From: Candidatus Doudnabacteria bacterium
GTDB lineage: Bacteria; Patescibacteriota; Doudnabacteria; UBA920
Assembly (NCBI GenBank): GCA_963768175.1
Contig: CAVYGQ010000001.1
Coordinates: 574,305 to 638,304, forward strand
Reading direction: 5' to 3'
Length of the DNA stretch: 64,000 nucleotides
Shown: positions 1 through 64,000 of the stretch, piece after piece
How positions within the stretch are numbered: the stretch's first letter is position 1
How the letters are laid out: the number at the start of each line of letters is the position of its first letter
The notes under the pieces: model-generated
Databases searched by the model: none
Told to the model about the DNA's origin: nothing
What the model saw: the letters and a program-made list of their open reading frames with translations, nothing else
Made by a program: the position numbers and the translations under genes

Positions 1-370
1 CGTCACGCCCGTTATTGCCGCTCCTGAATGGAGAGTAGATTCCTGTATGGGTCGCCGTGCCTGTGGGGGGGTCTGACCTGGAGGCCGGAAAAGGCAATTG
101 TCCCCGTGGGACCAACAGTAGACGTGGCCGTCACGGTAATTGAAAACGTCGTAGCTGTGGTAGTGGGCCTGCGCCGGCTATAGCCAGAGTGCCTCCGCCG
201 CTCACTACAAAGGTCACCGGAGTAGTTGAGCTAAATTTCCCAGCCGGTTGGCAAGGTAAAAGAGATGTGCACGCCTTTTGCTATATCACCCGCCACGCCT
301 TCCACAATTTTGGGAGTACTCGCTGTGACGTTGCCAAGCCGGGGCGAGTTTATTTTTCAAACAACCCAAA

Positions 371-2884
371 CTACGTATGCGAATTCGCAGTGTTCGTCGG
401 GTAGTTGACTATGAATACCGTACCGCTGTCGGCGCCTGAGCTTACCGCACCGACCAAACCGGCATTGCCGTTGACATCGATGAAGGTAAACAGAGTCGCA
501 TAGCCCATACCCACCGACAATGAGTTCGATGAGTTGGAACCAGGGTTGGTGACAGGGACAACAATGTTGTAGGTCTTAGAAGTACCTGCGGCAATGTTGT
601 TGTCGGTGCTCATCGGGACATTAACTGTACCGATGGCAGCAAAGCTCTGGGAGCCCGCTACCTGGCCGGTGACCGAGTCAATTAATTGCAGGGTGCCGCT
701 GGCGGTAACGCCAGAGCTACCTGTAATATTGAACGGAATTTGGGTAACCTTTACATTACCGGCCGCGTTAGCAGCAATGGTAATGGATCCCACGGTAACA
801 CTACCAGTGGTCAAAGCGTTGCCCGAAGAAGCAAGCGTCAAAGTCGGGTAAGAACCCACCAGGTCAAAGTAGTTGGAGGAAGCTTCCACCGCTATGCCCG
901 AGCTCGGGAGATAGGTGGTGGTGCTGCCGGAAAGATACTTGACGCGGATCAGGTTCAAACGGAATTGCTGGTTGGTCGGAACGCCGTTCAGACCTACCGG
1001 GGCAAAGCTCGCGGTTACCGGGACATCAACACCGCTGTAATTGGCCGGGACAGGAATGCTCAAGCCGGTTACGGTGGAAGATGCGCCAACCATTGCAGCA
1101 GTTACGCCGCCTACTGTCACGTTGGTGATAGAGACGTTGGAACCGCTGGCGTTGGTGGTGTCAAAATCCAATTCCTGGATGGTCGCGCCGCCATTGCTGG
1201 CGGTAAAGTTAAACGTAGCGACAGGCTGGTTGGTGCCGCCGCCGATGACAAAGGAAGCCACCGGGGAGGAAGTCTGCGGGGTCGGGTTGTTAATGGTACC
1301 ATTGCCAATGACAATGTTCTGGCCAGACAGCGGAGAAGCTGAGCTGTACAGGTTTACTGCCTGGGCGCTGGTGGAACCAACACCGCTGCCATACAAGGTG
1401 GTTTTAATACCAACCGGGCTGGTGACATTGCTGATGTCAGCATAGACATCTACAGTGGCAGTCTGGTTCGCCGGAACGGTAAAGTTCACGGAGAAGGTAT
1501 TGCCTGAAGACGGGTTAACCGGGGTTGTGCCGTTCGGATAATCCGGAGTCACAATGTACAAGTTAGCCAAGCTGTTCGGAAGATTAGTCGGCGTAGTTGT
1601 ACCGGTCAAACCAACGGTCAAGCTGCTGACTCTTACACCATCGGCATTGGAAGCCTGAATGACATAAGAACCAATCTTTTGCTTAACGGCGTTGGAAGAC
1701 ACAGTCTGGTTGGAATACGCGGTATTCACAGCCAAAGTGCCAGTGCTGGTCGTAACGCTCTGGGAAGGACCAACATACTGGTTACCGACAACACTTACAC
1801 CGTTAGCACCGGTATAAGTCGAGCAAGGAGCGGATACTGTGCAAGCTGGAGTGAGAGTGTAAGAAACTACGCCCTGCAAAGAATTTACAGGAGTTATCAA
1901 ATCAGCTTCGACAGTCGCCAAGTTGGAAGAGGAAGATAGGGTAGAATCGCCTTTCACAGATACCGTAACGGTTGTACCGGCCGGGACTGTGAACAGATTG
2001 GTGGAACCGAAATTGTAGACATAGGTAACGGGTCCAGCAGCTGAAGAAGTGGTTAACACAGCGCTTTGGGAAGAGCCAACCTGGCCGCCGTTTACATAAA
2101 CGGACAAGTTGTTAAAACCTTCGCCGCTGGCTACCGTGGTAGAACCAGCGTTAGTGCCGGTATAATCCAACTCTACAGCCAGATTTTGCACTTTAACATC
2201 TTCACCATAAGCCTTAATAGTCCATTGGCCCAAAGCTACCTGCGAAGCGTTCTTTACGAACTGGGTCGCGGTAAAGGTCGGGTCGGACTGGACGGAAATG
2301 GTGCCGCTGTTAATGGTTGTCGGCGAGTTCGCCGGGGCAACTTGGAATATAGCTGCGCCAGACTGCCATGTCATCGGGACATTAACGCTGTAGTTAGTGT
2401 CGTAGAAGATGGCATCGGCTGCCTGCTGTAAGGTGAATTCAAAGTTGTAGGAAGTGCCGGCTACAATGTCGCCGTTTAAGGACAACGTGTGGCCGCCGGT
2501 GTTTAGAGTTACCGGGCTGCCGGTTAAGTCAAAGATAACAACATTGGAATTGCTGCCGCTGTTGCTAATGCTGGCTGTTGAGCCGACCTGGGCGCCGTCT
2601 ATCATCAATTTGAGATTTTGGATGGCGCTGGCAGAGACGGAACCAATTTGCTTAAAGGCAATGTACTTCATTAACACCGAGCGCTGGCCGACGTTAATGG
2701 TGTCGCTCCATAATGTGGCATTCATAGTGCCGGCATTGATGGTGGAACCGGGGCCGGTTACGCTGGAGTTACTTGTACCGCTCAATTGAACGGTGGCCAA
2801 GTTGTTAACCGCAGCAATCTGGAACAGGTTGCCGGAAATGGAAGTAGTCATCGGGGAGCCGTTGGCAACCGTGAAGGAAGCCAA
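371..2884 (-). CDS. large Thr/Ser/Gly/Asn/Val-rich repetitive surface (adhesin/S-layer-like) protein, C-terminal segment of a fragmented >1200-aa secreted protein
   Basis: 837-aa ORF with low-complexity beta-repeat composition. Its frame stays open upstream to about 2988 and overlaps the next ORF. Confidence 0.55.
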   Translation of the reverse strand: MASFTVANGSPMTTSISGNLFQIAAVNNLATVQLSGTSNSSVTGPGSTINAGTMNATLWSDTINVGQRSVLMKYIAFKQIGSVSASAIQNLKLMIDGAQVGSTASISNSGSNSNVVIFDLTGSPVTLNTGGHTLSLNGDIVAGTSYNFEFTLQQAADAIFYDTNYSVNVPMTWQSGAAIFQVAPANSPTTINSGTISVQSDPTFTATQFVKNASQVALGQWTIKAYGEDVKVQNLAVELDYTGTNAGSTTVASGEGFNNLSVYVNGGQVGSSQSAVLTTSSAAGPVTYVYNFGSTNLFTVPAGTTVTVSVKGDSTLSSSSNLATVEADLITPVNSLQGVVSYTLTPACTVSAPCSTYTGANGVSVVGNQYVGPSQSVTTSTGTLAVNTAYSNQTVSSNAVKQKIGSYVIQASNADGVRVSSLTVGLTGTTTPTNLPNSLANLYIVTPDYPNGTTPVNPSSGNTFSVNFTVPANQTATVDVYADISNVTSPVGIKTTLYGSGVGSTSAQAVNLYSSASPLSGQNIVIGNGTINNPTPQTSSPVASFVIGGGTNQPVATFNFTASNGGATIQELDFDTTNASGSNVSITNVTVGGVTAAMVGASSTVTGLSIPVPANYSGVDVPVTASFAPVGLNGVPTNQQFRLNLIRVKYLSGSTTTYLPSSGIAVEASSNYFDLVGSYPTLTLASSGNALTTGSVTVGSITIAANAAGNVKVTQIPFNITGSSGVTASGTLQLIDSVTGQVAGSQSFAAIGTVNVPMSTDNNIAAGTSKTYNIVVPVTNPGSNSSNSLSVGMGYATLFTFIDVNGNAGLVGAVSSGADSGTVFIVNYPTNTANSHT

Positions 2885-2930
2885 TTGCGCTCCGACAGTC
2901 TGGCCGGAAATTTGTGCCGCGACGTCAACT

Positions 2931-3854
2931 CTAACAGAAATTTCGGCGGAGCCGGATAACGGTAAACAAACCGTTGGAATTGGAGAAGCTTACCTTGCCG
3001 TTGGAGAACGTACCGGCATCGGTGATGCGGTTGTTGCCCATGTAAAGGTAAACGTTGTTTAAGCTGGTGTCAGCCGAAACGCCAATTCTGTTAACCACAA
3101 CTTGGGTAACAGTGCCGCTGCCGCTAAAGGCAAAATGGGCAATGTCAGCACCGACTTGTCCGGGGCTGTTGTTGCTGAGGCTGTTGGAAACCAAAGTTCC
3201 CGCAGCCGGGGTGTCGGAAGCCAAAGAGGCCGTGACGTTGCCGTTAACCACGGGGGTGCCGCAGTTAGAGGTGCAGCCTGGTTGTGCGGCTAACGCAGTC
3301 GGGCTAAGTTGTCCGGCTACGCGGGTGGCCATAACTCCGGTTTGGGTCATGGCTTGGTCGGCGGCGTTGGCCGGAACGACTTTGCCAAAGGAATAGCCCC
3401 AGGAATTGAAGGTCGCGACATCCGGAATACCGAGTAATCCGGAGTTGCCGACTAATTGCACGGTGCCTTTGTTGTTAACTAAGGTGCCGGGCAAATGAGC
3501 CGCGGTGGTGTTGTTAATCAGCACGCTACCGGAAGCCATCCAGGAGACATCTCCTGCCATGGAGTTGGTAAAGCTAAAGCCAAGGCCGGTAAAGACCGCG
3601 GCTGAAGTAAAGCCAAATTTTTGGCTATTGCTGATTTCGTAGCAGGTGCCTTTATCGGAGCCCCTGTCGGAGCAGATAATGGAACCGTCCTGCGGCGGGA
3701 TGAAGGAACCCTGCGGTAAAGCAAGGTCTTCAGCGCTGGCGGCGACTACCTGGCTCCAAGAATTGAAGCCATAGGAAAGGAACGCGCCGGCGGAAGTGTA
3801 GGCCTGTCGGTTGCCATTTGGCATAATCATCCAGACAGTTCCGGAGGAGCTCAA
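2931..3854 (-). CDS. middle segment of the same fragmented surface protein (different frame)
   Basis: 307-aa ORF with the same composition. It overlaps the signal-peptide ORF upstream and the 837-aa frame downstream. Confidence 0.45.
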   Translation of the reverse strand: MSSSGTVWMIMPNGNRQAYTSAGAFLSYGFNSWSQVVAASAEDLALPQGSFIPPQDGSIICSDRGSDKGTCYEISNSQKFGFTSAAVFTGLGFSFTNSMAGDVSWMASGSVLINNTTAAHLPGTLVNNKGTVQLVGNSGLLGIPDVATFNSWGYSFGKVVPANAADQAMTQTGVMATRVAGQLSPTALAAQPGCTSNCGTPVVNGNVTASLASDTPAAGTLVSNSLSNNSPGQVGADIAHFAFSGSGTVTQVVVNRIGVSADTSLNNVYLYMGNNRITDAGTFSNGKVSFSNSNGLFTVIRLRRNFC

Positions 3855-3972
3855 CGACGTTGGTTCCGGCAGCGTGTACCGCGGCGTGAGCCGCGAACGG
3901 AGCTGCCATGGCCAAAGTCATAGCGACCGCGGATCCTACAGCAAAGATTTTCTTTGCGACAGAATTTTGCAT
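3730..3972 (-). CDS. N-terminal signal-peptide segment of the fragmented surface protein
   Basis: MQNSVAKKIFAVGSAVAMTLAMAAPFAAHAAVHAAG is a classical Sec signal peptide. The frame changes near 3850. Confidence 0.4.
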   Translation of the reverse strand: MQNSVAKKIFAVGSAVAMTLAMAAPFAAHAAVHAAGTNVVELLRNCLDDYAKWQPTGLHFRRRVPFLWLQFLEPGSRRQR

Positions 3973-4672
3973 TTTTTAGTAAAACTCCTTTTTCCCGCGG
4001 GATTGATTATTCAATTGAGACAATCAATTTACCCGTACACCAATTCCCACACAACTGTGGAAATTTTAAATTGATGCGCCAACTGGATATCTTTAGAGAT
4101 ACTTTTATTGATACTCAATTGGTGTTCGGGTTTGTATCGCGGAAAAAAAATTAATTTTTTCATCATTCGCTTCAAACATTTCCGGCGCTCTAGAGATCAC
4201 CGTGATTTTTGGAGGATTGATGTTTATTGAAGCCTTACGGCTCTTAAACTTTTGCGCCATAAGATCGACCTTGAGCTATAAAATAGCCCCATACGGCTCG
4301 CTCAAAGCCATAGGGTTCAATAAAGAAAGCAACTCGGAAAATCGGAAGCTGATTTTCCGATATTCTGGTTTATCTGATTTTCCGAACTTACACAAAGGCA
4401 GACGGCATTTTAAATATATTGTTACAGCCGATCGCCTAAATCTGACTTTAGTAACTTTACATGCAAAAAGTCAGGAAAAGTTTATAAATTTCCGCTTTGT
4501 TTAAGCGTCAATTTTGCGTTTATAAACTTTTCCTGACTTTCTTAAACAGTAATGCATTTGTGCGTCATTTTGTGGATAAATAAGGATTATTGACTTAATT
4601 TAAAGTATTATAATATAAGCCGTGTTATTTGTCAAAAAGATTAGCCGGTAATTAATCGACATACTTCGCAGG

Positions 4673-4746
4673 TGGTCGGGCTGCTGGGAATCGAACCCAG
4701 TCTACCTGCTCCCAAAGCAGGCGTACTACCGGTATACTACAGCCCG
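4673..4746 (-). tRNA. tRNA-Pro (anticodon TGG)
   Basis: Reverse complement folds as a cloverleaf: acceptor CGGGCTG/CAGCCCG, anticodon stem CCTGC/GCAGG with loop TTTGGGA, T-loop GGTTCGATTCC, 3' CCA encoded. Confidence 0.8.
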
Positions 4747-4790
4747 TATTTCTCTGAAATTCTATCATTTCTGAGACTTTCCCACAACTA

Positions 4791-5537
4791 GAAGAGGTGT
4801 CCCCTCTTCCAGTTTAAATTTATGTTATAATCATACATAATATAGACATGCGCTACCGCGATTATAAAACTTTTGCGTCCGGGAACTATTACCATGTCTT
4901 TAACCGAGGTAATGGCAAAAACGATATTTATTTAAAATCCGAGGATTATAAAATTTTTATTTATCGTTTGAGAGAAAATCTTTTCCCCGTTACCGAATTA
5001 AAAACCGCCCAATCCAAATCGGAATTTAAATATAAAAGAAAATTGTTGCCTGACAATGCCTTTTCCCTTATCTGCTATTGCTTGATGCCCAACCATTTTC
5101 ACTTACTAATTAGACAAGATAGGGACGTTAAAGTCAGCAAGTTAATTCAAAAACTTTGTACCGGCTACGCGGTCTATTTCCAAAAAAAATACGACCATAC
5201 CGGCCATTTGTTCCAAGGAGCTTTTAAGGCTATTCATATTGAAAATGAAAGCTACTTAATGTGGCTTTCGGCTTATATTCATCAAAACCCTGCGGTCGCC
5301 GGTTTAGTAAAGAACCTTGAAGATTACCCATACAGCAGTTACTTGGATTACATCGGCAAAAGAAATGAAAACTTGTGTTCCAAAGATGTTATCCTGGACA
5401 AATTTAAAAGCCCGGACGATTATAAAAAATTTGTTGAAGATAGCGGAGAATTAATAAAACAACGAAAAGAAATAGAGTCTTTACTTTTAGACTAAGCGCA
5501 GAACAGGGGACACCTCTGGAAGAGGTGTCCCCTGTTC
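4791..5537 (+). mobile_element. REP-RAYT-REP unit: IS200/IS605-like HUH tyrosine transposase flanked by GAGGTGTCCCCTC-type palindromes
   Basis: Hairpin GAAGAGGTGTCCCCTCTTC at ~4791-4809. Perfect palindrome GAACAGGGGACACCTCTGGAAGAGGTGTCCCCTGTTC at ~5501-5537. Confidence 0.7.
4848..5495 (+). CDS. REP-associated tyrosine transposase (RAYT; IS200-like TnpA, HUH family)
   Basis: 215 aa with the HuH motif MPNHFHLLI and a downstream Tyr region typical of Transposase_17/RAYT. Flanked by REP hairpins. Confidence 0.75.
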   Translation: MRYRDYKTFASGNYYHVFNRGNGKNDIYLKSEDYKIFIYRLRENLFPVTELKTAQSKSEFKYKRKLLPDNAFSLICYCLMPNHFHLLIRQDRDVKVSKLIQKLCTGYAVYFQKKYDHTGHLFQGAFKAIHIENESYLMWLSAYIHQNPAVAGLVKNLEDYPYSSYLDYIGKRNENLCSKDVILDKFKSPDDYKKFVEDSGELIKQRKEIESLLLD

Positions 5538-5557
5538 CTTGCTGTCCTTTGTTTGTT

Positions 5558-6400
5558 TTAGGCTATCAGCGCATTCCAATCGTCAGCGAATTTTTCTGTG
5601 CCTTTGTCCGTAAGGTCATGGTGGATGTTATATCCCCGCCAGGGTTTGTTTAAATTTATTTCCTGATATGGCATTGGAGCTAACGCGGAATTTTGAAATT
5701 GGAAATTGGAAATTGGAAATTTCGCATCCGCCCACTTTTTTAGCACCTTCAGCGGCGCGGTAATAATATCCGCATCCAGCTCAATAGATCGCATAAAATG
5801 TTCCGTTGATCTTACCGAAGCAACCAAAACCTCAACGTGCTTGTCGCCGGGTTGATACATTTTTATAACATTCGCTATTAAGTCCATTCCATTCTCTCCT
5901 TTGTCATCCAAACGGCCGACAAACGGGGAAAGGAAGACATCGCCTTTTTTCGCTCCCCGCGTGGCGGCATAAACCGCCGCGGCCTGCTCCTGGCTGAAAA
6001 CCAACGTCATATTTACCCGCATACCCTCTTTTACGCTTATCTCGGCCGCCCTTAAACCCTCCGTAGTAGTCGGATATTTTATATGGGCGTTAGGAATCCA
6101 TTTAAAAAATTGCCTGCCTTGCTCCAACATTTGTTCGGCCGAGGTTTGTCTGTCAGCATAAACTTCTATGGAAACCGACCCTTGCGGAAGAAGCGACGAT
6201 ATTTCACCAACCACGCCTCGATAAAAATCCAGCAATTCTTGTTTGCTGAATTTTTTCCCCGCAGTCTGCGGATTTTTGGCAATAAGCGAAGGGTTGGTTG
6301 TTTGCCCATCCAAAAATCCTAAGCCAGACAAAGCCTCCCGCGTCTCCGCCGGATCGCCGCTGTCAAGGAAAATTTTTGTTTTTAATCCAATAAGTCTCAT
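5558..6400 (-). CDS. tal: transaldolase (Fsa/TalC-type)
   Basis: KIFLDSGDP...GQTTNPSLI transaldolase signature; 280 aa. Confidence 0.8.
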   Translation of the reverse strand: MRLIGLKTKIFLDSGDPAETREALSGLGFLDGQTTNPSLIAKNPQTAGKKFSKQELLDFYRGVVGEISSLLPQGSVSIEVYADRQTSAEQMLEQGRQFFKWIPNAHIKYPTTTEGLRAAEISVKEGMRVNMTLVFSQEQAAAVYAATRGAKKGDVFLSPFVGRLDDKGENGMDLIANVIKMYQPGDKHVEVLVASVRSTEHFMRSIELDADIITAPLKVLKKWADAKFPISNFQFQNSALAPMPYQEINLNKPWRGYNIHHDLTDKGTEKFADDWNALIA

Positions 6401-6426
6401 AAGCCTTATACGACGTGTACGTCTCG

Positions 6427-7125
6427 TCAGTTAAACAGGTGCTCCGGCAAGGTTTTTATATACTCATACGCCTCTTCGGCGGTCTCTACCAGATGGTAAA
6501 TATCCATGTCTGTTTCGTCAATAGCATGGTTTTTCTCATAGACTGTCTCCCAAATCCAATCAAGTAAAGGACCCCAAAATTCTTCGCTGATAAGCACAAT
6601 CGGCACGCGCCTGATTTTTTTTGTCTGGATTAGCGTAATCATTTCAAACAGTTCGTCCATCGTGCCAAAACCGCCGGGAAAAAATACGTAAATTTGCGAG
6701 GCGTATTCCAGCATGACCTTTCTGGTAAAGAAAAAACCAAAACCCTTGCTTTCCTTGACATATTGGTTGGTGCGCTGCTCAAAAGGCAGGCGGATATTTA
6801 TGCCGACTGATTTCCCTCCGGCCTCAAACGCGCCTTTGTTGGCCGCTTCCATAATGCCCGGGCCGCCGCCGGTCATTATGGCAAAACCGGCCTTGGAAAG
6901 CTTGTAAGCCAATCTTGTGGCGTCTTCATAAACCTTGGATTCCAGGCCGCTTCTGGCGCTGCCCATTATGCTTACGGCTTTTTTATACTTGCTTAAAAAA
7001 CCGAAGCCTTCGCTAAATTCCTCGTTAATACGGTCAAGCATTTTAGGCGAAACTTTTCTCGCCTTGCCGCGCCGGAACTTTTCAAAATGTTCGTTTGGTT
7101 TGAATTCGGGTTTTCTGGTTAGCAT
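6427..7125 (-). CDS. LOG family protein (TIGR00730; cytokinin riboside 5'-monophosphate phosphoribohydrolase-like)
   Basis: [16 protein letters not shown] and [12 protein letters not shown] motifs. Confidence 0.8.
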
Positions 7126-7158
7126 AGGTTCATATTAATATTTAAACATATTAACACC

Positions 7159-7214
7159 CCCAAAAATTCCTCGTCTTGTTAAGATGATAAAATGTTAAGA
7201 TGATAAAATGTTAA
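7159..7214. repeat. three tandem copies of the 16-mer GTTAAGATGATAAAAT
   Basis: Seen directly. A degenerate copy of the same motif lies at 63262-63318. Confidence 0.7.
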
Positions 7215-7246
7215 GATGATAAAATGATGGGTTAATTAATCTTGTG

Positions 7247-8275
7247 TTACTTCCCCTCCATCTCCTTCGTATATTGCCCCAATGTGGCTAGGCCGTTCAT
7301 TTTGGCGCGGTGCAGAAAAGCTTGTTGCGCGGCCGCGGCATTTTCCGCTTTGCCGTTCCAGATTTTTAGCGCGCTATCCTGCAGCGCGCGGCCATAAGAA
7401 AAGCTCAACTGCCAGGGCAATTCTCCTAAAAGATGCATGGCATTCAAATTTTCCGTTGCCTCAACTTCGCTCTGCCCGCCGGAAAGGAAAGCCTGCCCGG
7501 GCAAACCGTTAGGCAGTACTTTTTTAAAAAGCGCTACCGTGACCTCGGCAATTTGCGCAGCTGACAGTTTTTCCTCCGATTCTTTTCCCGGGATAACCAT
7601 ATTAGTTTTTAGAATCATGCCTTCCGGAACCACGCGTAAAGCCTGCAGTTCTTCAAACACGTAAGTCAAAGTTTTTTCACTGACTTCCGCACAACGGGCC
7701 GTACTGTGGTTGCCGTCCATCAGCACTTCCGGCTCCACCATAGGGACCAAGCCCGCCTGCTGGCAAGCCAAAGCGTAAGCGGCCAAAATTTTGGCATTTT
7801 GGCGGATGTTGCTCTTGGTGGGCAAATCTTTGCCGATGGTAATTACGGCCCGCCATTTGGCGAATTTCGCGCCCAAAATCACATATTCGGCCAGCCGCTT
7901 GGGCAAACCATCCAAACCTTTGGTCAATTTTTCTTCGGGCGATTCTTTAAAGCTTTCCGTGCCCAAATCCACCTTAATCCCCGGCAGTACCCCGGCCGCC
8001 TGCAATATGGAGATGAAACTCCGACCGTCTTTGGCAACTTGTCGGATGGTCTCGTCGTACATAATCGCACTGCTAATGTATTTGCCAATGTCGGGCGTGG
8101 TAAATAACATCTCCCGGTAAGACCGCCGGTAGGGTTCTTCGTTCGGCAAACCGATTTTCTCAAACCTTTTGCCAATGGTTCCCGTGCTCTCGTCCGCCGC
8201 CAAAATCCCCTTGCCCGGCGCGACCATGGCTTTGGCGATTTTGTTAAGTTCTTGGATTTTCGCTCGGTCTAACAT
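7247..8275 (-). CDS. fba: fructose-bisphosphate aldolase class I
   Basis: GILAADES Schiff-base aldolase class I signature; 342 aa. Confidence 0.8.
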   Translation of the reverse strand: MLDRAKIQELNKIAKAMVAPGKGILAADESTGTIGKRFEKIGLPNEEPYRRSYREMLFTTPDIGKYISSAIMYDETIRQVAKDGRSFISILQAAGVLPGIKVDLGTESFKESPEEKLTKGLDGLPKRLAEYVILGAKFAKWRAVITIGKDLPTKSNIRQNAKILAAYALACQQAGLVPMVEPEVLMDGNHSTARCAEVSEKTLTYVFEELQALRVVPEGMILKTNMVIPGKESEEKLSAAQIAEVTVALFKKVLPNGLPGQAFLSGGQSEVEATENLNAMHLLGELPWQLSFSYGRALQDSALKIWNGKAENAAAAQQAFLHRAKMNGLATLGQYTKEMEGK

Positions 8276-8305
8276 AAAAAGTTGAATTAATTTTTCAATA
8301 ATTCT

Positions 8306-8683
8306 TTAATCATTTATATTAACTCGGTATGCGCTCTCGTCAATAACTTCTATTAATAGCTCCTCTTCGCCTTTAGTCAGTTTGCGTTTTATGGCCTTTT
8401 CTATTTTATCAAAGAAAAAAAACGAAAGTTCAAAAAAAATATTCTTTTTCTCCAAAGTAAAACTCCTTAAGTTTAATCTGGCGGCTAAATCCTTTATTTG
8501 CCCATCGGTCAAAACCTCGGCGCTTTTTATTCCCCGAGCCCAGTCTTCTATAGCTTTGCCAACCGCGGACTCAACTTCCTTTCTCTCTTCTATTATTACC
8601 CTGGACGCCTGGGCTTGCTCCATAATTTCTTCCGGTTCGCGTCCTCCTTCTCTATGATGGTGCCAATGGCTGTTTTCTGCCAT
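8306..8683 (-). CDS. hypothetical protein
   Basis: 125-aa ORF, no recognised domain. Confidence 0.35.
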   Translation of the reverse strand: MAENSHWHHHREGGREPEEIMEQAQASRVIIEERKEVESAVGKAIEDWARGIKSAEVLTDGQIKDLAARLNLRSFTLEKKNIFFELSFFFFDKIEKAIKRKLTKGEEELLIEVIDESAYRVNIND

Positions 8684-8685
8684 AA

Positions 8686-9666
8686 TTATTTTTTTGAATG
8701 ATGATACGTTATTATGTATCTTACTGTCCCGCTCTGTCCGCGGATGACAATGGAATGCGTGATAATTTTACTATCTTGATACCGGACGCCTTGCAGCAAC
8801 GGGCCATCAATGACGCCGGTTGCGGTAAAGGTTAAAGTTTTTCCTTTGGCTAAATCGTTGACATTGTAAATTTTTGTAGTTGTCAAGCCAGCTTTTTTAA
8901 CTAACGATGCATGATGTTCGTCTTTGGGCTTAAAACGGCATAATAATTGCCCGCCGAGGATTTTTATTGCCACGCCCGCCAAAACCGCTTCCGCACTGGC
9001 ACCAATACCCATCAGCAAATCTATTCCGGACTCCGGCAGGCACGGCGCAATGCCGCCGGCCACGTCGCCGTCGGTAATTAAGCGCACGCGGGCGCCGGCT
9101 TTCCTAACCTCGCTAATGAGCTGCTCATGCCGCGGCCGGTCCAAAATGCACACGGTAATGTCGCCAACCTTTTTACCGAGCGCTTTGGCGGTATTTTTTA
9201 TATTAACCGATGTCGGCGCATCCAATTTAATAACTTTCGCGGCTTTGGGACCGGCCGCGATTTTTTCCATATAAGTGTCGGGGGCATTAAGCAAAGTTCC
9301 CTTAGCCCCGGCGGCAATGACGGTTATGGCGTTATAACGCCCATAAGCCACGCTATCGGTACACTCCAGCGGGTCTATGGCAAGATCCATGTGTGTTATT
9401 CTCCCCCTTGCAGAGGGGGAGCTAGAGGGGGTGGCTTTCCATCCGCGCCCGACTTTTTCCCCGTTATAAAGCTCGGCCGATTCGTCTTTGCTGCCTTCGC
9501 CGATTACCACGGTACCGGCAAAATCTATTTGGTTAAACCGGTCGCGCATTTCGTCCACGGCCGCGGCATCGGCCTTTTTAGCCTCGCCCTTGCCCACCCA
9601 CTTGGAAGCGGCAATCGCCGCCGCCTCGGTTACCCGCACAAATTCTAACGCTAAATTTCTGTCCAT
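8686..9666 (-). CDS. glpX: fructose-1,6-bisphosphatase class II (GlpX) carrying an in-frame palindromic insert
   Basis: MDRNLALEFVRVTEAAA...GEKVG...DPLE match GlpX. There are ~13 extra residues between EKVG and DPLE relative to E. coli GlpX, encoded by a CTCCCCC/GGGGGAG palindrome at ~9400-9434. Confidence 0.85.
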   Translation of the reverse strand: MDRNLALEFVRVTEAAAIAASKWVGKGEAKKADAAAVDEMRDRFNQIDFAGTVVIGEGSKDESAELYNGEKVGRGWKATPSSSPSARGRITHMDLAIDPLECTDSVAYGRYNAITVIAAGAKGTLLNAPDTYMEKIAAGPKAAKVIKLDAPTSVNIKNTAKALGKKVGDITVCILDRPRHEQLISEVRKAGARVRLITDGDVAGGIAPCLPESGIDLLMGIGASAEAVLAGVAIKILGGQLLCRFKPKDEHHASLVKKAGLTTTKIYNVNDLAKGKTLTFTATGVIDGPLLQGVRYQDSKIITHSIVIRGQSGTVRYIITYHHSKK

Positions 9667-9744
9667 AGGTTTTATTATATCAATGATTGCTTTAAATGCC
9701 TTATAACTTATTTTACCCTAAATCCCAAAATTTTCCAAAACGCC

Positions 9745-9788
9745 AAAAACAAAAATCACATTATTTAACGGCCGTTAAATAATGTGAT
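9745..9788 (-). terminator. rho-independent terminator of metK
   Basis: Perfect palindrome CACATTATTTAACGGCCGTTAAATAATGTG followed by a U-run on the minus strand. Confidence 0.6.
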
Positions 9789-9798
9789 TTTAAGCTGT

Positions 9799-10971
9799 TT
9801 ATTTCCTGGCTTTCGCCATTTTTTTTAGTTCTCTGATTTTATCCGTTTTCTCCCACGGGAATTTTACGTCAGTACGGCCAAAATGCCCGTAGGACGCGGT
9901 TTGTTCGTAAATCGGACGCTCCAGATTTAATTGTTTGATAATGTCGGCCGGTTTTAGCGGAAAGATTTCTTCCACGATTTTTTCCAAACGGTCATCGCTA
10001 ATCCTGCCGGTACCGTAAGTATCCACCATGGCGGAAACCGGTTTGGCCACGCCAATGGCGTAAGCCAGCTGCACCAGACATTTTTTCGCTAAACCCGACG
10101 CCACCACATTTTTGGCAATATAGCGCGCGGCATAAGCGGCGCTGCGGTCAACTTTGGTCACGCACTTGCCGCTAAAACATCCACCCCCGTGCGGCGCATA
10201 GCCGCCGTAAGTATCCACAATAATTTTGCGCCCGGTGAGCCCCGCGTCCGCTGGCGGCCCGCCCAGCACAAACCTGCCGGTGGAATTAATAAAAATCCTG
10301 ATATTTTTGTTAAACCACTTGCCGAGCACGGGCTTTATAACATATTGGGTAATTTCGCCGCGCAATTTTTCTGTGGTTACTTCTTCGGAATGATGCGCGG
10401 CGATGACGACCGTGGTAACTCTTCTTGGTTTTCCATTAACATACTCAATGCTGACTTGCGATTTGCCGTCCGGCCGCAAATACGGCAATTTTTTATTCTT
10501 GCGTACCTCGGCCAGCTTGCGGGTTAAGCCATGGGCCAAAGAGATTGGCAGCGGCATCAGCTCCTTGGTTTCGTCGCAGGCAAAACCGAACATTAACCCC
10601 TGGTCACCCGCGCCCTGTTCCTTAAACTCACCCTTGCCTTCGTCTACTCCTTGCGCGATATCAGGCGACTGTTCATGAAGCGTGCTAATGACACCGACAT
10701 CGGAAAAACAAAAACCGTATTCCGGCTTGTCGTAACCGATTTTTTTAAGCGTCCGCCTAACCACGCTTTGGATGTCCACATAAGCCTTGGTGCGCGCCTC
10801 GCCGCCCACAACTACCAAACCAGTGGTGGCAAAACATTCTATGCCGGCGTGCGCCTTTTTGTCCTGCCTAAGCATTTCATCGTACACGGCGTCGGAAATT
10901 TGGTCGCAAACTTTATCCGGATGCCCTTCGGTTACGGACTCGGAGGTAAAAACGTAGCTCTTTTTGATCAT
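9799..10971 (-). CDS. metK: S-adenosylmethionine synthetase
   Basis: [20 protein letters not shown] and GGGAFSGKD-like motifs; 390 aa. Confidence 0.95.
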
Positions 10972-11071
10972 TTGATCCTCTACTAAATACGAAAGAGACT
11001 AAATACTAAATCTGTCTTTTTTCGTATTTCGTTAATTTTAGTATTTCGTAGAAATTGCACGCTAGTGCAAT

Positions 11072-11335
11072 AAAAAACCGCCTATCGGCGGGTTGTAAAA
11101 TTATCTTCCCCGCTCGGGGCTAGAAGTAGCACCTTTCGTATGGGGGTCCCCAAAAATTAGGAGCGCAATTTCCGTAATGCTTTACGGAAATGAGCACGGA
11201 TTTTTGGGGAGAGGAGCAACTGCGGAGAGCTAAGTTTCCGATTTTTATCGGAACGAAAGCTCGAAGCAAGTTGCGACGAGGTTGCTGGCAGGTCATTGGG
11301 CTAGATCCCTCACTGCACTCTTGATAAATTATTTT
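11072..11335 (-). promoter_or_regulatory. SAM-I (S-box) riboswitch with a greatly enlarged P3 region and an intrinsic terminator, in the metK leader
   Basis: Minus-strand RNA contains TTATCAAGAGTGCAGTGAGGGATCTAGCCCAATGACCTGCCAGCAACC and GAAAGGTGCTACTTCTAG core motifs, a P4 hairpin CCCCGAGCGGGG, then the terminator CCGCCGATAGGCGGTTTTTT. Confidence 0.7.
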
Positions 11336-11456
11336 ACCCTGTTAAATGCCGTTACGGCCCTCGCCAAAGGCGAGGATTTAACAGGGTGAATTGTAAAGAC
11401 ATATTAAACTATCTTGAAATTTTTGTCAAAACAAGATAATATTCATTAGAGATTAT

Positions 11457-11520
11457 GCGGGTATCGTATAATGGCAAATCTGGAGCTTTCCAAGCTGATG
11501 CCGAGGGCTTGCCCCGTTAA
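11457..11520 (+). other. degenerate tRNA-like fragment
   Basis: GCGGGTATCGTATAATGG resembles the first 18 nt of the adjacent tRNA-Gly. No valid anticodon stem or T-arm follows. Confidence 0.2.
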
Positions 11521-11527
11521 ACTTTGT

Positions 11528-11601
11528 GCGGGATTAGTATAATGGTAGTACGGCACCCTTCCAAGGTGCATACGCCGGTTCGATTCCGGTATCCCGCTCC
11601 A
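11528..11601 (+). tRNA. tRNA-Gly (anticodon TCC)
   Basis: Acceptor GCGGGAT/ATCCCGC, anticodon stem GCACC/GGTGC with loop CTTCCAA, T-loop GGTTCGATTCC, CCA encoded. Confidence 0.85.
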
Positions 11602-11639
11602 ATGACTTTTGACTTTATAAGTAAAATTAATTTAAAGAC

Positions 11640-12470
11640 ATGAAGAAAATATTTTTGTTTCTACCCATTGTCGTTTTGTTAGCCGCTGGATGTAATTCGT
11701 CCCAACAGCCTTCCAGCCAAACTCCCTCAAAAGTCCCTGTTGTTAAGAATGTCGCACCAACGTCCATTCAAAAAAACAATTCCGGCTCCAACCTCAAAGT
11801 AACTATTTCCACTAGGCAACCGTTAACTATGAATCAAGATTCCTATGCTGAAATAAGTTTTGACATGCAACCGGTAACAGCAAATACAAAATATGCCTTC
11901 GTTGAAATGGGCAGCGTTCCCGGAATGATTTTTGAAGCCAACGCCTGTAATAACAACCCTGCTTGGAATAATCAAGGTGGCCAGGCTTCCTGTTTGTCAA
12001 CCTATAAAAATGATCCCAGCAACGCTTACAGTTTGGTGCTGGATGGGATTCCGAGCACAACAGGCGTATTTCCTTTTACTATTACGGCGACCGACCAATA
12101 CGGCAATAGCGCAACCCAAGAATTTAGTGTTACAGTAATCGGCCATGTTGCTATAACGAAAATTTATCCCTCGTCTGGTCCTGTGGGTACGGAAGTAACC
12201 ATTACTGGTACCGGATTTACATTTACTCCAAAAAATAACATTCTTATTAATTTTAATGGTTATTCCTATAATCTTTATGAGCAAAGTTCTCCCGACGGGC
12301 AGACCTTAAAATTTACCATTCCACAAACTCTTAGCAGGCCTTGCCCCGCGTCTAGTACTTTAGGTGATGGCTGTGGTTCAATAAATGTTACGCCTGGCGA
12401 TATCTTATCAATTGAAGCAGGGGTAACAAACGCCACAACCAATACAGCAAACTTTACTGTCACACCGTAA
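11640..12470 (+). CDS. lipoprotein with IPT/TIG-like domain
   Basis: Signal peptide plus lipobox LLAAGC. Ig-like segment ITKIYPSSGPVGTEVTITGTGF. Confidence 0.55.
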   Translation: MKKIFLFLPIVVLLAAGCNSSQQPSSQTPSKVPVVKNVAPTSIQKNNSGSNLKVTISTRQPLTMNQDSYAEISFDMQPVTANTKYAFVEMGSVPGMIFEANACNNNPAWNNQGGQASCLSTYKNDPSNAYSLVLDGIPSTTGVFPFTITATDQYGNSATQEFSVTVIGHVAITKIYPSSGPVGTEVTITGTGFTFTPKNNILINFNGYSYNLYEQSSPDGQTLKFTIPQTLSRPCPASSTLGDGCGSINVTPGDILSIEAGVTNATTNTANFTVTP

Positions 12471-12565
12471 TAAGTTTTTGGCAATTTCCGTCCGAACATC
12501 ATTCCATAGCCCGCTCCAGGTTTAACGGGGTAAAATTCCCCCTATAACCCGCTCCAAAAAAAGTT

Positions 12566-12595
12566 TAAAAGCCCCCAAGTGGGGGCTTTTTGGCA
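12566..12595. terminator. bidirectional intrinsic terminator
   Basis: AAAAGCCCCCAAGTGGGGGCTTTTTGG, a hairpin flanked by an A-run and a T-run, sitting between convergent genes. Confidence 0.6.
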
Positions 12596-12638
12596 TCCGT
12601 AGGCATCGGTAGATCCGCGTTCAATCCGTAAATCCGTG

Positions 12639-12923
12639 TTACTGCCTAAGCTTAACCGCTTCCTTAAAGGCCTCGCCGGCTTTGAACTTCGGGGTATTGA
12701 GCTCGGGAATAGTTATCTTCTGGGACGGGTTGCGGGGGTTAACGCCAATTCTGGAAGCGCGATGGCTTACGCTAAACTGCCCGAACCCGGAAATATTGAC
12801 TTTATCGCCGCCGCGGAGCACGTCGTAAATCATGCTAATTAAGGTATTGGTAAACCTCTCCGCCTCGGTATGGGTAATGCCCAATTTAGCGGCCAATTGC
12901 TCCGTTAATTGAAGCTTATTCAT
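12639..12923 (-). CDS. hup: DNA-binding protein HU
   Basis: 94 aa; MNKLQLTEQLAAKLGITHTEAERF...GFGQFSV matches the HU/IHF family. Confidence 0.9.
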   Translation of the reverse strand: MNKLQLTEQLAAKLGITHTEAERFTNTLISMIYDVLRGGDKVNISGFGQFSVSHRASRIGVNPRNPSQKITIPELNTPKFKAGEAFKEAVKLRQ

Positions 12924-13154
12924 AAATTTTCCTTCCTTTTCCGCCAGTCGTTCGAGACCCTGAAGGGTTCTCAGACCCTGAACGGGAGGCGGATCCCGCT
13001 TTGCGGGACTGTTTTAATTATTTATTGATGTTAGCTAACTAATTATACGTTAGTTAGCCAAAATTTGGTGCTTTATGCTTAAATCGGCATTATTTACCAA
13101 ATCTAATCATATTATAGACTAATTTCAACAAAAATTCCAGTTATGCCAATAAAA

Positions 13155-13200
13155 ATGAGGACTGTCCTTTTCCGGGCAACCCCTGGTTAAGGACAGTCCT
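13155..13200 (-). terminator. hairpin terminator downstream of the LTD-protein gene
   Basis: 13-bp inverted repeat GAGGACTGTCCTT...AAGGACAGTCCTC followed by a U-run on the minus strand. Confidence 0.5.
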
Positions 13201-13225
13201 CTGCCAAGTTTCTGTTCAGTTAAAA

Positions 13226-14137
13226 TTACTTTTTCGCCTTGGAAAACAAATACTTTTTGGCAATAAACAAAAGCGCTAAAAGCGCCGCCCCAGATAAAAT
13301 TAAATACTTTACCGCCCCCTGTTTGGCGTTTTGGCCCGGGTCGCTTTGCGTTGGGTAAGCAGGCTCCAAGTTTTGATTATCAGATGATAACGATACGGCA
13401 ACGGCTGTCGCCTCCCCCTCCACCTGCCCGGCGTCGGAGGCAGCCGCGGCAACAGCCGGCGCGGTTGTCGCGACTGGCAAATTTTTATTTGCCGCCGCTG
13501 TCTGTTGCGCTCCTGGATTATTTTTTATTACGGCATCCGTTTCCTGGCTGGCCTGGAAAGCCGCGGTTAAATCGTTCATCAAAGAGTTGTGCGGGTTTGA
13601 AGCGGCAATTGAATAATCCGATGAAGGCTGGTATAAATCTTTTCTGGTGAGCGATTGGTTGGCTCCGGGATTAACAATGGAGACATTTCTAAAACCGTTG
13701 CCGGTTTTCCCCCAGGAAATCTTATCAATAATTTTGCCCGTATTGTCCGCGCCAAAACGCAAAGCGATGCCCGTGTTGTCGGAAATGGTGGCCGAGCTTA
13801 CCACATCGGGCTTTACGGCAATTGTTACAAATCCGGAATTGGCCCACAAATAAAAACTCTTGGCCGGAATAAAAGTATCCTTGCTCCAGGATTTTACCAA
13901 AGTGTCGCTGTTGGCGCTGCCCGGGCGTTTGACCAAACGGCAACCTTTTAAACTAACCGGCGAAGAACTGGCGTTAAAAAATTCAATAAAATCATTGTCG
14001 GTATTATTTTTCCCGCCGGTAATTTGGACTTGGGAGATAAAAACGGATATTGGGACAACCGCATTGGCCAGGCAAAATTGCGGCAGAAATATTAGGATAA
14101 TAACCAAATATATTTTTGTTTTTGCCATTTTTGCCAT
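13226..14137 (-). CDS. secreted, membrane-anchored lamin-tail-domain (LTD)-like protein
   Basis: Signal peptide; LTD-like QVQITGG...DFIEFFNASSSPVSLKGCRL; Ala/Pro-rich linker; C-terminal TM anchor. Confidence 0.5.
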   Translation of the reverse strand: MAKMAKTKIYLVIILIFLPQFCLANAVVPISVFISQVQITGGKNNTDNDFIEFFNASSSPVSLKGCRLVKRPGSANSDTLVKSWSKDTFIPAKSFYLWANSGFVTIAVKPDVVSSATISDNTGIALRFGADNTGKIIDKISWGKTGNGFRNVSIVNPGANQSLTRKDLYQPSSDYSIAASNPHNSLMNDLTAAFQASQETDAVIKNNPGAQQTAAANKNLPVATTAPAVAAAASDAGQVEGEATAVAVSLSSDNQNLEPAYPTQSDPGQNAKQGAVKYLILSGAALLALLFIAKKYLFSKAKK

Positions 14138-14200
14138 AAGTTTTCCTATGAAGACGGTCTTCTGGGGCTGCCCCAGAAGACCGTCTTCAAACGCGATGTT

Positions 14201-14653
14201 CTATTTCTTATCTGCGTCATCAGTACCCGTCTGTATATCTGTGGCCTCAATTTCTTTATACAGCGTGCCTAAAACCCCGTTAACAAACTTGCCAGAGCTT
14301 TCCCCGCCAAAAGTCTTGGCCAGCTCCACGGCCTCGTTTATGGCCACTTTAGGCGGCACCTGCTTTAATATCATGAGCTCAAAAACGCCCAGGCGCAAAA
14401 CGTTGCGGTCCACCGGCGGGATTTGCTCCATGGGCCATTCAGGCGCGTGCTTGGTAATAATTTCGTCTATGGCCGAAAGGTTCTGCGCCACGCCGTTGGC
14501 CAATTCAAAAATAAAAACGGCATCGTCGCCGGCATCCGCAAATTCTTTTATGTGGGTTTTAACAATGCCTTTTAGCTCGCCACTTTGGCCGTTAAAATCC
14601 CACTCAAACAGCGACTGCAAAGCGATTGTTCTGGATAAATGCCGATTAGCCAT
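14201..14653 (-). CDS. nusB: transcription antitermination factor NusB
   Basis: RTIALQSLFEWDF and the C-terminal helical region match NusB. Confidence 0.85.
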   Translation of the reverse strand: MANRHLSRTIALQSLFEWDFNGQSGELKGIVKTHIKEFADAGDDAVFIFELANGVAQNLSAIDEIITKHAPEWPMEQIPPVDRNVLRLGVFELMILKQVPPKVAINEAVELAKTFGGESSGKFVNGVLGTLYKEIEATDIQTGTDDADKK

Positions 14654-14748
14654 AGGAAATTAAAAGTTTAAAATTCAAAGTTAAAAATAATAGAGTTTCT
14701 GCGGGGCAAAAACACCTAAATTTTACATTTTGATTTTTAAATTTTGCA

Positions 14749-14919
14749 TTATTTTGTAACTTTCCTGCCTTTGTAATATCCGCAATTCTTGCACGGCAAG
14801 TGCGGCATTGTGCTGCTTCCGCAATTTTTGCACGCGGCAAAAAAAATCTTTTTTAAAGCGTGGTGGCTGCGCCTTTGGTTGCGGCCACTGCGGGTTTTAT
14901 GTTTCTTTGGGACTCCCAT
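14749..14919 (-). CDS. rpmF: 50S ribosomal protein L32
   Basis: MGVPKKHKTRSGRNQRRSH...CKNCG...CKNCGYY is the L32 zinc-ribbon pattern. The track ORF begins at an upstream TTG; the ATG at 14919 is the likely start. Confidence 0.85.
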   Translation of the reverse strand: MGVPKKHKTRSGRNQRRSHHALKKIFFAACKNCGSSTMPHLPCKNCGYYKGRKVTK

Positions 14920-14968
14920 AATAATTTTTTCAAAATGCAAAAGTCAAAATGTAAAATTAATGCCCTTT

Positions 14969-15010
14969 CGGCGTCATCCTGAGTCCGCCTCCGGCGGACG
15001 AAGGATCTCT
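14969..15010. repeat. copy of the dispersed GTCATCCTGAG...GAAGGATC hairpin repeat family
   Basis: GGCGTCATCCTGAGTCCGCCTCCGGCGGACGAAGGATCTC. Relatives at 15092-15163, 28031-28068, 31909-32007, 52334-52475. Confidence 0.6.
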
Positions 15011-15091
15011 ACTTTTAAACTTCTGATTAATTAATGTTAAAGTGGGGTAATTATAACCAAAATCGCGGTTTTCGTCAATTCCTGTTCTTTT

Positions 15092-15163
15092 GTCATTGCG
15101 AGGAGTCAGACGACGAAGCAATCTGACGCCAATGGCGTCATCCCGAGTGCATCCGAGGGATCT
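15092..15163. repeat. composite repeat: GTCATTGCGAGGAG...CGAAGCAATC hairpin plus GGCGTCATCCCGAGTGCATCCGAGGGATC unit
   Basis: The first half matches one arm of the large palindrome at 32776-32870. The second half matches the 28031-28068 and 52334-52475 units. Confidence 0.6.
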
Positions 15164-15361
15164 TTTAATTAGATTGCCGCGTCCCGACAAGCCGGGACTC
15201 GCAATAACAGCGCTGACTCTCGTCAATCAGCCAACAAAAAATCCCTTCCAACCCTTGAAGGGGGTGGCAAGGTCGTGGCGATGGCGCGCACGACCTTGCC
15301 TGAGATGAATCTGACGAAGCCGCGACGACGGCGCGTGCGAACTCTACCCGGGATGCAATTT

Positions 15362-15811
15362 CTAATCCAGATCTCGGAGACGAGAATGCGGACGCGACCT
15401 CTTGGCCGATCTCGTCAACCAACCAGGATATCGTTGTCCTTGGGGGATTTCGAATCCCTGGTCGTGAAGCGGCCTGCCTTCGTAATGAGCGGGGTCGAGA
15501 AACCCCGAGGGCCGAATCGACGGCCAAACTTCCTCGTCGAACAGCATCTCAGAGGCTGCTGCCCGCAAACGACGGAGAAATTCCTCATCCGGATGCTTCT
15601 CCAACGGACGTAAGTCCGAAGCGTCAGCGGCTACCTCAGTCTTCGTGACTGAGTTAAGCCTATCTCTAAGGCTGTAGCCTTCAAGGACTCCTTCCCAGTA
15701 AACCGGGCTCTTGATATTCGTATCCGGTGTACCATTGGCACCGTCAGCGATGCCTTTTGAACGAAGCCGGTTCAGCAGGAGCAGAATCCTGATGATCTGA
15801 AACTCAAACAT
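15362..15811 (-). CDS. hypothetical protein in GC-rich island
   Basis: ORF with ribosome-binding site AAAGAGGGT 6 nt before ATG (MFEFQII...). No recognised domain. Confidence 0.4.
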   Translation of the reverse strand: MFEFQIIRILLLLNRLRSKGIADGANGTPDTNIKSPVYWEGVLEGYSLRDRLNSVTKTEVAADASDLRPLEKHPDEEFLRRLRAAASEMLFDEEVWPSIRPSGFLDPAHYEGRPLHDQGFEIPQGQRYPGWLTRSAKRSRPHSRLRDLD

Positions 15812-16227
15812 TTCTATACCCTCTTTCAACTTGGATTGAACTACAAACACTAATCTGCCCACAAAACCTTACGGGCAATTTACTGTCTGCAGTTTTCTCT
15901 ATTCTATTTTAAAATTGCTTTTAATAAAAGTGGATAACTCCCCCGTATTCGTGTCACCCGCCTAGACTCGACGTCTAGTCGAGGCTGGTTCGTGTGCCAT
16001 TCGTATATTAGTGTCGCTTCTTTTCTCCAACCCGCCTACGAGACAGGAATGCTGGCTTGGATAAAAATCGTAAGATTGTTATCCAAATCAGCCTCGTGGG
16101 CGGATTGCAGAAAAGAAATTTCTCACTATCCCCTTCTCCCTTAAGGGAGAAGGTGCCCGAAGGGCGGATGAGGGGGTTAAATTTAAGGTATGGCGAGGGG
16201 CGGTGGATCGATGCTCTGATCCTATTC

Positions 16228-16335
16228 CTATCCGCCCCTGCCTCGCCGATGTTGCCAGTAGTTCAGGAAGTCTTCAAAGAGCGGCTCCCCATATAGCACC
16301 CAAACTACGAGTGCCACTAACTCGGCAACTTTCAT
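16228..16335 (-). CDS. 35-aa hydrophobic peptide
   Basis: MKVAELVALVVWVLYGEPLFEDFLNYWQHRRGRGG. Ribosome-binding site GGAAAGGAGGAG 6 nt upstream. Start overlaps the upstream stop (TGAgATG). Confidence 0.4.
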   Translation of the reverse strand: MKVAELVALVVWVLYGEPLFEDFLNYWQHRRGRGG

Positions 16336-16336
16336 C

Positions 16337-16450
16337 TCACTCCTCCTTTCCACTCTTGGCCACACACCAGACTACAAAGATAATTACTATCAGCAGTCCG
16401 GCGGCGGCCACTAGCAGTGGCTTGATGTTCTGTGCCCACGCCTCAGGCAT
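16337..16450 (-). CDS. 37-aa single-TM peptide
   Basis: MPEAWAQNIKPLLVAAAGLLIVIIFVVWCVAKSGKEE. Ribosome-binding site TAAGGAGGAGGG 7 nt upstream. Confidence 0.4.
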   Translation of the reverse strand: MPEAWAQNIKPLLVAAAGLLIVIIFVVWCVAKSGKEE

Positions 16451-16466
16451 GGAATTTCCCTCCTCC

Positions 16467-16934
16467 TTAGTGACGTATCTCCAGATGACGTGGCCAGACA
16501 AACAGTAGCACCCAAACCACGTAAGCCATCGGACGATGGCTAACTACGAACCGCAGGATGCGCCACAGCTTGAGCCGCCTTCGGAGGCGCAAGCGGAGGA
16601 TGCAAAGAAATCTTAGGTTGTCTTTCCCCGCCAGCATTCTGGGGACCGCCCGGAGTTTTTCCCGGGCCTCTTCCTGGTCAATCAGATGGAAGAGATAACA
16701 CGCCGAGATCGCCCCCGCCGGAATCGGCCAGGAGAGGAGCAAGAGCAGGCGAAGCCTGCCGATGCCGCCGAAAAACTTCCCGCTCTTCTCGCCGTCGAAC
16801 AACTTGATGACGGCATTTACCAAAGCTCCCCAGCGAACAGCGTCGCGGATTTGGTTGGCGAGTTTGACAATCGCCCAACCGAGAATGATGGCCACACAGG
16901 CCACCATGAGAAACAACACGGGAAGATTGTTCAT
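16467..16934 (-). CDS. 155-aa membrane protein (2 TM, Arg-rich C-terminus)
   Basis: MNNLPVLFLMVACVAIILGW... Ribosome-binding site AAGGAGGGCGGG before ATG. ATGA overlap with the upstream ORF. Confidence 0.45.
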   Translation of the reverse strand: MNNLPVLFLMVACVAIILGWAIVKLANQIRDAVRWGALVNAVIKLFDGEKSGKFFGGIGRLRLLLLLSWPIPAGAISACYLFHLIDQEEAREKLRAVPRMLAGKDNLRFLCILRLRLRRRLKLWRILRFVVSHRPMAYVVWVLLFVWPRHLEIRH

Positions 16935-17176
16935 CCCGCCCTCCTTCGCCGCGCGGTCCAAAACCACACGACTAACGTCACTTCGATTACCCGCTTGAGC
17001 CAGCCGTACAAGCTGACCCTGTTGCGCAGCGGCGGGACCGCTTCCTGAAGCCTTCTTTTGTCCCACCACGCCGGAAACACAAATATGCCGTAAAGCACCG
17101 CCGCAAGGGCGAATGCTAAAATCAACCCGAGCCGCTCCGGCTCGGTGGCAAAACCTGGCGTGCCTACGTCTATCAT
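16931..17176 (-). CDS. 81-aa membrane protein
   Basis: MIDVGTPGFATEPERLGLILAFALAAVLYGIFVF... Ribosome-binding site AAGGAGGA. ATGA overlap with the upstream ORF. Confidence 0.45.
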   Translation of the reverse strand: MIDVGTPGFATEPERLGLILAFALAAVLYGIFVFPAWWDKRRLQEAVPPLRNRVSLYGWLKRVIEVTLVVWFWTARRRRAG

Positions 17177-17331
17177 CCGATCCTCCTTCGCATGGCCCAA
17201 TACCATACGCCAAGCGTGGCACCGGCGTATTGCAACGCCAAGCCAATGATGACGAAGAGCCGGTAGATAACCCGACAGAGGTCGCCGATGAACTCGGTGA
17301 CCGTATCTACCGTGTCATAGTCTCGTTGCAT
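17173..17331 (-). CDS. 52-aa membrane peptide
   Basis: MQRDYDTVDTVTEFIGDLCRVIYRLFVIIGLALQYAGATLGVWYWAMRRRIG. Ribosome-binding site GGAGGTGG. Confidence 0.4.
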   Translation of the reverse strand: MQRDYDTVDTVTEFIGDLCRVIYRLFVIIGLALQYAGATLGVWYWAMRRRIG

Positions 17332-17491
17332 TCTTACCACCTCCGAACCTATAAATTTACCCTGAACCCGAATCCGCCTGGGGCGGATGAGTGGTTTAGG
17401 GCTAACACTATTTAAAAATTTGCAGGTTTGGGAGTAGAAGTAAGGGGCGGCGGATATAAATGCACTATGAATGTCTTGCCGCCCCAAAAGG

Positions 17492-17674
17492 TTACTTGAC
17501 TAAGAACATTATTGCAGCTCCCACCAGGAAGCCGCCGACGATGGCAAGCAGCGCCATCGCCATGTTCTTTTGGCGGCGATCTTCTGCCGCCTTTCTCGCA
17601 GCCGCTTCGGCCGCGAGTTGCTCTTCCGTCATTGCCGGCCGAACCGGCAACGACCAGACATCAAATTCCTTCAT
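17492..17674 (-). CDS. 60-aa tail-anchored membrane peptide
   Basis: MKEFDVWSLPVRPAMTEEQLAAEAAARKAAEDRRQKNMAMALLAIVGGFLVGAAIMFLVK. Ribosome-binding site AAAGGAGGGG 3 nt upstream. Confidence 0.45.
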   Translation of the reverse strand: MKEFDVWSLPVRPAMTEEQLAAEAAARKAAEDRRQKNMAMALLAIVGGFLVGAAIMFLVK

Positions 17675-17995
17675 GTCCCCTCCTTTCTCTCGGGGAATCA
17701 AAACCCTAAAATCAAGATACTGATTCCCCGAGAGGCAATTGTGTTGTATATTTTACTTCTGTTTTTATCTTTTTTCAACCCCATTAGAAACTTTATAAAA
17801 GTTCGGTTTTATTTTATTCATTATTTTTATCGGCAAAGCATTTGTTTTCAGTAAACCAAAGTTTAGGAAGTTTCTAACGGGGTCAACCACCATTTTCCTC
17901 CTACAAAAAAATGGGGGAATAAAACTGGTCATTAAAATAAGATAACTCATTTAACGACCAAATTTCTTCCCCCATTATTTGTTCAAAACTTCGGT

Positions 17996-18032
17996 CACAT
18001 TAAATAACGGCCGTTATTTAATGTGATTTTTA
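17996..18032 (+). terminator. orphan plus-strand intrinsic terminator
   Basis: Perfect palindrome CACATTAAATAACGGCCGTTATTTAATGTG followed by ATTTTT. No plus-strand CDS lies upstream. Confidence 0.4.
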
Positions 18033-18221
18033 CTTCCACCATTGTGGGTCTTAAGGAAATAGGCCTAATCCCGCTCAGCGGGACAAAATGTTTTGCCCTC
18101 CTAAGGCCCACGATGGTGAAAACAATTTATGAAACTTACTAACTACCCCAGCACCAATTTTTACAATAAAGTTTTACGGCAAAGCGCTTTGGGTTTTATC
18201 AAGACGATTATACGATAACAA

Positions 18222-18262
18222 CGCCACCCGCCTTCGCTAAAGCTTCGGCGGGTTGTTTTTTG
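18222..18262 (+). terminator. plus-strand intrinsic terminator in a non-coding stretch
   Basis: CCCGCC...GGCGGG stem followed by TTGTTTTTT. Confidence 0.4.
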
Positions 18263-18649
18263 GGCTAAGCCCAAAAAACAACAAAAAACCGTACACTCAA
18301 TACAGGAGAATCAATAAAAAATTATTCTTGTATGCAGTATACGATTTTATCGCGCTCCCGATCCGGTTTAACGAAATCAGGAGCATGTATATCCGGCGCT
18401 AATTTTCTCAAATAAACCCTATCCATTTAAATGCCTAATTTTCTGGGAACATATTGCACAAAGCTTACTCAAGAAAATTAGCACCGGAGCGTATACCCAT
18501 TTGTCTCCTGTTAAAACAAACAGATAGCTATGGAATTTTTAAAGGTCACCACCTGTTACGATGATGACCTAATACTATACGCCTTTTTAGCTGCTTTGTC
18601 AAGAGTAAAAGATAAAAAAGCCAATTTTTGGCTTATTTAAGACTTTGTT

Positions 18650-19087
18650 TTATTTATTTTTCTTTGTAAATTCGTTGCTCAAAACAACAAACCTGTTATG
18701 GGCACCTTGAGTATCACCACGTTGCCAAAATAAAAGCATCTCTATAGTTCTCTGTCTTATACCGGGAAGTTTAAGATATGATTCTAATTTAGGCCTGTTG
18801 CGTGTATCAAATCTTTCGCCCTCCATATCCAAAAATTTAGCAATGTACTTATCAATCAAACCCTTCATTGTTGATAAAAACCAACCCTCTAATTCTTGCG
18901 TATCCCTTAAACCCAGCTCTTGGTTTTTTCTTTCCCATTCTTCTACAAAAGTTGGCTCGGAAAATAATATTTGACGATATAGCTCCCTTTCGTCACCGGA
19001 AAGCTTGTTTCCCGCGATTCTGTCTATAAATAAATATAGGTTTCCTAACCTCTTTGTCTCCGGGGGGACTTTGTCATAATTAGCCAT
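18650..19087 (-). CDS. hypothetical protein
   Basis: 145-aa ORF, no recognised domain. Confidence 0.4.
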   Translation of the reverse strand: MANYDKVPPETKRLGNLYLFIDRIAGNKLSGDERELYRQILFSEPTFVEEWERKNQELGLRDTQELEGWFLSTMKGLIDKYIAKFLDMEGERFDTRNRPKLESYLKLPGIRQRTIEMLLFWQRGDTQGAHNRFVVLSNEFTKKNK

Positions 19088-19143
19088 ATATAAAGATTAT
19101 GTTTATTATTTCCTACATTCTACCACAAAACGTAAAAACCTAT

Positions 19144-20817
19144 TTAGTAATCCATCCCGCCCATGCCTCCCATGCCGCCCGGCATACCGCCGGCAGGAGC
19201 CGAAGTCTTGGGCTCGGGCTTGTCTACCACAATGGCCTCGGTGGTAACTAAAGTAGAAGCGATGGATACGGCGTTTTCCAAAGCCAAACGAGTAACCTTT
19301 AACGGGTCAACAATCCCGGCTTTCATCATGTTTTCTACCATTCCGGTCTGCCAGTTCGCCTCGTCATATTTGGCAAAATCATAACCAGCATGAGGACCGC
19401 CGGTCTGGATAAAAGTAATAATACCGGTCGGCTCAACACCGCTGTTTTGGGCAATTTGCCTTAACGGCGCTTCCAGCGCGGCGCGGACGATTTTATAACC
19501 CATTCGGTGAGCGCCGCTGACTTTATTCATTTCTTTTTCCAACAACGGGACAATTTTTACTAAAGCCGCGCCGCCACCGGCCACAATTCCCTCTTCTACC
19601 GCCGCTTTGGTGGCATTAAGCGCGTCTTCAATTTTAAACTTCTTGACTTTCATTTCGGTTTCCGTAAACGCGCCGACTTTAATTACGCCCACGCCGCCGG
19701 CCAAACGGGCCATGCGTTCCTGCAGCTTTTCCTTGTCGTAATCCGAAGTAGAAGCCTTATATTCAGCTTTTATTTGGTTGACGCGGTCGTCTATTTTTCT
19801 CTTGTCGCCTGCGCCGCCGACAATGGTGGTAAACTCCTTGGTGGCAATAACTTTTCTGGCCTTGCCCAAATCCACCAATTCGGTTTTATCCAATTTCAAA
19901 CCTAAATCTTTGGTTATAACATTGCCGCCGGTTAATACGGCAATATCCTGAAGCATTTCTTTGCGCCTGTCGCCAAAACCCGGAGCCTTGACCGCCAAAA
20001 CGTTAAAGGTGCCGCGGATTTTATTGACCACAAAAGTGGCCAGAGCTTCGCCTTCAACTTCATCAGCAATTATGACCAAATCTTTTTTGCCGCTTTGTGC
20101 GACCTTTTCCAAAATCGGCAAAACGTCCTGGACAGAGGAAACCTTTTCGTCCGTAATTAAAATATAGGAATCTTCCCAGACGGCTTCCATACGTTCGGCG
20201 TTGGTGACCATGTAAGGATTTACAAAACCTTTGTCAAAACGCATGCCTTTAACCACTTCTTTTTCCAAACCCGTGGTCTGGCCTTCTTCCACGGTAATAA
20301 CCCCTTCGTGTCCGACCTCTTCCATGGCTTCGGCTATCAGTTTGCCGACTTCCGCGTCCAAAGAAGCAATGGTTGCGACCTGCTGGATTTCTTCTTTGTT
20401 TTTGACGTCCTTTTTGACTTTGGAAAGCTCGCTGACAACGAATTTAACCGCGTTGTCCATGCCTTTCTTAATTTCGTTGGCCTGGGTGCTGGCCAAAGCC
20501 GCGGCTTCAAAGGCCTCCTGAATCATTGTCTGGGCCAAAACCGTGGCCGTGGTCGTGCCGTCACCAGCAGCTTCGTTGGTCTTATTGGCCACTTCCTGAA
20601 TTAAGGATGCGCCTAGGTTCTCAAACTTGTCTTCCAGCTCAATTTCCTTGGCAACCGTGACGCCGTCGTCGGTAATGGTGGGGCTGCCAAAGCCTTTGTC
20701 TAAAATAACCGCCTTGCCGGTTGGGCCAAGCGTAACCCTAACCGCGTTAGCGGCCTTGTCTACGCCGGCTTTAATGGCCTGCTTGGCGTCAAAACCATAC
20801 TTGATAATTTTGCTCAT
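19144..20817 (-). CDS. groL: chaperonin GroEL
   Basis: 557 aa. Canonical GroEL N-terminus and GGM-repeat C-terminus ([15 protein letters not shown]). Confidence 0.95.
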
Positions 20818-20926
20818 ATTTTACTCCGTAAAATCTCTACTAAATACGAAAGAGTATTAAAGATACTAAAACTGACAAAACCTAATTTAGTATATTTCGT
20901 ATATTTTAGTATTTAGTAGAAAATAA

Positions 20927-21232
20927 TTATTCAATTAATGCTAAAATGTCGGAATCGTCCTTTTCTTTCCCGACGTATAAAATTTTATATTCCTCTTTTT
21001 TTCCTTTTTCATCAATCTCCACTTCTTCGCCGGCGTATTTGCCAAAGACCACGGTATCGCCCACTTTTAACCCGAGCGCGGCTATTTCACTGCCGTTGCC
21101 TAACTCCACAATTTTGCCTTGGGCTTTTTTTTCTTTGTCCGCCGTATCCGGCAAGACAATTCCGGACTTGGTTACTTCCTCGCTGGAAAGCTGTTTTACC
21201 AGTACACGGTTTCCTAAAGGTTTTACTTTCAT
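20927..21232 (-). CDS. groS: co-chaperonin GroES
   Basis: MKVKPLGNRVLVK...GKYAGEEVEIDEKG... Confidence 0.9.
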   Translation of the reverse strand: MKVKPLGNRVLVKQLSSEEVTKSGIVLPDTADKEKKAQGKIVELGNGSEIAALGLKVGDTVVFGKYAGEEVEIDEKGKKEEYKILYVGKEKDDSDILALIE

Positions 21233-21356
21233 AGATTACCTCTATATCTATCGTCATGTTGTAGCGTGCCCATTTATGGGCCTCTTAGATAGGTTGCCGA
21301 TAAATCGGCGCGCTACATAACGCGCGATAAAAATTAATTATTTTCGATTGTTTAGA

Positions 21357-21383
21357 TTATCACTCTTAGACTTTGAGTGCTAA
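21357..21383. promoter_or_regulatory. CIRCE operator (HrcA site) upstream of groES
   Basis: TTATCACTC-N9-GAGTGCTAA against the consensus TTAGCACTC-N9-GAGTGCTAA, one mismatch. About 125 nt upstream of the groES start. Confidence 0.7.
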
Positions 21384-21569
21384 AAGCATTTTATATCAAT
21401 AATAAGGCCTCTGTCAACCCCGTTAGAAGTCAAGCGCCAAAGGCGCTTGCCGATGCCCTTGGCGTCGGACTTCTAACGGGGTCAAGGGGAGTGATAAATA
21501 AAAAACCATGGCTCGTGCCAAGATATAATAGCATTATTTGAACTTAATTATCAACTGGCTTAACAATAG

Positions 21570-22484
21570 CTATCCCACAAAAAACTTAGCCAAAAGTTCC
21601 CGCTGTTTGCTTTGCGGATGGAACGAAAGTTCGTCTTCCAAAACCAAAATAAACTCTTCCCGGCGGATTTTGGGCAGCTGCCAGGAACGCAAGACCTTTT
21701 CCAACCAACGGCCAAATCCCCCGCTTAAGCTTTGTTCCAACGCCCGCTGCAGTCGGGAGGAATTTTTTATTTCCGACGGCATGGGTTCAAAATTAGGAAA
21801 AAACGTTTGTACCCACGCACGGTTTATTTGCTGGAATTCGGCGACGGTGCGGCCGTAAACCAAGGGCCGCAGTTTGGCGTACTCCCAAGCCGTATACAAA
21901 TTCCGCAGCTCCGTTACGGTTTTTACCCCGGCCAAATAATGATTTAAGCAAAACCGGCCGGCAATTTTTTTGCCGTGGCGGCGCAGGCCTAAAATTTGGA
22001 AATAAGCCGTAGCCGCGGTGCGCCCGAGCCATAAAAATTTCGGTTCTATTATAATTAACAAATCAATATCGGAATCGGGTTTTTGGACTCCCTGTGCCTG
22101 GCTGCCGGCCAGCGCCACTCCGCGCATAAAAGGCAAATATCTTAGGCCGCCGATAAATTTCCTGATGCGTCTTTCCCGCCCGATGCCATAAATGTAATTT
22201 GCCAGACGTTGTTCTATAATGCCGCTTCGCCCTTTTAAGCAATAAAAGCCGCTTTTTTGCTCCGTTTCATTTTGGCATTCTTCGTCAAAACACCTTAAGA
22301 CCTCATCAATACTAATTTTTTGATTATCATCCGCCGATTCACTAATTAATTCCCAACTGGTATTAATTTGACTTTTTAAAAATTGGGCATCGGCCAATAA
22401 AAATTTGTGCAATTCCAAAAGCGTTACAGGATAGTCCTGCAAATCAAAAAATTTTAAGGTAGATAAAATTCTCTGTTTTAGCAT
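21570..22484 (-). CDS. nucleotidyltransferase-fold protein
   Basis: GSQAQGVQKPDSDIDLLII is a pol-beta-type NTase motif; 304 aa. Confidence 0.5.
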   Translation of the reverse strand: MLKQRILSTLKFFDLQDYPVTLLELHKFLLADAQFLKSQINTSWELISESADDNQKISIDEVLRCFDEECQNETEQKSGFYCLKGRSGIIEQRLANYIYGIGRERRIRKFIGGLRYLPFMRGVALAGSQAQGVQKPDSDIDLLIIIEPKFLWLGRTAATAYFQILGLRRHGKKIAGRFCLNHYLAGVKTVTELRNLYTAWEYAKLRPLVYGRTVAEFQQINRAWVQTFFPNFEPMPSEIKNSSRLQRALEQSLSGGFGRWLEKVLRSWQLPKIRREEFILVLEDELSFHPQSKQRELLAKFFVG

Positions 22485-22521
22485 ATGTTGAGATAAAATG
22501 CTATCGCATTTTATGCTTACA

Positions 22522-22866
22522 CTATAGACCCAACTTGTCTAAAGTAATTTCTTCCCAATCGTCAAACCCTTCTGCTCTATATACCCGAAGCTTATGGAAA
22601 AATTCTGTTTCGGAAAATTTATACTGCGTTTGGGCGGATTGCCCGGCGCGGTGGCTGTACATTTCCTTTTTTTCCAAAACCACGGGGCGGTTTTCCCGGA
22701 CCAGCTTAAATTTCCCGGAAGGATTTTCAAAAATTAAGATATCCTGAGTGCCCTGCTTTATGGGTCCGTCCTGGGTGTCCATAATTAGATCTTCGTGGGT
22801 TAGCTTCACGTTTTTAAAATTTTTTTGCGCTATTTCCACTAATTGTTGCCATTTTTCTTCTATCAT
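22522..22866 (-). CDS. hypothetical protein
   Basis: 114-aa ORF. Confidence 0.35.
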   Translation of the reverse strand: MIEEKWQQLVEIAQKNFKNVKLTHEDLIMDTQDGPIKQGTQDILIFENPSGKFKLVRENRPVVLEKKEMYSHRAGQSAQTQYKFSETEFFHKLRVYRAEGFDDWEEITLDKLGL

Positions 22867-24367
22867 TGGCTTGCTCCTTTATTAGCGGGCAGAACTTTTA
22901 ATGCATCCGCTATGCTTTGGACTTTTTTTAGAACTTCATCTTCATCAATTGTTAATAGCTTCCCGTCCTCCATAACCAATTGCCCGTTAATTATTGAATC
23001 AACCACATCTCCCCCGCTGGTATTATAGACCAAAGTGGAATAAATGTCGTAGCCGGCTTTTTGTAAATCAACAACAATCATGTCCGCCTGTTTGCCGGTC
23101 TCCAGGGAACCGATTTGGCTATCCAGCCCCAAAATTTTGGCTCCATTGATGGTAGCCATACGGACAATTTCCTCGGGGTCTATGGTTTTGCCGTCAGCAC
23201 AAAATTTTTGTCCGGCCGTGCCCGCCTCGACTCTGCGTCGTTGTAGCCGTGGCCGAGTTCGACCTGTCTCGCCTCGTCAAAACCTACATCCGAACCGAGG
23301 CGGGCGCGAGGCGGGCAATTCAAATGCCCGTTTGCGGCAAAACGCATTTGCGCAAACATGTCCAAGTTACTGCTCGGCTCGCCGTCGGTACCAAAAGCCA
23401 CCGTAATATTTTTGTCCAGCATAGCCGGGGCCGGTGTCAGCGGTGTAGATAAATTATATTCGCTTATTGGGTTAAACGATACGCCGACGTTGGGATACTG
23501 CGCTAGCTCGCTGATTTCGTCATCGGTCAGGTCCACGGCGTGGGCTAAAACAATTTTATTGCGCAGTAGCCCGGCCTGTGTTATTAACCCAAGCGGAGTA
23601 AGATTATATTTGGCCAAAGAATCCGCCCTCGCCTGAGCATCTTCCTCAAAATGGATGTGAATAAGAAAATTTTTGGCTAAGGCGTAATCGGAAATTTGAC
23701 GCAATTCAGCCGCGGTATAATCCAAAAGCGGGTTCGGCGCCAGGGAAAAACCGATAAGCGAATTGTTTTGGTTTTGCTTTACAATACCATCGTTAAAGGT
23801 AATTTGGCCATTTTGCTCGGTGGTTGGGATCCTTAACACGGTCCGCATCCCGGAAACCTCCGTGGCCGAAGCGGCCTGTTCTGGGGAAAAATACATATCG
23901 TTAAAAACGGTGGTACCGCTTTTAATCATTTTGTCTTCGGCCAAAAGCGTCCCCCAATACACGTCGTCGGGAGTTATACGCGACTCTAATACCGACATAG
24001 TGTTTAGCCACGGCTCCAGCGCTTCCCCGCTGCCCAAGCCGGTTAGCAAAGTCATAGCGGAATGCGCGTGGGTGTTTACCAGGCCGGGCATAACTAACTT
24101 GCCACTCACATTAATGATTTTTGACGCCCTGATGCCGGCCGGAGCCGTGCCCTCTCCCAAAGCGATGATTTTCCCGTCTTTTATTTCAACCCATCCCGGA
24201 TTATAAATATCGGAGTGCGCGTCCATGGTTAAAACTTCGGCGTTGGTGATAAGAATGTCCGCCGTGTAATTATTTTTTATGGCTGGCTGATGAGAACTAA
24301 AATGCCAAAATAAAAAACCGGCAACAACAAACAAAAGTAAAACGGAAAAAACTACCTTTTTTCGCAC
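22863..24367 (-). pseudogene. metal-dependent amidohydrolase (MtaD / guanine-deaminase-like) split into two frames by a GC-rich palindromic insertion
   Basis: N-terminal ORF 23180-24367 carries PGLVNTHAHS. C-terminal ORF 22863-23159 carries ATINGAKILGL...GKQADMIVVDL. A ~100-bp GC-rich palindromic element at ~23196-23300 separates the frames. Confidence 0.55.
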
Positions 24368-24402
24368 TGTTAAAATGTTTAGATACTTAAAAGTCTAAAT
24401 GA

Positions 24403-24645
24403 TTACTGTAAACCCTGAAGCGGCGCAATATAAGCGCTGTTTAAACTACTTAAAGCAAAAGGCAAAATAAACAAAGCAGCCAAGAGCGGCAACACTACCA
24501 AAATAAGAGTAATGTATAACTGCCATTTCATGTAATTCTTGGTCTTGCGGGTGTTCTCATAAATTGCGAGCAGCATTTCGTCGGTGGTGGGTTTTGGAAC
24601 TTCACTTGTTGTTGGCGCGGGCACTGGAGTTGTGTTGTTTTCCAT
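24403..24645 (-). CDS. small membrane protein
   Basis: 80 aa, C-terminal TM helix. Confidence 0.35.
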   Translation of the reverse strand: MENNTTPVPAPTTSEVPKPTTDEMLLAIYENTRKTKNYMKWQLYITLILVVLPLLAALFILPFALSSLNSAYIAPLQGLQ

Positions 24646-24654
24646 ATAGATTTT

Positions 24655-24897
24655 TTAATTTTTTGGGGATGCTACTCCAAAACGAAATGTATCTTTTTCA
24701 AAAAATTGATTTTTATAAGTGCAATATAGTTCTGGGGGTAAACTTTTCGTTTGACCTTGGGTAATTTTCCCACCCATTTCAACACATTCTTTATAACTGT
24801 TTGGCGTTCTTAAACCAAAAGTCCATCGGATAGGGGCAAAAAAGTACCAACATATCAGTACCACCAAGACAGGCAAAATAATTATTGATTTTTTCAT
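24655..24897 (-). CDS. small secreted Cys-containing protein (DUF333-like)
   Basis: Signal peptide; CVEMGG...YC pattern. Confidence 0.35.
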   Translation of the reverse strand: MKKSIIILPVLVVLICWYFFAPIRWTFGLRTPNSYKECVEMGGKITQGQTKSLPPELYCTYKNQFFEKDTFRFGVASPKN

Positions 24898-24978
24898 TAT
24901 AATTCCTTTCTAAGATTATTGTAGCATATTGTAGCTTGCCCATTTATGGGCTTCTTAAAAAGCCGATAAATCGGCACA

Positions 24979-25911
24979 CTACACTTGGCACTTGGGACAA
25001 AAACTCCCTGTCCTTCCGCCTATTTTAGTTGCCTCGATGATACTGCCACATTTTTTGCACTTCTGCCCTTTGCGGCCGTAAACAAAATGGAACTTCCCCA
25101 TTTGCCCCCAGCTGCCGTCAGTGCGCACAAAGTCGCCGACACTGGATCCTTTGGCTTTTATAGCTTTAATAAGCACAAGCTTTATCCATTTATATATGGC
25201 TAATAATTCTTTGCCGCTCAACGATGAAACCTTACGCGTTGGCCTGACGCCGGCGTGGAATAAAATTTCATCGGAGTAAATATTGCCGATGCCCGCCACA
25301 AAATGGCTGTCCATAAGCAGTTGCTTAATGGAAATTTTTCTCTTGTTGACTTTTCGCGCGGCCGCGCGAAAAGTCAACAAGGTATATTTTTTATCCAACG
25401 GCTCGGGACCGTATTCCTGCAATTCTCTGACTCGATCAAGCTCGCTCTCGCGCACTAACTTTAAGTAGCCGAATTTCCGAATGTCGTTGAAATAAAGATG
25501 GCTACCGTCTGTAAATGTAAAAACCACGTGCGTATGTTTGGAAGGCAAAAGTTCCAGCGGCGCCGTCAGCTTATTTAGTAATCGAAACTTTCCGCCAGTT
25601 CTTTTCCGTAAAGCTTTGTCCTCAAAAATAAACTGCCCGGTCATTTTAAGGTGGGCCAGCATAAAAAACGGACCCGAAAGATTGAATATCAACAACTTCG
25701 CCCGACGCTTAACCGATATAATTTTTTTTCCTTTTAGTAAACTTATAAACTTATCAGCCGACCGCTTATCGGCTTTCCTGATATTACTGGCGACTCCCGG
25801 GCCGACGGCAACCATTTTTGGCGCGTTAACCACAACCGATTTTATTGTCCGGTTTTTTAATTTGCGGTTAAGCTCGCCGGCGATAGTTTGGACTTCGGGA
25901 AGTTCAGGCAT
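24979..25911 (-). CDS. fpg: formamidopyrimidine-DNA glycosylase
   Basis: MPELPEVQTIAGEL N-terminus, H2TH region, C-terminal CKKCG...CPKCQ zinc finger. Confidence 0.85.
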   Translation of the reverse strand: MPELPEVQTIAGELNRKLKNRTIKSVVVNAPKMVAVGPGVASNIRKADKRSADKFISLLKGKKIISVKRRAKLLIFNLSGPFFMLAHLKMTGQFIFEDKALRKRTGGKFRLLNKLTAPLELLPSKHTHVVFTFTDGSHLYFNDIRKFGYLKLVRESELDRVRELQEYGPEPLDKKYTLLTFRAAARKVNKRKISIKQLLMDSHFVAGIGNIYSDEILFHAGVRPTRKVSSLSGKELLAIYKWIKLVLIKAIKAKGSSVGDFVRTDGSWGQMGKFHFVYGRKGQKCKKCGSIIEATKIGGRTGSFCPKCQV

Positions 25912-26020
25912 AAGGTTAATGACAAAAATTAAAAAAATGACATAAATGACAAAATTTTAAATTAAACCGCGGAGCTATTTTTATTATTTTTGCTCATTTT
26001 TGTCATTTTTGTTCATTTCC
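25912..26020. repeat. inverted-repeat element with AATGACAAAAAT / ATTTTTGTCATT arms in the fpg 5' region
   Basis: A second, larger copy lies at 52915-53090 at the HIT gene 5' end. Contains TGGTATAAT-type -10 boxes on both strands. Confidence 0.55.
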
Positions 26021-26062
26021 ATTATACCATCAAAAACCCAGGCATGATATAATTAATAAACC

Positions 26063-27577
26063 ATGAAACAATTCCCCGATTTCCTAAAATCAATCCCGCA
26101 TAAATTCAGCCCTAAAGAAGAGCAGATTTTAAAGCATGCCTATGAATTTGCCTACAAAGCCCACGAGGGACAAAAGCGCAAAAACGGCGACACATATTTT
26201 TTACATCCCCGGGAAGCAGCAGTAATTTTAGGGCAAATTTTCCCAGATCCCTCCACTTTAGCCGCAACCCTTTTGCACGACGTGCCCGAAGATACCAGTA
26301 TTTCTTTGGATAAACTGGAAGAGGAATTCGGCCCGGAAATCGCGCACCTAATTGACGGCGTCACCCAGCTAGGACAGGTACGGATGAAGGACAGCAAAGA
26401 CAAATTTTACGTGGAAAATCTGCGCAAATTGTTTATCGCCACCAGCCAGGACATCCGCGTTATACTAATCAAGCTGGCCGACCGCATCCACAACATGCGC
26501 ACCATTGAATTTATTCCTCCGGAAAAACAACTCAAGGTTGCGGGTGAAACTCTGGAAATTTACGCGCCCATTGCCGCCCGCCTGGGCATTGGCAATTGGA
26601 AAGACGAACTGGAAGATTTGTCCTTTAAAATTGTTTACCCCAAAGAGTACGAGGATACCAAAAAGCTTCTGGCCGAGGAGCTAAAGAGCCGCGAAGAAAG
26701 CGTCAAAGAAATGGAAAAAATGCTTAACCATACTTTGCGCACCGAGGGCATTAAATATTTAGAAATTAACGGACGCGTAAAACGCCTATATTCGCTGTTC
26801 AGGAAAATGCAAAAATATCAAAACGACATAACCAAAATCCACGATATAATCGCGCTGAGGATTATCACCAAATCCACCGCCGACTGCTACGCGGCTTTGG
26901 GCATAATCCACAAACACTTCCAGCCGCTGCCCGGACGGATTAAAGATTACATTGCCACCCCCAAGCCCAACGGCTACCAAAGCCTGCACACCACCGTATT
27001 CAATAAGGAAGGCAAGACTTTTGAAATCCAAATCCGAACCGACCTAATGCACGAGGAGGCCGAGCGCGGGGTAGCCGCGCACTGGTTTTACGCCGAAGAG
27101 GGCAAACCAGAAGCCATAGGCAGGGTGCAGGCCAACTGGATTAAAGAGCTGCAAAGCTGGCAGGAAGAAACCCAAAATCCCGAAGAATTTTTGGAAAGCC
27201 TGAAAATCGATTTTTTCCGCGACCGGATTTTTGTCTTTACCCCCAAAGGCGACATTAAAGATTTGCCGGCCGGCGCCAGCGTCATAGATTTTGCCTTTGC
27301 CGTGCACACCGACTTGGGCTACCACATGATGGGCGCTAAAATTAACGGCAAAATGAAAAGTATTTATGACGAGCTGGATAACGAAGACACCGTGGAAATT
27401 ATCAAGACCAAAAAAGAAGCGGTCATTTCCCGCGACTGGCTCAAAGCCGCCAAGACCCACAGCGCGCGCAACCGCATCCGCCACTACCTGCACGAGCACG
27501 ACAAAGGCATTTTTGACCGGATTAAGGAATTAAAACTCAAAGATTTCTCTCTGCCGAAGTTTTTTAGGAAGAAATAG
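26063..27577 (+). CDS. rel: short bifunctional (p)ppGpp synthetase/hydrolase (RelA/SpoT homolog: HD + synthetase + TGS)
   Basis: HD motif LLHDVPEDT; synthetase region ALRIITKS...GYQSLHTTV; TGS-like GAKINGK. 504 aa, no ACT domain. Confidence 0.8.
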   Translation: MKQFPDFLKSIPHKFSPKEEQILKHAYEFAYKAHEGQKRKNGDTYFLHPREAAVILGQIFPDPSTLAATLLHDVPEDTSISLDKLEEEFGPEIAHLIDGVTQLGQVRMKDSKDKFYVENLRKLFIATSQDIRVILIKLADRIHNMRTIEFIPPEKQLKVAGETLEIYAPIAARLGIGNWKDELEDLSFKIVYPKEYEDTKKLLAEELKSREESVKEMEKMLNHTLRTEGIKYLEINGRVKRLYSLFRKMQKYQNDITKIHDIIALRIITKSTADCYAALGIIHKHFQPLPGRIKDYIATPKPNGYQSLHTTVFNKEGKTFEIQIRTDLMHEEAERGVAAHWFYAEEGKPEAIGRVQANWIKELQSWQEETQNPEEFLESLKIDFFRDRIFVFTPKGDIKDLPAGASVIDFAFAVHTDLGYHMMGAKINGKMKSIYDELDNEDTVEIIKTKKEAVISRDWLKAAKTHSARNRIRHYLHEHDKGIFDRIKELKLKDFSLPKFFRKK

Positions 27578-27621
27578 CGACACTAATACACGAATTGCAC
27601 ACGAATGACACGAATACAAAG

Positions 27622-27658
27622 ATGCCCATTGCGTTGCGCAATGGGCATCTTTGTATAA
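27622..27658. terminator. bidirectional intrinsic terminator
   Basis: Perfect hairpin AAAGATGCCCATTGCGTTGCGCAATGGGCATCTTT between convergent genes. Confidence 0.6.
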
Positions 27659-27665
27659 TAGCAAT

Positions 27666-27869
27666 CTATTCCGGTTTCTTTTCCGGATCTTCCATCCTAG
27701 ATTTCATTCTTTTGTTTAAATAGGCCTCCACTCTCGCCAATTGTTGCCATGCCTCAGGATTAGCGTCAGTAGCTAACCTTAGCAATTTAATAATTTCTAT
27801 TGCCTGTTCATCATTTGTGATCTCCGGGTCGCCAAATTTAGTTTCTCGTGGCTGTTTTAGCCCCTCCAT
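27666..27869 (-). CDS. hypothetical small protein
   Basis: 67-aa ORF. Confidence 0.3.
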   Translation of the reverse strand: MEGLKQPRETKFGDPEITNDEQAIEIIKLLRLATDANPEAWQQLARVEAYLNKRMKSRMEDPEKKPE

Positions 27870-28124
27870 TTTCTGTCAATATATTCCTGCTCTCCGGGTT
27901 CCATAAATTTTCCTTTCTAAATTTACTTTTTTATCGCCTTTATACTATATTACTCTCTCTATGCTTGTCAAAAATTAAAAAAACTCCCCATTTGGGAAGT
28001 TTCTGTTAAGGTCATTATTGCTCAGTTAAGAGATCCTTCGCTCGGATGCACTCGCTCAGGATGACGCCGAGGTATGGAGTTTACAGCGTGTAATCCGCGT
28101 AAATATCCGCGTGTAATCCGCGGT

Positions 28125-28616
28125 TTAATACGCTATTGTATGCTTGGTATAGCCAGGCTTGTGATCAAGTAACTCCGATGGAGCAAACCAGACGGCAATC
28201 TCGGCCGCGGCTTCTTCAGGGCTGCCGGAGGCGTGAACTAAATTATACACGCCCATTTTTTTGCTGTCGGCGTGCTTAAACGAAACATGGGAAAAGTCGC
28301 CGCGGATGGTTCCGGGAGCGGCGGCCTTTGGCTCCGTTGGCCCCACCATTTTGCGCACAATTTCCACGGCTTCCACGCCTTCCAAACAAAGCGCGACAAC
28401 CGGACCGGACATGAGCATTTCTATCATTAAGTCCCTCACATGCTGGCCGCGTCTTTTGGCCAAGTCTTCGGTATAATGTTTTGCTGCATGCTCTTTTCCC
28501 GGCAAAAGCATTTTAAGGCCGGCAATTTTTAAACCCACGCGCTCAAAACGCGCTGTTATTTCACCCACCAAGCCGCGGTCAACGGCATCGGGTTTTAAAA
28601 GCACTAGTGTTCGTTC
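28125..28616 (-). CDS. ndk: nucleoside diphosphate kinase
   Basis: MERTLVLLKPDAV...NLVHASGS. Likely start at the internal Met. Confidence 0.9.
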   Translation of the reverse strand, partial: ERTLVLLKPDAVDRGLVGEITARFERVGLKIAGLKMLLPGKEHAAKHYTEDLAKRRGQHVRDLMIEMLMSGPVVALCLEGVEAVEIVRKMVGPTEPKAAAPGTIRGDFSHVSFKHADSKKMGVYNLVHASGSPEEAAAEIAVWFAPSELLDHKPGYTKHTIAY

Positions 28617-28696
28617 CATAAGAATGGTTGTAAGTTGCAAGTTAGTAAGCAGTAAGTAACTTGGAACTTACAACTCTACAACTTACAACTGGTTAA

Positions 28697-29467
28697 TTAT
28701 TTTATGATTTTAACTGACTCCATAACCACAGGCGTTTTGGGAGTACCGTCAGTCGGGCCCATTACCGGAGTAATTGGGACCTGGCCGATTTCATCAACCA
28801 CATCCTGCCCGGCAATAACTTTTCCAAAAATTGTATAGTTGTGGGGCAGATTGTTGTCGGCCAGCATAATAAAGAACTGGCTGCCGTTGGTATTAGGACC
28901 GCTGTTGGCCATAGCCAGGACTCCTTTAAGATATCCTGCTTGGTAAGACGGCGTGTCTGGATTCAGCTCGTCCGCAAACGGCTTGCCAAAAGCGCTTTGT
29001 CCGCCGGTGCCGTTGCCGTTTGGGTCTCCGCCTTGGATAACAAAGCCCGCTGCCACGCGGTGGAAAGTCAGGCAGTCATAATATCCGGAATCGGTTAAAC
29101 GCAAAAAATTCTGCGCCGCCAAAGGCGCGTCTTTATCGTAGAGCTGCACGGTAATGCTGCCGAAATCTTTTACGTTAATTTGTACTTCCCTATTGGCGAT
29201 GTTTATTTTGGCGTTTGACGTTAATTTGCTTTGGCTAAAATCCCTGATGCATCCGGAAGTTGCCGGCGGCTGGGCGGGCGTGGTTGAAGCGACCGTTTCG
29301 GCCGGCTGGCTGCTTTGGGCTACTGCCGGCTGCTGCTGGGTATTGTTTTGGGCCACGGGAGCCGGAATTACCAAAGGCTTTGTCTGCTGCCAGTAAAAAT
29401 ACCATGATAAAGCGGCGCCGACTGCGATTATTAAGACGATAACTAAAACTAAGGTTTTATTGCTCAT
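28697..29467 (-). CDS. ppiB: peptidyl-prolyl cis-trans isomerase (cyclophilin type) with N-terminal TM anchor
   Basis: FHRVAAGFVIQGGDP...GSQFFI. Confidence 0.85.
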   Translation of the reverse strand: MSNKTLVLVIVLIIAVGAALSWYFYWQQTKPLVIPAPVAQNNTQQQPAVAQSSQPAETVASTTPAQPPATSGCIRDFSQSKLTSNAKINIANREVQINVKDFGSITVQLYDKDAPLAAQNFLRLTDSGYYDCLTFHRVAAGFVIQGGDPNGNGTGGQSAFGKPFADELNPDTPSYQAGYLKGVLAMANSGPNTNGSQFFIMLADNNLPHNYTIFGKVIAGQDVVDEIGQVPITPVMGPTDGTPKTPVVMESVKIIK

Positions 29468-29502
29468 TCTTTATATGATTAGTTAATTCTTTGATTATTT
29501 TA

Positions 29503-30954
29503 TCATACCGCGGCATTTAATTCAACCGGCGCGGATTTTTTGTTTGCGAGGTATCTTAACACAAAATAAATCCCAAAAACTCCCCCGATTAAGGCCCAGA
29601 ATATCCAGGCCGAAATTTGGAAATTCAGGAAGCTTAAAGGCAAGCCGGCAAAAAATGATGTGACTTTTAAAATGTAAAGCAGTAGCCAGTTGGCCACCAC
29701 GGCAAAGCCAGGACCAGCAAAAGGCAAAGCGGATAAAAAGCCAAACAGCATGGCCAAAGGCAAAACCGGCATAATTAAAACATTGACTATCGGCGCCGAA
29801 AAGCTCAACACGCCGAAGTCCAGCAAAATTATGGGCAAAGTGGAAAGCACGGCGGCCAGGGTAATAAGGAACAATTTTTTGGCGCCGAAAATTTCCGGTA
29901 TTTTTGGCGTCAACTGGTTAAAAACCGGTAAAAAATAAACAATGCCCAAAGTCGCGGCAAATGACAGCTGGAAGCCCACGTCCCAAAACAGAATTTTTGG
30001 GTTAATAACCAACATAACCAAAGCGGCAAAAAACAGCGCCGGCACTATGGAATACTGCCGGCCAATATTTAAGGCAATCAAGAGCAAAAAGCCCATTATG
30101 GCGGCGCGCACTACCGAGGACGGAGCGCCGGTAATAATCACGAAAGCAAAGACCGCGGCAATTGTCAACCAAAAAACCGCGCGCCTGCCCAAATAAAACG
30201 CGAGAGCGGTTAAAAGCGAAACAATAATTGTCACCTTATATCCGTCTACGGCAATAATGTGCGAGGCGCCGGTTTCGCTAAAATCGCTGACCACCGACTG
30301 CGGCAACATACCCTTTTGTCCGGTCAAGATGGCCAAAAGCAGGCTGCGCTGCGGCTCCTCTAACAATTCGGCTATTTTGCCGCTAAAATCGTCTTTGATT
30401 TTTAACAAAAAATATTTTACCGGATTAAGCCGCCGGCTTTTTAAAATCAAAATTTTTGGATAGCTCATAACCGCGTAAATATTAAAACGCTCCAAATATT
30501 TTTGATAGTCAAAATCGCCGTAATTTTTGGGCTGCCCGGGTTTGCCTTCCACCACCACCCAATCGCCGTAAAAAAATTTCTGCGTCAAAGGCGCGGTAAT
30601 CAAAATATTTTGGCTAAAGCCGTTGGGCGTAAAAGTTATTAACTGCTCACTGCTTCTTACGTCCACGTCCTCGGTTATATATCCTTCCATCTGTTGTTTA
30701 TTGTCCAAAAGATTTTGATATTCATTTGGCGCCATGGATGCCCCGAGCCTTAAAGCGCCAAGCCCCGCGCAAAATAAAAACAGCGCCGCAAGTGCGCTTT
30801 TGTTATTTTGGCCGAAAAAGAAAACGGCAAAGCCCGCCGCGCAAACAGCCAAAAAGATATCTAAGGCGTCAGCCGGAATATTAAATTTTGAGGCAATTAA
30901 TACGCCTGCCGCAAAACTTATGGCTATGCCAATAAACACTCTGCTCTTGTACAT
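29503..30954 (-). CDS. comEC: ComEC/Rec2 family competence protein (no beta-lactamase domain)
   Basis: DUF4131-like N-terminus. Competence-domain motifs LLLAILTGQKG and SGASHIIAVDGYKVTI. Multiple TM helices. Confidence 0.75.
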   Translation of the reverse strand: MYKSRVFIGIAISFAAGVLIASKFNIPADALDIFLAVCAAGFAVFFFGQNNKSALAALFLFCAGLGALRLGASMAPNEYQNLLDNKQQMEGYITEDVDVRSSEQLITFTPNGFSQNILITAPLTQKFFYGDWVVVEGKPGQPKNYGDFDYQKYLERFNIYAVMSYPKILILKSRRLNPVKYFLLKIKDDFSGKIAELLEEPQRSLLLAILTGQKGMLPQSVVSDFSETGASHIIAVDGYKVTIIVSLLTALAFYLGRRAVFWLTIAAVFAFVIITGAPSSVVRAAIMGFLLLIALNIGRQYSIVPALFFAALVMLVINPKILFWDVGFQLSFAATLGIVYFLPVFNQLTPKIPEIFGAKKLFLITLAAVLSTLPIILLDFGVLSFSAPIVNVLIMPVLPLAMLFGFLSALPFAGPGFAVVANWLLLYILKVTSFFAGLPLSFLNFQISAWIFWALIGGVFGIYFVLRYLANKKSAPVELNAAV

Positions 30955-30962
30955 TTCGTGGG

Positions 30963-31000
30963 TTGTTGATTTTTTGCGCGGCCGCGCAAAAAATCAACAA
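30963..31000. repeat. 38-bp perfect palindrome TTGTTGATTTTTTGCGCGGCCGCGCAAAAAATCAACAA
   Basis: Immediately upstream of the comEC start. A near-identical palindrome lies inside fpg at 25343-25380. Confidence 0.7.
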
Positions 31001-31002
31001 AA

Positions 31003-31224
31003 TTAAATTCTTATTTTTAACACTTTTTGTTTGGATTTCCCGCCGCGAACTAAAATGACTTTGGATTTGCTTACTCTAAAATACTCCGCCAGAGCTTCCA
31101 CTACCGTTTTGTTGGCCTTGCCTTCAAGCGGCGGCTGGCTAACATAAACGTGCAGGGTGCCAGATAGATCTTTTTCAACCCTGTGCTTTTTGGAACTTGG
31201 ATGAACAATTACGCTGATTTTCAT
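31003..31224 (-). CDS. DUF167 (YggU) family protein
   Basis: 73 aa; LEGKANKTVVEALAEYF...VRGGKSKQK pattern. Confidence 0.7.
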   Translation of the reverse strand: MKISVIVHPSSKKHRVEKDLSGTLHVYVSQPPLEGKANKTVVEALAEYFRVSKSKVILVRGGKSKQKVLKIRI

Positions 31225-31688
31225 CGTAATTTGTCCTTATATTTTTCTAAAAAGAACGGCAATTGGGAATGTTTCAACTCCGGCAAATTATCTAACTTAA
31301 ACCAGCCAATTTCGTCAAACTTATGCGGCTCGCCGTTTTTGGCCTGCCTTGGGTCAACCAAGACTTTAAAATCTAGGCTCACCCAATGGGTCGGCCGACC
31401 TAGGTGGCTACGGTGCACGTCACGGAACCCCAAAAACTCAAAACTTAAGACATCCGCGCAATATTCTTCCTTGATTTCCTTGCGCAAAGTATTTTCCGCC
31501 GTGTCGCCAAACTCCAAACCGCCGGCGCCGCAATCCCAGGCTCCGTGTTCATCCCGGGCTTGTTTGCCTCTCTTTTGCATTAAAAAATTTCCTTTGCCGT
31601 CGTGGCAAAAATAAACTACGGAAACGCCGATGAAATCTACGCCTTTACGTAGTGGCTGCAAGGGCGCGCTGTTTGTTTGATTTTGCAT
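31221..31688 (-). CDS. NUDIX hydrolase
   Basis: Nudix box GGLEFGDTAENTLRKEIKEE. Start probably the internal Met. Confidence 0.7.
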   Translation of the reverse strand: MQNQTNSAPLQPLRKGVDFIGVSVVYFCHDGKGNFLMQKRGKQARDEHGAWDCGAGGLEFGDTAENTLRKEIKEEYCADVLSFEFLGFRDVHRSHLGRPTHWVSLDFKVLVDPRQAKNGEPHKFDEIGWFKLDNLPELKHSQLPFFLEKYKDKLR

Positions 31689-32268
31689 ATAAGACAAATT
31701 GATATGCGCCAAAAAGCGCAACCGTATATCCTAAATCCCCAAACAAGGTGCCGCGGAAAAACGGCAGGCCGTTAACGTACGCCGCCATAATCCCGATTAA
31801 ATTATGGCTATATGAGCCGTAAAAAAAGGCAAAGTTGGTAACCAAAAAGAATATGGCCGATGAAAGCAAGGACGAGCCGATGATTTTTGCCCACTTCACA
31901 ACGGCGTCATCCTGAGCCCATCCAAAGAAAATTCCCAGCGGGCGAAGGAACTCTTTCTTAGATTGAGATTCTTCAGCCTCAGATGCATTCGGCTTCAGAA
32001 TGACGCCATTGGTAGCAGACTTTTTAATCCACAGCCCAAACAACACACCAACCAAATGCGAAGCGTAAACCGCAACCATTAGCGGCCAGGCAAAAAACCC
32101 CAAAAATATATCGCTAATAAATCTCACGGCTAAAGTCAGGCCGACTGATTTTTTCCAGCCCAAATTCGCCGCGCTAAAAATCGCCAAAGCCGTTATGGGG
32201 GCGGCGTTGGGCATATGGGGGATAAATCTGGCGGCTATTGCCGCTATAATCAAAAAGTAGATAATCAT
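31645..32268 (-). CDS. polytopic membrane protein carrying an in-frame inverted-repeat-bounded insert
   Basis: 207 aa, 5-6 TM helices. The segment 31909-32007 is bounded by GGCGTCATCCTGAGCCC / GGCTTCAGAATGACGCC inverted repeats. Confidence 0.45.
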   Translation of the reverse strand: MIIYFLIIAAIAARFIPHMPNAAPITALAIFSAANLGWKKSVGLTLAVRFISDIFLGFFAWPLMVAVYASHLVGVLFGLWIKKSATNGVILKPNASEAEESQSKKEFLRPLGIFFGWAQDDAVVKWAKIIGSSLLSSAIFFLVTNFAFFYGSYSHNLIGIMAAYVNGLPFFRGTLFGDLGYTVALFGAYQFVLYAKSNKQRALAATT

Positions 32269-32270
32269 CT

Positions 32271-32726
32271 TTATTCTCCTGAAGCGCTAATTAAATTTAA
32301 TTTCCATTCAATTTTATCGCCAGCTTTTAAAATATATGACGACGCGCCCACATTGCTGGATTTGCCGCTTACGAAAAATTCCCAGTAATGTTTGCTGTCA
32401 GGTTTTACACCGTCAATTGATAAAACCATTTCGCCGATGCCGGAATAACTTTTGGTTTCAACTTTATGGTCATTTTTCAAAAGCTGGATGGCCGTTTCGC
32501 CTGTAACAATAACATCGCTGGGCTTGTTTAAATTAGAACCGTCTACTGTTTGGGTTACGGTCAAGCTTTGGGTTTGCGGAGTGGCTGGCGGATTGATAAT
32601 CGTCGACTGGGTAGTTTGCTGCAAAGCGGCCGGCTGATTATTTACTTGCGGCTGGGTCTGGTTGCATGCCGCTGCTAACAAAAAAAACGCCGCTGGCAAT
32701 AAAATAGTTTTTACTGATTTTTTCAT
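32271..32726 (-). CDS. DUF4430-like lipoprotein (transcobalamin-like fold)
   Basis: Lipobox LAAAC. C-terminal SYSGIGEMVLSIDGVKPDSKHYWEFFVSGK...GDKIEWKL. Confidence 0.5.
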   Translation of the reverse strand: MKKSVKTILLPAAFFLLAAACNQTQPQVNNQPAALQQTTQSTIINPPATPQTQSLTVTQTVDGSNLNKPSDVIVTGETAIQLLKNDHKVETKSYSGIGEMVLSIDGVKPDSKHYWEFFVSGKSSNVGASSYILKAGDKIEWKLNLISASGE

Positions 32727-32775
32727 ACCTTCTGATTTTACCGAGTTAATTGTTAATCGTCAATCGTTTGTTTCT

Positions 32776-32870
32776 GTCATTGCGAGCGGAGCGAAGCAAT
32801 CTTTACTTTACTTTACTTTGTTTGATAGATTGCTTCGTCGTCCCGATAAGTCAGGTCTCCTCGCAATGAC
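32776..32870. repeat. ~95-bp palindromic element GTCATTGCGAG...CGAAGCAATC...GATTGCTTCG...CTCGCAATGAC
   Basis: Perfect 11-bp outer and 10-bp inner inverted repeats with a central TTTACTx3 repeat. Relative of the 15092-15123 hairpin. Confidence 0.7.
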
Positions 32871-32871
32871 A

Positions 32872-33504
32872 TCAATAGTCTATCCCCTTTTGGGCAAGTA
32901 TGCCCTTATAATACGGATGCTGAATCATTTTCATTTCGGTTACCAAATCGCAGAGTTTTAAGATTTTCGGGAACTTGTTGTGGCCGGTCAAAACCAGATG
33001 CATTAATTTCGGCTTGATGTTTATTAAATCTATAATATCCCGCTCTTCTATTAGTCCGACTTCCAAGGCGAAAATAATTTCATCAAGGATAACTAGATCA
33101 TAATCGCCCGAAGCAATAATCTCCCGCGCCCGTTCTATTCCTTTTAGCGCCTGGCGGATATGGCTGTCTTTTTCTTTTTTGTCGCCCAAAATGCCCACAA
33201 AGCCAAGGCCGACTTGTTCGTTTTCTATATTACCGATAGACGACGGATAGCTGATGCTATCAAAAAAATTTATTTCCGAAGATACCGGCCATTCGCCTTC
33301 TTTAACCCTGTCATCCGACCGATTGGCAGCTTTAACGAATTGCAAAATAAAAACATTTTTTCCGTCCCCCGCCGCCCGCACCGCCATACCCATTGCCGCC
33401 GTAGTCTTGCCTTTGCCCGCGCCTATGTAGCAAATCACCAGCCCCTTAGGCTCGTCGGAGAATGAAGTGGGTATTTTTAATTTTTGCTTTTTACCTTTAC
33501 CCAT
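32872..33504 (-). CDS. cobO: cob(I)yrinic acid a,c-diamide / cob(I)alamin adenosyltransferase
   Basis: P-loop GAGKGKTTAA; YDLVILDEI; LVLTGH. Confidence 0.8.
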   Translation of the reverse strand: MGKGKKQKLKIPTSFSDEPKGLVICYIGAGKGKTTAAMGMAVRAAGDGKNVFILQFVKAANRSDDRVKEGEWPVSSEINFFDSISYPSSIGNIENEQVGLGFVGILGDKKEKDSHIRQALKGIERAREIIASGDYDLVILDEIIFALEVGLIEERDIIDLINIKPKLMHLVLTGHNKFPKILKLCDLVTEMKMIQHPYYKGILAQKGIDY

Positions 33505-33505
33505 A

Positions 33506-34243
33506 TTACCTTTCCACTACCAATAAAGTAAAAGCTTTATACTCGGCTATCTTTTGCCAAAACTCCTGCCCTAGTTTTTGAACGCCTTCTGGTGTCGGGG
33601 ATAAATCTTTCCAAGTAACCTTGGTAAATCCCGAATCGCTGATAGCCCGCTCATAAACGACCTTGGAAAATTGATTCACTACTGCGGTAATTTGAGTTTT
33701 TTGCGTGGCAGGATCCAAAAATTCTATCTGAATTCCACCATCATCTAAACGGGTTATCCTGCGATTTGGCACTCCCCCTGCTACAAATTCTCCCACAGGA
33801 TTCAAGGTAACGGAAACAAACTTCCCCTGCGGCGCCAGGTTCCTATTGGCAGTTTCAAAAAATACTTTTAAGTGCCCTTCATTTTCCGCGTAAGGCAAAA
33901 CCATATTTGATACTGCGACATCAAATGGCCCAGCGCCAAAATCTTCCGGCTCTGATACCACAAAGTGTAACTTGTCGCCCAGACACGCTTTAAGGCTAGA
34001 TTGCTTGGCGTGTGCTATTAAATTCTCCGATTTATCAAAACCGACCACTTCGGCAGCCCCACTTTTTGCCAACAATTCGGCAAAGATCCCATCACCGCAT
34101 CCAATATCCAAAATGCGCCTACCGTTTACGTCTCCGAGTTCGCGCATCAAACTGGGATATTGCAAATAATTCCTAAGCGAATCCTTAACGATAAAGTTAG
34201 AATATTCCCGACTGGCTATATTAAACTCCCTAATATTACTCAT
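33506..34243 (-). CDS. class I SAM-dependent methyltransferase
   Basis: SAM-binding motif ILDIGCGDG. Confidence 0.7.
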   Translation of the reverse strand: MSNIREFNIASREYSNFIVKDSLRNYLQYPSLMRELGDVNGRRILDIGCGDGIFAELLAKSGAAEVVGFDKSENLIAHAKQSSLKACLGDKLHFVVSEPEDFGAGPFDVAVSNMVLPYAENEGHLKVFFETANRNLAPQGKFVSVTLNPVGEFVAGGVPNRRITRLDDGGIQIEFLDPATQKTQITAVVNQFSKVVYERAISDSGFTKVTWKDLSPTPEGVQKLGQEFWQKIAEYKAFTLLVVER

Positions 34244-34385
34244 ACTTTTCAGGCGGCAGCTGTTGTGCCGCCGCCTTTACGATAAATTTCTATTAATTTC
34301 GCGAGTCAACCGAAGGGTGACGAGCATATTTCCATTAATTTCCAGCAAAATTTGACCCTTCGACAAGCTCAGGGATCAAATTTTG

Positions 34386-37061
34386 CTAACCACACTTAGA
34401 GTACCCGCAAACCTCACACTTCATGCAGCCTTCGGCCAAAAGCATCATGCTCGAGCAGGAAGGGCAGACCGGAGCATTGCCTAGATTGGCGATGGAAACT
34501 TTTTGCGTTTTTTTGTAGGTTAGGTGCCCGTTGGTTTTTATTTTGTCTTCACTGATGGTTTCTACTATCTTTTCATCAGTCTTTATTACAATTTCTTCTT
34601 TAGCCACTGCGGGTAAGTCCGATGGAGTGACTGGTAGATCTAAAGTAAGCTGCTTATCATTCCTTTTAATGTGCTTTTCCAGAATCTTCGCAATCGCGTC
34701 AGGCAAACTAAAGACCACGCCGCCGTCGGAAAAAGAAACATCCGGCCCGCGAATACCTTTTAGCTGAGAAATAATTTCTTCTATAGCCACGTTAGACCTA
34801 AGCGCCAGAGATATCATCCTGGTAATGGCCTCGGTTTGGGCGCTAAAAAAGCCGCCGGCTTTGCCCATGGCCGCGAAAACCTCAAACGGGCCCTGGCCGT
34901 CTTCATTTACGGTTACATACAAATTGCCATAAGCGGTATTCATTTTATAGGTAATCCCCTGCATAGCATCCGGACGTGTTCTGGGGGCCAATTTAATCTG
35001 CACGTTGTCACCGGAAACCGACATAACTTCTTTGGGACTTAAGGCAACTTGCGCTGCCTTACCGGCAGCGGCGGCATCCTGTTTTGCCACAACCTGATCT
35101 GAAGCATCTTTTCCAAGCTTGGTATGGTCGGTTGCCAAAATCTGCTCATCGCGCGAGCCATCGCGATAAATAGTTCCGCCCTTGCAACCCAAATCGTACA
35201 TTAAAGTATAAAGCTGTTTGGTTTGTTCAATAGTGTAATCGGAAGGCGCGTTGCAGGTTTTGGAAATGGCGCTGTCCGTCCAGCGCTGGACCGCGGCCTG
35301 GACCTTTACGTGCTCTTCGGGCATCAGCTCCATGGCGGTGGTAAAATATTCCGGCAAATCCTGTCCGGGATGCTTGTTCAAAAAGTCTGCGGCCAGCTTG
35401 ATTTTTTCCTCGTGCACGCCAAGACGGCTCTTGCGGAAATACGTCCAGGAAAAAAACGGTTCAATGCCGGTTGAGGTACCAACCATTGTCCCCACGGTTC
35501 CCGTCGGCGCCTGGGTCAAAATGGTCACGTTGCGGATGCCGTATTTTAAAACCAAATCGCGGATGTAAGCGGGCATAGCCTGCATGTAGCCGGATTGTAA
35601 AAATTTTTCGGCGTCAAACTTTTCAAAGGCGCCTTTTTCGCGCGCCAGCTCCACGGAAGTTTCGTAAGCCGTAACGGCAATAAACTGGTAAAGTTTGTCT
35701 ATAAATTCCACGGCCTCGGCACTGCCATATTTTATGCCTTTGTGGATCATCATCTCGGCCAAGCCAATGGTGCCCATGCCGACCCGGCGCTCGGATATTT
35801 GCTGATTTTTATTCTCATCAAAAAAGTACGGCGTGGCGTCTATAACGTTGTCCTGGAAGCGCACGGCATATTGCACGGTCTGTTTTAATTCATTCCATAA
35901 TACCTCGCCCGTGTCTTTGTCGATATGCTTAGATAAATTCACATGACCCAAATTGCATACGCCCCAGGCCGGCAAAGGCTGTTCGCCGCAGGGGTTGGTA
36001 CAGGGCAAATCGGCGTAATAATGGGAATTGCTATAGTAATTGGCGCGGTCTATGAAATACATTCCCGGTTCGGCGCTTGAGTGGGCCGAAGCGATAATGT
36101 TGTCCCAAATATCTGCGGCGCGCACAGTTTTGTGCTTAATGACTTTTCCGCCCAACTCCTGCCAGCGCTTAATGTTGCCGTCCCAATGCTCCGCGTAAAG
36201 CGGATCGGTGGTGTCGGGGAAAATTAAATCCCAAGGCTTGTCGTTTTTAACCGCATCCATAAAATCATCGGTAATAGCGACGGAAATATTGGCGTTGGTG
36301 ATTTTCCCGGCTTCTTTTTTGGAATTGATAAAATCTATCACATCCGGGTGCCAGCAATTTAAAATAAGCATCAGCGCTCCCCGGCGGCTGCCGCCCTGCT
36401 CAATCAAGCCGGTCACAAAACTATAAAGGGATGCCCAGGATACGGAACCGCTGCTCCTACCGTTGACGCCTCTGACATAAGCATAGCGGGGACGCAAAGA
36501 AGAAACATTAATACCCACTCCGCCGCCGCGCGACATAATTTCCGCCATTTGCCCCAGCGTTTCAAAAATCCCCTGGCGGCTGTCTTTGGGCGAAGGAATA
36601 ACGTAGCAGTTATAAAAAGTCAGGTTCTGCCCGGTCCCCGCGCCGGTAAAAATTCTTCCGGCCGGGACATACTTCCAATCATCCATAAGTCGGCGAAATT
36701 TTTCTTCCCATTCAATTTTTTTCTCCGCTGTTTTTTCCACACTGGAAATATGTTTGGCAATCCTATCAAACATTTGTTCCGGCATAAGCTCCAGCGGCTT
36801 GTCCACATGCTCAATAGTCCGGTATTCAATTTGGCCATCGCGCATGCGCACGCTGACCTCGCGGGTTTCCGGGCTCAGACTTTCAATAACTCCGATTTCC
36901 CGCTGGCCGGTTTTGGGGTTAACCAGAACTACCACCGTGTCGCCCACAGCCAAAGTTTCGCGCTTAATATCCTTAACCGCATAACGGTCCAAAAATATTT
37001 TTTCGCCCAATTCTGACAAAGCATTTTTTTCCCTCTCCTGGAGATTGACCTTGGATTGCAT
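34386..37061 (-). CDS. nrdJ: ribonucleotide reductase class II (adenosylcobalamin-dependent)
   Basis: 891 aa. Motifs GGGVGINVSSLRP and CNLG; C-terminal zinc ribbon CPSC...CMKCEVCG. Confidence 0.9.
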   Translation of the reverse strand: MQSKVNLQEREKNALSELGEKIFLDRYAVKDIKRETLAVGDTVVVLVNPKTGQREIGVIESLSPETREVSVRMRDGQIEYRTIEHVDKPLELMPEQMFDRIAKHISSVEKTAEKKIEWEEKFRRLMDDWKYVPAGRIFTGAGTGQNLTFYNCYVIPSPKDSRQGIFETLGQMAEIMSRGGGVGINVSSLRPRYAYVRGVNGRSSGSVSWASLYSFVTGLIEQGGSRRGALMLILNCWHPDVIDFINSKKEAGKITNANISVAITDDFMDAVKNDKPWDLIFPDTTDPLYAEHWDGNIKRWQELGGKVIKHKTVRAADIWDNIIASAHSSAEPGMYFIDRANYYSNSHYYADLPCTNPCGEQPLPAWGVCNLGHVNLSKHIDKDTGEVLWNELKQTVQYAVRFQDNVIDATPYFFDENKNQQISERRVGMGTIGLAEMMIHKGIKYGSAEAVEFIDKLYQFIAVTAYETSVELAREKGAFEKFDAEKFLQSGYMQAMPAYIRDLVLKYGIRNVTILTQAPTGTVGTMVGTSTGIEPFFSWTYFRKSRLGVHEEKIKLAADFLNKHPGQDLPEYFTTAMELMPEEHVKVQAAVQRWTDSAISKTCNAPSDYTIEQTKQLYTLMYDLGCKGGTIYRDGSRDEQILATDHTKLGKDASDQVVAKQDAAAAGKAAQVALSPKEVMSVSGDNVQIKLAPRTRPDAMQGITYKMNTAYGNLYVTVNEDGQGPFEVFAAMGKAGGFFSAQTEAITRMISLALRSNVAIEEIISQLKGIRGPDVSFSDGGVVFSLPDAIAKILEKHIKRNDKQLTLDLPVTPSDLPAVAKEEIVIKTDEKIVETISEDKIKTNGHLTYKKTQKVSIANLGNAPVCPSCSSMMLLAEGCMKCEVCGYSKCG

Positions 37062-37084
37062 AATTTTAGCTGTTATTAGTTATT

Positions 37085-37245
37085 TGATTTTAATATTGTT
37101 CAAAATTCTAAATTCTAAAACCTAAAATCTAAACAAATAATAAATTCTAAAATACAAAATATAAACCAGACACTAATCTATTTAAAATTTATTTTTTATA
37201 ATTTAGGATTTGTTTAGTTTTTAGAATTTAGGCTTTAGAGTTTCT
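37085..37245. repeat. AT-rich inverted-repeat element (CTAAAATCTAAACAAAT ... ATTTGTTTAGTTTTTAG)
   Basis: Copies at 51243-51400 and 57685-57835. Confidence 0.6.
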
Positions 37246-37687
37246 TAAGCTCTTCCTTAAATTCATCCACATCTTCAAACTGCCTGTAGACTGCGGCAAA
37301 ACGGATATAGGCAACCTTATTGACTTTTTTAATTTTCTTCATGACTATTTCACCAATTTCCAAGCTGCTTATTTCCCCGTCTTTGGCCTTTTTCTGGATT
37401 TCTATTTCTATGGATGACAGTAACTTATGCAAAGTTTCGTCGGTATGAGGGAGCTTCTCAAACGGCCTTCTTATAGCGGTCTCTAGCTTTTCTTTGGAAA
37501 ACATTTGCTTGCTGCCGTCTTTCTTAATAACCGTTAAATCCAAAATCTCTATTTCTTCGTAAGTGGAAAACCTAAAATTGCATTTCTCGCACTCCCGCCG
37601 TCTGCGGATAGCGTTGGCGTCGTCGTCGTCCACCGGACGGCTGTCCAAAACTTTTGTGTCTTCAAATTGGCAATTGGGACAACGCAT
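37235..37687 (-). CDS. nrdR: transcriptional repressor NrdR
   Basis: MRCPNCQ...CEKC zinc ribbon plus ATP-cone. Confidence 0.9.
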   Translation of the reverse strand: MRCPNCQFEDTKVLDSRPVDDDDANAIRRRRECEKCNFRFSTYEEIEILDLTVIKKDGSKQMFSKEKLETAIRRPFEKLPHTDETLHKLLSSIEIEIQKKAKDGEISSLEIGEIVMKKIKKVNKVAYIRFAAVYRQFEDVDEFKEELKKL

Positions 37688-38086
37688 ACTTTTTAATCTT
37701 AACGATAAACTTAAATTAAAAATGGAAATCTACTAATTTATTGGAATTTAGCGAAGCTTTAACAACTCCTGCAAAGCAGGTATCTTTGGAAACTATGCAA
37801 AAGCCTTTATTTTGTACGTTTTTTGATTTTTGGCTTTTTTGTGTTTTTATTTGTATTTCCCCGATTAGGCGTTTTCCACTATATATAGTGGCTACCTTTA
37901 TTATTATAATACCATATATAGTTTTTTTCAATACCCCAAAAAGCCTAACATTTTTAAAAAGTCAGGCGCAGGCCGGGGAGATATCCACAAATTTTTTCAA
38001 AATTTTCTCTATCATCTAAAAAAAGCTTCCGGGGGCACATCCGGAAGCTTTTTAAAATGAAATTGTATTTTCCTAATTCCCGTTTC

Positions 38087-38566
38087 CTAATTATTTGATC
38101 CCATTAGCAATGAGAAAAGCCCTAAACCCCCTCCCGATGCGGCCGGGTAATATTTGCTGATTATCACTTCCGTAGAAGCTCCTGCTACTTGCGGCCGAGC
38201 TGTATAGACGTTTTGCGTTCCCAAGCCCAGATAGTTTGATATCTGCGAGCCAGCTCCCTGGCCAATGAAGGCCAAGTTATCCGCAGCTAAAGCATATCCC
38301 GGGGCTTCCGGCCGAATTAGCTGGGCGTAAACAAACTTGCTATAGCTATTTGAGACTTTATCTAAAACAGCCATAACCTTTGCCGGCCCTAAGGTATCCG
38401 GAATAGGGCTGTAGACCTGCGTGAAACTGGCGTTGCTTACGGTTATGGCAAACATAAACGACATTGAAACGAGCGCCACCCCAAGCAGGCTTAAAACTTT
38501 TGCCGGTGTTTCTTCAGTCATAATGATTAATTTTGAAATTCCATTCTCTAGTTTACCCAGCACCAC
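38087..38566 (-). CDS. hypothetical membrane-anchored protein
   Basis: N-terminal TM then Ser/Ala/Gly-rich domain. Confidence 0.4.
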   Translation of the reverse strand: MVLGKLENGISKLIIMTEETPAKVLSLLGVALVSMSFMFAITVSNASFTQVYSPIPDTLGPAKVMAVLDKVSNSYSKFVYAQLIRPEAPGYALAADNLAFIGQGAGSQISNYLGLGTQNVYTARPQVAGASTEVIISKYYPAASGGGLGLFSLLMGSNN

Positions 38567-38856
38567 TTTTTAACGCACTGTTTTTTACTAAAACAACAAT
38601 ATGCCGTTTCTTTTTTATTATATAAGTAGGCATTTTGTGTCAAAAAGTGGTGCTGGGTTAATCCGCTCCCCAATTGAAAGAGCCGATGTTAATGGAATTC
38701 CCTGTTATTTTCTGCCAGAGGCGGATCCGCTTTCGGCGGAAATTGTTTTTTGTTTTAGTTCTAACTTTTGTTTCTTTTGAGTCAAGTATTTCCGCCTCTG
38801 TTTCAGAGGCGATCGACCATGAAACACCTTACTGATATATTATAGCACAAAATAAA

Positions 38857-38887
38857 AAATTCCGCAAGGGGCGGAATTTTTTTACAA
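38857..38887. terminator. hairpin terminator downstream of ftsZ
   Basis: AATTCCGCAAGGGGCGGAATT flanked by A/T runs. Confidence 0.5.
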
Positions 38888-38888
38888 G

Positions 38889-40085
38889 CTACTTCATTTT
38901 CTTTCTAATAAACGCAGGGATGTCCAGCTCGTCTTCATTATTTTCCGAAGGCTGGGGCTGGGGATTGACGATTTCTATAGGCGGGACGGGTTTGGGATTA
39001 AACATCGGCTTGCGGAATTCCGGCGGAGACATTACCGGGGGGGTAGCGGCTTTTGGCTCCTGGATTTTCGGCTTCCTGGATTCATCGTTTAAAACCATAG
39101 CCGCTGGCGTAACCCTTTTGCTACTTTCGTCAAAGCCCGTGGCAATAACCGTAATGCGCACTTCGTCGCTCATGGATTCGTCTATAACCGCGCCGAATTT
39201 GACTTTGGCGTCAGGATCTATATTCTTGGTAATAACCTTGGCGGCTTCGTCTATTTCAAACATGCCCAAGGAACTGCCACCCGTAATGTTAAACAATACA
39301 CCTTTGGCACCGTCTATGGTCATCTCCAGCAAAGGAGAACTAATGGCCGCTCTGGCCGCTTCCTGGGCGCGGTTTTCGCCCGAGGCACGCCCAATACCCA
39401 TTAAGGCGGTACCAGCATCCATCATAATGCTTTTGACGTCGGCAAAGTCGGCATTAACAATGCCATGAGTGGTAATTAAATCGGAAATCCCGGCAATCCC
39501 TTGGCGAAGAACCTCGTCCACGGTTTTGAAAGCATCCACCAAAGAAGTTTTTTTATCTATAATCTGTAAAATCCGATCATTGTGAATGGAAATTATGGCA
39601 TCTACCTTATCTTTTAAGTTATCATAGCCGGTCTCGGCAATTTCTTTTCTCTTGCTGCCTTCAAAAGTAAAAGGCTTGGTAACCACCGCTACGGTTAGAA
39701 CAGATTTGTTCTTGGCCAGCTCCGCCACAATTGGCGCGGCTCCCGTGCCGGTGCCGCCGCCTAGACCGCAGGTAATAAAAATCATATCCGCGTTGTCTAT
39801 AACCTCTTCCAGATCTTCCACGCTCTCTTCGGCCGCCTGCCTGCCCAAATCCGGGTTCATACCGCTACCTAAGCCTTTGGTTGTGCCTTTGCCAATATGG
39901 ACTTTGCGGTCGGCCTGGTTGTTGTGCAAAGCCTGGGCATCGGTATTTATTGAAATGAATTCCACACCCTTTATGCCCAGCTGGGTCATGCGGTTAACGG
40001 CGTTAGTGCCCGAGCCGCCGATGCCCAAAACCTTAATCCTGGCGAAAGTCTCAATTTTGGGTTTGACTTCCATAAATTTTTTCAT
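38889..40085 (-). CDS. ftsZ: cell division GTPase FtsZ
   Basis: [25 protein letters not shown]-terminal DIPAFIRKK peptide. Likely start MKKFMEV. Confidence 0.95.
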
Positions 40086-40301
40086 AGTCTCTGACTTCAG
40101 AATAATAGATAAAAAAAATAAAATCAAGCGCCGGACAACTTATACTGCCTTTTGCGATTGATTTTTGTTTTAACCGCTGTTTTGGCGGTGGTTTTTGCTT
40201 CAAAATGATTATAGCATAACCACGTTATAAGACAAATAATCTATAAATAAAAAAGACCTTTTTAGGTCAAAATTCGGTTGATGGGGCGAAGAAAAAAACA
40301 A

Positions 40302-40336
40302 ATTTAAAAACCCCGTTCCGTTGAACCGGGTTTTTA
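40302..40336. terminator. hairpin AAAAACCCCGTTCCGTTGAACCGGGTTTTT
   Basis: Downstream of the 40472-41674 gene. Confidence 0.4.
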
Positions 40337-40471
40337 AATTGACGGGGAGAGCAGACATGGGCAGTCTGACTCTCCTCGTTGGAGCCCTGCAGCGGGTCGT
40401 TCTATTGGTTGTGTTCTCGGGAAAGATAGGCATTTGGTTCCTCCTAGACCAAATCATCTAGAGCCTAAGAA

Positions 40472-41674
40472 CTACTTGCGAAGACGGATGAATCGGAAAG
40501 ATCGGTTGAAGTGGCTAAAGCCAGCTCCGTGGTAGCCGACAAACCATCCCCCATAATACCAACCAAGGACATACACTTCACGTCCGCTGTCCTCGCTCAA
40601 CGCAATGGTGCGTGGCAGGAGGATAACAACTCCGCCCTTATCAATGTCTGTTCTAAGGTCTGGCGGTATAATGTTCTTACCCTCTTTTTCGGCATCAAGC
40701 ACTAATTTACCGAGGCCAAGACTCCCGATGGCTCCTACCTCTTTTGCTCGTTTAAACATTGTATCGCTGTCAATCGAGTTTTCATCTCCCCGCACCGGGC
40801 AGTATGAAAAGTCAAGATTGGCGAGATTAACACTACTTTCTAGGTCATCAGTTAAGATCTGATGCCCCTTTGCTAGGAGACCGGTGTCTTGGGCACGAAG
40901 CGGTCTGACGATGTTGCCGCCTTGTCTTTCTGTGCTGTTGACTTGTTTCCCTTGTTCCCGAGCTCTCGCCTGTTCGGCAGCCAGTCGTTCCGCCAGTTCT
41001 CTGGCCTTTTGCTCCGCTTCACTATTTCTCTGCTCCAGTTCGGCCTTCTGGCGTTCCAGGTCCTTGGTTCTTTGCTCCAGCTCCGACCTTTGCCGTTGCT
41101 GTTCCAGTTCTTTCTCTCTGGCTTTTTGTTCCTCTTGTTCCCTGATTCTTTGTTGCTCCTCATCTTTGAGCTTCTGTTGCTCCAGCTCTTTCGCCTTTTG
41201 TTCATCCATTTGTTGGATGACCTCCGGCGTGAGTGGAAGAAGCTGGGTGCCGTAGCGAGGGTGAAACTTGTAACCCAAGGGCAGCAGTTCAATCCTGTCG
41301 TCCTGGGCTTTGTAGTAGCGGTACATCGCTTGGCCGGTCATGGGGTTGAAGTAGTGGCCTTGTTTGGGCTGAGCGAGGAAGTACATAATCACCAGCCAGC
41401 TGGAAACGGCCGAGGCGATGATTATTACCTTCTTGGTGGTCCGCCTAAAAAACAGCGCGGACAGGAAGGTGGGGATGAGCAGCATGGTGACCACGGTCAG
41501 CCAGAGGCTGATTGCCCCGTTTAAGGTGTCGGGCAGACCAGCCATGTTTTGGAGGTTTCCGAAGAACCAGGAGTAGATACCCCAGGCCATCAGCAGGTCC
41601 AGCAGCCGGAAAGTCAGGAAAGCACCGGCTGCCAAGGTACCGTAAAACAACCCGCGCTTGACTATGCGGTTCAT
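40472..41674 (-). CDS. multi-TM membrane protein with E/Q/K/R-rich coiled coil and unique C-terminal domain (paralog A)
   Basis: 400 aa. N-terminal ~190 aa is homologous to the 46880-48283 product (YRYYKAQDDRIELLPLGYKFHPRYG vs YRYYKADNGRIELFPLAQKYHRRYG). ELEQQ-type heptads follow. Confidence 0.5.
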   Translation of the reverse strand: MNRIVKRGLFYGTLAAGAFLTFRLLDLLMAWGIYSWFFGNLQNMAGLPDTLNGAISLWLTVVTMLLIPTFLSALFFRRTTKKVIIIASAVSSWLVIMYFLAQPKQGHYFNPMTGQAMYRYYKAQDDRIELLPLGYKFHPRYGTQLLPLTPEVIQQMDEQKAKELEQQKLKDEEQQRIREQEEQKAREKELEQQRQRSELEQRTKDLERQKAELEQRNSEAEQKARELAERLAAEQARAREQGKQVNSTERQGGNIVRPLRAQDTGLLAKGHQILTDDLESSVNLANLDFSYCPVRGDENSIDSDTMFKRAKEVGAIGSLGLGKLVLDAEKEGKNIIPPDLRTDIDKGGVVILLPRTIALSEDSGREVYVLGWYYGGWFVGYHGAGFSHFNRSFRFIRLRK

Positions 41675-41808
41675 TGAGCGTTCCTCTTTCTGTTTGTGGA
41701 ATGTGCTACATCAAGCTTTCGCTTGACTTAATATCATATTCCAACAAAAAAGAGCTGCCAATGACCTCAAAACAAAAAAACGCTTTTTTTATACCTATTT
41801 ATTAAATT

Positions 41809-42150
41809 TCAAACCTTATTATTTTTTCGGCTCATAACTGTCTTTAAAAACTCATGCTCCTTTAAAAATGCGTCTTCCAATGCTTCCGCAAAACCGGGAA
41901 TCTCCGCCGTAATCCGGGTAATCTTCTCTTCCGCAGTTTTTGGATCTTTTAATGCTTCCTGAATTTGTAATTTTTGTTCCGGCGTTGCCATCATTATCAT
42001 GGTATCCAAAACCACATTTTGGTAACGTTCCGAAAGCATGACAAGAGCTTTTTGTTTTTCTTGTTCCGGCAAGTTGTCCAAATTCAAATCCGCCAAAAGC
42101 TCTTTGACTTCGCCTTGCGCATCGGGTTTCCTATTTTTTTGCGTGTCCAT
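41809..42150 (-). CDS. hypothetical protein
   Basis: 113-aa ORF 18 nt downstream of the 970-aa gene. Confidence 0.4.
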   Translation of the reverse strand: MDTQKNRKPDAQGEVKELLADLNLDNLPEQEKQKALVMLSERYQNVVLDTMIMMATPEQKLQIQEALKDPKTAEEKITRITAEIPGFAEALEDAFLKEHEFLKTVMSRKNNKV

Positions 42151-42167
42151 AAGTTAAGTTAGTTATT

Positions 42168-45080
42168 TTATTTTGCTCTCGCTTCCGTCCTTAATTCCGC
42201 GCTGGCAATGTTGCTGGCTTTTTCAAAATATTTTGGCTTTATCCGCTTTAAGCCTTCCATAACTGTTTTCAGATGTTCCGCGTCCTGCTCTTTTTGCCCG
42301 CCCTCTTTTTTTGCCTGCCTGACAGCCGTAATAAAAATTTTATAAATTTGAACTAGCGGGCCAAGAGCTGCGGCTGGATCTTTGTCAATTTCGGGTTTTG
42401 TTTTTTTATAATCTTGTCGTGACAATAATTCCAAAATCTCGTCAATTTGCGAATCGGACAGCAAATTTTTGGCTCTTATTTCCTGCCAAACCTGGCTAGT
42501 CGGATTTAGATATTTCGCCCAGGCTTCTTTGTTGACGCCCAAAGCTCCGGCCTCGGTTTCCAAGGGGTTTTGCTCTTTTGCCGGAGTTTCCAGTTTAACC
42601 TCGGTCTGGATTTTGAGAAACAAGCCCGGTGCTAATTGTCCAAGCTCGTCCAACAAACTACCTGCCTTATCTTTTTCCCTACTAGACAAAACAGTTTTAT
42701 ATAACTCTTTCAATATTTCTATGCTGCCAGATGCGTTATACTTCTCAAAACCTATAATTAAACTGCGTCTGAACTTTTCCGCATCTCTTTCGCCAAAAAG
42801 CGCATTAACCGGACCGCCTGATTTTTCCATTATCAAAAACCATTTATTCAACCTCTGGGTCGGCTTGTTGCCGTTCTCTTCAACTTTTTCGGGTGTAACA
42901 ATTTTTAGCCTGAAAGCCAATGCGCACAAATCCCTCTGCCAACCTTCCAGATTGGGAATTTTGTTGGCCGCTTCCCTTGTCCGCGCTTCATCGGACAAAA
43001 CGACGACTGGTTCTGGCTTAGAAATATTTATCCCAAGATTTATTTCCCCTATATTTAAAGATATAGGAGCTTTAGACTTTTGACGATGCGACCAAATTTT
43101 GCCGTACAATTTTGCCGTTTCCTCTACCGGCGTATTAATGACTTTGGCAATGGGTTTGGCTGCTTTCTCGGCAGTACGCCTAATACGTTCAACCACACCT
43201 CCGCCACCGCCTCCACCGCCTCCACCGCCCCCGCCCGATCCTCCCCCGCCGGCGGTCATTAAAGTTTCTACGGATGAATTTCTTTTTTTATGCAAAACAT
43301 AAGCCGCGCCAAGCGATGAAAGTGCAAGAATTGCCGCCCCAGTCGCTATTACTTTACGCTCTTGCTCATCGGCAGCCAACTGCTCCGCAGTCGGCTTAAC
43401 GGCTTCATGGGCCGCAACGGCAGCGGCATTAGCGCCGGTTTCCGCCGCGTGCTGCGCTCCGGTCTGGGCCGCGGCTTTTATTACCTGCCCTGTTGCCTCA
43501 TGGGCAACGGCAGCAGCCTGTTTTAAGGTTTCCTCTAAAACCGGTACATGCACGCCGTTGGCTTCGGCAATTTTATACAATGCCTCGGCATGATGAAGTT
43601 CAAAGCCCGACTGCATATGGATATCCGGAATGTTTCCATGGATATGATGAAATCCCGGAAAATCGGCCAAACCGTGATGCGCCGTAATTTCAACACTGTT
43701 AAGCGCGGACAGCTGTTTTGTACCTTCATTTATTAATTGGTTACTGGGATGCTGGACGCCATGAGCCACATACCATTCTTTGACCGAATCCCAAACTGTC
43801 TTTTTCATCTGGATTTTCAAATCCACCGCCGCTTGCTGCACAGATTCGTGCGCGGATTTGACGGCTTCGCCAATCGCTCCATGGTTGGCGGCAACAACTT
43901 CCGCATGCCTGCTTATGATTTCTTGAGCCGCTCCGGCGGCATGATGCGCGCCAGTGGCCAAATCCACAATAGCGCCAGCTATCGCTCCGCCAACCGCTCC
44001 GGCCAAAGCCCCATACAAAGCGGCTTTGGCAATCTTGCTTTTATCCTTAGTTAAACCGTATCGCTTTAAGATTTTTTCCAGTTCCAAAAAGGTTTCCTGG
44101 TTTGTCCGTGTTTCCGTACCCGAAAAAGTAGCGCCATGAGCAGGCGCAGCTGTATGGCCATGAGCCTCATGCGTCTGAGCGACAGACACTGGTGCGGTCG
44201 CGTGAGTTGCCGTTTCCGTAGACTGCGAAGGAGGCTGCAACCAAAAACTATCGCGCAAAGCCAAAACTTTTTGTAAACGATTTGCGCCTTCCAAATTCAG
44301 CCATTCTTTCTTTTTTACCAAAACCGCCAAATCCTGCAACTGCCGGTATAAATCAACTTCCTCATTAACCTTGGTTTCCAAACCGTGCTGGTGCAAAGCC
44401 TCGGTGATTGCGATATACCGTTCCACCTGCGCCAACGGCGTTAAATTACTGGCATCTGCCAAAAGCTGCTTATAGGTATCCAAAGATGTAAAACGTTTCT
44501 TTTGTCTATGGCTTTCTCTGGCATATTCCCAAGTTCCTCCAACCGCGGCACCGGCCAAAGCGCCCGCACCAATAGTACCAAAATCAAGAAGTCTTTTTGC
44601 CCCCTCACGCACCACATATCCGGCTACGATTTTGGCCGCCACTCCTCCCGCCGCCAAACCGGCGCCGGATCCCCATTTGGCCGACTGCCAAAACCTGACT
44701 TTTTTCCCAAAAACTTTTTCTTCTTTCACCCGTCTGGTTATTTCTCCCGCATTTTGCCTCACCACCCTTTGCTGCTCGGGTGGTAATTGCTGCGTAGCGG
44801 TATCAACCGCCTGCTCAACCGGATCCCCGGCTTGGGCTTCGGTTTGTCTTTCGGGACCTGCTTCATGATTCTGTCCGGCCTGCCCCTGTTCTTGTGCGCG
44901 CACTCCCCCAGCTGCTACCGCGGGTGCGGCGGATTCAGGAGTTGCCGCAGCGGGCGCTTGGCCGTTTTCCGACGGTAAAGAATCCAAATCTCTGCGCAAT
45001 GCGGCGTTGGCATCAGGAGCTGTTTCGGTAAGCCCGTTATGATGTCTTTCTGCCATAAAATCAAATAAAATATTTCGCAT
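42168..45080 (-). CDS. 970-aa hypothetical protein with glycine-zipper segments, His-rich region and a 17-residue poly-Gly linker
   Basis: Glycine-zipper ALYGALAGAVGGAIAGAIVDLATGA; His-rich HHGLADFPGFHHIHGNIPDIH; linker TAGGGGSGGGGGGGGGGGGGVV. No recognisable catalytic domain. Confidence 0.5.
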   Translation of the reverse strand: MRNILFDFMAERHHNGLTETAPDANAALRRDLDSLPSENGQAPAAATPESAAPAVAAGGVRAQEQGQAGQNHEAGPERQTEAQAGDPVEQAVDTATQQLPPEQQRVVRQNAGEITRRVKEEKVFGKKVRFWQSAKWGSGAGLAAGGVAAKIVAGYVVREGAKRLLDFGTIGAGALAGAAVGGTWEYARESHRQKKRFTSLDTYKQLLADASNLTPLAQVERYIAITEALHQHGLETKVNEEVDLYRQLQDLAVLVKKKEWLNLEGANRLQKVLALRDSFWLQPPSQSTETATHATAPVSVAQTHEAHGHTAAPAHGATFSGTETRTNQETFLELEKILKRYGLTKDKSKIAKAALYGALAGAVGGAIAGAIVDLATGAHHAAGAAQEIISRHAEVVAANHGAIGEAVKSAHESVQQAAVDLKIQMKKTVWDSVKEWYVAHGVQHPSNQLINEGTKQLSALNSVEITAHHGLADFPGFHHIHGNIPDIHMQSGFELHHAEALYKIAEANGVHVPVLEETLKQAAAVAHEATGQVIKAAAQTGAQHAAETGANAAAVAAHEAVKPTAEQLAADEQERKVIATGAAILALSSLGAAYVLHKKRNSSVETLMTAGGGGSGGGGGGGGGGGGGVVERIRRTAEKAAKPIAKVINTPVEETAKLYGKIWSHRQKSKAPISLNIGEINLGINISKPEPVVVLSDEARTREAANKIPNLEGWQRDLCALAFRLKIVTPEKVEENGNKPTQRLNKWFLIMEKSGGPVNALFGERDAEKFRRSLIIGFEKYNASGSIEILKELYKTVLSSREKDKAGSLLDELGQLAPGLFLKIQTEVKLETPAKEQNPLETEAGALGVNKEAWAKYLNPTSQVWQEIRAKNLLSDSQIDEILELLSRQDYKKTKPEIDKDPAAALGPLVQIYKIFITAVRQAKKEGGQKEQDAEHLKTVMEGLKRIKPKYFEKASNIASAELRTEARAK

Positions 45081-45112
45081 ATATTATAGTATTTTTCCCT
45101 TAAAAATGCAAA

Positions 45113-45140
45113 AAACCGAAAGATAAACTTTCGGCTTTGC
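45113..45140 (-). terminator. intrinsic terminator downstream of the 45375-46424 gene
   Basis: CCGAAAGTTTATCTTTCGG hairpin followed by a U-run on the minus strand. Confidence 0.45.
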
Positions 45141-45374
45141 GAACCTTTGCGCCCAATTGCGCAAAAGCTTTACTTCATTTGATGCGTTTGATGTGTTAGC
45201 TTCGCGTGCCGCCATACTCCGCAGCAGTGGGTTTCATTCGGCCCCTTTCGGGACTTCCACATCATCCGTTACAACTGGTTACAACAACCTCTTCCCGCGC
45301 AGCATATGCTATCTTGCTACGCTTGGACAAGGGCACTGCCACCCGGTCAATACCTTCGGCCGGGAGTTACTGCT

Positions 45375-46424
45375 CTAGCTAGTCACCACCGGCGGCTCCC
45401 CTTCGGGATGCTCGATGGCGGCAGCCGGCTCAGCGGCCACTTCCGCAGGCAGCTCGCCCTCTTGGGGCGGCTGTTCAACCGCGGGAGCCGGTTCGGGAGC
45501 CGGTTCCTCGGCCACAGGGGCCGGAGGTTCGGGAGTTCCGCCACCATTCCGCTTCCGTGCCTTCAAAAGCACACGGGCCAATGCCTGATTGGCCGAAATG
45601 TTTTCCGGCGTGTCCGGCAGTTCGGTGGTGGGTTTCGGTTCGGCCGCGGCTGGCGCAGCATTGGCTTCTTCAACGTGAGCTTCTTCAGCCGCGGGAGCGG
45701 CAGCGGGGACTTCAACGTGCTCTACAGCCAAATCGGTCAGGTCGGGCGCGGGAGCCGGGTCTTCATGGTGTTCTTCTGCAGCGGAAACCTCTTCAGCCGG
45801 AGGGACGGGCGGCACTTCTAGGCCAAGACTTCCATCATCTGGGAGCTGCCTACGGCGCCAGCCGATGAAATAACCGATAGGGCCGACAAGTAGGAACAGG
45901 AGCGCCCAGAGCGGGAAGTGATTCTTGTCCTGCTCTTTCTTCAGGTCGTCCTGCGCCGTCTTGAGAGCGGCTTCGGCTCTGTCCGCGCGAGCGCTGGCAG
46001 CAATGAGGGCCTTGTTGAGCTCATCAATCCTGCCTTGCTGGTCAATACACGGCGGGCCATTGGTCGTGGCTGACCGGGAGATAGCCCCCGGGGTGCAGCC
46101 TTTGGACGGGCCAAACTTCGCCTGCTCCGCCGCGATGAACGCGACGTAGGCGGCGCGGTCAGGCCGCGCGTCAGACGGCAGATAGAGCGTCTTGTCCGTC
46201 ATAGTCCGCACCTCATCGGGGCGGATGACGGAACCGTTCTTGTGCTGCAGCTGCGGCACAAGGAAATGCGAGTGCCCGGCGGCTTTGAGAGCCGCACCGG
46301 GTCCGCAGTTGGCCGTCGGAACCGTGAGCAGGTCCGTGGCCATTACAGGTGCCACCGCAAGCATCGTCGCAAAAAAAACCGCGAACGGCTGCCCGAAGCG
46401 CCTTAACATCATCTGAAGAATCAT
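45375..46424 (-). CDS. secreted protein with central TM helix and Ala/Pro/Glu-rich disordered C-terminal tail
   Basis: Ribosome-binding site AGGAGGAG before MILQMMLRRFGQPFAVFFATMLAVAPVMA signal peptide. TM helix FPLWALLFLLVGPIGYFIGW. C-terminal (A/P/E)n. Confidence 0.5.
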   Translation of the reverse strand: MILQMMLRRFGQPFAVFFATMLAVAPVMATDLLTVPTANCGPGAALKAAGHSHFLVPQLQHKNGSVIRPDEVRTMTDKTLYLPSDARPDRAAYVAFIAAEQAKFGPSKGCTPGAISRSATTNGPPCIDQQGRIDELNKALIAASARADRAEAALKTAQDDLKKEQDKNHFPLWALLFLLVGPIGYFIGWRRRQLPDDGSLGLEVPPVPPAEEVSAAEEHHEDPAPAPDLTDLAVEHVEVPAAAPAAEEAHVEEANAAPAAAEPKPTTELPDTPENISANQALARVLLKARKRNGGGTPEPPAPVAEEPAPEPAPAVEQPPQEGELPAEVAAEPAAAIEHPEGEPPVVTS

Positions 46425-46560
46425 CTCACTCCTCCTAGAGCGTGCATGAGTGGCGAGACCCCCACCCAAGCTCTGGAATGTACTGCCAGTCTCGTTAACG
46501 GCTACTATTATTTATATAACAGCCACAAACGAGGCCAAAAGTTGCGTTTGATTTTTGGAT

Positions 46561-46598
46561 ATATATTATAACAAAAAATCCGTCTCTTGTCAATAGCC
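46561..46598 (-). promoter_or_regulatory. consensus sigma70-type promoter (TTGACA-17-TATAAT) for the 45375-46424 gene
   Basis: Minus strand reads TTGACAagagacggattttttgtTATAAT. Confidence 0.5.
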
Positions 46599-46636
46599 AT
46601 ATCCTCTATAAAAATGAGGCTTGACTGTACGGTTTA

Positions 46637-46800
46637 TTAAATGTTCCTCTTTCTCTATTTTCAATCAAGGTTGTCCAGCCGAAGCCGGATCTGTCCACTT
46701 TCCTTTTGGGAAACTGGGCATATTGAGCTTCGTTGTAAAGATTTAAAATGGTGATGAGGGAAGAAGGAACAGCAGGTCTTTCTTCCCCCACGGTTGAACG
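46637..46800. repeat. copy 1 of a ~160-bp repeat (AAGGTTGTCCAGCCGAAGCCGGATCTGTCCACTTTCCTTTTGGGAAA...CCCCCACGGTTGA)
   Basis: About 90% identical to 48284-48440. Confidence 0.7.
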
Positions 46801-46879
46801 GTTTGTAAACAGGCGATCAGATCGTTAGCTTTTCCGGCCATACCAGACAGGCTAATAGAGTTTGTCATAGTCTTGGAGT

Positions 46880-48283
46880 TCATGACCACGTCCCCCTAAG
46901 GCTGATGCGCACTGGCTCAAACTGGCAATGGTGGAAGGTCAGGCCAGTTAGTCCCGGGCTAAGCGGACCGAAAGTGTATTGGACAGTGTAACGGTTCTTA
47001 AGTTTCCGGCAGGGAAATCGTTTACCATTTTTTACAACGACTTCGTCGTAGTATCCGCTGTCGGCAACTACCGGGTAATACTTACCGTCACTGCCAAACA
47101 ATTTGGTCCGTTTGTTGGGGTCGCCGGTTGTCGAGAAGAGATAGTTACCATCGGTACGATATCCGTTCCCAAATTGATGCGAAATGAACCAGGCTGTTAC
47201 AATCGTCTGGGACTTACTGGCTTCCACACTCTCTACCTGCATCAGGATGTCGTCGTCTTGAGAGCTTACTTGGTCGCTGGCTTGGCCGTAAGTGATGGAA
47301 ACCAACTGGTCAGACAGATGGTAATCTTTGGGTCTCATCAAGTAGGAAGGTGTCGCCTGAGGCTTTTTTACAAATGGCCAGCCTCGAGGCCAAATATCAT
47401 GCATAAGCCCGTAAAGGTAAATCGCGCCTAGACCACAGAAAACTACAGCGCCAAGACACATCAGAGTGACAACCTTTGCTCCACTACTTATTTCATCAGC
47501 CTTGCGTTCTAGGTCCCTAGTCTTCTGCTGCAGCTCTGACCGTAGCTGTTCTGATTCTTTGGCTTTCTGGTCAGCCAGCTCCTTGGCTTTCTGTTCCAGC
47601 TCGGCTTTTTGTTGTTCCAGGTCCTTGTTTTTCTGCTCCAGCTCAGACCTCTGCCGTTGCCGTTCCAGCTCTTGTTCTCTGGCTTTCTGTTCCATTAGTT
47701 CCCTGGCTTTTTGTTCTTCCTTGTCCTTGGCCTCTTGCTTGTCCAGCTCCTTGGAGATCACCGTGGTAAGCAGGGGAAGCTCCACGCCATAGCGCCGGTG
47801 ATACTTCTGGGCCAAGGGGAATAGCTCAATCCTACCGTTGTCAGCCTTGTAGTAACGGTACATAGGCTGGCCAAGACGGGAAAAGTGCTCCCCTTCCCTG
47901 GGTTGGGACAAAAAGTACATCCCAACCATAACAACCGAGAGTGAGGCGCAAAGAACCAGCGCCTTCTTAAAGGTGTACCGGAAGAAGATCAGCGAAATTG
48001 CCACGGGCAGGAGCAGGACAGCGGCCACGGTCAGCCAAATGCTGATCGCACCGGTAAGCAGGTCGCCCAACCCGGCAATTTCCTGAACCTTCTGGAAGAT
48101 TGTGCTGAACATCCAGCCGACCATGATCAGGCGGCTGAGCCAGAACACGATGGGGACGCAAAGGATGCCGATAACAACAGCACCCCAAAAACCCACACGG
48201 CCAAGACGCCTTACGAGCCTGACGGCACCGTAAAAAGCGCCTAACAAAACCACGACAAGGACAATCCATGCGTAGTTGTTCAT
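46880..48283 (-). CDS. multi-TM membrane protein with E/Q/K-rich coiled coil, fifth TM and unique C-terminal domain (paralog B)
   Basis: 467 aa. N-terminal region and coiled coil homologous to paralog A; divergent C-terminus. Confidence 0.5.
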   Translation of the reverse strand: MNNYAWIVLVVVLLGAFYGAVRLVRRLGRVGFWGAVVIGILCVPIVFWLSRLIMVGWMFSTIFQKVQEIAGLGDLLTGAISIWLTVAAVLLLPVAISLIFFRYTFKKALVLCASLSVVMVGMYFLSQPREGEHFSRLGQPMYRYYKADNGRIELFPLAQKYHRRYGVELPLLTTVISKELDKQEAKDKEEQKARELMEQKAREQELERQRQRSELEQKNKDLEQQKAELEQKAKELADQKAKESEQLRSELQQKTRDLERKADEISSGAKVVTLMCLGAVVFCGLGAIYLYGLMHDIWPRGWPFVKKPQATPSYLMRPKDYHLSDQLVSITYGQASDQVSSQDDDILMQVESVEASKSQTIVTAWFISHQFGNGYRTDGNYLFSTTGDPNKRTKLFGSDGKYYPVVADSGYYDEVVVKNGKRFPCRKLKNRYTVQYTFGPLSPGLTGLTFHHCQFEPVRISLRGTWS

Positions 48284-48440
48284 TTAAGGTTCCTCTTTCC
48301 ACTTTTCAAGGTTGTCCAGCCGAAGCCGGATCTGTCCACTTTCCTTTTGGGAAAATGTTCATATTGAGCTTCGTTGTAAAAATTAAATGGTGGTGAGGGA
48401 AGAGAGGCTAAGAAACAACCCCCTTCCCCCACGGTTGAGC
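48284..48440. repeat. copy 2 of the ~160-bp repeat, forming the 5' leader of paralog B
   Basis: Begins at the start codon and ribosome-binding site of the 46880-48283 gene. Confidence 0.7.
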
Positions 48441-48507
48441 CTCCATGCGGAGGGCTGTGGTTGGTGACCGGGCGCGATAGAGTTTCATCGCATCGGCCGG
48501 AAGACAG

Positions 48508-48693
48508 TCAGCGCACCTTGGCCGTGACCAACTTTCGCTGGACGGCGAAGACCAGCACCAGGCCGATGAGGTTGAGGACGACGCCGATGAAAAACCACCC
48601 CACCGGGTCCCGTCCTTTGGTTTTCGCAACCCAGGCGGCGACTACGCCGAACAGGATGCAGGTAACCACGTACAATGCGTAAGTACTTGGCAT
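48508..48693 (-). CDS. 61-aa two-TM small membrane protein
   Basis: MPSTYALYVVTCILFGVVAAWVAKTKGRDPVGWFFIGVVLNLIGLVLVFAVQRK. Confidence 0.35.
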   Translation of the reverse strand: MPSTYALYVVTCILFGVVAAWVAKTKGRDPVGWFFIGVVLNLIGLVLVFAVQRKLVTAKVR

Positions 48694-49035
48694 TGAGTTT
48701 ATCCTCTTTCTCTTTCTGAACGTACCGGCTTTAAGGCCGGCTCTGCCCGTATTCCGATGGAATCCGAACATAGTAAGCCCTAAATGTCAAAAATATGGCA
48801 ACCTTTAGTGGACTAATTATAGTATGCCAGAAAATAGCTCTTGTCAATAACGATTATTGGACAATTATCAATCCTAAAATCAAAAAAAACCGAACTATTT
48901 TCAAATAAAAAAGAATGGTCAAAAGAAAAACAGCAGGACGGTGAAGGTAAATACACTTCACGCACCTGCTGTTTAAAAGACTCCCCCCATCGGTGTTCCA
49001 ATTTTGTACGAAACATGAAGGTGAAAAACCCCTAC

Positions 49036-49875
49036 CTACTTGAACAAGCCACGGAGCCAGCTCGGCAGGCTGTCCACCCACCGTGACAATGGGCTGAAAC
49101 CTACCAGTCCCAAGTAGTTGTCTACTTGGTCGTGCGGCAGATTCAGCAAGAAGTCCAACTGCCGGACGTCGCCTTGCAGTTTGTCCTGCACCGCTTGCCA
49201 GAACTGCGGGGCTTTGACTGGGCCAAGATGCTTGAGGTAGGCCTGGACTTTCGGGTTCAGCTCCGGGTCTTGAGCGACCTGCGAAATCAGCAAGGGATCA
49301 GGCTCTGGCCGCTTGGCTTTGTCCGTATTTGCCGGAACGATGTTAGCGAGAAGGTCTAATTCTCGAGAATCGCCTTTCACCATTTCTTCCAGCATGCCGT
49401 CACCGATGCTGGCAACGACCTGGTGGAAGGAGCTCCTCTGTTCTAGGGTCAGAGCAGTGTACCATGCCAGAAATTGTTGACGTTTCTGCGCGTCCTGGAC
49501 GTTTTGTAGCACTGCCTGGACTCGCTGGATTTGCTGCAGGTCTTGGGCCAGAATCTGGGTATTGCGTTGTTTCCTCGTGGATTCCGACTTCTGTTCCTCA
49601 CGGAGGACAACCAGGACTTCCTGTATTACTAAATCCTGGAATTGTTGGAAGGCTGAGTGCCCTCTGAATTTGAGAGTAAACCTGGAAAGCACTTGTCTGG
49701 CGAATTCCAAGTCTTCCTCGTGGTCCAGCAACAGTTGCCTGATGTCTGACGGCAATTGTCTGGTTAGCGCCAAGGCCAAGGGTCTCTTAAACCGGTTGGA
49801 AGCCCAGTCGCTGAAATTTCCGGGTGGCTCTACCCTTTCCCGTACTCCATTCTTTTCATGGGGTGGAGTATGCAT
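49036..49875 (-). CDS. hypothetical Gln/Leu-rich alpha-helical protein
   Basis: 279-aa ORF, no recognised domain. Confidence 0.4.
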   Translation of the reverse strand: MHTPPHEKNGVRERVEPPGNFSDWASNRFKRPLALALTRQLPSDIRQLLLDHEEDLEFARQVLSRFTLKFRGHSAFQQFQDLVIQEVLVVLREEQKSESTRKQRNTQILAQDLQQIQRVQAVLQNVQDAQKRQQFLAWYTALTLEQRSSFHQVVASIGDGMLEEMVKGDSRELDLLANIVPANTDKAKRPEPDPLLISQVAQDPELNPKVQAYLKHLGPVKAPQFWQAVQDKLQGDVRQLDFLLNLPHDQVDNYLGLVGFSPLSRWVDSLPSWLRGLFK

Positions 49876-49975
49876 AACCCCTCCTTTCTAATCTAGGCTA
49901 ACTTTACACCATATCAAAAAACCCGCTTCTAGTCAAGAGAAACGGATTCTTATATTTGTCTTATTTAAAACTTTT

Positions 49976-51223
49976 TTACGGCAAAAACGATTTAAACCAC
50001 TTTCTTACCTTAGCCACGCTTTGGTTGCTTAAGATTCTTTTAATCGCGTCTCCCAAGCTCGCGCCGGAAGGGGAAGCATATTTGTTGCCCCATAAAACCA
50101 ATCCCGCGGCCGTGGCAAAACAGGGATCGTTGACCCGGTCAATAATTGTCGTGACATTTTCCGGCCGGCCCAAAACAGAAGGCAGGCGCAGATGCTTTTT
50201 GGAAAACTCCACCACGCCCGGCAAATTGGCGCCGCCGCCGGTTAAGACAATGCCAGCCGGCAGTTTGCCGTCGCGCTGGATTTTTTTTAGCTCGCTGTTA
50301 ACATAAGCAAAAATTTCCTCCAGCCGCGCTTCAATAATTTCCACCACATATCCGCGTATTGTTGCCTGGTCCTCGTTTTTGTCCAGGCGGGACAAATCTA
50401 TTTCCTCGTTTTTATCCACGGCTTTAAGGTCGCAGTGGCCAAATTGCAGTTTAACTTTTTCCGCGGTTTCAATACTGCACCGCAGGCCAATGGCAATATC
50501 GTTGGTAATGTGGCTGCAGCCCAAGGGCAAAACCGCGGTGTGCAGCAAATCCCCTTCCTCATAAACCGCCATTCCGGTGGTGCCGGCGCCCAAATCCACT
50601 ACGCAGACGCCCAAATCTTTTTGGCGTTTTTTTAACACGCTCTCGGCCGCGGCGCAAGGAGCCAAGACTAAATCTTCTATTTCCAAACCGGCCTGCATAA
50701 TGGCTTTGGTCAGATTTTTTACAAACGGCACGCCGGCTTGGACGATAATCGTGTCCACTTCCAAGCGGATACCGCTCATGCCTAAAGGATCTTTAATGCC
50801 GGTTTGGCCGTCTAAGGTAAAGCTTTTGGGGAAAACATGCAGGACTTCCTTATTGCTGGGAATGGAGATGGCCTGGCTGGCGTCTATGCAGCGGATAATG
50901 TCGTTCTCGGAAATTTCCCCGTCGGCGCGGGAAACGGCAATTACGCCGTGGGACTGCAGCGAGGAAATATGGTTGCCGCCCACCGAAACATTGGCCGAAA
51001 CCACTGGCACTCCGGTCATGCGCTCAACTTTTTCCAGGCCCGAGGATATTGCCGAGACCGCTTCTTCTATGTCCACAATTACGCCGCGGCGCATGCCAAA
51101 ACTGGGCGCTTCGCCGGCGCCGATAATGCTAAAACTGCCAGTTTCCCTATCCAGCTTGGCCTGCACCACGCGCACACTGGCCGTACCTACGTCCACTCCA
51201 ACGATATATCGTTCCTTCGCCAT
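49976..51223 (-). CDS. ftsA: cell division protein FtsA
   Basis: Actin-fold motifs VGVDVGT, VVDLGAGTT, LTGGGANLPG. Confidence 0.9.
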   Translation of the reverse strand: MAKERYIVGVDVGTASVRVVQAKLDRETGSFSIIGAGEAPSFGMRRGVIVDIEEAVSAISSGLEKVERMTGVPVVSANVSVGGNHISSLQSHGVIAVSRADGEISENDIIRCIDASQAISIPSNKEVLHVFPKSFTLDGQTGIKDPLGMSGIRLEVDTIIVQAGVPFVKNLTKAIMQAGLEIEDLVLAPCAAAESVLKKRQKDLGVCVVDLGAGTTGMAVYEEGDLLHTAVLPLGCSHITNDIAIGLRCSIETAEKVKLQFGHCDLKAVDKNEEIDLSRLDKNEDQATIRGYVVEIIEARLEEIFAYVNSELKKIQRDGKLPAGIVLTGGGANLPGVVEFSKKHLRLPSVLGRPENVTTIIDRVNDPCFATAAGLVLWGNKYASPSGASLGDAIKRILSNQSVAKVRKWFKSFLP

Positions 51224-51242
51224 AACTTTTTGTTTCGAAAGT

Positions 51243-51400
51243 TTAGTAAAAAATAAGTACCTATTTGCAAAACCCTAAAATCTAAACCTCTAAATACTAA
51301 ACAAATCGCAAATCTTAAAATATAAACTTGCCCCGTTTAAAATTTTAGCCCCAGTTTATAATTTAGAATTTGTTTAGAGTTTAGTTTTTAGAATTTAGTA
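51243..51400. repeat. AT-rich inverted-repeat element, CTAAACAAAT family copy 2
   Basis: CTAAAATCTAAACCTCTAAATACTAAACAAAT...AATTTAGAATTTGTTTAGAGTTTAG. Confidence 0.6.
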
Positions 51401-51401
51401 T

Positions 51402-51884
51402 TTACTTGAGCCGCTCCTTGAGTAGCTTTGCCATTAAAGCACCGTCCGCATTTTGGCCGACTTTGCCTTTTAACTGCCCCATAGCCTTGCCGAAATCCGC
51501 GGCGGTAAAACTGTTTCGCGCGATTATTTCATCTATTGTTTTTAAAATATCCGCTTCCGACATCTGCTGGGGCAAATAGCCTTCCAAAATTTTGGCTTCG
51601 GCCAACTCTTTTTCCGCCATCTCGCTCCGCCCGCCGGCCATAAAACCTTCCACGGCTTCTTTGCGGCGCTTGATTTCCGATTTCACCAAAGCGATAATCT
51701 CATTTTCTGTTAATTCTTTCTTGCCGGGACTTGTTTGGGATCCTTCACTTCGCTTGGGACGGCCTGCGGCCGTTTTTTCGTTTTGCAACCGAGTCTTTAA
51801 ACCGCGCAAAGTGTCTGTGGCAAGCTGGTTTCTTGCCTTCATTGCCGCGGTTAAATCGGATTCTATTTGGGATAAAGAAAGCAT
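51402..51884 (-). CDS. GatB/YqeY domain protein carrying an in-frame repeat-element insert
   Basis: YqeY family. Segment AAGRPKRSEGSQTSPGKKE is encoded by GTCCCAAGCGAAGTGAAGGATCCCAAACAAGTCCCGGC, a member of the GTCCCGAGCG...GAAGGATCC family. Confidence 0.7.
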   Translation of the reverse strand: MLSLSQIESDLTAAMKARNQLATDTLRGLKTRLQNEKTAAGRPKRSEGSQTSPGKKELTENEIIALVKSEIKRRKEAVEGFMAGGRSEMAEKELAEAKILEGYLPQQMSEADILKTIDEIIARNSFTAADFGKAMGQLKGKVGQNADGALMAKLLKERLK

Positions 51885-51928
51885 GAAGAAATAAAAATTT
51901 AAAAATCAAAGTGCAAAACGATGCTTCA

Positions 51929-51977
51929 GCATCGTCCCGAACGTTAGTGAAGGATCCCTCGCTTCGCTCGGGACGGC
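51929..51977. repeat. GTCCCGAACG...GAAGGATCCCTCGCTTCGCTCGGGAC hairpin repeat
   Basis: Outer inverted repeat CGTCCCGAACG / CGCTCGGGACG. Relatives at 52950-53025 and inside yqeY. Confidence 0.6.
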
Positions 51978-52022
51978 ATAAATGCCGTTGTTAATTTTGA
52001 TATTTACATTTTAAATTATTTT

Positions 52023-52271
52023 TTACCTCCGTCCATATCTCTTAGTCGGAACTAATTTGCCCATTTTCTTTAACTCTTCCTTTTGGGCTTTTATCTGGCT
52101 GCGCCTGCGCGCCGCCACTTTTTGCAAATTTCTGGACTTGGGCGGCTCAAAAAAACGGATTTTGCGGGCGCGAATAAGCACGCCGCTTTGTTGGATTTTG
52201 CGGTTAAATCGGCGCAATAAACTATCAAAAGATTCGTTGTCTTTTTTCTTAACTTCTACCAATGCGTTCAC
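52023..52271 (-). CDS. rpsU: 30S ribosomal protein S21
   Basis: 82 aa; FDSLLRRFNRKIQQSGVL...RRRSQIKAQKEELKK. Confidence 0.85.
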   Translation of the reverse strand: MNALVEVKKKDNESFDSLLRRFNRKIQQSGVLIRARKIRFFEPPKSRNLQKVAARRRSQIKAQKEELKKMGKLVPTKRYGRR

Positions 52272-52333
52272 TCTCCTTTCGCACTTTAAGTTATTTTGAT
52301 TATAACAAGATTAATTATTTTTGGCAAACAAAT

Positions 52334-52475
52334 TGGCGCCATCCTGAGCCCGAATGCATCTGCCTTTCGACTTTGCTCAAGACACCCTGAGCGTAGCCGA
52401 ATGGGTGAGGGCGAAGGATCTCATCAAAGGTTAAGAGATCCTTCGGTCGGATGCACTCCCTCAGGATGACGCTGA
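52334..52475. repeat. two inverted copies of the GGCGYCATCCTGAGCCCGAATGCATC...GAAGGATCTC repeat
   Basis: GGCGCCATCCTGAGCCCGAATGCATCTGCC...GAGGGCGAAGGATCTC and AGAGATCCTTCGGTCGGATGCACTCCCTCAGGATGACGC. Confidence 0.65.
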
Positions 52476-52576
52476 TGGTTAACTGATAATTAAACCAACT
52501 ATTAATATAATACAATAAAAATTACTATAACCTTGTTTTGTTATAGTTATTAATTATGAATTATTGTTATCTTCCC

Positions 52577-52912
52577 CTACTCTTCCATCAGCTTGCCGCC
52601 CAAAAGATGCAGATGCAGGTGCGGAATTACCTGGCCGCCATCTCTGCCAACGTTAAAAATCAGCTTATAGCCTGTTTCGCCAACGCCATACTTTATAGCC
52701 ATATTTTTGGCCACTACCACCATTTCGCCAACTAAAGGCTCGTCCACAGCTTCGGTGTGGGTAATGCTTAAAATATGCTTTTTGGGCACAATCAGCAAAT
52801 GCACCGGCGCTTTAGGCAAGATGTCCTTAATGACAATTAAACGCTCATTCTCAAAAAGGATTTGGGATTCAATGGTGCGGTTAATAATGTTACAAAATAC
52901 GCAATCGTCCAT
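52577..52912 (-). CDS. HIT family hydrolase
   Basis: Histidine triad HLHLHLL. Confidence 0.85.
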   Translation of the reverse strand: MDDCVFCNIINRTIESQILFENERLIVIKDILPKAPVHLLIVPKKHILSITHTEAVDEPLVGEMVVVAKNMAIKYGVGETGYKLIFNVGRDGGQVIPHLHLHLLGGKLMEE

Positions 52913-52914
52913 AA

Positions 52915-53090
52915 ATTTAATGACAAAAATTAAAAAATTAAATAAATGACAAAAACGGCAGTTTGCTGCCGTCCCGAACGGAGTGAGGGATCCCTCAACT
53001 TCGTTTCGGGACGATAGCTATTAATATAAAAATAAGGTTTATCGTTTTTATTATTTTTGCTCAATTTTGTCATTTTTGCTCATTATTTAA
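52915..53090. repeat. TGACAAAAAT inverted-repeat element (copy 2) with a nested GTCCCGAACGGAGTGAGGGATCCCTC...TTCGGGAC repeat
   Basis: Arms TAATGACAAAAATTAAAAAATTAAATAAATGACAAAA and TTTTTGCTCAATTTTGTCATTTTTGCTCATT. The 25912-26020 copy lacks the nested element. Confidence 0.6.
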
Positions 53091-53091
53091 G

Positions 53092-54394
53092 CTATCTTCC
53101 CAGCCTCTTCTTGACCTCTGATACTATTTTATCATAAGATATGATTTCCTGCATCCCGCTCTTTACATCCCGCAATATCACCATTTCTTCCATGGCCTCC
53201 TTCTGCCCCATAATTAAGGCTATGGGAGCATGAAAACTTTCCGCCTGCTTTAACTGGTTCTTGACTTCCGACGTTGCCGAAGTGGTCGTAAACGGAAATT
53301 TTTTCCGCTGTTAAATCACGGAAGAGGCGCAAAGCCTTTTTCGCGGCCAACTCGCCGAGCGGGACCAAAAAAACATCATTACTCTGTTTTTGGCTGACAA
53401 CGGTCCTGGAGTTTTCCAAAAGTTCATGGATTTTGGACAAACTGCCCACAAAACCAAAACAGCAGTAATTTTTGCCGCACAAATTTTGCATCAAGCTATC
53501 GTGATAGCCTCCCTCGCCCAAAATTATGGTCTCGCCTTTGAGCTTGGATTTAATAACCAAATTGGTTTTGCCCGATCCATCAGGACCGACGTAAAGCGGG
53601 TTCAACTGGTAAGGCACGCCCAGTTCGTCTAAAGCCTCCAAAATATTGGTAAAATGTTTGCGCGATTCCTCATCCAAAAAATCCAAAACTGTTGGCGCTT
53701 CCGAAAATAAGGCCTGACAATCTAAATTGCCGCAGCGGAACACATTTAACACCCTGCCCTGCAAATGCTCGTTGCAATTATCGCAAAGCTGATACTTTTT
53801 AGCCACCAAATAATCCTGCAAAGTTTGGCTGTAAGCCAACTGGCAGTCCTCCTTGCCAAGAGAATTAATTTCCAACACGCTGTCTTTTAAGCCTAAGCCT
53901 AGCAAAAATTCCCAAACCGAACCGATAACCTGGGCTTCAGTTAAGTGGTTAAACTGGCCAAAAACCTCGAAATTGAACTGGTAATCGGAAACTAAATTTT
54001 CGTTTTCATCGCGCTTGACCGTAAATCCCGAAGCAGCCCATTTGCTTAACGGGGATTTTTCATAAACCTTGCGCTGATAATAAGCCCGAAGCAGCCCAGG
54101 CAAAAAGTCGCCGCGGATAACGGCCTGATCCTGTTTTCTGATTTGTACCGAAAGGAAATTCTTAAGGAGTTTGGGGTTGGTCTTATAAAAATTTTCATAG
54201 AGCCGGAGGTCTTCTAATAAAGGCGTTTCCACTTTTTCAAAGCCATAAATTCTGGAAAGCTTGGTAAAACGCCTTAAAATCGCGTCCCACAAAATGTCGG
54301 TTTCGCCGACTATGTCTTCCAGAAAATCCAAACTTTGGACTTTTTTGGGAGAATACCCGGCCGCCGTACTCTGATTTTTTTTTGGTCTGCCCAT
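53092..54394 (-). CDS. hisS: histidyl-tRNA synthetase-like class II aaRS with an apparent frameshift at an A-run near 53292
   Basis: Motifs IRGDFLPGLLRAYY, ILGEGGYHDSLMQNL, FGFVGSLSKIHELL. The HisRS-like anticodon-binding C-terminus (FHAPIALIMGQKEAMEEMVILRDVKSGMQEIISYD) continues in another frame down to ~53092. Confidence 0.55.
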
Positions 54395-54479
54395 AAGAAA
54401 TATCTGCTATCTTTAATCCTTCATCCTTTACCTCTATACCATCAAGGATAAAAGATAAAGGATAAATGATACTTATTGG

Positions 54480-55127
54480 CTAATATGTCGGCGTGCGGGA
54501 AATCCCAAAATCGCTGAAAGGGAAAACTTTCAACCAAACTTTGCCGATTATTAGGTCGCGCGGCAAAATCCCCCAGACCCTAGAGTCCGAGCTGGCCGTG
54601 CGGTTATCGCCCAAAACAAAATATTCATCGCTGCCGAGGGGATTTTGCATTGACTGCCCCAAAGTTTCCACGCCGGCAAGAATATATGGTTCGCGCAATT
54701 TCAAGCCCTGCGGGTACTGGCTATTAAAAATATATACACTGCCATCGGATTGTGCCTTCGGATCACAATTCTGGTTAAAACACACCTTCTCCCCCGGGAG
54801 GCCGATGACTCTTTTTATAAAAAACTGTGACGGGTCTTTGGGAAAACGCAAAACTATGACATCGCCCCGCTGGGGATTGCCGAACGCGTAAGTCAACCGA
54901 TTAACTATTAAGTAATCATCGTCATGGAAATTCGGAAGCATGGAAGAGCCGGAAACCACAAAAGGTTCAGCTACAAAAGTTCGGAACGGGATGATAATTA
55001 CCAAGGCAATAACTAAGATTTTGACCAAATCCCAAATAAAAGCCCCAATGGCATGCCAAGAAGAACCGTTGTTTTGGCCTTCCTGATTTTTGTTTTGACT
55101 TTCGCCTGCCCCGTTAAAATTTACCAT
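54480..55127 (-). CDS. lepB: signal peptidase I
   Basis: SGSSMLP, KRVIGLPGE, VLGDNRTASSDSR boxes. Confidence 0.85.
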   Translation of the reverse strand: MVNFNGAGESQNKNQEGQNNGSSWHAIGAFIWDLVKILVIALVIIIPFRTFVAEPFVVSGSSMLPNFHDDDYLIVNRLTYAFGNPQRGDVIVLRFPKDPSQFFIKRVIGLPGEKVCFNQNCDPKAQSDGSVYIFNSQYPQGLKLREPYILAGVETLGQSMQNPLGSDEYFVLGDNRTASSDSRVWGILPRDLIIGKVWLKVFPFSDFGISRTPTY

Positions 55128-55486
55128 ATTTTTTGATAACTTGATTGTTTATGATAGACATCCCATCCACTAAAACCTTTTTGCTTTAACTTCTAACGAG
55201 GTTCATAAAAAATTAATTTAGAGATTATATAAGGTTATTTTACCCCCACACCAAAATATGTAAAGTCAAAATTGTTCAATAATGATGAGCAGGATGATTA
55301 TAAATGAGCGGTAAAAATTATGCAAACCCTCGTTTTTGTGTGGGGGTGTAGGGATATTTTAAGATTGGTCAAGGGGCATGCCGATAGTATGGAACTCGCC
55401 CCGTCATCCGACGGGGCGCCCTATCGAATGATAGGGCGAACCTGCGACCTTTGCAATGCTTGCCCCGTTAAATTATTATTCGGATT

Positions 55487-55520
55487 TCTGGTGGACGCGA
55501 CAGGACTCGGACCGGTGACC
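55487..55520 (-). other. degenerate duplicate of the tRNA-Val 3' half (AGGTCACCGGTCCGAGTCCTGTCGCGTCCACCA)
   Basis: Similar to the variable loop/T-arm/acceptor 3' strand/CCA of the adjacent tRNA-Val, but the T-stem no longer pairs. Confidence 0.3.
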
Positions 55521-55539
55521 TTTTTCACCCCGTCACCTA

Positions 55540-55616
55540 TGGTGGACAATACTGGACTCGAACCAGTGACCTCTGCAATGTGAATGCAGCGCTCTAACCA
55601 GCTGAGCTAATTGTCC
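55540..55616 (-). tRNA. tRNA-Val (anticodon CAC)
   Basis: GGACAAT...ATTGTCC acceptor, D-arm GCTCAGCTGGTTAGAGC, anticodon stem CTGCA/TGCAG with loop TTCACAT, T-loop GGTTCGAGTCC, CCA encoded. Confidence 0.75.
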
Positions 55617-56103
55617 ATGCATAGGTGACGGGGCGGGTGTGAATCAAACGCTCTAACTTCACCCCGTCCCAATTCCCTTAACTAACCAGTCTTCAAATGA
55701 TATAAATTGCTACAAAGATAATCTTGTCGCAAAAAAATAATTTATGGGAATTGGGACGGGGCAAGGCTGAGCTAAATGCCCAAAATTCAGATATTTTCCG
55801 TATGCTGCGTAAAATATACCACCATTTTAGGCTTAATTGCAAGCCCTTGCAAAGCCAAAAAGACTTTTTGTGCAACACAAAGAGTCTTTTTGGCCACTCT
55901 TTGGCCACAAGGCTTAACTATTTGAGGTTTTTCAGCTATAATTACAAGTAATCCTGCAATAAAAGCCTGTTGCCGAATGGGCTTTTAAAACGAAATTTGA
56001 AAATTTTGAGGCAGTCGGGCAAAATAAATTTTGATGTTTACCTGAAAGGTAAACTGAAAAATTTTTTTGGGCGAATGACCAAAATTTTAGAATTGCGGTC
56101 AAA

Positions 56104-57681
56104 ATGCCATTCGGCAACAGGCTCCATCATACTATGCCGAATCTCGATTCCATTAACCCAAAAAAACCTTCCCTGCCGCCCAAAATTATAATTTCCGCGG
56201 TTCCCAACAAACCCAGGCAGGCCAGCCTGCTTGGGCGGGGGCAAAAAAAATCCGGTAGAAGAATTTTAAAAAAGGTTCTTTTGTCCGTGGTCTGTTTGAT
56301 TGTAATTTTAAGCGCAATCGTACTGGTAAGGGCGGGCAATTTATCGCAAAAAATTTTTGTCGGCCAAAAAACCACTTTTTTTGGCAAAATTGTAGATTTG
56401 ATTAGGGGTGGCGGGGACAACGGCCAGCTTATCGGCGAAGATTTGGGGCAGATTAATGTTTTGCTTTTGGGTATAGGCGGAGAAGGGCACGACGGCCCTT
56501 ACTTAACGGACACGATGATTCTGGCGCAAATCCGCCCGGACATCGGTGAAGTTACCCTGACCTCCATCCCCCGCGACTATTGGTCCGACATGCCCCAAGG
56601 CGGCCAGGATAAAATTAACTCCGCCTTTGCTTACGGGCTTGGTGAGAATATGGACTGGGACCAGGCAGGCTTATATTCCCGCGAGGTGGCGCAAAACCTT
56701 ACCGGATTGCAAATCCCCTATTTTGCCGTTATGGATTTTTCGGGGTTTGAAAAAGCCGTGGACCAGGTGGGTGGTTTGGATGTTACCGTTGACCGCACCT
56801 TTACCGACTCGCAGTACCCCGACAGCGGCACCGGCTATCTGCCCCCGATTACTTTTACCGCCGGCCCCCAGCATATGGATGGCACCCGGGCGCTGGAGTT
56901 TGTGCGCTCGCGCCACGCCGCGGGAATTGAAGGCGGTGATTTTGCCCGCAGCCTGCGCCAGCAAAAAATTATAGACGCCTTCAAGCAAAAAGCCTTAAGC
57001 GGCAACCTTATAAGCAACGCCAGTAATTTAAATTCTTTGCTGGGGATTTTTGCCGACCACTTCCACATCAATATGACGCCTTCGGAAATTTACCGGGTTT
57101 ACACCTTAACCAAAGACAAAAATATGCAAACGCTGTCTTTAAGTTTGGATCCGGATACGGGCCTTATTTGCCCCGAAATTTTGGCAAGCAACGGAGCCTA
57201 TGTGCTTACCCCCTGCCCGGGCAAAAGCATAGAGGATGTCCAAAACTTTTTCAAGAACAGTTTCAGCATCGGAAAGCTGAAATCGGAACAAAGCACCGTC
57301 TGGCTGGCCAGCTCGACCGGCAACAAGGAGGCTTACAATACGGCTTTTCGGCAGCTCACCGACGCAGGGCTAATGGTTTACCAGCTTTCTTACAGTAATG
57401 ACAATTTGCCGCAAACTATTGTCTATCAGGTTAACCCCAAACCCGCCACTACGGAGTTCATAAAAAATACCCTAAACGCGACCGAGGTAACTTTGCCGCC
57501 GCCCGACGTAACGGTCACCAAAACAAAAGTAGACGTAATTATAGTGCTGGGCCAAAACGCGCCAGTTGAGCCCGCGCCCGCTCCTTACGTTGCGCCGCCG
57601 GCAAAAGAGCCGAGCACGACCACAAGCACCTTGGACAGTACTGCTTCAACAACCACGAAGGCTTCCACAACAATGCCTTAA
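56104..57681 (+). CDS. LytR-CpsA-Psr (LCP) family cell-envelope protein
   Basis: N-terminal TM. LCP motifs LLLGIGGEGHDGPYLTDTMIL, SIPRD, RSRH. Ser/Thr/Pro-rich tail. Confidence 0.8.
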   Translation: MPFGNRLHHTMPNLDSINPKKPSLPPKIIISAVPNKPRQASLLGRGQKKSGRRILKKVLLSVVCLIVILSAIVLVRAGNLSQKIFVGQKTTFFGKIVDLIRGGGDNGQLIGEDLGQINVLLLGIGGEGHDGPYLTDTMILAQIRPDIGEVTLTSIPRDYWSDMPQGGQDKINSAFAYGLGENMDWDQAGLYSREVAQNLTGLQIPYFAVMDFSGFEKAVDQVGGLDVTVDRTFTDSQYPDSGTGYLPPITFTAGPQHMDGTRALEFVRSRHAAGIEGGDFARSLRQQKIIDAFKQKALSGNLISNASNLNSLLGIFADHFHINMTPSEIYRVYTLTKDKNMQTLSLSLDPDTGLICPEILASNGAYVLTPCPGKSIEDVQNFFKNSFSIGKLKSEQSTVWLASSTGNKEAYNTAFRQLTDAGLMVYQLSYSNDNLPQTIVYQVNPKPATTEFIKNTLNATEVTLPPPDVTVTKTKVDVIIVLGQNAPVEPAPAPYVAPPAKEPSTTTSTLDSTASTTTKASTTMP

Positions 57682-57684
57682 AAA

Positions 57685-57835
57685 AGTAAAGTCTAAATTC
57701 TAAACCTCTAAAAACTAAACAAATACCCAAAATCTAAAATACCAAAAGTTTAAACCGTTTAAAAATTTGGAGATTTAAACTTTGTTTAGCATTTAGATTT
57801 TAGTGTTTAATTTTTTATCAAAAATCGCAAAAAAC
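57685..57835. repeat. AT-rich inverted-repeat element, CTAAACAAAT family copy 3
   Basis: TCTAAATTCTAAACCTCTAAAAACTAAACAAAT...CTTTGTTTAGCATTTAGATTTTAG. Confidence 0.6.
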
Positions 57836-57858
57836 TTTTTATTTAAAACGTTAACGAA

Positions 57859-59286
57859 ATGAATAAAACTTTACCTATCGTGGCAATTGTCGGCCAGCCG
57901 AACGCCGGAAAATCCAGCCTGCTGAATAAAATCGCTAAGCGGCCGCTGGCCATAACTTCCGACGTGGCCGGAACCACGCGTGACCGCCAATACGCGGACA
58001 CTTCGTGGAACGGCGTTGATTTTACTTTGGTGGATACCGCGGGCCTGTCTTTAAACCCGGGCAGCGAGCTGGAATTAAGCTTGCTCAAACAAATTCAAAT
58101 CGCGTTGGATGAGGCCGACGCCATAATTTTGGTTGCCGATGGTAAGCAACCGGCCAGGGCAATTGACCAGAATATTTTAAAAAAATTCCGGCAGATAAAA
58201 AAACCGGTTATGCTGGCAATAAACAAACTGGACGGCTCTGCTTTGTGGAATGAAAAAATCGCGGAATTCAGCTCTTTGGGCATAAAAAATCTTTTTCCGG
58301 TAAGCGCACTTAACGGCCGGGGGGTCGGCGATTTGCTGGATTGTCTAACCGATCTTTTAAAAACCCACGCGCCTGAAAGCAGAGGTGTCCCCTCTGCTGC
58401 AGAGGGGACACCTCTGCCAGAAAAGTCGATCGCCGTCTCCATTGTCGGCAAACCCAACGTGGGCAAATCCAGCATCTTTAACAAAATTCTAAAAGAAGAG
58501 CGCGTTGTGGTCTCTCCCCTCCCGGGTACTACCCGCACGGCCATAGACAGCCAAATAAAAATTGGCGGGGTTGATTATACTTTTATAGACACCGCGGGCC
58601 TAAAGAAAAAAGAGTTCCGGCAGGAGCAGCCGGACATTTTTGCCGGCTTCCAAAGCTTTAAATCCATACGGCGCAGCGATATTTGTTTTTTTGTTATTGA
58701 CACCTCCGAGGAAATTACCAAACAGGACCAGCGCGTGGCCCAAGAAATTATCGCTATGCAAAAAGGCTGTATAATCTTAGCCAATAAATGCGACCTGCTG
58801 TCTCCTTCCCTCCCCCCTGGGGGGAGGGTTAGGGAGGGGGTACAAAAAAAAGATGTGATCGGCAAACCCAACGATAATCAATACCAAAATATCCGCGACT
58901 ACATAAGCCACCACTTCCCGTTCTTATGGATGTGCCCTTTGTTTTTTGTTTCCGGCCTCACGGGAGAAGGCTTAAAAGAAGCTGTTGATACCATCAAACC
59001 GATTTGGGAGCGCCGCCATAAAACAGTTGACGCCGAAGCGTTAAAATCATTTTTGAAAACGGTTCTAGAAAAAAATCCGCCCAAACTTTTGCGCGACCAA
59101 AAAAAACCAAAAGTCATTGGCCTCAGGCAAATCGCCACCAACCCCCCGATGTTTGAACTCCTCGTCAACCACCCCGCAGCCATTTCCAACCAATTCCGCA
59201 AATTTTTAGAAAACTCTATAACCAAATATCTGGACTTCTACGGCACGCCGATAACTCTAAGGCTCCGCGGCAAAGACAAAACATAA
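57859..59286 (+). CDS. der: ribosome-biogenesis GTPase Der (EngA) with two in-frame palindromic inserts
   Basis: Two GTPase domains (GQPNAGKSSLLN; GKPNVGKSSIFN) plus KH-like C-terminus. Inserts at ~58379-58418 (REP palindrome) and ~58808-58840 (CCCTCCCCCC/GGGGGGAGGG). Confidence 0.9.
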   Translation: MNKTLPIVAIVGQPNAGKSSLLNKIAKRPLAITSDVAGTTRDRQYADTSWNGVDFTLVDTAGLSLNPGSELELSLLKQIQIALDEADAIILVADGKQPARAIDQNILKKFRQIKKPVMLAINKLDGSALWNEKIAEFSSLGIKNLFPVSALNGRGVGDLLDCLTDLLKTHAPESRGVPSAAEGTPLPEKSIAVSIVGKPNVGKSSIFNKILKEERVVVSPLPGTTRTAIDSQIKIGGVDYTFIDTAGLKKKEFRQEQPDIFAGFQSFKSIRRSDICFFVIDTSEEITKQDQRVAQEIIAMQKGCIILANKCDLLSPSLPPGGRVREGVQKKDVIGKPNDNQYQNIRDYISHHFPFLWMCPLFFVSGLTGEGLKEAVDTIKPIWERRHKTVDAEALKSFLKTVLEKNPPKLLRDQKKPKVIGLRQIATNPPMFELLVNHPAAISNQFRKFLENSITKYLDFYGTPITLRLRGKDKT

Positions 59287-59417
59287 ACTTTATAAAAATA
59301 GCCGCTCTGTCATCAGGCAAAGCGGTTATTTTATTTCCCTCCCATTATCAGACGTACTTGGAACAGTAGATTGAAACAATTTAGCACAAAAAATTTTGTA
59401 ATCATCCTTCTAAGTTA

Positions 59418-60413
59418 TTAAGGTTTCTTTTCAGGATACTTTTTATAGAATTCATTTTCAATCATTTGTACTCTTGAACTAAGACTGTCTTTAATAGCTA
59501 TGCTTGGAATTATATTATTTAACAATTGGCTTGCAGCATCATCGGTAAGATAGTTTTTCCAATATAATAAACCAAGACGGTATTTCTGATTTTGATTCCG
59601 ATAAGAATAAACCAACAATGTTACATTGGGGTTATTAGCTCCCATCCCGATAAAATTTAACTTATCAAGTTCGGTTGTATCGGTTTTTTGTAATGTTTCA
59701 GTACCTTGTATAACAGTATCCCATATTGCCTTGCTTGAATCGCCTGTTTGGACACTATATACATAATCGTTCCAATCATCAAAAGAAGCTTGTGAATTAT
59801 ATACTGACAAGGAAAGAATAACCGGTGCCTGTTTATATCCTCCCGCATCATTAAACATAGCCCTCTGGAGATAAAAAGAATACACAAATTTGTCTTTTAT
59901 GGGTTCCACTCCATAAAAATTAGCAATAGATTTTTCCGAGTCCCAGACAAAAGACTTGGGAACTTTAATATCTGCCAAGCCATCAAGATTATAAGAATTA
60001 AAAATTTTATCATCTTGAGCAACTAACTCGCTACTCCGTAAATCTTTCCATAACCCAAATAAAGCAAAAACTATACACAAGCACAATAATAGCAGTAAAG
60101 GTGAAATTCCCCATCCTACATTCCGTTTTATCCAAATAAAAACAATTGCTAAAATAGCAACTATCGGATAACTAAATAAAGGGTATATAAATCCTTTTTG
60201 TAAATTATTGGTTCCTGCCAAGCCGCCGAACAAAGGTGTTAAAACAGCAAAATACATCCACATTATCAATGTTATAATTATAGCGATTGTAAACCAAATA
60301 GGCATTTTAATTGAGGTCATTTTATTAATTATTTTAATTTTACTTATATTATAGCACTTTTTTGTGATTTTTAAATATCTGCTATAATTCCCACTATGAA
60401 GAAAAGCCCTCAT
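59418..60413 (-). CDS. AT-rich hypothetical membrane protein
   Basis: 4 TM helices then Asn/Ser/Tyr-rich domain. Noticeably lower GC than neighbours. True start probably the internal MTSIK. Confidence 0.4.
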   Translation of the reverse strand: MRAFLHSGNYSRYLKITKKCYNISKIKIINKMTSIKMPIWFTIAIIITLIMWMYFAVLTPLFGGLAGTNNLQKGFIYPLFSYPIVAILAIVFIWIKRNVGWGISPLLLLLCLCIVFALFGLWKDLRSSELVAQDDKIFNSYNLDGLADIKVPKSFVWDSEKSIANFYGVEPIKDKFVYSFYLQRAMFNDAGGYKQAPVILSLSVYNSQASFDDWNDYVYSVQTGDSSKAIWDTVIQGTETLQKTDTTELDKLNFIGMGANNPNVTLLVYSYRNQNQKYRLGLLYWKNYLTDDAASQLLNNIIPSIAIKDSLSSRVQMIENEFYKKYPEKKP

Positions 60414-60959
60414 TTGCCTTCCCTGCCTTTGACTGCCGGATTTGTAGAACGGCGGATATACTTAATCCGCGGGCAAAAAATAATGCTTGACAGCGATTTA
60501 GCGGGGTTATATCAGGTTCCAACTAAAGTTTTCAATCAAGGAGTTAGGCGAAACCTTAGCCGGTTTCCCGGTGATTTTATGTTTCAGCTAACTGCTAAAG
60601 AGGCTTTATTTCTAAGGTCACAATCTGTGACCTTAGAAAAAGGCCGCGGCCGATACTCCAAATATGCCCCGCTGGCTTTTACCGAACAAGGCGTGGCCAT
60701 GCTTTCGTCCGTCTTAAACAGCGAACGCGCGGTGCAGGTTAATATCGCGATTATACGAGCCTTTGTCCGACTTAGGCAGATATTGTCAACGCACAAAGAT
60801 ATTGTCACGGAAATAAATAAACTTAAAAAGGAACAACGATATCAGCGCGGGGATATTAAAAAAATTTTCAAGATTATAGAGGCGCTTCTTACGCCCCGTA
60901 AACCAAAGCTAATCCCTCTTCCTTCTAAACAACGGCCAATCGGCTTTCGCACAAATTGA
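60396..60959 (+). CDS. ORF6N/KilA-N-like DNA-binding domain protein
   Basis: ERRIYLIRGQKIMLDSDLAGLYQVPTKVFNQGVRRNLSRFPGDFMFQLT matches the ORF6N family common in phage and mobile regions. Confidence 0.6.
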   Translation: MKKSPHLPSLPLTAGFVERRIYLIRGQKIMLDSDLAGLYQVPTKVFNQGVRRNLSRFPGDFMFQLTAKEALFLRSQSVTLEKGRGRYSKYAPLAFTEQGVAMLSSVLNSERAVQVNIAIIRAFVRLRQILSTHKDIVTEINKLKKEQRYQRGDIKKIFKIIEALLTPRKPKLIPLPSKQRPIGFRTN

Positions 60960-61030
60960 TATTAGGCTTTCTGAACAAACTAATTAGCGTTAAGATCCGC
61001 GTAGCTGATCCGCGTTAAGATCGGCGGCAT

Positions 61031-61609
61031 ATGAAACTAATTGTCGGTTTGGGAAATCCCGGGGAGAAATATAAAAATACCCGCCACAACGCGGGGTTTA
61101 TGGCTTTAGATTACCTCTTAAGCTTTGACGGCTTTATGGACGCCAAACCCGGCCACGAATTCAAGTCGGATATTTTCTCCTGGTCTAATAAGATCCCGAG
61201 CGGAGTCGAGGGACAAAATTCCAGCGGCGAAAAAATATTATTCGTTAAACCGCAGACTTACATGAACGACAGCGGCCAGGCGTTAAAAGTTATTTGCAAT
61301 TTTTATAAATTGGATTTAAGCAAGGACCTATTGGTTATCCACGACGATACCGATTTGCCCCTTGGCGAAATCCGGATAACCAATTCGTCCTCATCCGCCG
61401 GACACAACGGCGTCCAAAGCATTATAGATAACATCGGCACGCAGGACTTTAACCGCGTACGCATAGGCGTAGACACCAGGCAATCGCGGGACGATATGCC
61501 GACCGAAGCTTATGTCCTGCAAAATTTTACGGACATTGAGCAAAAAAAACTCCGGGAAGAAGTGCTGCCGAAAGTTGAAACTGAAATTAAAAAATTTATC
61601 CGAGGATAA
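61031..61609 (+). CDS. pth: peptidyl-tRNA hydrolase
   Basis: MKLIVGLGNPGEKYKNTRHNAGF. Confidence 0.9.
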   Translation: MKLIVGLGNPGEKYKNTRHNAGFMALDYLLSFDGFMDAKPGHEFKSDIFSWSNKIPSGVEGQNSSGEKILFVKPQTYMNDSGQALKVICNFYKLDLSKDLLVIHDDTDLPLGEIRITNSSSSAGHNGVQSIIDNIGTQDFNRVRIGVDTRQSRDDMPTEAYVLQNFTDIEQKKLREEVLPKVETEIKKFIRG

Positions 61610-61621
61610 TAATAACAAAAA

Positions 61622-61640
61622 ACGCCCGAAGGCGCTTACT
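61622..61640 (-). terminator. minus-strand intrinsic terminator (GCGCCTTCGGGCGTTTTTTG)
   Basis: Hairpin plus U6 on the minus strand at the edge of a 480-bp non-coding region. No minus-strand CDS lies upstream. Confidence 0.45.
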
Positions 61641-62100
61641 TTATAGTTCCGAGCGGATCTGGCTTTGCCAGGCCGCGAGGAAACTTCTCCGAAAAATTTG
61701 GGTTCCCTAAATTTCTGAAAGAAATTAAAGGGTCCCAAATAGATAGGATTTCTGCCGAAGGCAGAAATGGTTGGAAAGAAAAAACTGGTAAGTTTTGTCT
61801 TTCCAAAATGTTTTTGCACCCACTACCCTACCTGCAAGTGAAAGGCCGCAAACAATCGTCTACAAACCTTTACTTAATGTTTGAACCGATAATAGGAGGG
61901 ATGATACCGGCTCTCGCGACTTGCAAATAGGATAGTAGATACAAAAAAACCTCCCCTTTTTTTTATTTTTGATTTATGTATTATTGTACTCCTTTCTCTG
62001 GATTTTGTCAAGCTTTATGTCAGCTCGCCCTAAACTGGAATTTGATGACTAGTTCAGGGAGCAAAGCAACTGGCATAGAACAAGCTCTTTTACCCATTTT

Positions 62101-63201
62101 ATGCAGGAAATCAGCGATTCCTTTTATCTACATGGTTTAAATCTATTGCCCCAGTTCGGGCCCGCGCGGCTTGCCATTTTGTCCACACATTTTGATAGTT
62201 TTAAGGACGCTTTTTTGGCAACGGAAAATCAGCTTGTTTTAGCCGGCATAGATCCGGAAATAGCCAAAAACTTTTTGGCTTTGCGCGAAAAAATAAATCT
62301 TGAGGGAGAAGCGGAAAAGCTGGACAAAGAGCAAATAAAAATTTTAACCTTTCGGGATAAAAATTATCCCAAACTACTTTTGGAAATTCCAAAATCCCCG
62401 CCCATCCTTTACTATAAAGGACAAATGGACTCGGCCGATGAGCTGTGCGTGGCCGTAGTCGGCACCAGGATGATGAGCAATTACGGCCGGACGGTCACTC
62501 CCTTTTTGGTGGAACCGCTGGTAGATTTAGGCTGCGTCATAGTTTCCGGCATGGCTTTTGGCGTGGACTCATGCGCCCACGAAGTAGCGGTAAAAAAAGG
62601 CCGGCGCACCATTGCGGTTTTGGGCGGCGGTTTGGATGAAAGAAGTTTATATCCCAAACACCACGCCTTATTGGCAAAAGAAATTATAGACAACGGCGGC
62701 GCCTTGATTTCCGAATATCCAACCGGCACGCCGAATTTTAAACAAAACTTTGTGGCGCGTAACCGGATTATTTCCGGCTTGTGCGTGGCAACGTTAATCG
62801 TGGAGTGTGATTTGCAAAGCGGCACACTGATTACCGCCAAACACGCGCTGGACCAAAACCGCAGCGTGTACGCCGTACCGGGCCCGATTTACGCGACAAC
62901 CAGCCAAGGCCCGAACAATTTAATTAAAATGGGAGCCAAGCTGATAACCGAAGCCAACGATATTCTGGACGATTTAAACTTAAAAGCCCTGCCCGAGCAG
63001 CAAGCGGCCAAGGCAACGTTTGGCGATACCAAAGAAGAATCCGTGTTATTAAAACTTCTAAATTTTGAACCAATTATCATCAACGAGCTGATAAAACAAT
63101 CGGGGCTGGAAGCCTCGGCCGTGACTTCGGCTTTGACTTTTTTGGAAATGAAGGGTAAAGTAAGGAATTTGGGAGGGCAGCAGTATGTGCTGGCAAGATA
63201 G
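62101..63201 (+). CDS. dprA: DNA processing protein DprA (Smf)
   Basis: Rossmann-like DprA core VVGTRMMSNYG...GMAFGVDSCAHE...LISEYPTGT plus C-terminal winged-helix-like domain. Confidence 0.85.
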   Translation: MQEISDSFYLHGLNLLPQFGPARLAILSTHFDSFKDAFLATENQLVLAGIDPEIAKNFLALREKINLEGEAEKLDKEQIKILTFRDKNYPKLLLEIPKSPPILYYKGQMDSADELCVAVVGTRMMSNYGRTVTPFLVEPLVDLGCVIVSGMAFGVDSCAHEVAVKKGRRTIAVLGGGLDERSLYPKHHALLAKEIIDNGGALISEYPTGTPNFKQNFVARNRIISGLCVATLIVECDLQSGTLITAKHALDQNRSVYAVPGPIYATTSQGPNNLIKMGAKLITEANDILDDLNLKALPEQQAAKATFGDTKEESVLLKLLNFEPIIINELIKQSGLEASAVTSALTFLEMKGKVRNLGGQQYVLAR

Positions 63202-63261
63202 CAAAAGTCATATTACCATTTTATCATACTAACATTCTAACATTTTAACATGCATAGCGAA

Positions 63262-63318
63262 AGCAGATACAGGCATGATAAGATGATAAAATGATAGGAT
63301 GTTAAGATGTTAAAATGA
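63262..63318. repeat. degenerate tandem AAGATGATAAAATG-type repeat
   Basis: GATAAGATGATAAAATGATAGGATGTTAAGATGTTAAAATGATA; relative of 7159-7214. Confidence 0.5.
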
Positions 63319-63322
63319 TACT

Positions 63323-64000
63323 ATGCCTAAACACTGGAAAATCGCAGCTCCCGTTTTTGCAATCATCGTGGTAATCACGGCTGTGGCATACTACAAATCC
63401 CCTAGCTTGTTTGGCCGGCGCACCTCCCTGACCAAAATGCCCGATACCTCCGGCGGCAGCCTGCAAAGTTACTTAGACTTGGCGCAAAGTTTAAACCCGC
63501 GCGGCACCAATGCCACCACTTCCGTGACCTTTTTGGCCGTGGGCGACATTATGCTTAGCCGAAACGTAGCCATGACAAGTTTTAAAGCTCTGGATGTCGA
63601 TCTGCCATTCCGGCAGATGGCAGACGCTCTTCAGTCTACGAATTTTAATTTTGCCAATTTGGAAAGTCCGTTTTACCCGGCTGAACATCCGTGCATTGCG
63701 AGCGGCACCGAAGGAATCGTCGGCGGACATTCTATGATATTTGGAGCGCCATGCAATATGGTCCATGGCCTAGTTGATTTTAATTTTAAAATTTTAAATC
63801 TTGCCAATAACCATGCTTTTGACCAAGGCCTAGCGGGCGTGGATATCACCCGATCAACTCTAGATGATTTAGGTCTTACCCACGAGGGCACCGGAGACAA
63901 TCTTGATGAAGCCTGGACGCCGGCAATTGCAACTGCCAACGGCATTAAGATTTGTTTTGTCGGCGCTTCATACGCTTCCGTAAATGACGGCGGGAAAACC
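63323..64000 (+). CDS. CapA/PgsA-family metallophosphatase (poly-gamma-glutamate/capsule biosynthesis-like), 3'-truncated by window end
   Basis: Open frame from ATG 63323 to the window end (226 codons). N-terminal TM; VGDIMLSR...LANNHAFDQG motifs. Confidence 0.6.
   Translation, partial: MPKHWKIAAPVFAIIVVITAVAYYKSPSLFGRRTSLTKMPDTSGGSLQSYLDLAQSLNPRGTNATTSVTFLAVGDIMLSRNVAMTSFKALDVDLPFRQMADALQSTNFNFANLESPFYPAEHPCIASGTEGIVGGHSMIFGAPCNMVHGLVDFNFKILNLANNHAFDQGLAGVDITRSTLDDLGLTHEGTGDNLDEAWTPAIATANGIKICFVGASYASVNDGGKT

Follow-up and report, generated by a model that had tools for sequence, protein, structure and literature searches.

In Candidatus Doudnabacteria, a gene pair between ftsA and ftsZ encodes a 970-amino-acid protein and a 113-amino-acid partner. 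Both genes are in the 64,000-nucleotide stretch of DNA that we analysed, which we call the window (Table 1). The larger gene is almost certainly real and a member of a new, previously unnamed family. Judging from their sequences, these are large membrane proteins, and among the members that could be placed, the family is restricted to the Patescibacteria (CPR). The large protein and its small partner very probably form a functional unit. Since the two genes are adjacent and usually lie between ftsA and ftsZ, we propose the pair as a candidate scaffold, specific to this lineage, for division or for the envelope.

Table 1. Features of the gene pair and its upstream region, with positions in the window
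Feature	Residues	Position	Strand	Basis or description
113-aa partner gene		41809..42150	-	homologue adjoins the large gene in 17/17 loci; alignment A5
970-aa gene	1-970	42168..45080	-	ORF list, ATG start; 30 homologues and an identical copy in L001
Helical C-terminal extension	841-970	42171..42560	-	missing in most homologues; pLDDT 77-88 for aa 860-970
Conserved helical C-terminal module	690-840	42561..43013	-	BLAST to L006, jackhmmer, 10-member alignment A7
Flexible linker, GGGGSG13	611-628	43197..43250	-	sequence scan; GGGGSGGGGGGGGGGGGG, 17 Gly
Transmembrane (TM) helix	576-597	43290..43355	-	most hydrophobic (KD 1.85-1.9); predicted inward-going, followed by HKKR
Predicted extracytoplasmic segment	379-575	43356..43946	-	positive-inside pattern; His enrichment
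Most conserved domain	418-520	43521..43829	-	alignment A2
His cluster	468-497	43590..43679	-	within the variable loop of the conserved domain; HHGLADFPGFHHIHGNIPDIHMQSGFELHH
Glycine-zipper helix B	353-378	43947..44024	-	G357/G361/G365 invariant; predicted outward-going TM
Conserved N-terminal module	110-280	44241..44753	-	conserved across homologue alignments
N-terminal disordered region, Ala/Pro/Gln/Glu-rich	1-85	44826..45080	-	pLDDT <50 for aa 1-84; predicted cytoplasmic
Terminator-like hairpin (45112-45138), then promoter-like site TTTGCA-18-TATAAT (45083-45112)		45083..45138	-	consensus match
Upstream 364-aa gene		45375..46469	-	signal peptide, small Cys-containing ectodomain, TM, acidic Pro/Ala/Glu tail

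The protein family and its small partner

An exhaustive HMMER search against 1.84 billion representatives revealed the family. It found 30 distant homologues of the 970-aa protein at E ≤ 1e-3, including 20 at E ≤ 1e-10 (best 8e-53), which are 860-1440 aa long and 30-39% identical. The gene pair is also present, identically, in an independent Logan assembly (L001). All of the homologues that could be placed come from metagenome-assembled genomes of Patescibacteria, and their source annotation, where given, is "hypothetical protein." A word-indexed search returned no matches for the full protein, one for an alignment of 21 sequences, and none for the core alignment. With the first two queries, low-complexity words probably swamped the list of 8000 candidates; with the core alignment, only 524 candidates were collected and none of them scored. 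Scanning genome contigs with the single protein gave no match. As patterns for the contig scan, alignments A2 and A3 were too divergent and the 5-sequence alignment A4 succeeded.

Searches of Pfam, NCBIfam, PADLOC, and PDB sequences, and searches with Foldseek, gave no match to the 970-aa protein that passed the threshold. The first-pass annotation of this DNA had reported no catalytic motif, and this held up: we did not recognise any characterised family in these resources or in PHROG. The remote homology searches and structure prediction that it proposed as a check gave no clear match to a characterised family. A few candidate matches were set aside. The glycine linker gave artefactual phmmer matches to PDB sequences, among them scFv antibodies and Snf7. 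DUF3482 (PF11981) scored 22.2 bits against a gathering threshold of 29.2, over aa 167-217 only and in one of 21 members, so we regard it as compositional. We reject phrog_2295 (function unknown; E = 1.4e-6; PHROGs have no curated cut-off) as compositional too, because it was found in just one of 21 family members.

The partner gene begins 17 nt past the stop codon of the large gene (the first-pass annotation gave 18 nt). The earlier annotation described it as "possibly a partner or immunity-like gene" and suggested examining the neighbourhoods of homologues. This bore out the first half of the description: a partner homologue is adjacent in every one of 17 loci, and all of these proteins belong to a single homologous family. 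The second half fits poorly, as the 113-aa protein is soluble, acidic, and helical, with no TM segment, and is conserved family-wide. Its homologues are around 105 aa long and 33-50% identical, so that the partner is about as conserved as the large protein, and there is one copy per locus. The gap to the large gene is 2-27 nt in most loci; the gene order is reversed in L018.

The partner may be related to DUF5663 (PF18908). Three of five aligned partners match this family weakly (best E = 0.0013), and precomputed "weak" matches are available for L002, L011, L012, L013, and L018, but the 113-aa protein from the window has no match at E ≤ 1. The literature that we searched has no relevant paper on DUF5663/PF18908, on the divisome of CPR bacteria, or on ftsZ synteny in Saccharibacteria. 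The 364-aa gene that lies upstream of the pair accompanies it only in closer relatives (N-terminal homologues are upstream in L004/L007, L005, L006, and L008).

Predicted architecture of the 970-aa protein

Sequence comparisons show three conserved modules in the family: an N-terminal glycine-zipper and helical module, a small alpha/beta module that is predicted to face outward, and a helical module at the C-terminal end, which follows a disordered linker of variable sequence. For the protein at full length, the AF2 model is poor overall (mean pLDDT 57). Each of the features that the first-pass annotation listed for this 970-aa ORF (glycine zippers, a His cluster, and GGGGSG13) is present, with some corrections that we give below.

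The protein begins with a disordered region (aa 1-85) that has no signal peptide and no hydrophobic segment. The conserved N-terminal module combines a basic VFGxK motif, a Gly-zipper hairpin (hairpin A; aa 139-182, LDFGTIGAGALAGAAVGG), and a helical region (AETKRL..Y..); aa 180-235 have pLDDT 81-87 in the full model. Weakly hydrophobic Gly/Ala-zipper segments occur at aa 139-157, 164-182, and 350-378 (ALYGALAGAVGGAIAGAIV). Zipper A is K/R-rich on both flanks, and its G177 is nearly invariant across the 21-member alignment. As zipper A is weakly hydrophobic and includes charged residues, it may not span the membrane.

Helix B is more convincing. Its GxxxGxxxG motif (G357, G361, and G365) is invariant in the alignment of 21 family members, so the zipper features reflect more than chance, which supports the original description of a large membrane protein with glycine zippers. 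In a membrane helix, this motif is typical of helix-helix packing or oligomerisation. The pattern (G/A/S)xxxGxxxG of transmembrane glycine zippers is conserved among homologues in the predicted membrane helix. Helix B is likely to be a homo-oligomerisation interface, going by its sequence. None of the Pfam Gly-zipper families match the 970-aa protein.

We predict that the N-terminus is inside the cell, that helix B runs outward, that aa 379-575 are outside, and that the TM helix returns to the cytoplasm. This topology is probably correct; it was derived entirely from hydropathy and from the positive-inside rule. Our scan detects each of the two helices in 15 of 21 members. In these, helix B has 3-7 K+R before it and 0-2 after it (6 and 0 in the window protein), and the TM helix has 1-4 before it and 3-7 after it (3 and 3 in the window protein). 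About 75% of the 970-aa protein would be cytoplasmic.

Between zipper B and the TM helix lies an acidic segment that is rich in histidine, and it is predicted to form a compact alpha/beta domain between two Ala-rich helices. It has 19 His (9.6% of residues, versus 1.8% in the rest of the protein), and most homologues show His enrichment of the same compartment. Within it, aa 418-520 follow the pattern K.VW.TVK.Y..HG..PSN..INEA...I...N.VEITGHH, then a variable loop, then D..MQ.G..L.GF.KL..L...AGG. The predicted fold is beta-alpha-alpha-beta-loop-beta-beta-alpha (AF2 pLDDT 79 and pTM 0.74 on its own; pLDDT of 90 or more in the full model), and it has no match in the PDB. The motif VW.TVK.Y..HG...N..I and the beta-alpha-alpha-beta order had led us to consider a LysM-like peptidoglycan-binding domain, but no fold or profile matched.

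The first-pass annotation proposed that a His-rich block could bind metal. The cluster itself (HHGLADFPGFHHIHGNIPDIH...HH) has 9 His in 30 residues, out of 33 in the whole protein. It sits in a loop that varies in length and is His-free or absent in some members, so this exact cluster is not a family trait. Because the His enrichment of the wider segment is family-wide, a His-rich block may still matter.

The glycine run was said to follow the TM segment immediately. The run is there, but it begins 13 residues past the TM helix. It is coded by mixed GGN codons, including a 9-nt tandem repeat (3.8 copies). Homologues have acidic or low-complexity linkers at this place, so the poly-Gly is the local form of a variable disordered linker that is common to the family. 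The region C-terminal to the run is 342 aa long (rather than about 300, as first estimated). It includes the conserved C-terminal module, which is kept in at least 10 members, has the motif LEGW...RLNKWFL..E.SGGP..., is predicted to be cytoplasmic, and has pLDDT 72-86 and no PDB match. Most homologues stop directly after this module, with a Lys-rich tail.

Genomic context and possible roles

The junction between ftsA and ftsZ is normally uninterrupted. The pair lies within 6 kb upstream of ftsZ in 11 distinct loci (the window, L002-L006, L008, L009, L012, L015, and L016), and it lies between ftsA and ftsZ in all six of these where ftsA is on the contig. Its neighbours in the window are ftsA, ftsZ, nrdR, a class II ribonucleotide reductase (RNR), yqeY, hisS, and lepB. 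This placement is limited to one clade that is syntenic throughout (Der-LytR-LepB-HisRS-YqeY-FtsA...FtsZ-NrdR-RNR), so the linkage could be simple descent. In four lineages the pair is elsewhere (L011, L013, L017, where it is between RF1/L31 and S2/EF-Ts, and L018). The promoter-like site ends 2 nt before the ATG of the large gene, which has no Shine-Dalgarno sequence, and a separate promoter of the extended -10 type is conserved at ftsZ. Given these two sites and the upstream terminator, co-transcription with ftsZ is not implied.

Other neighbours vary. The homologue P0017 carries a PP2C_2 domain fused at its N-terminal end (37 bits; cut-off 24), and in L018 a PP2C_2 gene adjoins the pair. 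In L010 and L011, cell-wall genes with SLT domains adjoin the pair. We considered whether the SLT genes indicate a type IV secretion system, but neither VirB4 nor VirB6 is nearby, and a paper on type IV secretion in Patescibacteria (10.1101/2025.01.22.634366) mentions nothing similar.

Our best explanation for the whole, which we offer tentatively, is that the large protein is an oligomeric transmembrane scaffold or coupler that works with the small partner and, in this clade, is tied to the FtsA/FtsZ machinery. It would oligomerise in the membrane via its glycine zippers, and the oligomer would act as the scaffold or coupler. The His-rich outer domain might contact a ligand from the envelope or the environment (a metal ion, or in a pH-dependent way). 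The tethered cytoplasmic arms would bring in the small partner, and in this clade also parts of the FtsA/FtsZ division machinery, and the scaffold may be controlled by a Ser/Thr phosphatase (PP2C). Such a scaffold role, at the division site or in the envelope, is possible, if rather doubtful.

Binding to FtsZ or FtsA and localisation to the septum are a candidate role that gene position suggests. The order of TM helix, variable disordered linker, and folded cytoplasmic module fits the plan of ZipA-type tethers. A more specific proposal, which we consider to be distinctly unlikely, is that the large protein, together with its DUF5663-like partner, belongs to the divisome as a previously unrecognised component specific to Patescibacteria: the module on the linker would tether or regulate the Z-ring, and the His-rich outer domain would sense a cue from outside the cell (metal, pH, or host surface) to which division is coupled, under PP2C-type phospho-control. 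If true, the few known membrane partners of bacterial FtsZ would gain a two-protein module with a new fold, in organisms whose division is essentially unstudied.

The pair could instead be an envelope or surface module that is unrelated to division, such as a membrane sensor or transducer, or a protein for metal handling or host contact, with the His-rich outer domain as its working part. The location between ftsA and ftsZ would then be no more than a matter of inheritance within a clade, at a recombination-prone hypervariable island with highly conserved genes on its flanks. The interval is indeed hypervariable and is full of unrelated ORFans: flanking genes are 71-96% identical to those of the closest relative (L004), while the large protein aligns over 58% of its length at around 29% identity. 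For four of the island genes, none of the related loci has a homologue. The island also holds duplications and a truncated paralogue remnant. (The repeats are duplications of paralogues or leaders, not TR/VR pairs, so we rejected DGR-type diversification.) The non-division contexts in the four other lineages, the family-wide His enrichment of the outer segment, the adjoining SLT-domain genes, and the separate ftsZ promoter all favour an envelope module as well. However, the predicted outward core is the most conserved domain and most of the divergence is in disordered cytoplasmic linkers, whereas a surface antigen under diversification would be expected to show another pattern. Most of the protein is predicted to be cytoplasmic, and the pair stays directly upstream of ftsZ even in genomes whose HisRS or LepB are just ~50-60% identical. 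On balance, we consider a pure envelope role unlikely.

The first-pass annotation compared the protein to membrane-inserting effectors and to phage tape-measure proteins, and neither comparison survived. Glycine zippers do occur in pore-forming proteins, the small gene follows tightly, and no housekeeping function is known, all of which speaks for a toxin with a downstream immunity protein. But there is no signal peptide, Pfam and NCBIfam show no LXG, WXG, Rhs, PAAR, or other trafficking domain, and PADLOC has no match. The C-terminal module is conserved in those 10 or more members rather than polymorphic, the small protein has no TM segment and is kept once per locus across the family, and the gene has a fixed place on the chromosome that is passed on vertically, so a toxin is very improbable. 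A tape-measure protein or prophage remnant would account for a long, helical, Ala/Gly-rich protein, for the single weak PHROG match, and for BFVD tape-measure matches at E = 0.2-1. These matches are noise (BFVD Foldseek E ≥ 0.15, with TM-scores of ~0.06), and the PHROG match is confined to that one member. There is no match to a Pfam tape-measure model, no phage gene among the neighbours, which are housekeeping genes, and no relative in 2.9 million viral contigs, and the pair occupies the same chromosomal locus in 11 genomes. This reading is effectively refuted.

Patescibacteria are tiny epibionts that make up a large share of bacterial diversity, and to our knowledge, almost nothing is known about their division and envelope organisation. 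We have defined a strictly co-inherited gene pair whose larger product has no relative in Pfam, NCBIfam, or PDB. This co-inheritance, the novelty, and the position at the ftsA-ftsZ junction in one clade make the pair a concrete candidate for a lineage-specific division or envelope factor. If the module has no role in division, then it is one more conserved family of hypothetical membrane proteins, of modest interest. A hypervariable island that is bounded by very conserved genes is also relevant to the evolution of CPR genomes.

Comparison with known systems

The invariant G357-x3-G361-x3-G365 in a predicted membrane helix places the window protein in the class of transmembrane glycine zippers, with which tight homo-oligomeric packing of helices is associated. 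This is a motif class and not a family, and it says nothing about function. The partner resembles DUF5663 proteins in its size (~100 aa) and in the weak matches from several loci, but DUF5663 is an uncharacterised family and the window partner does not itself match it. Phage tape-measure proteins share the length, the helical content, and the Gly/Ala-rich segments; they differ in genomic context, they are not homologous, and the family is absent from viral contigs and has a TM topology with a conserved globular ectodomain.

We compared the large protein to membrane proteins of the Z-ring. Models for ZipA_C, EzrA, and other tethers or regulators (MapZ and SepF) have no match in the Pfam and NCBIfam searches, nor in the Foldseek search of the PDB. 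SpoIIE, the membrane PP2C phosphatase of Bacillus that binds FtsZ, is a polytopic membrane protein that unites a PP2C domain with the septum, and P0017 similarly has an N-terminal PP2C_2 domain. But SpoIIE has 10 TM helices and its PP2C domain is C-terminal, the window protein has no PP2C domain, and there is no homology to the family beyond the PP2C domain of one member.

Like MapZ/LocZ and EzrA, which are associated with FtsZ, the window protein is a lineage-specific membrane protein; for the window protein, such an association is a proposal. Streptococcal MapZ, which marks the division site, has a disordered cytoplasmic N-terminal region, a TM helix, and an extracellular domain, and a Ser/Thr kinase acts on it together with a PP2C phosphatase to control it. 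The fused or adjacent PP2C in two lineages of our family is a parallel. In contrast to MapZ and EzrA, with which it shares no homology, both termini of the window protein are predicted to be cytoplasmic.

The closest analogy in architecture may be to ZipA, the gammaproteobacterial membrane tether of the Z-ring, whose gene is part of the division machinery and whose sequence is poorly conserved outside of its folded domain. In both proteins, a long flexible linker would join a membrane anchor to a C-terminal domain that is folded and cytoplasmic, although we detected no similarity of sequence or fold. ZipA is bitopic, with an N-terminal TM helix and no ectodomain, whereas the window protein is predicted to cross or enter the membrane with 2-4 helices and to have an outer domain as well as a large cytoplasmic arm at its N-terminus, and its small partner appears to be obligate.

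The 970-aa protein and its small partner

Our own translation scan of the 970-aa protein bore out each sequence feature listed in the first-pass annotation: Gly/Ala-zipper segments (aa 139-157, 164-182, and 350-378), a clearly hydrophobic helix (TM, aa 576-597), 33 histidines with a cluster at aa 468-497, a GGGGSG13 run (aa 611-628) that follows the TM helix at a spacing of 13 residues, and a C-terminal region of 342 aa. The glycine run is encoded by mixed GGN codons with a 9-nt tandem repeat, and an independent assembly carries an identical gene pair.

The protein had no matches above threshold in Pfam, NCBIfam, or PADLOC. We rejected the sole Pfam match (DUF3482, 22 bits versus a cut-off of 29), which spans one glycine zipper, and the PDB sequence matches, which were Gly-linker artefacts. 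A single weak PHROGs match (phrog_2295, of unknown function) was found for only this one of 21 family members, so we consider it compositional. A word-indexed search of 5.8 billion proteins missed the family; an exhaustive HMMER search, run against 1.84 billion cluster representatives, recovered 30 proteins with E ≤ 1e-3 (20 at ≤ 1e-10, best 8e-53). These relatives are 30-39% identical and mostly 860-1440 aa long, and sources that name them call them "hypothetical protein." The related loci are from MAGs labelled Candidatus Saccharibacteria or Candidatus Doudnabacteria, which places the organism in the Patescibacteria (CPR).

Alignments revealed three conserved modules (see the table). In module (ii), G357, G361, and G365 of zipper helix B are invariant, and the best-conserved domain has the pattern K.VW.TVK.Y..HG..PSN..INEA...I...N.VEITGHH, a variable loop, and D..MQ.G..L.GF.KL..L...AGG. 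Module (iii) lies at the extreme C-terminus in most members; in the query, another 130 aa of helical extension come after it. The linker that joins the TM helix to module (iii) is variable and of low complexity in every member, and the poly-Gly run is this genome's form of it.

We collected 17 distinct loci with a family member (listed as the window, L002-L006, L008-L013, and L015-L018). A homologue of the 113-aa protein (~101-123 aa) adjoins the large gene in all 17, immediately downstream in 16 and immediately upstream in L018. It is acidic and helical, lacks a TM segment, and weakly matches DUF5663. The pair is close upstream of ftsZ in 11 loci: directly (76-312 nt) in L002, L003, L005, L009, L012, and L016, and with other genes inserted in between in the window, L004, L006, L008, and L015. 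Wherever the contig includes ftsA (the window, L002, L004, L005, L009, and L015), the pair is in the ftsA-ftsZ interval. It is located elsewhere in L011, L013, L017, and L018, and L010 is too short to place it relative to ftsZ. Since the partner always adjoins and the location varies, the invariant unit is a two-gene module; the ftsA-ftsZ location is a trait of one clade in which the whole neighbourhood is syntenic.

These comparisons show that this is a real gene, and that the family to which it belongs is new and CPR-restricted. Conserved in it are the glycine zippers, a small domain within a His-rich stretch, and a C-terminal module that follows a variable linker; the small partner is obligate. 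Neither the family nor its association with a DUF5663-like protein appears to have been described: the literature that we searched had nothing on either, and no family model covers the family. Many conserved hypotheticals of this kind are found in CPR genomes.

Features of the window and of related loci (L numbers); modules are in residues of the 970-aa protein
Feature	Location	Strand	Remarks
970-aa gene	42168..45080	-	ATG start
113-aa gene	41809..42150	-	Starts 17 nt after the 970-aa gene
ftsA	49976..51223	-	TIGR01174, E 1e-111
ftsZ	38889..40127	-	TIGR00065, E 2e-121
ftsA-ftsZ island	40128-49975		~9.8 kb
400-aa gene	40472-41674	-	
467-aa gene	46880-48283	-	
364-aa gene	45375-46469	-	63.5% GC, GC3 0.67 (region ~46% GC)
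5' remnant	~46590-46780	-	Third 400/467-aa paralogue
Terminator-like hairpin	45112-45138		Precedes the 970-aa gene
Promoter-like site	45083-45112	-	TATAAT ends 2 nt before the ATG
Gap between the pair	42151-42167		No Shine-Dalgarno sequence
Sigma-70-like promoter	46565-46593		Perfect consensus
SAM riboswitch	11098-11330	-	RF00162, 51 bits
ftsZ leader elements	L003 4551-4669; L005 12738-12916; L002 12929-13121; L012 4675-4843; window ~40208-40235		
P0017	L013 2656-5763		Homologue; N-terminal PP2C_2 at aa 50-262, 37 bits (cut-off 24)
PP2C_2 gene	L018 4187-5998		Next to the family member
SLT-domain proteins	L010 771-3572; L011 5974-8376		Large (lytic transglycosylase); encoded divergently, two genes upstream of the pair
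23S_rRNA_IVP/bAvd gene	L012 6044-6436		Directly after ftsZ
L015 ftsA-ftsZ island	8105-13434		Six more genes after the pair, one with a T4SS_pilin domain
Module (i)	aa ~110-280		Basic motif, Gly-zipper hairpin A (LDFGTxGAGALAGAAVGG), helical stretch
Module (ii)	aa ~325-520		Basic segment, zipper helix B, best-conserved domain
Module (iii)	aa 690-840		Helical, LGLE.W...RLNKF.L...E.GG...

Topology and the His-rich segment

We scanned hydropathy and counted K+R in the 15 residues on either side of each helix; each helix was detected in 15 of 21 members. Zipper B has 3-7 basic residues before it and 0-2 after it (6 and 0 in the query), and the TM helix has 1-4 before and 3-7 after (3 and 3). By the positive-inside rule, aa 379-575 would face outward and both large arms would be cytoplasmic. 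Zipper A, which has basic residues on either side, would be a hairpin or re-entrant element. We regard as probable an in-out-in arrangement in which the His-rich domain faces outward.

The predicted outward segment is acidic and strikingly rich in histidine (9.6% in the query versus 1.8% elsewhere; in most homologues, 4-12.6% versus 0.3-2%). Because most homologues share this enrichment, the histidine block, initially singled out as a possible metal site, is part of a family-wide, compartment-specific feature, but the exact cluster is in a length-variable loop that is His-free in some members.

With the 21-sequence alignment, AlphaFold2 gave a poor full-length model (mean pLDDT 57, 461 residues below 50). 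Its confident regions are helical (aa 180-235, 330-360, 750-830, and 860-970), and the domain at aa 420-510 is very confident (pLDDT 90+). Modelled alone, this domain has pLDDT 79 and pTM 0.74, with a beta-alpha-alpha-beta-loop-beta-beta-alpha arrangement.

The ftsA-ftsZ island and its signals

The large gene is chromosomal and no phage genes surround it; farther neighbours in the window include nrdR, class II ribonucleotide reductase, yqeY, hisS, lepB, a LytR-family gene, der, comEC, and three tRNAs. ftsA and ftsZ are normally adjacent. Here, seven genes without family assignment part them, all on the same strand (from ftsA: 279, 87, 467, 364, 970, 113, and 400 aa).

Compared with the closest relative, L004, the flanking proteins share 71-96% identity across their full length (FtsZ 93%, FtsA 90%), versus 29% across 58% of the length for the 970-aa protein, 38% for the partner, and 39% across 30% for the 364-aa protein. 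The 400-, 467-, 279-, and 87-aa genes had no counterpart in any related locus. Much of the large protein's divergence is in disordered parts, and its most conserved part is the outward domain. GC3 is 0.45 and 0.43 for the pair, slightly below the flanks (0.49-0.60), and 0.61-0.73 for the other island genes. The 400-aa protein is a paralogue of the 467-aa one, with 50% identity across their N-terminal ~236 aa. Because its genes are at most 39% identical or lack homologues, and because of these paralogues, a remnant, and differing GC3, we conclude that the interval is a mosaic, fast-changing island. It looks like a hypervariable hotspot between conserved genes.

We also note that the two paralogues, which are membrane and coiled-coil proteins, bracket the 364-, 970-, and 113-aa genes. 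The remnant has an 82-nt leader that is 94% identical to that of the 467-aa gene, next come a Shine-Dalgarno sequence and a start region that resembles the 400-aa gene's but has ATA in place of ATG; the sigma-70-like promoter is just downstream. The 364-aa product combines a signal peptide and a single TM with a small ectodomain that contains Cys and a long, acidic tail rich in Pro/Ala/Glu; its N-terminal part is kept upstream of the pair in closer relatives. In L015, a faintly PaaX_M/Cas2-like gene precedes the pair. The 23S_rRNA_IVP/bAvd domains near the L012 family member are the accessory protein type of diversity-generating retroelements (DGRs); in the window's own island we saw no repeats of DGR type. 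The SLT-domain proteins are from two distant lineages.

Promoters and terminators were called as consensus matches only. Neither gene of the pair is preceded by a Shine-Dalgarno sequence; the neighbouring 400-aa gene has one (AAGAGGA). Because the TATAAT box is so close to the ATG, the large gene's transcript may be leaderless, or translation may start at a downstream Met. Downstream of the partner gene, the long leader of ftsZ in related loci carries a conserved extended -10 element of its own that resembles a promoter (TGTGCTATAAT), as well as a conserved hairpin (ATCGCCAAAATAGCGGT); this leader may be a regulatory 5'UTR. Co-transcription of the pair with ftsZ therefore cannot be assumed.

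Possible roles

The first-pass annotation had pointed to glycine-zipper-rich giants among membrane-inserting effectors and phage tape-measure proteins, and to a possible partner or immunity-like role for the small gene. The pair lacks the defining features of a toxin/immunity system, which makes that reading very improbable, and the tape-measure reading, which also lacks its defining features and has no phage genes in its setting, is more improbable still.

Tentatively, we see the protein as a candidate membrane-spanning scaffold or coupler that would act at the division site or in the envelope. It would oligomerise via its glycine zippers, and its linker-tethered cytoplasmic modules would recruit its small partner and perhaps FtsZ/FtsA. 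The PP2C_2 fusion in P0017 and the adjacent PP2C_2 gene in L018 are two independent links that hint at phospho-regulation; PP2C control is possible. The main rival, which we rate as slightly less probable, is that a protein of this anatomy has an envelope, metal, or host-contact role unrelated to division; descent in a recombination-prone island would then explain the position between ftsA and ftsZ.

We place the protein among lineage-specific division or envelope membrane scaffolds, as a candidate; a divisome role, if demonstrated, would make the family of greater interest. The plan of such a scaffold, with linker-tethered cytoplasmic modules, is reminiscent of ZipA, EzrA, and MapZ.

Follow-up and report, generated by a model that had tools for sequence, protein, structure and literature searches.

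A probably repeat-derived segment in YqeY

The yqeY gene of a Candidatus Doudnabacteria bacterium contains an extra in-frame segment. In our judgement, this is probably a degenerate CGTC-tagged REP, a type of small palindromic repeat, inserted and spread as proposed below. The window referred to throughout is the whole 64-kb stretch of this genome that was analysed, and the coordinates of relevant features are collected in Table 1. An earlier note had described an in-frame repeat copy in yqeY, and its interpretation is supported. The sequence in question occurs at 51722-51760 on the coding (minus) strand and encodes a peptide with TAAGRPKRSEGSQTSPGKKE.

The host protein was assigned to the YqeY family because it matches Pfam PF09424 over its full length (profile positions 2-143) with 110.3 bits, where the gathering cut-off is 27 (E=1.1e-31), and because its predicted fold is all-helical; PDB matches were 1NG6 (YqeY, E=1.9e-16), 8XJE and 8XJG. 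The gene order hisS-HIT-rpsU-yqeY-ftsA is kept in relatives, as judged from synteny comparison. In the nearest relative (P0006/L003, core 89% identical), YqeY has 146 aa and the loop QNEK-ISKM-RDLTE with no insert. This 146-aa form is basal in the orthologue alignment, and the segment is absent from outgroup YqeY proteins (Actinomycetota and others, B. subtilis 1NG6). Where the basal form has five residues (ISKMR), the window YqeY has 19 (TAAGRPKRSEGSQTSPGKK), the borders being taken from DNA comparison with L003, which lacks the insert, and L001, which shares it. The native codons were thus replaced, not simply interrupted, by this insert, hereafter type I. YqeY is indeed longer than typical, although the excess over its closest relatives is 14 aa (42 nt net) and not 12 aa as the earlier note had it.

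The AlphaFold model of the window YqeY consists of seven helices (mean pLDDT 87). Helices at residues 20-40 and 60-83 are separated by coil at 41-59, with pLDDT below 50 at residues 50-54; according to the model, the insert is predicted to be a disordered surface loop joining helix 2 to helix 3. An intein would show splicing motifs and, even as a mini-intein, have at least ~130 aa, and an intron would form a structured RNA; the segment, with its 19 residues and no Rfam match (see below), qualifies as neither.

Table 1. Positions of the yqeY insert, its parts and related elements within the window
Feature	Position	Strand	Description
yqeY CDS	51402-51884	minus	Host gene of the insert; 160 aa ORF
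Segment substituting native codons	51717-51773	minus	Codons T38-K56 in place of 5 native codons (ISKMR); net +14 codons
Accessory hairpin in yqeY	51759-51773	minus	ACGGCC-GCA-GGCCGT; 3' CGT belongs to CGTC tag
REP unit in yqeY	51738-51761	minus	CGTC-CCAAGCGAAGTGAAGG-ATCC; encodes RPKRSEGS; decayed hairpin
Putative remnant of second (inverted) unit, or spacer	51717-51737	minus	CAAACAAGTCCCGGCAAGAAA
Copy A	51914-51989		rpsU/yqeY intergenic; inverted two-unit dimer 51933-51976, centre GGATCC; two flanking small hairpins with T-runs
Composite element	52334-52472		Between HIT gene and rpsU; sister subfamily (GGCGTCATCCTGAG...CGAAGGATCTC)
Copy B	52955-53022		Between hisS-like and HIT genes; inverted dimer 52970-53013, accessory hairpin 52955-52972
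In-frame element, DUF6580 membrane-protein gene	31905-32005	minus	~100 nt; terminal inverted repeats GGCGTCATTCTGAAGCC / GGCTCAGGATGACGCC
In-frame copy, pth	61190-61222	plus	33-nt insert; peptide KIPSGVEGQNS

Structure of the repeat unit and its decay in yqeY

Three features are common to the yqeY insert and the intergenic copies A and B: a small accessory hairpin, a CGTC tag and the unit TCCCAAGCGAAGTGAAGGATCC, which ends in GGATCC. The unit (~24 nt, starting with the CGTC tag) is a hairpin in which a TCCY/RGGA base stem is followed by two G.A pairs in tandem and capped by the mini-hairpin GCGNAGC. Both intergenic relatives pointed out in the earlier note exist and are complete, perfect palindromes around GGATCC, with two units placed back to back and an accessory hairpin before each (ACGGCAT-TT-ATGCCGT at copy A, ACGGCAG-TTTG-CTGCCGT at copy B). 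In both cases, the inverted units are predicted to pair into one large stem-loop (A: -27.3 kcal/mol, z=-4.1; B: -37.0 kcal/mol, z=-5.6). The flanks of copy A are terminator-like on both strands, and copy B is terminator-like on the minus strand.

In the window yqeY, the unit has decayed. Its TCCC/AGGA base stem contains one mismatch, AA/GA replaces the tandem GA/GA, the apex reads GC-GAA-GT, and its predicted folding is no better than that of shuffles (z=-0.16). The accessory hairpin is the sole element predicted to fold in this copy; it has a terminator-like score on the antisense strand and is kept in yqeY of L001, L087, L211 and L013. Similarity to A and B reaches upstream of the repeat as delimited in the earlier note and takes in the hairpin and tag ACGGC..GCCGT-CCC. 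On the other side of the unit, an inverted arm is not recognisable in the window copy; the counterparts of this stretch in L087 and L088 (CTTCCATCAGGGC and CTTCCGTCGGGCC, respectively) still resemble the inverted arm at its outer end (CTTCGCTCGGGAC), and fold prediction pairs them with the left arm. Judging from this resemblance, the stretch may be either the remnant of a second unit or a spacer. As a correction to the earlier note, the palindrome can be recognised in yqeY by its left half alone; of the right arm, a putative remnant is left. The window yqeY copy is an old, decaying half-element. Because it consists of one arm, matches the consensus at 19/22 positions and has no significant structure, its recent mobility cannot be shown. 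For the type I yqeY insert, no target-site duplication and no transposase were found, nor were empty and filled sites that would delimit the exact ends of the element.

Significance of the match

Copy A has the perfect 22-nt consensus, from which the yqeY core GTCCCAAGCGAAGTGAAGGATC deviates at three positions. When up to four edits were allowed, the core search yielded 17 matches in 1.36 Mb of related DNA, as opposed to 1-3 in shuffles. In the window, GTGARGGATCC was matched seven times versus 1.0 expected, and all four exact matches of GTCCCRARCG fell within 51751-52980; for the latter motif only exact matches are informative, as no enrichment was seen with one mismatch (15 vs 12.2). A generic scan for CCYGA-hairpin-GARGG performed no better than shuffles (52 matches vs 34-51), and family membership was assigned only to hits with full flanks (C)GTC...GGATC. 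No Rfam family covers the repeats, either in the whole window at gathering thresholds or at 51200-53200 with E up to 10, where chance hits only were obtained.

Other copies in the window and beyond

In the window, which covers 64 kb of a 949-kb contig, the repeat is dispersed over eight sites, five of them intergenic (all between co-directional genes) and three intragenic. These counts are the outcome of the census of copies suggested in the earlier note. The in-frame copy in pth (AAG ATC CCG AGC GGA GTC GAG GGA CAA AAT TCC) reads the nucleotide motif in another frame than yqeY (IPSGVEGQ); neither the Pth structures in the PDB nor the nearest representative (P0241) nor ~12 syntenic Doudnabacteria pth genes contain this insert. 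The in-frame element of the DUF6580 gene is a sister element with the peptide GVILKPNASEAEESQSKKEFLRPLGIFFGWAQDDA and is absent from close orthologues. DUF6580 homologues are either 168-173 aa or 186-237 aa long, and one loop of this protein holds many different repeat-like inserts among them. Inspection by eye for a target motif common to insertion points covered two sites, AAAATG^CGCGAT (yqeY) and GCAAAC^GGCGAC (pth).

Copy number is low: besides the sites in the window (~8 per 64 kb), the 17 core matches mentioned above are spread over 1.36 Mb. A strict-pattern search in 1.4 Mb of related loci returned yqeY as the only coding host. A single coding host together with the reuse of one loop is not the simplest prediction of random insertion plus drift and counts against the reading favoured here. 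Beyond these loci, metagenome contigs from many phyla, with GC contents of 34-73%, carry the 22-nt core in non-coding dimers of hairpins, where it forms inverted pairs with 10-30-nt spacers and the apex variants GCGNAGC or ACGNAGT.

Several other candidates were rejected. The SAM riboswitch at 11098-11330 has element-like end words, which are the riboswitch's own GAGGGA...GCCC core. The sequence at 12949-13012 has TCCCGCAAAGCGGGATCCGCC in common with the type II insert (see below) but looks like a structured leader at the 5' side of the gene that follows. As for known RNA motifs, a hammerhead-like reading of CUGAG...CGAAGG lacks the UGA of the catalytic core, and a K-turn reading lacks the 3-nt bulge.

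Insert alleles of yqeY orthologues

Orthologues that are 89-97% identical elsewhere contain no insert, a type I insert or a type II insert at one and the same codon boundary. Type II is a clean 30-nt double hairpin with the apex GCGGAGC (GCGAAGC in the consensus unit) and the junctions ATG|TCCCGC...GCCGGA|CGC. Insert-free and insert-bearing genes may be near-twins, as in L084/P0025 versus L001/P0002 and in L209/P0109 versus L009/P0029 (both pairs 95% identical).

Equivalent segments in orthologues had been named in the earlier note as a possible objection. Such segments, of GRPERSEGS type, do occur in ~20 orthologues, scattered among insert-free proteins 89-95% identical elsewhere. However, this resemblance to a native segment is only superficial: they represent the same repeat-derived allele, and their DNA retains the hairpin architecture of the repeat. 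Differing yqeY copies follow this scheme with TCCC/GGGA or TCCT/AGGA base stems and with the apices GC-GAA-GC, AC-GTA-GT, GG-CTTTGA-CC and GGC-GCAA-GCC.

Between L211 (type I) and L212 (type II), all 64 mismatches fall in the first 237 nt, the last 246 nt being identical (P ~1e-20). Mismatches also cluster just downstream of the insert in the pairs window/L003 (P=9e-6), L001/L084 (P=4e-10) and L009/L209 (P=3e-6). These mosaics reveal movement of the insert alleles by homologous recombination.

Relationship to known repeat families

CGTC-tagged REPs were described by Di Nocera, De Gregorio & Rocco (2013, BMC Genomics 14:522; PMC3733652) as a superfamily which includes dRS3 of Neisseria and RPE-4/RPE-6 of Rickettsia. 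Their unit is a stem-loop of ~20-40 nt that bears CGTC, or the variants TGTC/CCTC, as a terminal tag and ends in a short tail. Such units mostly occur as inverted pairs, can fold as a single long hairpin and are located mostly between co-directional or convergent genes near 3' ends, with some copies being intragenic and adding 7-30 residues (PMC3733652). No associated transposase is known, and the superfamily was reported from 5 phyla, Patescibacteria/CPR not among them (PMC3733652). The yqeY element fits this superfamily and thereby adds one more case to a phenomenon already described. Furthermore, the published peptide signatures VIPAKAGIQ and DSRLRGND (PMC3733652) recur in DUF6580 and Pth inserts of Patescibacteria. 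Our literature searches returned no match to the exact core sequences and, when CPR was combined with REP/RPE, no paper linking REPs to CPR.

The tag, by definition an unpaired tetranucleotide at one end of the unit, was found in 5/5 units: gcCGTCCC in yqeY, A(-) and B(+), and atCGTCCC in A(+) and B(-). In the sister subfamily it reads ggCGTCATCCTGAG, and about half of metagenome matches read tgtCGTCC. As for the stem, the published one is 8-9 bp long, opens with two complementary A-T positions and carries a 4-5-nt loop, whereas the unit described here has eight stacked positions (TCCC-GA-GC / GC-GA-GGGA), two of which are G.A, and a GNA loop of 3 nt. The yqeY/A/B subfamily is without the leading A-T pairs, the TC of the tag being able to pair as stem start; the CGTCAT subfamily of the window, in turn, can be read as ATCCTGAG-CGAAG-CGAAGGAT, i.e. 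8+5+8 with A-T first. Unit tails are ATC or TCC instead of the published 3-nt consensus CCA, and the tails of a dimer overlap into GGATCC. In comparison with the published superfamily, tandem G.A mismatches and a triloop stand in place of a Watson-Crick stem with a larger loop, dimers are spacerless with the common centre GGATCC, copy number is low, and each unit has an accessory hairpin overlapping the tag.

Rickettsia palindromic elements (RPE-1 and others), reportedly introduced by Ogata and co-workers in Science in 2000, likewise comprise in-frame palindromes at fold-compatible surface positions in a small reduced genome and are presumed to be selfish or neutral. RPE-1 is said to have 100-150 bp, to encode 30-50 aa and to reside in alpha-proteobacteria; the yqeY insert has 42 nt net, and only the DUF6580 element nears RPE size. 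Rickettsia elements occur in many unrelated protein genes, and neither the recurrence of several elements in one loop nor the exchange of insert alleles by recombination is known to belong to their description. The likeness of the yqeY insert to RPE is functional (in frame, in a permissive loop) and does not amount to membership.

GTAG REPs and REPINs, reportedly mobilised by RAYT transposases (Nunvar in 2010, Bertels and Rainey in 2011; summarised in PMC3733652), are also small imperfect palindromes, with the inverted doublet as the likely mobile unit and singlets as decayed remnants. Intragenic GTAG REPs are known, from more than 60 genes in Opitutus terrae. In contrast to the repeats described here, they carry a GTAG instead of a CGTC tag. 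A dedicated Y1 transposase gene flanked by repeats is known for GTAG REPs. Mobile GC-rich palindromes are represented also by the GC clusters of yeast mitochondria, one of which lies in frame in var1. They, too, are palindromic GC-rich mini-elements of an AT-rich genome, occasionally in frame, polymorphic among strains and spread by gene conversion, but they are organellar and differ in sequence and size. As for MITEs, which are defined by terminal inverted repeats plus a target-site duplication, no direct repeat flanks type I or type II inserts, and the yqeY insert does not qualify as one. Finally, the consensus apex is exactly GCGAAGC, with two closing pairs and a GNA triloop, and corresponds to the 'extraordinarily stable' DNA mini-hairpin d(GCGNAGC) of Hirao and co-workers (review PMC13037366). 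Although the latter is a physical motif and not a genetic element, by analogy it suggests that the unit may act as single-stranded DNA or RNA.

Origin and spread of the insert

It could be argued that the yqeY hairpin is kept as a nucleic-acid signal, either an mRNA structure acting in decay, processing or translation of rpsU-yqeY or a DNA hairpin site, and would then be a domesticated REP instead of a neutral one. Paired changes preserve the hairpin in several yqeY orthologues, with significant folding in L009, L211 and L088 (z -2.1 to -3.1); the type II insert is 29/30 identical as against 65% for its host gene (P=4e-5), and its variant in L210/L212 carries a compensatory swap. In addition, the T-run accessory hairpins beside A and B look terminator-like, and many REPs have been argued to act as RNA elements (Di Nocera et al., PMC3733652). 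However, more than half of the orthologues, even some 95% identical ones, possess no insert, and the window copy has lost its hairpin. Paired differences may also reflect source subfamilies, as both GTCCCGAG..GAGGGATC and GTCCTGAG..GAAGGATC are found in metagenomes. For type I, constraint at the DNA level is unproven, since conservation of its core barely exceeds that of the remaining gene (P=0.02-0.3). We consider a retained signal unlikely.

Less probable still is that the inserts arose locally, with template switching or fold-back synthesis in replication or repair of a fragile site making small perfect hairpins de novo; the likeness to REPs would then reflect convergence on very stable GNA-loop hairpins. 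The 22-24-nt unit with its CGTC tag and tandem GA is too close to copies from the same genome and from other phyla, and the near-identity of type II 30-mers in otherwise divergent genes speaks against such an origin as well, even though the loop holds varied hairpins with 3-nt loops (GGCC-GCA-GGCC, TCCGCC-TCT-GGCGGA, TCCGCC-AAA-GGCGGA, CCGGC-GCC-GCCGG), the accessory hairpin of L013 uses native codons (GCC AAA + GGC), target duplications were not seen at the inserts, and de novo REP formation was left open by Di Nocera et al. (PMC3733652). We find it hardly credible that the segment is a native protein-level adaptation (a functional linker or interaction motif) and that its repeat likeness is coincidental. 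An exposed loop could carry a motif, and the GRPERSEGS-type peptide recurs in one frame at one position, but proteins with 89-95% identity in their other parts lack the segment, as do all outgroups. In pth, a different frame of the motif is translated, and identical motifs are non-coding in many phyla; from this, it follows that the conserved item is DNA and not the YqeY peptide. Indeed, the peptide varies freely (RPKRSEGS, RPEQSEGS, RPEALTEGS, RPEAQAEGS, RPDPALNAGEA) while the DNA hairpin scheme persists.

We therefore favour insertion of a CGTC-type REP. According to this model, one element, probably a dimer, would have entered yqeY in an ancestor within Doudnabacteria-like Patescibacteria, landing at the codon boundary which forms the helix 2/helix 3 loop, and most of the right arm of the dimer would have been lost later. 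The insert, presumably neutral, would have been tolerated because its length kept the reading frame, none of the six frames of the repeat contains a stop, and the loop is disordered and exposed on the surface. The protein would thereby have gained a flexible RPERSEGS-type extension, for which a peptide function need not be assumed. Subsequently, short-patch homologous recombination would have carried the insert allele, along with ~30 nt of adjoining sequence, from one lineage to another, leading to the alternation of insert and no insert among near-identical genes. The type II double hairpin and nested inserts would have been gained by the same loop independently.

Conclusions

The repeat accounts for the length anomaly of yqeY, a conserved gene of a housekeeping operon, and brings the Candidate Phyla Radiation into the known range of CGTC-type REPs. 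For annotators, it means that extra RPERSEGS, SRGAGSASGG, VIPSASEGS and DSRLRGND peptides in Patescibacteria are repeat-derived and not functional motifs. It also raises the question of why the 22-nt GCGNAGC-based core stays constant across genomes of 34-73% GC.

On a more speculative note, and with considerable doubt, 'landing loops' of Patescibacteria (YqeY helix 2/3, DUF6580 WIKKSxNHRW and the Pth loop) might be colonised repeatedly and specifically by many REP-type families, their cassettes being swapped by recombination. If so, this would imply targeted, homing-like insertion on single-stranded DNA that recognises the conserved tandem-GA/GCGNAGC hairpin, and REPs would be a systematic source of protein-length variation in reduced genomes. 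We know of no enzyme recognising such a hairpin. What attracts attention in any case is the recurrent hot spot, i.e. related bacteria with different repeats at exactly the same spot, and the orthologues of 94-97% identity with none, type I or type II at one codon boundary offer a natural system for insertion, loss and exchange of CGTC REPs.

Insertion into yqeY and its relation to intergenic repeats

The yqeY gene belongs to a cluster of co-directional genes (hisS-like, HIT, rpsU, yqeY, ftsA) that relatives also have. The repeat sequence ascribed to it in the earlier note was indeed found, coding-strand positions 51760-51722 reading GTCCCAAGCGAAGTGAAGGATCCCAAACAAGTCCCGGC. Of the palindrome, only the left arm is recognisable in this in-frame copy; YqeY is longer by an extra segment as claimed, although by 14 codons net compared with the nearest relative (P0006/L003, 89% identical outside the loop) and not by about 12 aa. 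The loop of this relative reads GAA AAG ATA TCC AAA ATG CGG GAT TTA, that of the window GAA AAA ACG GCC GCA GGC CGT CCC AAG CGA AGT GAA, continued by GGA TCC CAA ACA AGT CCC GGC AAG AAA GAA TTA. A loop of basal length (37 residues in LRGLK...KRRKE; 146-aa proteins) is seen in 57 of the 119 clearly anchored homologues, and the remainder carry extra residues always at one identical position. In the AlphaFold model of the window protein (mean pLDDT 87), helices 20-40 and 60-83 are joined by low-confidence coil at residues 41-59 (pLDDT <50 at 50-54), and the insert is therefore predicted to be a disordered surface loop.

Both intergenic members of the family exist, each being a complete palindrome centred on GGATCC (copies A and B, see table). 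Compared with the perfect consensus of A (GTCCCGAGCGAAGCGAGGGATC), the yqeY core has 3 mismatches in 22 positions. A core search allowing ≤4 edits gave 17 matches in 1.36 Mb (window and related loci) against 1-3 in shuffles, and GTGARGGATCC occurs seven times in the window (1.0 expected). The resemblance of the yqeY copy to A and B extends upstream of the segment delimited in the earlier note: all three share a small accessory hairpin ending in the CGT of the CGTC tag (ACGGCC-GCA-GGCCGT in yqeY, ACGGCAT-TT-ATGCCGT in A, ACGGCAG-TTTG-CTGCCGT in B).

The small hairpins abutting the intergenic dimers precede T-runs and resemble intrinsic terminators by score, on the sense strand downstream of rpsU and of hisS; each dimer lies within an apparent (bi)directional terminator. 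In two related loci (L085, 276-662; L210, 84-470), hisS and HIT are separated by a gene encoding a 23S rRNA intervening-sequence protein (PF05635); the equivalent window spacer (52913-53131) has no PF05635 gene, only dimer B.

Hairpin anatomy and decay

Each palindrome half forms a hairpin whose base stem, TCCY/RGGA, is followed by two tandem G.A pairs and an apex (G/A)C-GNA-G(C/T). The consensus apex, GCGAAGC, is a GNA-triloop DNA mini-hairpin noted for extraordinary stability (review PMC13037366). The same scheme with changed letters is seen in yqeY orthologues: base stem TCCC/GGGA with apex GC-GAA-GC in L009, and TCCT/AGGA in L087 (AC-GTA-GT), L001 (AC-AAA-GT), L013 (GG-CTTTGA-CC) and L211 (GGC-GCAA-GCC). 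A long hairpin is the predicted fold of dimers A (z=-4.1) and B (z=-5.6). The window yqeY copy is decayed: one base-stem pair is a C.A mismatch, and AA/GA stands where the consensus has GA/GA. The sequence that follows GGATCT in L087 and L088 (CTTCCATCAGGGC / CTTCCGTCGGGCC) is still similar to the outer end of a second, inverted unit and in the predicted fold base-pairs with the left arm, which suggests that the ancestral insert was a dimer that suffered an internal deletion. Read from the sequence, all six frames of the repeat are free of stop codons.

One loop, several alleles

Besides alleles without insert (type 0), about 20 proteins have the CGTC-type insert (type I, GRPERSEGS-like) and about 22 a type II insert (SRGAGSASGG-like). 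The latter is a clean 30-nt insertion immediately 3' of the K-M/I codon, consisting of two hairpins with 6-bp stems and 3-nt loops, TCCCGC-GGA-GCGGGA and TCCGCC-TCY-GGCGGA. In L085 and L008 the type II inserts are identical at 29 of 30 positions, against 65% identity between the two yqeY genes (P=4e-5). In P0004 and P0108 a further element of 12 aa is nested in the GGATC centre.

In a tree of the masked core, insert states are interspersed, and near-identical proteins (identity outside the loop) differ in state: P0002/P0025 (I/0, 95%), P0029/P0109 (I/0, 95%), P0003/P0010 (II/0, 95%), P0008/P0023 (II/0, 94%) and P0018/P0033 (I/II, 97%). These differences are explained by homologous recombination, as indicated by mismatch mosaics: all 64 mismatches between L211 (I) and L212 (II) fall within the first 237 nt, the last 246 being identical (P~1e-20). 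Mismatches also cluster within the 24-36 nt directly downstream of the insert (window/L003, P=9e-6; L001/L084, P=4e-10; L009/L209, P=3e-6). Type I thus moves by short-patch homologous recombination, taking its own flank (ELTExEIIAL) along. The single frame and position of type I copies and their shared accessory hairpin and flank argue for one origin and later spread.

Upstream of one ORF start in the window lies a GC-rich structured leader (GTCCCGC-AAA-GCGGGAT, then long-range CCGCC...GGCGG pairing), which at 21 of 23 nt matches the beginning of the type II insert of other genomes.

Further copies and other repeats in the window

A census of copies gave three intragenic and five intergenic sites; in-frame repeat inserts are general within the window. 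The pth insert (AAG ATC CCG AGC GGA GTC GAG GGA CAA AAT TCC, peptide KIPSGVEGQNS) holds a well-formed unit of the yqeY-type hairpin family (GATCCCGAGCGGAGTCGAGGGAC) in a reading frame different from that in yqeY. It is missing in solved Pth structures, the nearest representative and about 12 syntenic Doudnabacteria pth genes; Pth of other Patescibacteria have other repeat-like inserts at this loop and one more (e.g. SAKGGSAAGG, PLLEKEGLGGV, DSRLRGND). The DUF6580 element, of the CGTCAT subfamily, has terminal inverted repeats GGCGTCATTCTGAAGCC / GGCTCAGGATGACGCC and is akin to the intergenic composite at 52334-52472. By length, DUF6580 homologues form two groups (168-173 and 186-237 aa), and their loop WIKKSxNHRWxKI holds dozens of differing repeat-derived peptides, including published CGTC-1 signatures.

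Features of the window
Feature	Position	Strand	Remarks
yqeY	51402-51884	minus	160 aa; full-length Pfam YqeY (PF09424) match, E=1e-31
Copy A	51933-51976		intergenic; palindrome CGTCCCGAACGTTAGTGAAGGATCCCTCGCTTCGCTCGGGACG
Copy B	52970-53013		intergenic
Dimer-flanking hairpins	51914-51939; 51972-51989; 52952-52975
pth	61031-61609	+	33-nt in-frame insert, 61190-61222
DUF6580 membrane-protein gene	31645-32268	minus	~100-nt in-frame element, 31905-32005
Sister subfamily (GGCGTCATCCYGAG...CGARGGATCTC), composite dimer	52334-52472		intergenic; HIT/rpsU spacer
Sister subfamily, three singlets	14972-15010; 15136-15162; 28030-28066		intergenic; apex at 14972 is TCCGCC-TCC-GGCGGA hairpin
Structured leader	12949-13012	minus
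SAM-I riboswitch match	11098-11330	minus	51.4 bits; 233 nt vs 108-position model
AT-rich inverted-repeat blocks	51270-51403; 37100-37243; 57673-57815		TAAATTCTAAA-like words
Tandem arrays, 8-nt period	7161-7242; 63260-63341		TGTTAAGATGATAAAA-like
Palindrome pair	25336-25394; 30963-31014		TTGTTGACTTTTCGCGCGGCCGCGCGAAAAGTCAACAA
Palindrome pair	9751-9787; 17995-18031		TCACATTATTTAACGGCCGTTAAATAATGTGA

Other structures were also noted. The SAM-I aptamer seems to have a ~125-nt extension with its own hairpins in a variable stem. AT-rich blocks occupy several gene spacers, e.g. yqeY/ftsA, and the rpsU-yqeY spacer of L001 and L085 has analogous AT-rich palindromes (AACAATTAACAATTTACAATTAACG...) surrounding a GC-rich central hairpin. 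The short tandem arrays are partly mutual inverted copies. The two pairs of perfect palindromes, near-identical within each pair, do not belong to the CGTC family and probably represent terminators or a different repeat family.

Affiliation and origin

The repeat fits the CGTC-tagged REP superfamily described by Di Nocera et al. 2013 (PMC3733652). Its members are short stem-loops with CGTC at one end and a short tail; they lack a dedicated transposase, occur chiefly as inverted dimers between co-directional genes, sometimes lie within genes (coding for 7-30 residues) and include Neisseria dRS3 and Rickettsia RPE-4/RPE-6. The window element shares the tag, the inverted-dimer organisation, the genomic placement and the intragenic occurrence. 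Unlike the published elements (8-9 Watson-Crick stem pairs, 4-5-nt loop, CCA tail), it has tandem G.A pairs in the stem, a 3-nt loop and a different tail, and its host belongs to Patescibacteria, outside the five published host phyla. A metagenome scan with GTCCYGARCGNAGYGARGGATC gave at least 120 stretches; among the matches listed, contigs have 34-73% GC and the motif typically occurs as an inverted pair tgtCGTCCTGAGCGAAGCGAAGGATCT...AGATCCTTCGC..CTCAGGACGaca. The motif is therefore not restricted to the Doudnabacteria-like lineage. Our literature search found no paper connecting REPs with the Candidate Phyla Radiation.

The overall reading of the earlier note, a repeat-derived in-frame insert in yqeY, is upheld. 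We consider it quite probable that this is an old, decaying CGTC-type REP copy: it would have entered yqeY in frame, been tolerated as part of a disordered loop and dispersed across lineages through recombination, and the window copy would now be decaying. That the segment is a native peptide of YqeY is scarcely credible; in the orthologue alignment it is absent from the nearest relative and from the outgroups compared (Actinomycetota, Dadabacteria, B. subtilis 1NG6), pointing to insertion. That the hairpins arose locally de novo seems very improbable beside the likeness of the yqeY core to A and B. A domesticated hairpin with an RNA or DNA function in yqeY is unlikely, if less so: segments of L009, L211 and L088 fold significantly better than shuffles (z -2.1 to -3.1), and in the type II variant of L210/L212 hairpin 2 is preserved by a compensatory swap; the window copy folds no better than chance (z=-0.16), only its accessory hairpin being predicted.

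Intragenic insertion of REP/RPE-like elements as such is an already known phenomenon; the phylum and the host gene are new. The value of yqeY as a study system lies in its insertion hot spot and the exchange of cassettes at it.

Follow-up and report, generated by a model that had tools for sequence, protein, structure and literature searches.

The der (EngA) gene of this Doudnabacteria genome carries two GC-rich palindromes that are translated as part of an essential GTPase, and the locus raises the question of where such sequences come from and how the protein accommodates them. Within the window, which is the whole 64-kb stretch of DNA analysed here, der occupies positions 57859–59286 of the forward strand and encodes an intact protein of 475 aa, identified from its open reading frame and from Pfam, NCBIfam and PDB comparisons. 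Der has the two tandem GTPase domains with G1–G4 motifs and the C-terminal KH-like domain expected of an EngA protein; it matches Pfam MMR_HSR1 twice and KH_dom-like once, scores 413.6 bits against NCBIfam TIGR03594 (cut-off 306.7), and aligns with the EngA structure 2hjg at E=3.5e-75. Domain 1 carries the G motifs GQPNAGKS, DTAG and NKLD; their counterparts in domain 2 are GKPNVGKS, DTAG and NKCD.

Two palindromes translated within an intact der gene

The earlier note on this DNA described a 40-bp palindrome in the linker between the GTPase domains and a second palindromic element inside GTPase domain 2, both of them preserving the reading frame. Our analysis confirms the two elements, the first as a perfect inverted repeat with 19-nt arms at 58379–58417 and the second at 58808–58840, within an unbroken der frame. 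A scan of the window for perfect hairpins (stem of at least 9, loop of at most 8) returned 23, of which the two in der are the sole GC-rich examples (GC >=0.67) inside an open reading frame.

Element 1 is a dimer of a REP unit and spans 39 nt, or 13 codons; its arms, at 58379–58397 and 58399–58417, lie 1 nt apart, and each is a small hairpin in its own right (GCAGAGG-TGTCC-CCTCTGC). It encodes Der residues S174–P187 (..SRGVPSAAEGTPLP..) in the linker that joins the two GTPase domains, and the peptide stretch over it includes SRGVPSAAEGTPLPEK. None of the six frames of the dimer contains a stop codon, and the Gly/Pro/Ser/Ala-rich peptide RGVPSAAEGTPL is specified identically by frames +2 and -2. 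With a length of 39 nt and six open frames, insertion into any gene would thus keep the frame and add 13 residues. The predicted energy of the RNA hairpin is -40 kcal/mol (z=-8.2).

Element 2 consists of a hairpin at 58808–58828, CCCTCCCCCC-T-GGGGGGAGGG, followed on the forward strand by a G-rich tail at 58829–58840, TTAGGGAGGGGG. The whole element, of about 33-34 nt, encodes S317–V328 in the stretch of GTPase domain 2 that runs from the NKxD (G4) motif to the G5 region, with the peptides SLPPGGR and VREGVQK at its junctions. Its right arm and tail together form a four-G-tract motif of the G-quadruplex type on the sense strand. The predicted RNA hairpin has an energy of -31 kcal/mol with z=-1.9, so the folding energy alone is unremarkable for a stretch so rich in G and C. 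An Rfam search found no RNA family within or near der; its matches elsewhere in the window were limited to three tRNAs and one SAM riboswitch.

Both peptides encoded by the elements are predicted to be disordered loops, with AF2 pLDDT values below 50 for residues 176–187 and 318–337. Solved EngA structures have gaps opposite both sites; for element 1 the gap is that of the B. subtilis protein.

Repeat families of the two elements

The linker palindrome had been identified with the REP sequence that flanks a RAYT transposase gene elsewhere in the window, and this identification stands: the unit recurs, with 2-3 of its 19 positions mismatched, at 4791–4809, 5501–5519 and 5519–5537, on either side of an open reading frame for a Y1_Tnp protein. 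The unit follows the pattern G[A/C]AGAGGTGTCCCCTCT[T/G]C, which may also be written G[AC]AGAGGTGTCCCCTST[GT]C, and 3-4 units beyond those of element 1 occur in the 64-kb window, where 100 shuffles gave a chance expectation of none. The RAYT-like Y1 (HUH) transposase gene, at 4848–5495 on the forward strand, was assigned from Pfam, NCBIfam and synteny and encodes 215 aa. Its product matches Pfam Y1_Tnp at E=1.4e-11, and its score of 56.3 bits against NCBIfam REP_Tyr_transpos is under the curated cut-off of 80 bits. The HUH motif is present as HFH in LMPNHFHLLI and the tyrosine lies in YIHQNP; several homologues bear the JGI name RayT, and homologues are widespread in Patescibacteria. A single unit, GAAGAGGTGTCCCCTCTTC, precedes the gene at 4791–4809 on the forward strand, and a dimer in the opposite arrangement, GAACAGGGGACACCTCT-GGA-AGAGGTGTCCCCTGTTC, follows it at 5501–5537, so that inverted palindromes are found on both sides of the transposase gene, as in a REPtron. 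Judged by these copies, the assignment of element 1 to the REP family of the RAYT-like gene holds.

Relatives with 89% and 72% identity keep the RAYT-like gene in position, and its homologues in L138 and L139 occupy the same locus, adjoining the transaldolase and LOG genes. In L138, L139 and L140 the transposase is flanked by REPs on both sides, and the REP sequence is lineage-specific. The unit of 4791–4809 recurs with a AATTTATGTTATAAT tail at the orthologous position in L138, and further CPR genomes (L070, L104, L105 and L110) carry a REP with this tail in different genomic surroundings. The REP copy number is low: der is the one dispersed REP locus in the window, and three loci of 12-20 kb from relatives contain no REPs beyond the transposase flanks. 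Neither GTAG nor CGTC adjoins the REP units at any site inspected; palindromes of the GTAG type are present in the linker of der in the relatives P0005, P0006 and P0008.

Genome contigs were scanned with the 15-mer AGAGGTGTCCCCTST, which gave at least 118 loci, mostly chance matches, and eight informative ones. The dimer lies in frame in five further proteins, namely PolA, where it falls between the exonuclease domains (L128), PurD (L129), IleRS (L103), a PfkB kinase (L062) and a TIGR00375 protein (L112), and the contigs that carry these copies are related and of low GC content. One more copy is intergenic, between convergent genes (L135). Of the seven dispersed dimer loci across related genomes, der included, six are intragenic, and all four intragenic dimers that share the unit arrangement of der use the RGVPSAAEGTPL frame. 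At the borders of the dimers we found no convincing target sequence or duplication, only a G after TT in several cases. Single-unit matches in L131, L133, L134 and L136, on contigs of 63-66% GC, and in the short L132 were discounted as chance or unrelated. Scans of viral contigs gave no match to the REP dimer and none to the GTAG-type linker palindrome.

Element 2 has relatives of its own. There is no further copy in the 64-kb window; a near-identical intergenic copy is present in L127, an unrelated contig whose GC content is 66%, and the same form is common to the der genes of P0003, P0005 and P0012. The der genes of P0006 and P0010 carry a sister subfamily, whose 23-nt core recurs exactly in 20 IMG/VR viral contigs. 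The elements in the domain 2 loop of the orthologues share with element 2 an architecture of hairpin plus G-tract, of the type CCCCTCTCCC-N4-GGGAGAGGGG-TTA-GGGGTGAGGG, with the element 2 type written GGGRGRGGGTTAGGGRKGRGGG. The viral copies have the same architecture and lie mostly outside long open reading frames, whereas in der the repeat is translated. Element 2 is a member of a widely dispersed hairpin/G-tract family, for which we know of no transposase.

Orthologue comparison and the origin of the elements

An alignment with Der orthologues, which had been proposed beforehand as the way to check for insertion, supports it: when eight der genes are aligned by codon, relatives carry differing palindromes or none at each site. 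Palindromes are absent from both sites in P0007, in P0013-P0017 and throughout the short-loop clade, and the ancestral-looking sequence at both sites is non-palindromic. Across 91 homologues the linker typically has 21-22 aa, and the usual non-palindromic loop of domain 2 is KAAGTLGKN; this loop measures 25-30 aa in relatives without a palindrome, compared with 8 aa in the short clade. The excess of about 14 aa over E. coli Der that the earlier note had reported for GTPase domain 2 is due to the element only in small part: most of the excess over the E. coli and B. subtilis proteins predates element 2 and belongs to a lineage-specific loop, to which the element contributes about 4 aa. Element 1, a dimer of 13 aa, gives a net gain of about 8 aa. 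The elements partly replace pre-existing loop residues and are not purely additive.

The frames of the domain 2 elements differ, with GTT AGG in the window type and TTA GGG in the P0006 type, which fits independent insertions into a loop that was struck more than once. The search for an exact empty site recovered none; the nearest orthologue, at 87% identity, has a different linker element, and the linkers are too divergent for insertion boundaries or target duplications to be defined.

We consider it probable that GC-rich hairpin repeats have been fixed in two tolerant loops of der, where they are translated as disordered peptides. Both elements would be copies of short repeated hairpin DNA, fixed at places that tolerate added residues, namely the linker that joins the GTPase domains and the surface loop between G4 and G5 of domain 2. 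Element 1 was most likely placed by the RAYT-like enzyme of this genome, through recognition of a single-stranded DNA hairpin and cleavage and ligation, a step that we infer from the known behaviour of RAYT and IS200/IS605 enzymes. Transposition would presumably have been neutral at these sites. Selection would only need to purge insertions at structurally intolerant places, and the recurrence of different elements in the same two loops would reflect permissive sites. Palindromes already in residence may also serve as targets for later insertion or replacement.

Another reading of this recurrence is that a stable structure in der mRNA or DNA is useful at both positions, for ribosome pausing between the two GTPase domains as an aid to co-translational folding, for control of mRNA decay or as a hairpin/G-quadruplex switch, and that the peptide is a by-product. 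That numerous orthologues have unrelated palindromes at both of these positions would fit such a role, as would the very stable predicted structures (-40 and -31 kcal/mol) and the sense-strand four-G-tract motif of element 2 and its relatives. However, palindromes are missing from numerous orthologues, close as well as distant (among them P0007, P0013-P0017 and the short-loop clade), the same dimer also occurs in unrelated genes and between genes, and permissive loops explain the recurrence more simply. We therefore regard a structural role as unlikely.

The near-neutral lengths bear on a third reading, in which the palindromes arose within der itself, either through intrastrand template switching (quasi-palindrome correction) or through gene conversion from other copies, and overwrote loop codons. 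The der genes of P0007 and P0008 share 96% DNA identity and both encode linkers of 22 aa, although a 29-nt palindrome is present only in P0008; simple insertion does not predict this length-neutral pattern. The net gains in the der gene of the window are likewise smaller than the elements, and the Fpg gene of the window has a perfect 40-bp palindrome over a helix region that is normally present, with no obvious extra length; the two copies of this Fpg-type family differ by changes that are found in both of their own arms. Against this, the DNA surrounding the linker in P0007 and P0008 shows a local divergence of about 12%, so that recombination, rather than creation on the spot, explains the pair. 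Template switching cannot yield one 19-nt unit that recurs at the RAYT-like gene, within der and at six other loci spread over different genomes, or a 23-nt core that is exact in 20 unrelated contigs, while conversion from dispersed copies needs a repeat family and so becomes a variant of the insertion of mobile repeats. Formation in place thus seems quite improbable. A separate proposal, that the P0007 linker is a decayed form of the P0008 palindrome, was rejected, because only about 55% of positions match by eye, compared with the flank divergence of about 12%.

Chimeric palindromes do arise in some assemblies, but an assembly or sequencing artefact, or a decaying der pseudogene, is extremely improbable here, given the unbroken reading frame, which retains every G motif and the KH domain, the equivalent der elements in independent JGI, ENA and NCBI assemblies, and the recurrence of the element 2 form in three orthologues.

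Known repeat systems and the significance of the der elements

In REPIN/RAYT systems a single-copy, vertically inherited Y1 transposase gene is flanked by hairpin repeats thought to be mobilised by the enzyme. In the systems reportedly described by Bertels and Rainey (2011), Nunvar (2010) and Ton-Hoang (2012), as here, the repeats form inverted pairs, and repeat and enzyme co-vary between lineages. In contrast to the REPIN, an element of about 100 nt with a spacer, the units here abut with a spacer of 1-2 nt and total 39 nt; there is no GTAG tag, copies are very few, and the protein scores under the NCBI RayT equivalog cut-off.

Rickettsia palindromic elements (RPEs) are about 100-150 bp long and specific to Rickettsia, and to our knowledge no transposase is associated with them. 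They are said, after Ogata et al. in 2000, to be selfish and to lie in frame in functional genes, including essential ones, adding surface segments to the proteins. The resemblance to RPEs that the earlier note had drawn holds in part: both der elements are palindromic DNA in frame in a functional, essential gene and fall in surface loops, and the dimer is in frame in five other proteins. The elements therefore work like an RPE, but neither their size nor, as it seems, their sequence places them in the RPE family; at about 34 and 39 nt, compared with about 100-150 bp, size alone excludes membership.

A close parallel is with the intragenic repeats of Di Nocera, De Gregorio and Rocco (2013), who documented GTAG- or CGTC-tagged REPs, as singles and dimers, inside open reading frames (PMC3733652). 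These encode roughly 10-30 aa and were proposed to be neutral and sited in linkers and loops, and intragenic in-frame REPs and RPEs are thus already documented (PMC3733652). Element 1 has the properties of such a repeat, being a repeat-family palindrome that lies in frame within an open reading frame and is absent from homologues. The two sets have in common GC-rich palindromes of 20-40 bp, often dimers, in frame in known proteins, a link to RAYT genes that the same repeats flank, and PolA as a carrier (L128 here). They differ in that element 1 has neither the GTAG nor the CGTC tag, and in that the host is a CPR bacterium whose genome measures about 0.95 Mb and has a low REP copy number. Whereas classical REPs are overwhelmingly extragenic, the dispersed dimers here are mostly intragenic, in a small sample.

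It is possible, although we put this forward only tentatively, that the REP dimer is adapted to residence within genes, as opposed to the spaces between them, in the tiny, gene-dense genomes of CPR bacteria, and that resident palindromes in permissive loops such as the two of der act as landing pads, which would turn some loops in essential proteins into fast-evolving cassettes that are repeatedly overwritten. The dimer combines a length of exactly 13 codons, six open frames and a single peptide, RGVPSAAEGTPL, read from either strand.

The survival of repeats inside genes as extra peptide loops is already known, and der is a clear fresh example of it; what is new is the lineage of the host, the repeated use of two loops of der and a dimer that is neutral to the reading frame. 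Translated selfish palindromes in essential genes, described for Rickettsia and some free-living phyla, are thereby extended to the CPR, whose minimal genomes are where the least tolerance for such passengers would be expected. Such cassettes inflate apparent divergence and leave spurious indel signatures in alignments of CPR marker proteins. The der orthologues of Doudnabacteria form a natural series, in which several independent element families occupy the same two loops, and this series may be used to study how loop sequence is created and turned over by repeat insertion, and to date REP activity.

The der gene and its two palindromes

The der (engA) ORF (57859-59286, plus strand) encodes a 475-residue protein in which two MMR_HSR1 GTPase domains precede the KH-like domain found at the C terminus of EngA. 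Its product scores 413.6 bits against the NCBIfam model TIGR03594 ('ribosome biogenesis GTPase Der'; cut-off 306.7), aligns over its full length with B. subtilis EngA, a protein of solved structure (E=3.5e-75), and retains every G motif in an uninterrupted frame. Element 1 (58379-58417) pairs a 19-nt arm, GCAGAGGTGTCCCCTCTGC, with its reverse complement across a 1-base spacer, and each single arm forms a small hairpin of its own; the element is translated as S174-P187 (..SRGVPSAAEGTPLP..). Element 2 comprises a hairpin at 58808-58828, CCCTCCCCCC-T-GGGGGGAGGG, followed by TTAGGGAGGGGG as far as 58840, and is translated as S317-V328 (SLPPGGRVREGV). The positions and peptides of both had been correctly given in the earlier note.

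As RNA, element 1 has a folding energy of -40 kcal/mol (z=-8.2 against shuffles). The corresponding values for element 2 are -31 kcal/mol and a z of only -1.9, because shuffles of so G/C-rich a stretch all fold well; what supports element 2 is accordingly its comparison with other sequences, not energy. A scan of the 64-kb window for perfect hairpins (stem at least 9, loop at most 8) returned 23, and the only ones both GC-rich (GC at least 0.67) and inside an ORF are the two in der. Element 2 occurs once in the window.

In an AlphaFold2 model of Der built from a 39-sequence alignment (mean pLDDT 77.6), pLDDT falls below 50 in four segments: 34-39 (switch I), 176-187, 259-264 and 318-337. Of these, 176-187 and 318-337 correspond to the peptides of elements 1 and 2, for which no secondary structure is predicted and opposite which the solved EngA has gaps. 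The model thus fits with these peptides being tolerated surface loops.

Other palindromes are present in the window. The Fpg/MutM gene (24979-25911, minus strand) contains a perfect 40-bp palindrome, CTTGTTGACTTTTCGCGCGGCCGCGCGAAAAGTCAACAAG (25342-25381), encoding ..YTLLTFRAAARKVNKRK.. where the H2TH domain begins and not obviously lengthening the protein. A perfect intergenic relative, TTGTTGATTTTTTGCGCGGCCGCGCAAAAAATCAACAA, lies 5.6 kb away (30963-31000); wherever the two differ, each copy has the change in its two arms alike. An AT-rich family of perfect palindromes (..TCACATTAnnTAACGGCCGTTAnnTAATGTGA..) has two members, at 9752-9791 and 17995-18026, which are both intergenic, as are several other perfect-palindrome families and the long palindromes with terminator-like placement at 14149-14189, 13157-13201, 27614-27656 and 21417-21482. 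The first of these (TGAAGACGGTCTTCTGGGGC-T-GCCCCAGAAGACCGTCTTCA) has a hairpin within each arm, a dimer layout like that of the der REP dimer. A SAM riboswitch (11098-11330, minus strand; Rfam RF00162, 51.4 bits) extends over 233 nt against a 108-position model, and therefore holds a large insertion.

Element 1 and a RAYT-like transposase

Four further units of the element 1 19-mer (at most three mismatches) lie in the window, and the number expected from shuffled window sequence is zero. They include a unit at 4791-4809 and, at 5501-5537, two units in inverted orientation. These two sites bracket a 215-residue Y1 (HUH) transposase ORF (4848-5495; Pfam Y1_Tnp, E=1.4e-11), which bears out the proposed tie between element 1 and the repeats flanking a RAYT gene. 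NCBIfam yields a single match for this ORF, 'REP-associated tyrosine transposase', whose 56.3 bits fall short of the 80-bit cut-off, and HFH and YIHQNP motifs are seen in its sequence. Homologues are common in Patescibacteria, mostly one contig per cluster, and JGI calls several of them RayT. Two relatives, at 89% and 72% identity, keep the gene at this locus, and its neighbours there, like those in the window, are the transaldolase and LOG genes. The palindromes flanking the homologues vary by lineage: GGAAGAGGTGTCCCCTCTTCC at locus L138, GGAAGAAGG-TTC/GAA-CCTTCTTCC at L139, and GATGGGAGTCTTCCAGAAGACTCCCATC on both sides of a 57% homologue at another locus (L140). REP/RAYT systems are recognized by this arrangement, a lone transposase gene bordered by hairpin repeats, with gene and repeats co-varying. 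Since the window REPs lack GTAG, the usual tag of RAYT substrates, we term the system RAYT-like; on sequence grounds, element 1 is a REP of this system.

In the window (4791-4835) and at loci L070, L104, L105, L110 and L138, a single unit, GGAAGAGGTGTCCCCTCTTCC, has a conserved AATTTATGKTRTAAT, similar to a -10 box, within the next 5-8 nt. This composite occurs at several Saccharibacteria and Doudnabacteria loci and is not confined to the region upstream of the transposase gene; unit and tail are also present, in less strict form, at a Kerfeldbacteria locus (L024).

Dispersed dimers were drawn from a genome scan with a 15-mer, which is too short a probe, and a metagenome scan with the exact 19-mer. 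The dimer lies in a 946-residue DNA polymerase I, where it separates the 5'-3' from the 3'-5' exonuclease domain (L128; GRGVPSAAEGTPLP), within GARS_C of PurD (L129; GRGDTFAAEVSPLQ), and in frame in ORFs for IleRS (L103, 1042 aa; SGRGVSSVAEGTPLP), a PfkB-family kinase (L062, 318 aa; GRGVPSATEGTPPP) and a TIGR00375-family protein (L112, 438 aa; AEGAPLSRGVPSA); the copy in L135/L130 is untranslated, between convergent genes. Among the matches listed, from related genomes, six of seven dispersed loci, der included, are intragenic and in frame. The dimer's 39 nt make 13 codons, with no stop codon in any of the six frames; frames +2 and -2 give one peptide, RGVPSAAEGTPL, and all four intragenic dimers that share der's unit arrangement use this frame. 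Preservation of the reading frame, as claimed in the earlier note, is therefore inherent in element 1 and not a coincidence.

The dispersed family of element 2

An unrelated viral contig (66% GC) has the 21-mer GGGGGGAGGGTTAGGGAGGGG between genes, in a context, CCCTCCCCC-TCGA-GGGGGGAGGG-TTA-GGGAGGGGG, that reproduces nearly all of element 2. The der genes of homologues P0003, P0005 and P0012 have TCCCTCTCCCCGATGCAGAGAGGGGGGAGGGTTAGGGAGGGG at the codons of element 2, in the same frame and separated from the window form by a 9-nt in-frame gap; from their alignment, these forms look like a single inherited insertion that has evolved since. At the same site P0006 and P0010 carry CCCCTCTCCC-CCTG-GGAGAGGGG-TTA-GGGGTGAGGG, whose exact 23-nt core, GGGAGAGGGGTTAGGGGTGAGGG, is present in 20 IMG/VR viral contigs (L141-L160; 40-70% GC), mostly outside long ORFs. 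In all 20, ttcccctc(t/g)ccc and then a loop of four bases come before it. The frame relative to TTA differs between the window type (GTT AGG) and the P0006 type (TTA GGG), which argues for separate insertions into the same loop of GTPase domain 2. The G-rich half of such elements matches a four-tract G-quadruplex motif. These matches place element 2 in a dispersed hairpin/G-tract family; the element with the 23-mer is small, carries a G-quadruplex-type motif and is spread very widely. We know of no published name, transposase or mobilizing enzyme for this family.

Repeated use of the Der loops

The best 120 Der homologues of this gene, whose source contig is 949 kb, come from Candidatus Doudnabacteria and other Patescibacteria, and their alignment has hypervariable indels in the inter-domain linker and in domain 2 between NKxD and the G5 region. 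A third hot spot near switch II of domain 1 (after GLSLNP; alignment columns 107-122) is empty in the window and occupied in some relatives, for example by DNKTHSHTQTGQ in P0021, P0022 and P0061 and by KQKLKGLDKKGEEAIAG in P0026. Across 91 parsable homologues the linker is mostly 21-22 aa, against 29 in the window; the domain 2 loop measures 8 aa in a short clade and 32 aa in the window, and most Doudnabacteria have 25-30 aa there, frequently the non-palindromic ..KAAGTLGKN... The net gain is about 8 aa from the 13-aa dimer and about 4 aa from element 2. The excess of about 14 aa over E. coli Der, previously ascribed to element 2, is mostly a loop older than the element.

The orthologue alignment suggested in the earlier note, made at codon level with seven loci, revealed another palindrome in the linker or none: GTAGGGGCCGGCTTTAGCCGCCCG...CGGGCGGGCAAGCCCAGCCCCTAC in P0002 and P0004, GTAGGGGAGGGTTTGAAACCCTCCCCTAC together with a CGAGGGTTACCCTCGG dimer in P0005, GTAGGGAAGGGTCTAGACCCTTCCCTAC in P0006, GGCGGCCAGTGGCCGCC in P0012, and no linker palindrome in P0003 or P0007. 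Several of these palindromes bear the GTAG tag of classical REPs, and P0021 and P0022 have an identical cassette (..ARGDAPKGQRGR..) at both der sites. Judged from these alignments, several element families have used the two loops repeatedly.

The der genes of P0007 and P0008 (loci L002 and L137) share 96% DNA identity and have linkers of 22 aa each, with a 29-nt GTAG palindrome in P0008 and unrelated sequence there in P0007. They are near-identical over nt 1-400 and beyond about nt 800 and about 12% diverged between, around the linker, and therefore form a recombination mosaic and not a clean empty/filled pair. Insertion seems to have come with, or been followed by, loss of adjacent loop codons, or to have swapped one element for an earlier one. 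REPs are known targets of other mobile DNA (PMC1525189), so landing on resident palindromes would be a reasonable origin, by analogy, for the der hot spots.

For the two elements, the sequences establish what the repeats are, that they recur, that they stand in frame and within loops and that orthologues lack them; the dimer is in addition frame-neutral. By analogy with RAYT and IS200/IS605 enzymes, we propose that the Y1 transposase would mobilize element 1 as single-stranded hairpin DNA, and that selection would then retain insertions at harmless positions alone. The explanation that selection for RNA or DNA structure keeps palindromes at the der sites is weakened by the many orthologues without any palindrome and by the same dimer in unrelated genes. 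Template switching that created the palindromes where they now lie agrees with the length-neutral pattern and the Fpg palindrome, but it cannot account for the occurrence of identical units at many loci and in many genomes. Artefact or pseudogene status is excluded by the intact ORF and by independent assemblies.

Rickettsia palindromic elements are the classic, longer case of such insertions. REP singles and dimers within ORFs of several phyla have been described by Di Nocera et al. (2013; PMC3733652). They encode 20-30 aa, many of them occur in genes for replication and repair, polA among them, and their position in linkers or loops led to the proposal that they are neutral. Our literature search, incomplete in coverage and so no proof of absence, found no report of such elements for the Candidate Phyla Radiation. 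The der palindromes, as probable insertions, join this known phenomenon, as a solid and instructive case that is unsurprising to specialists. It is set apart by its host, which belongs to the CPR, by a REP that lacks GTAG, by a dimer of 39 nt that is open in every frame and, in a small sample, mostly intragenic, and by several element families having reused two loops of der.
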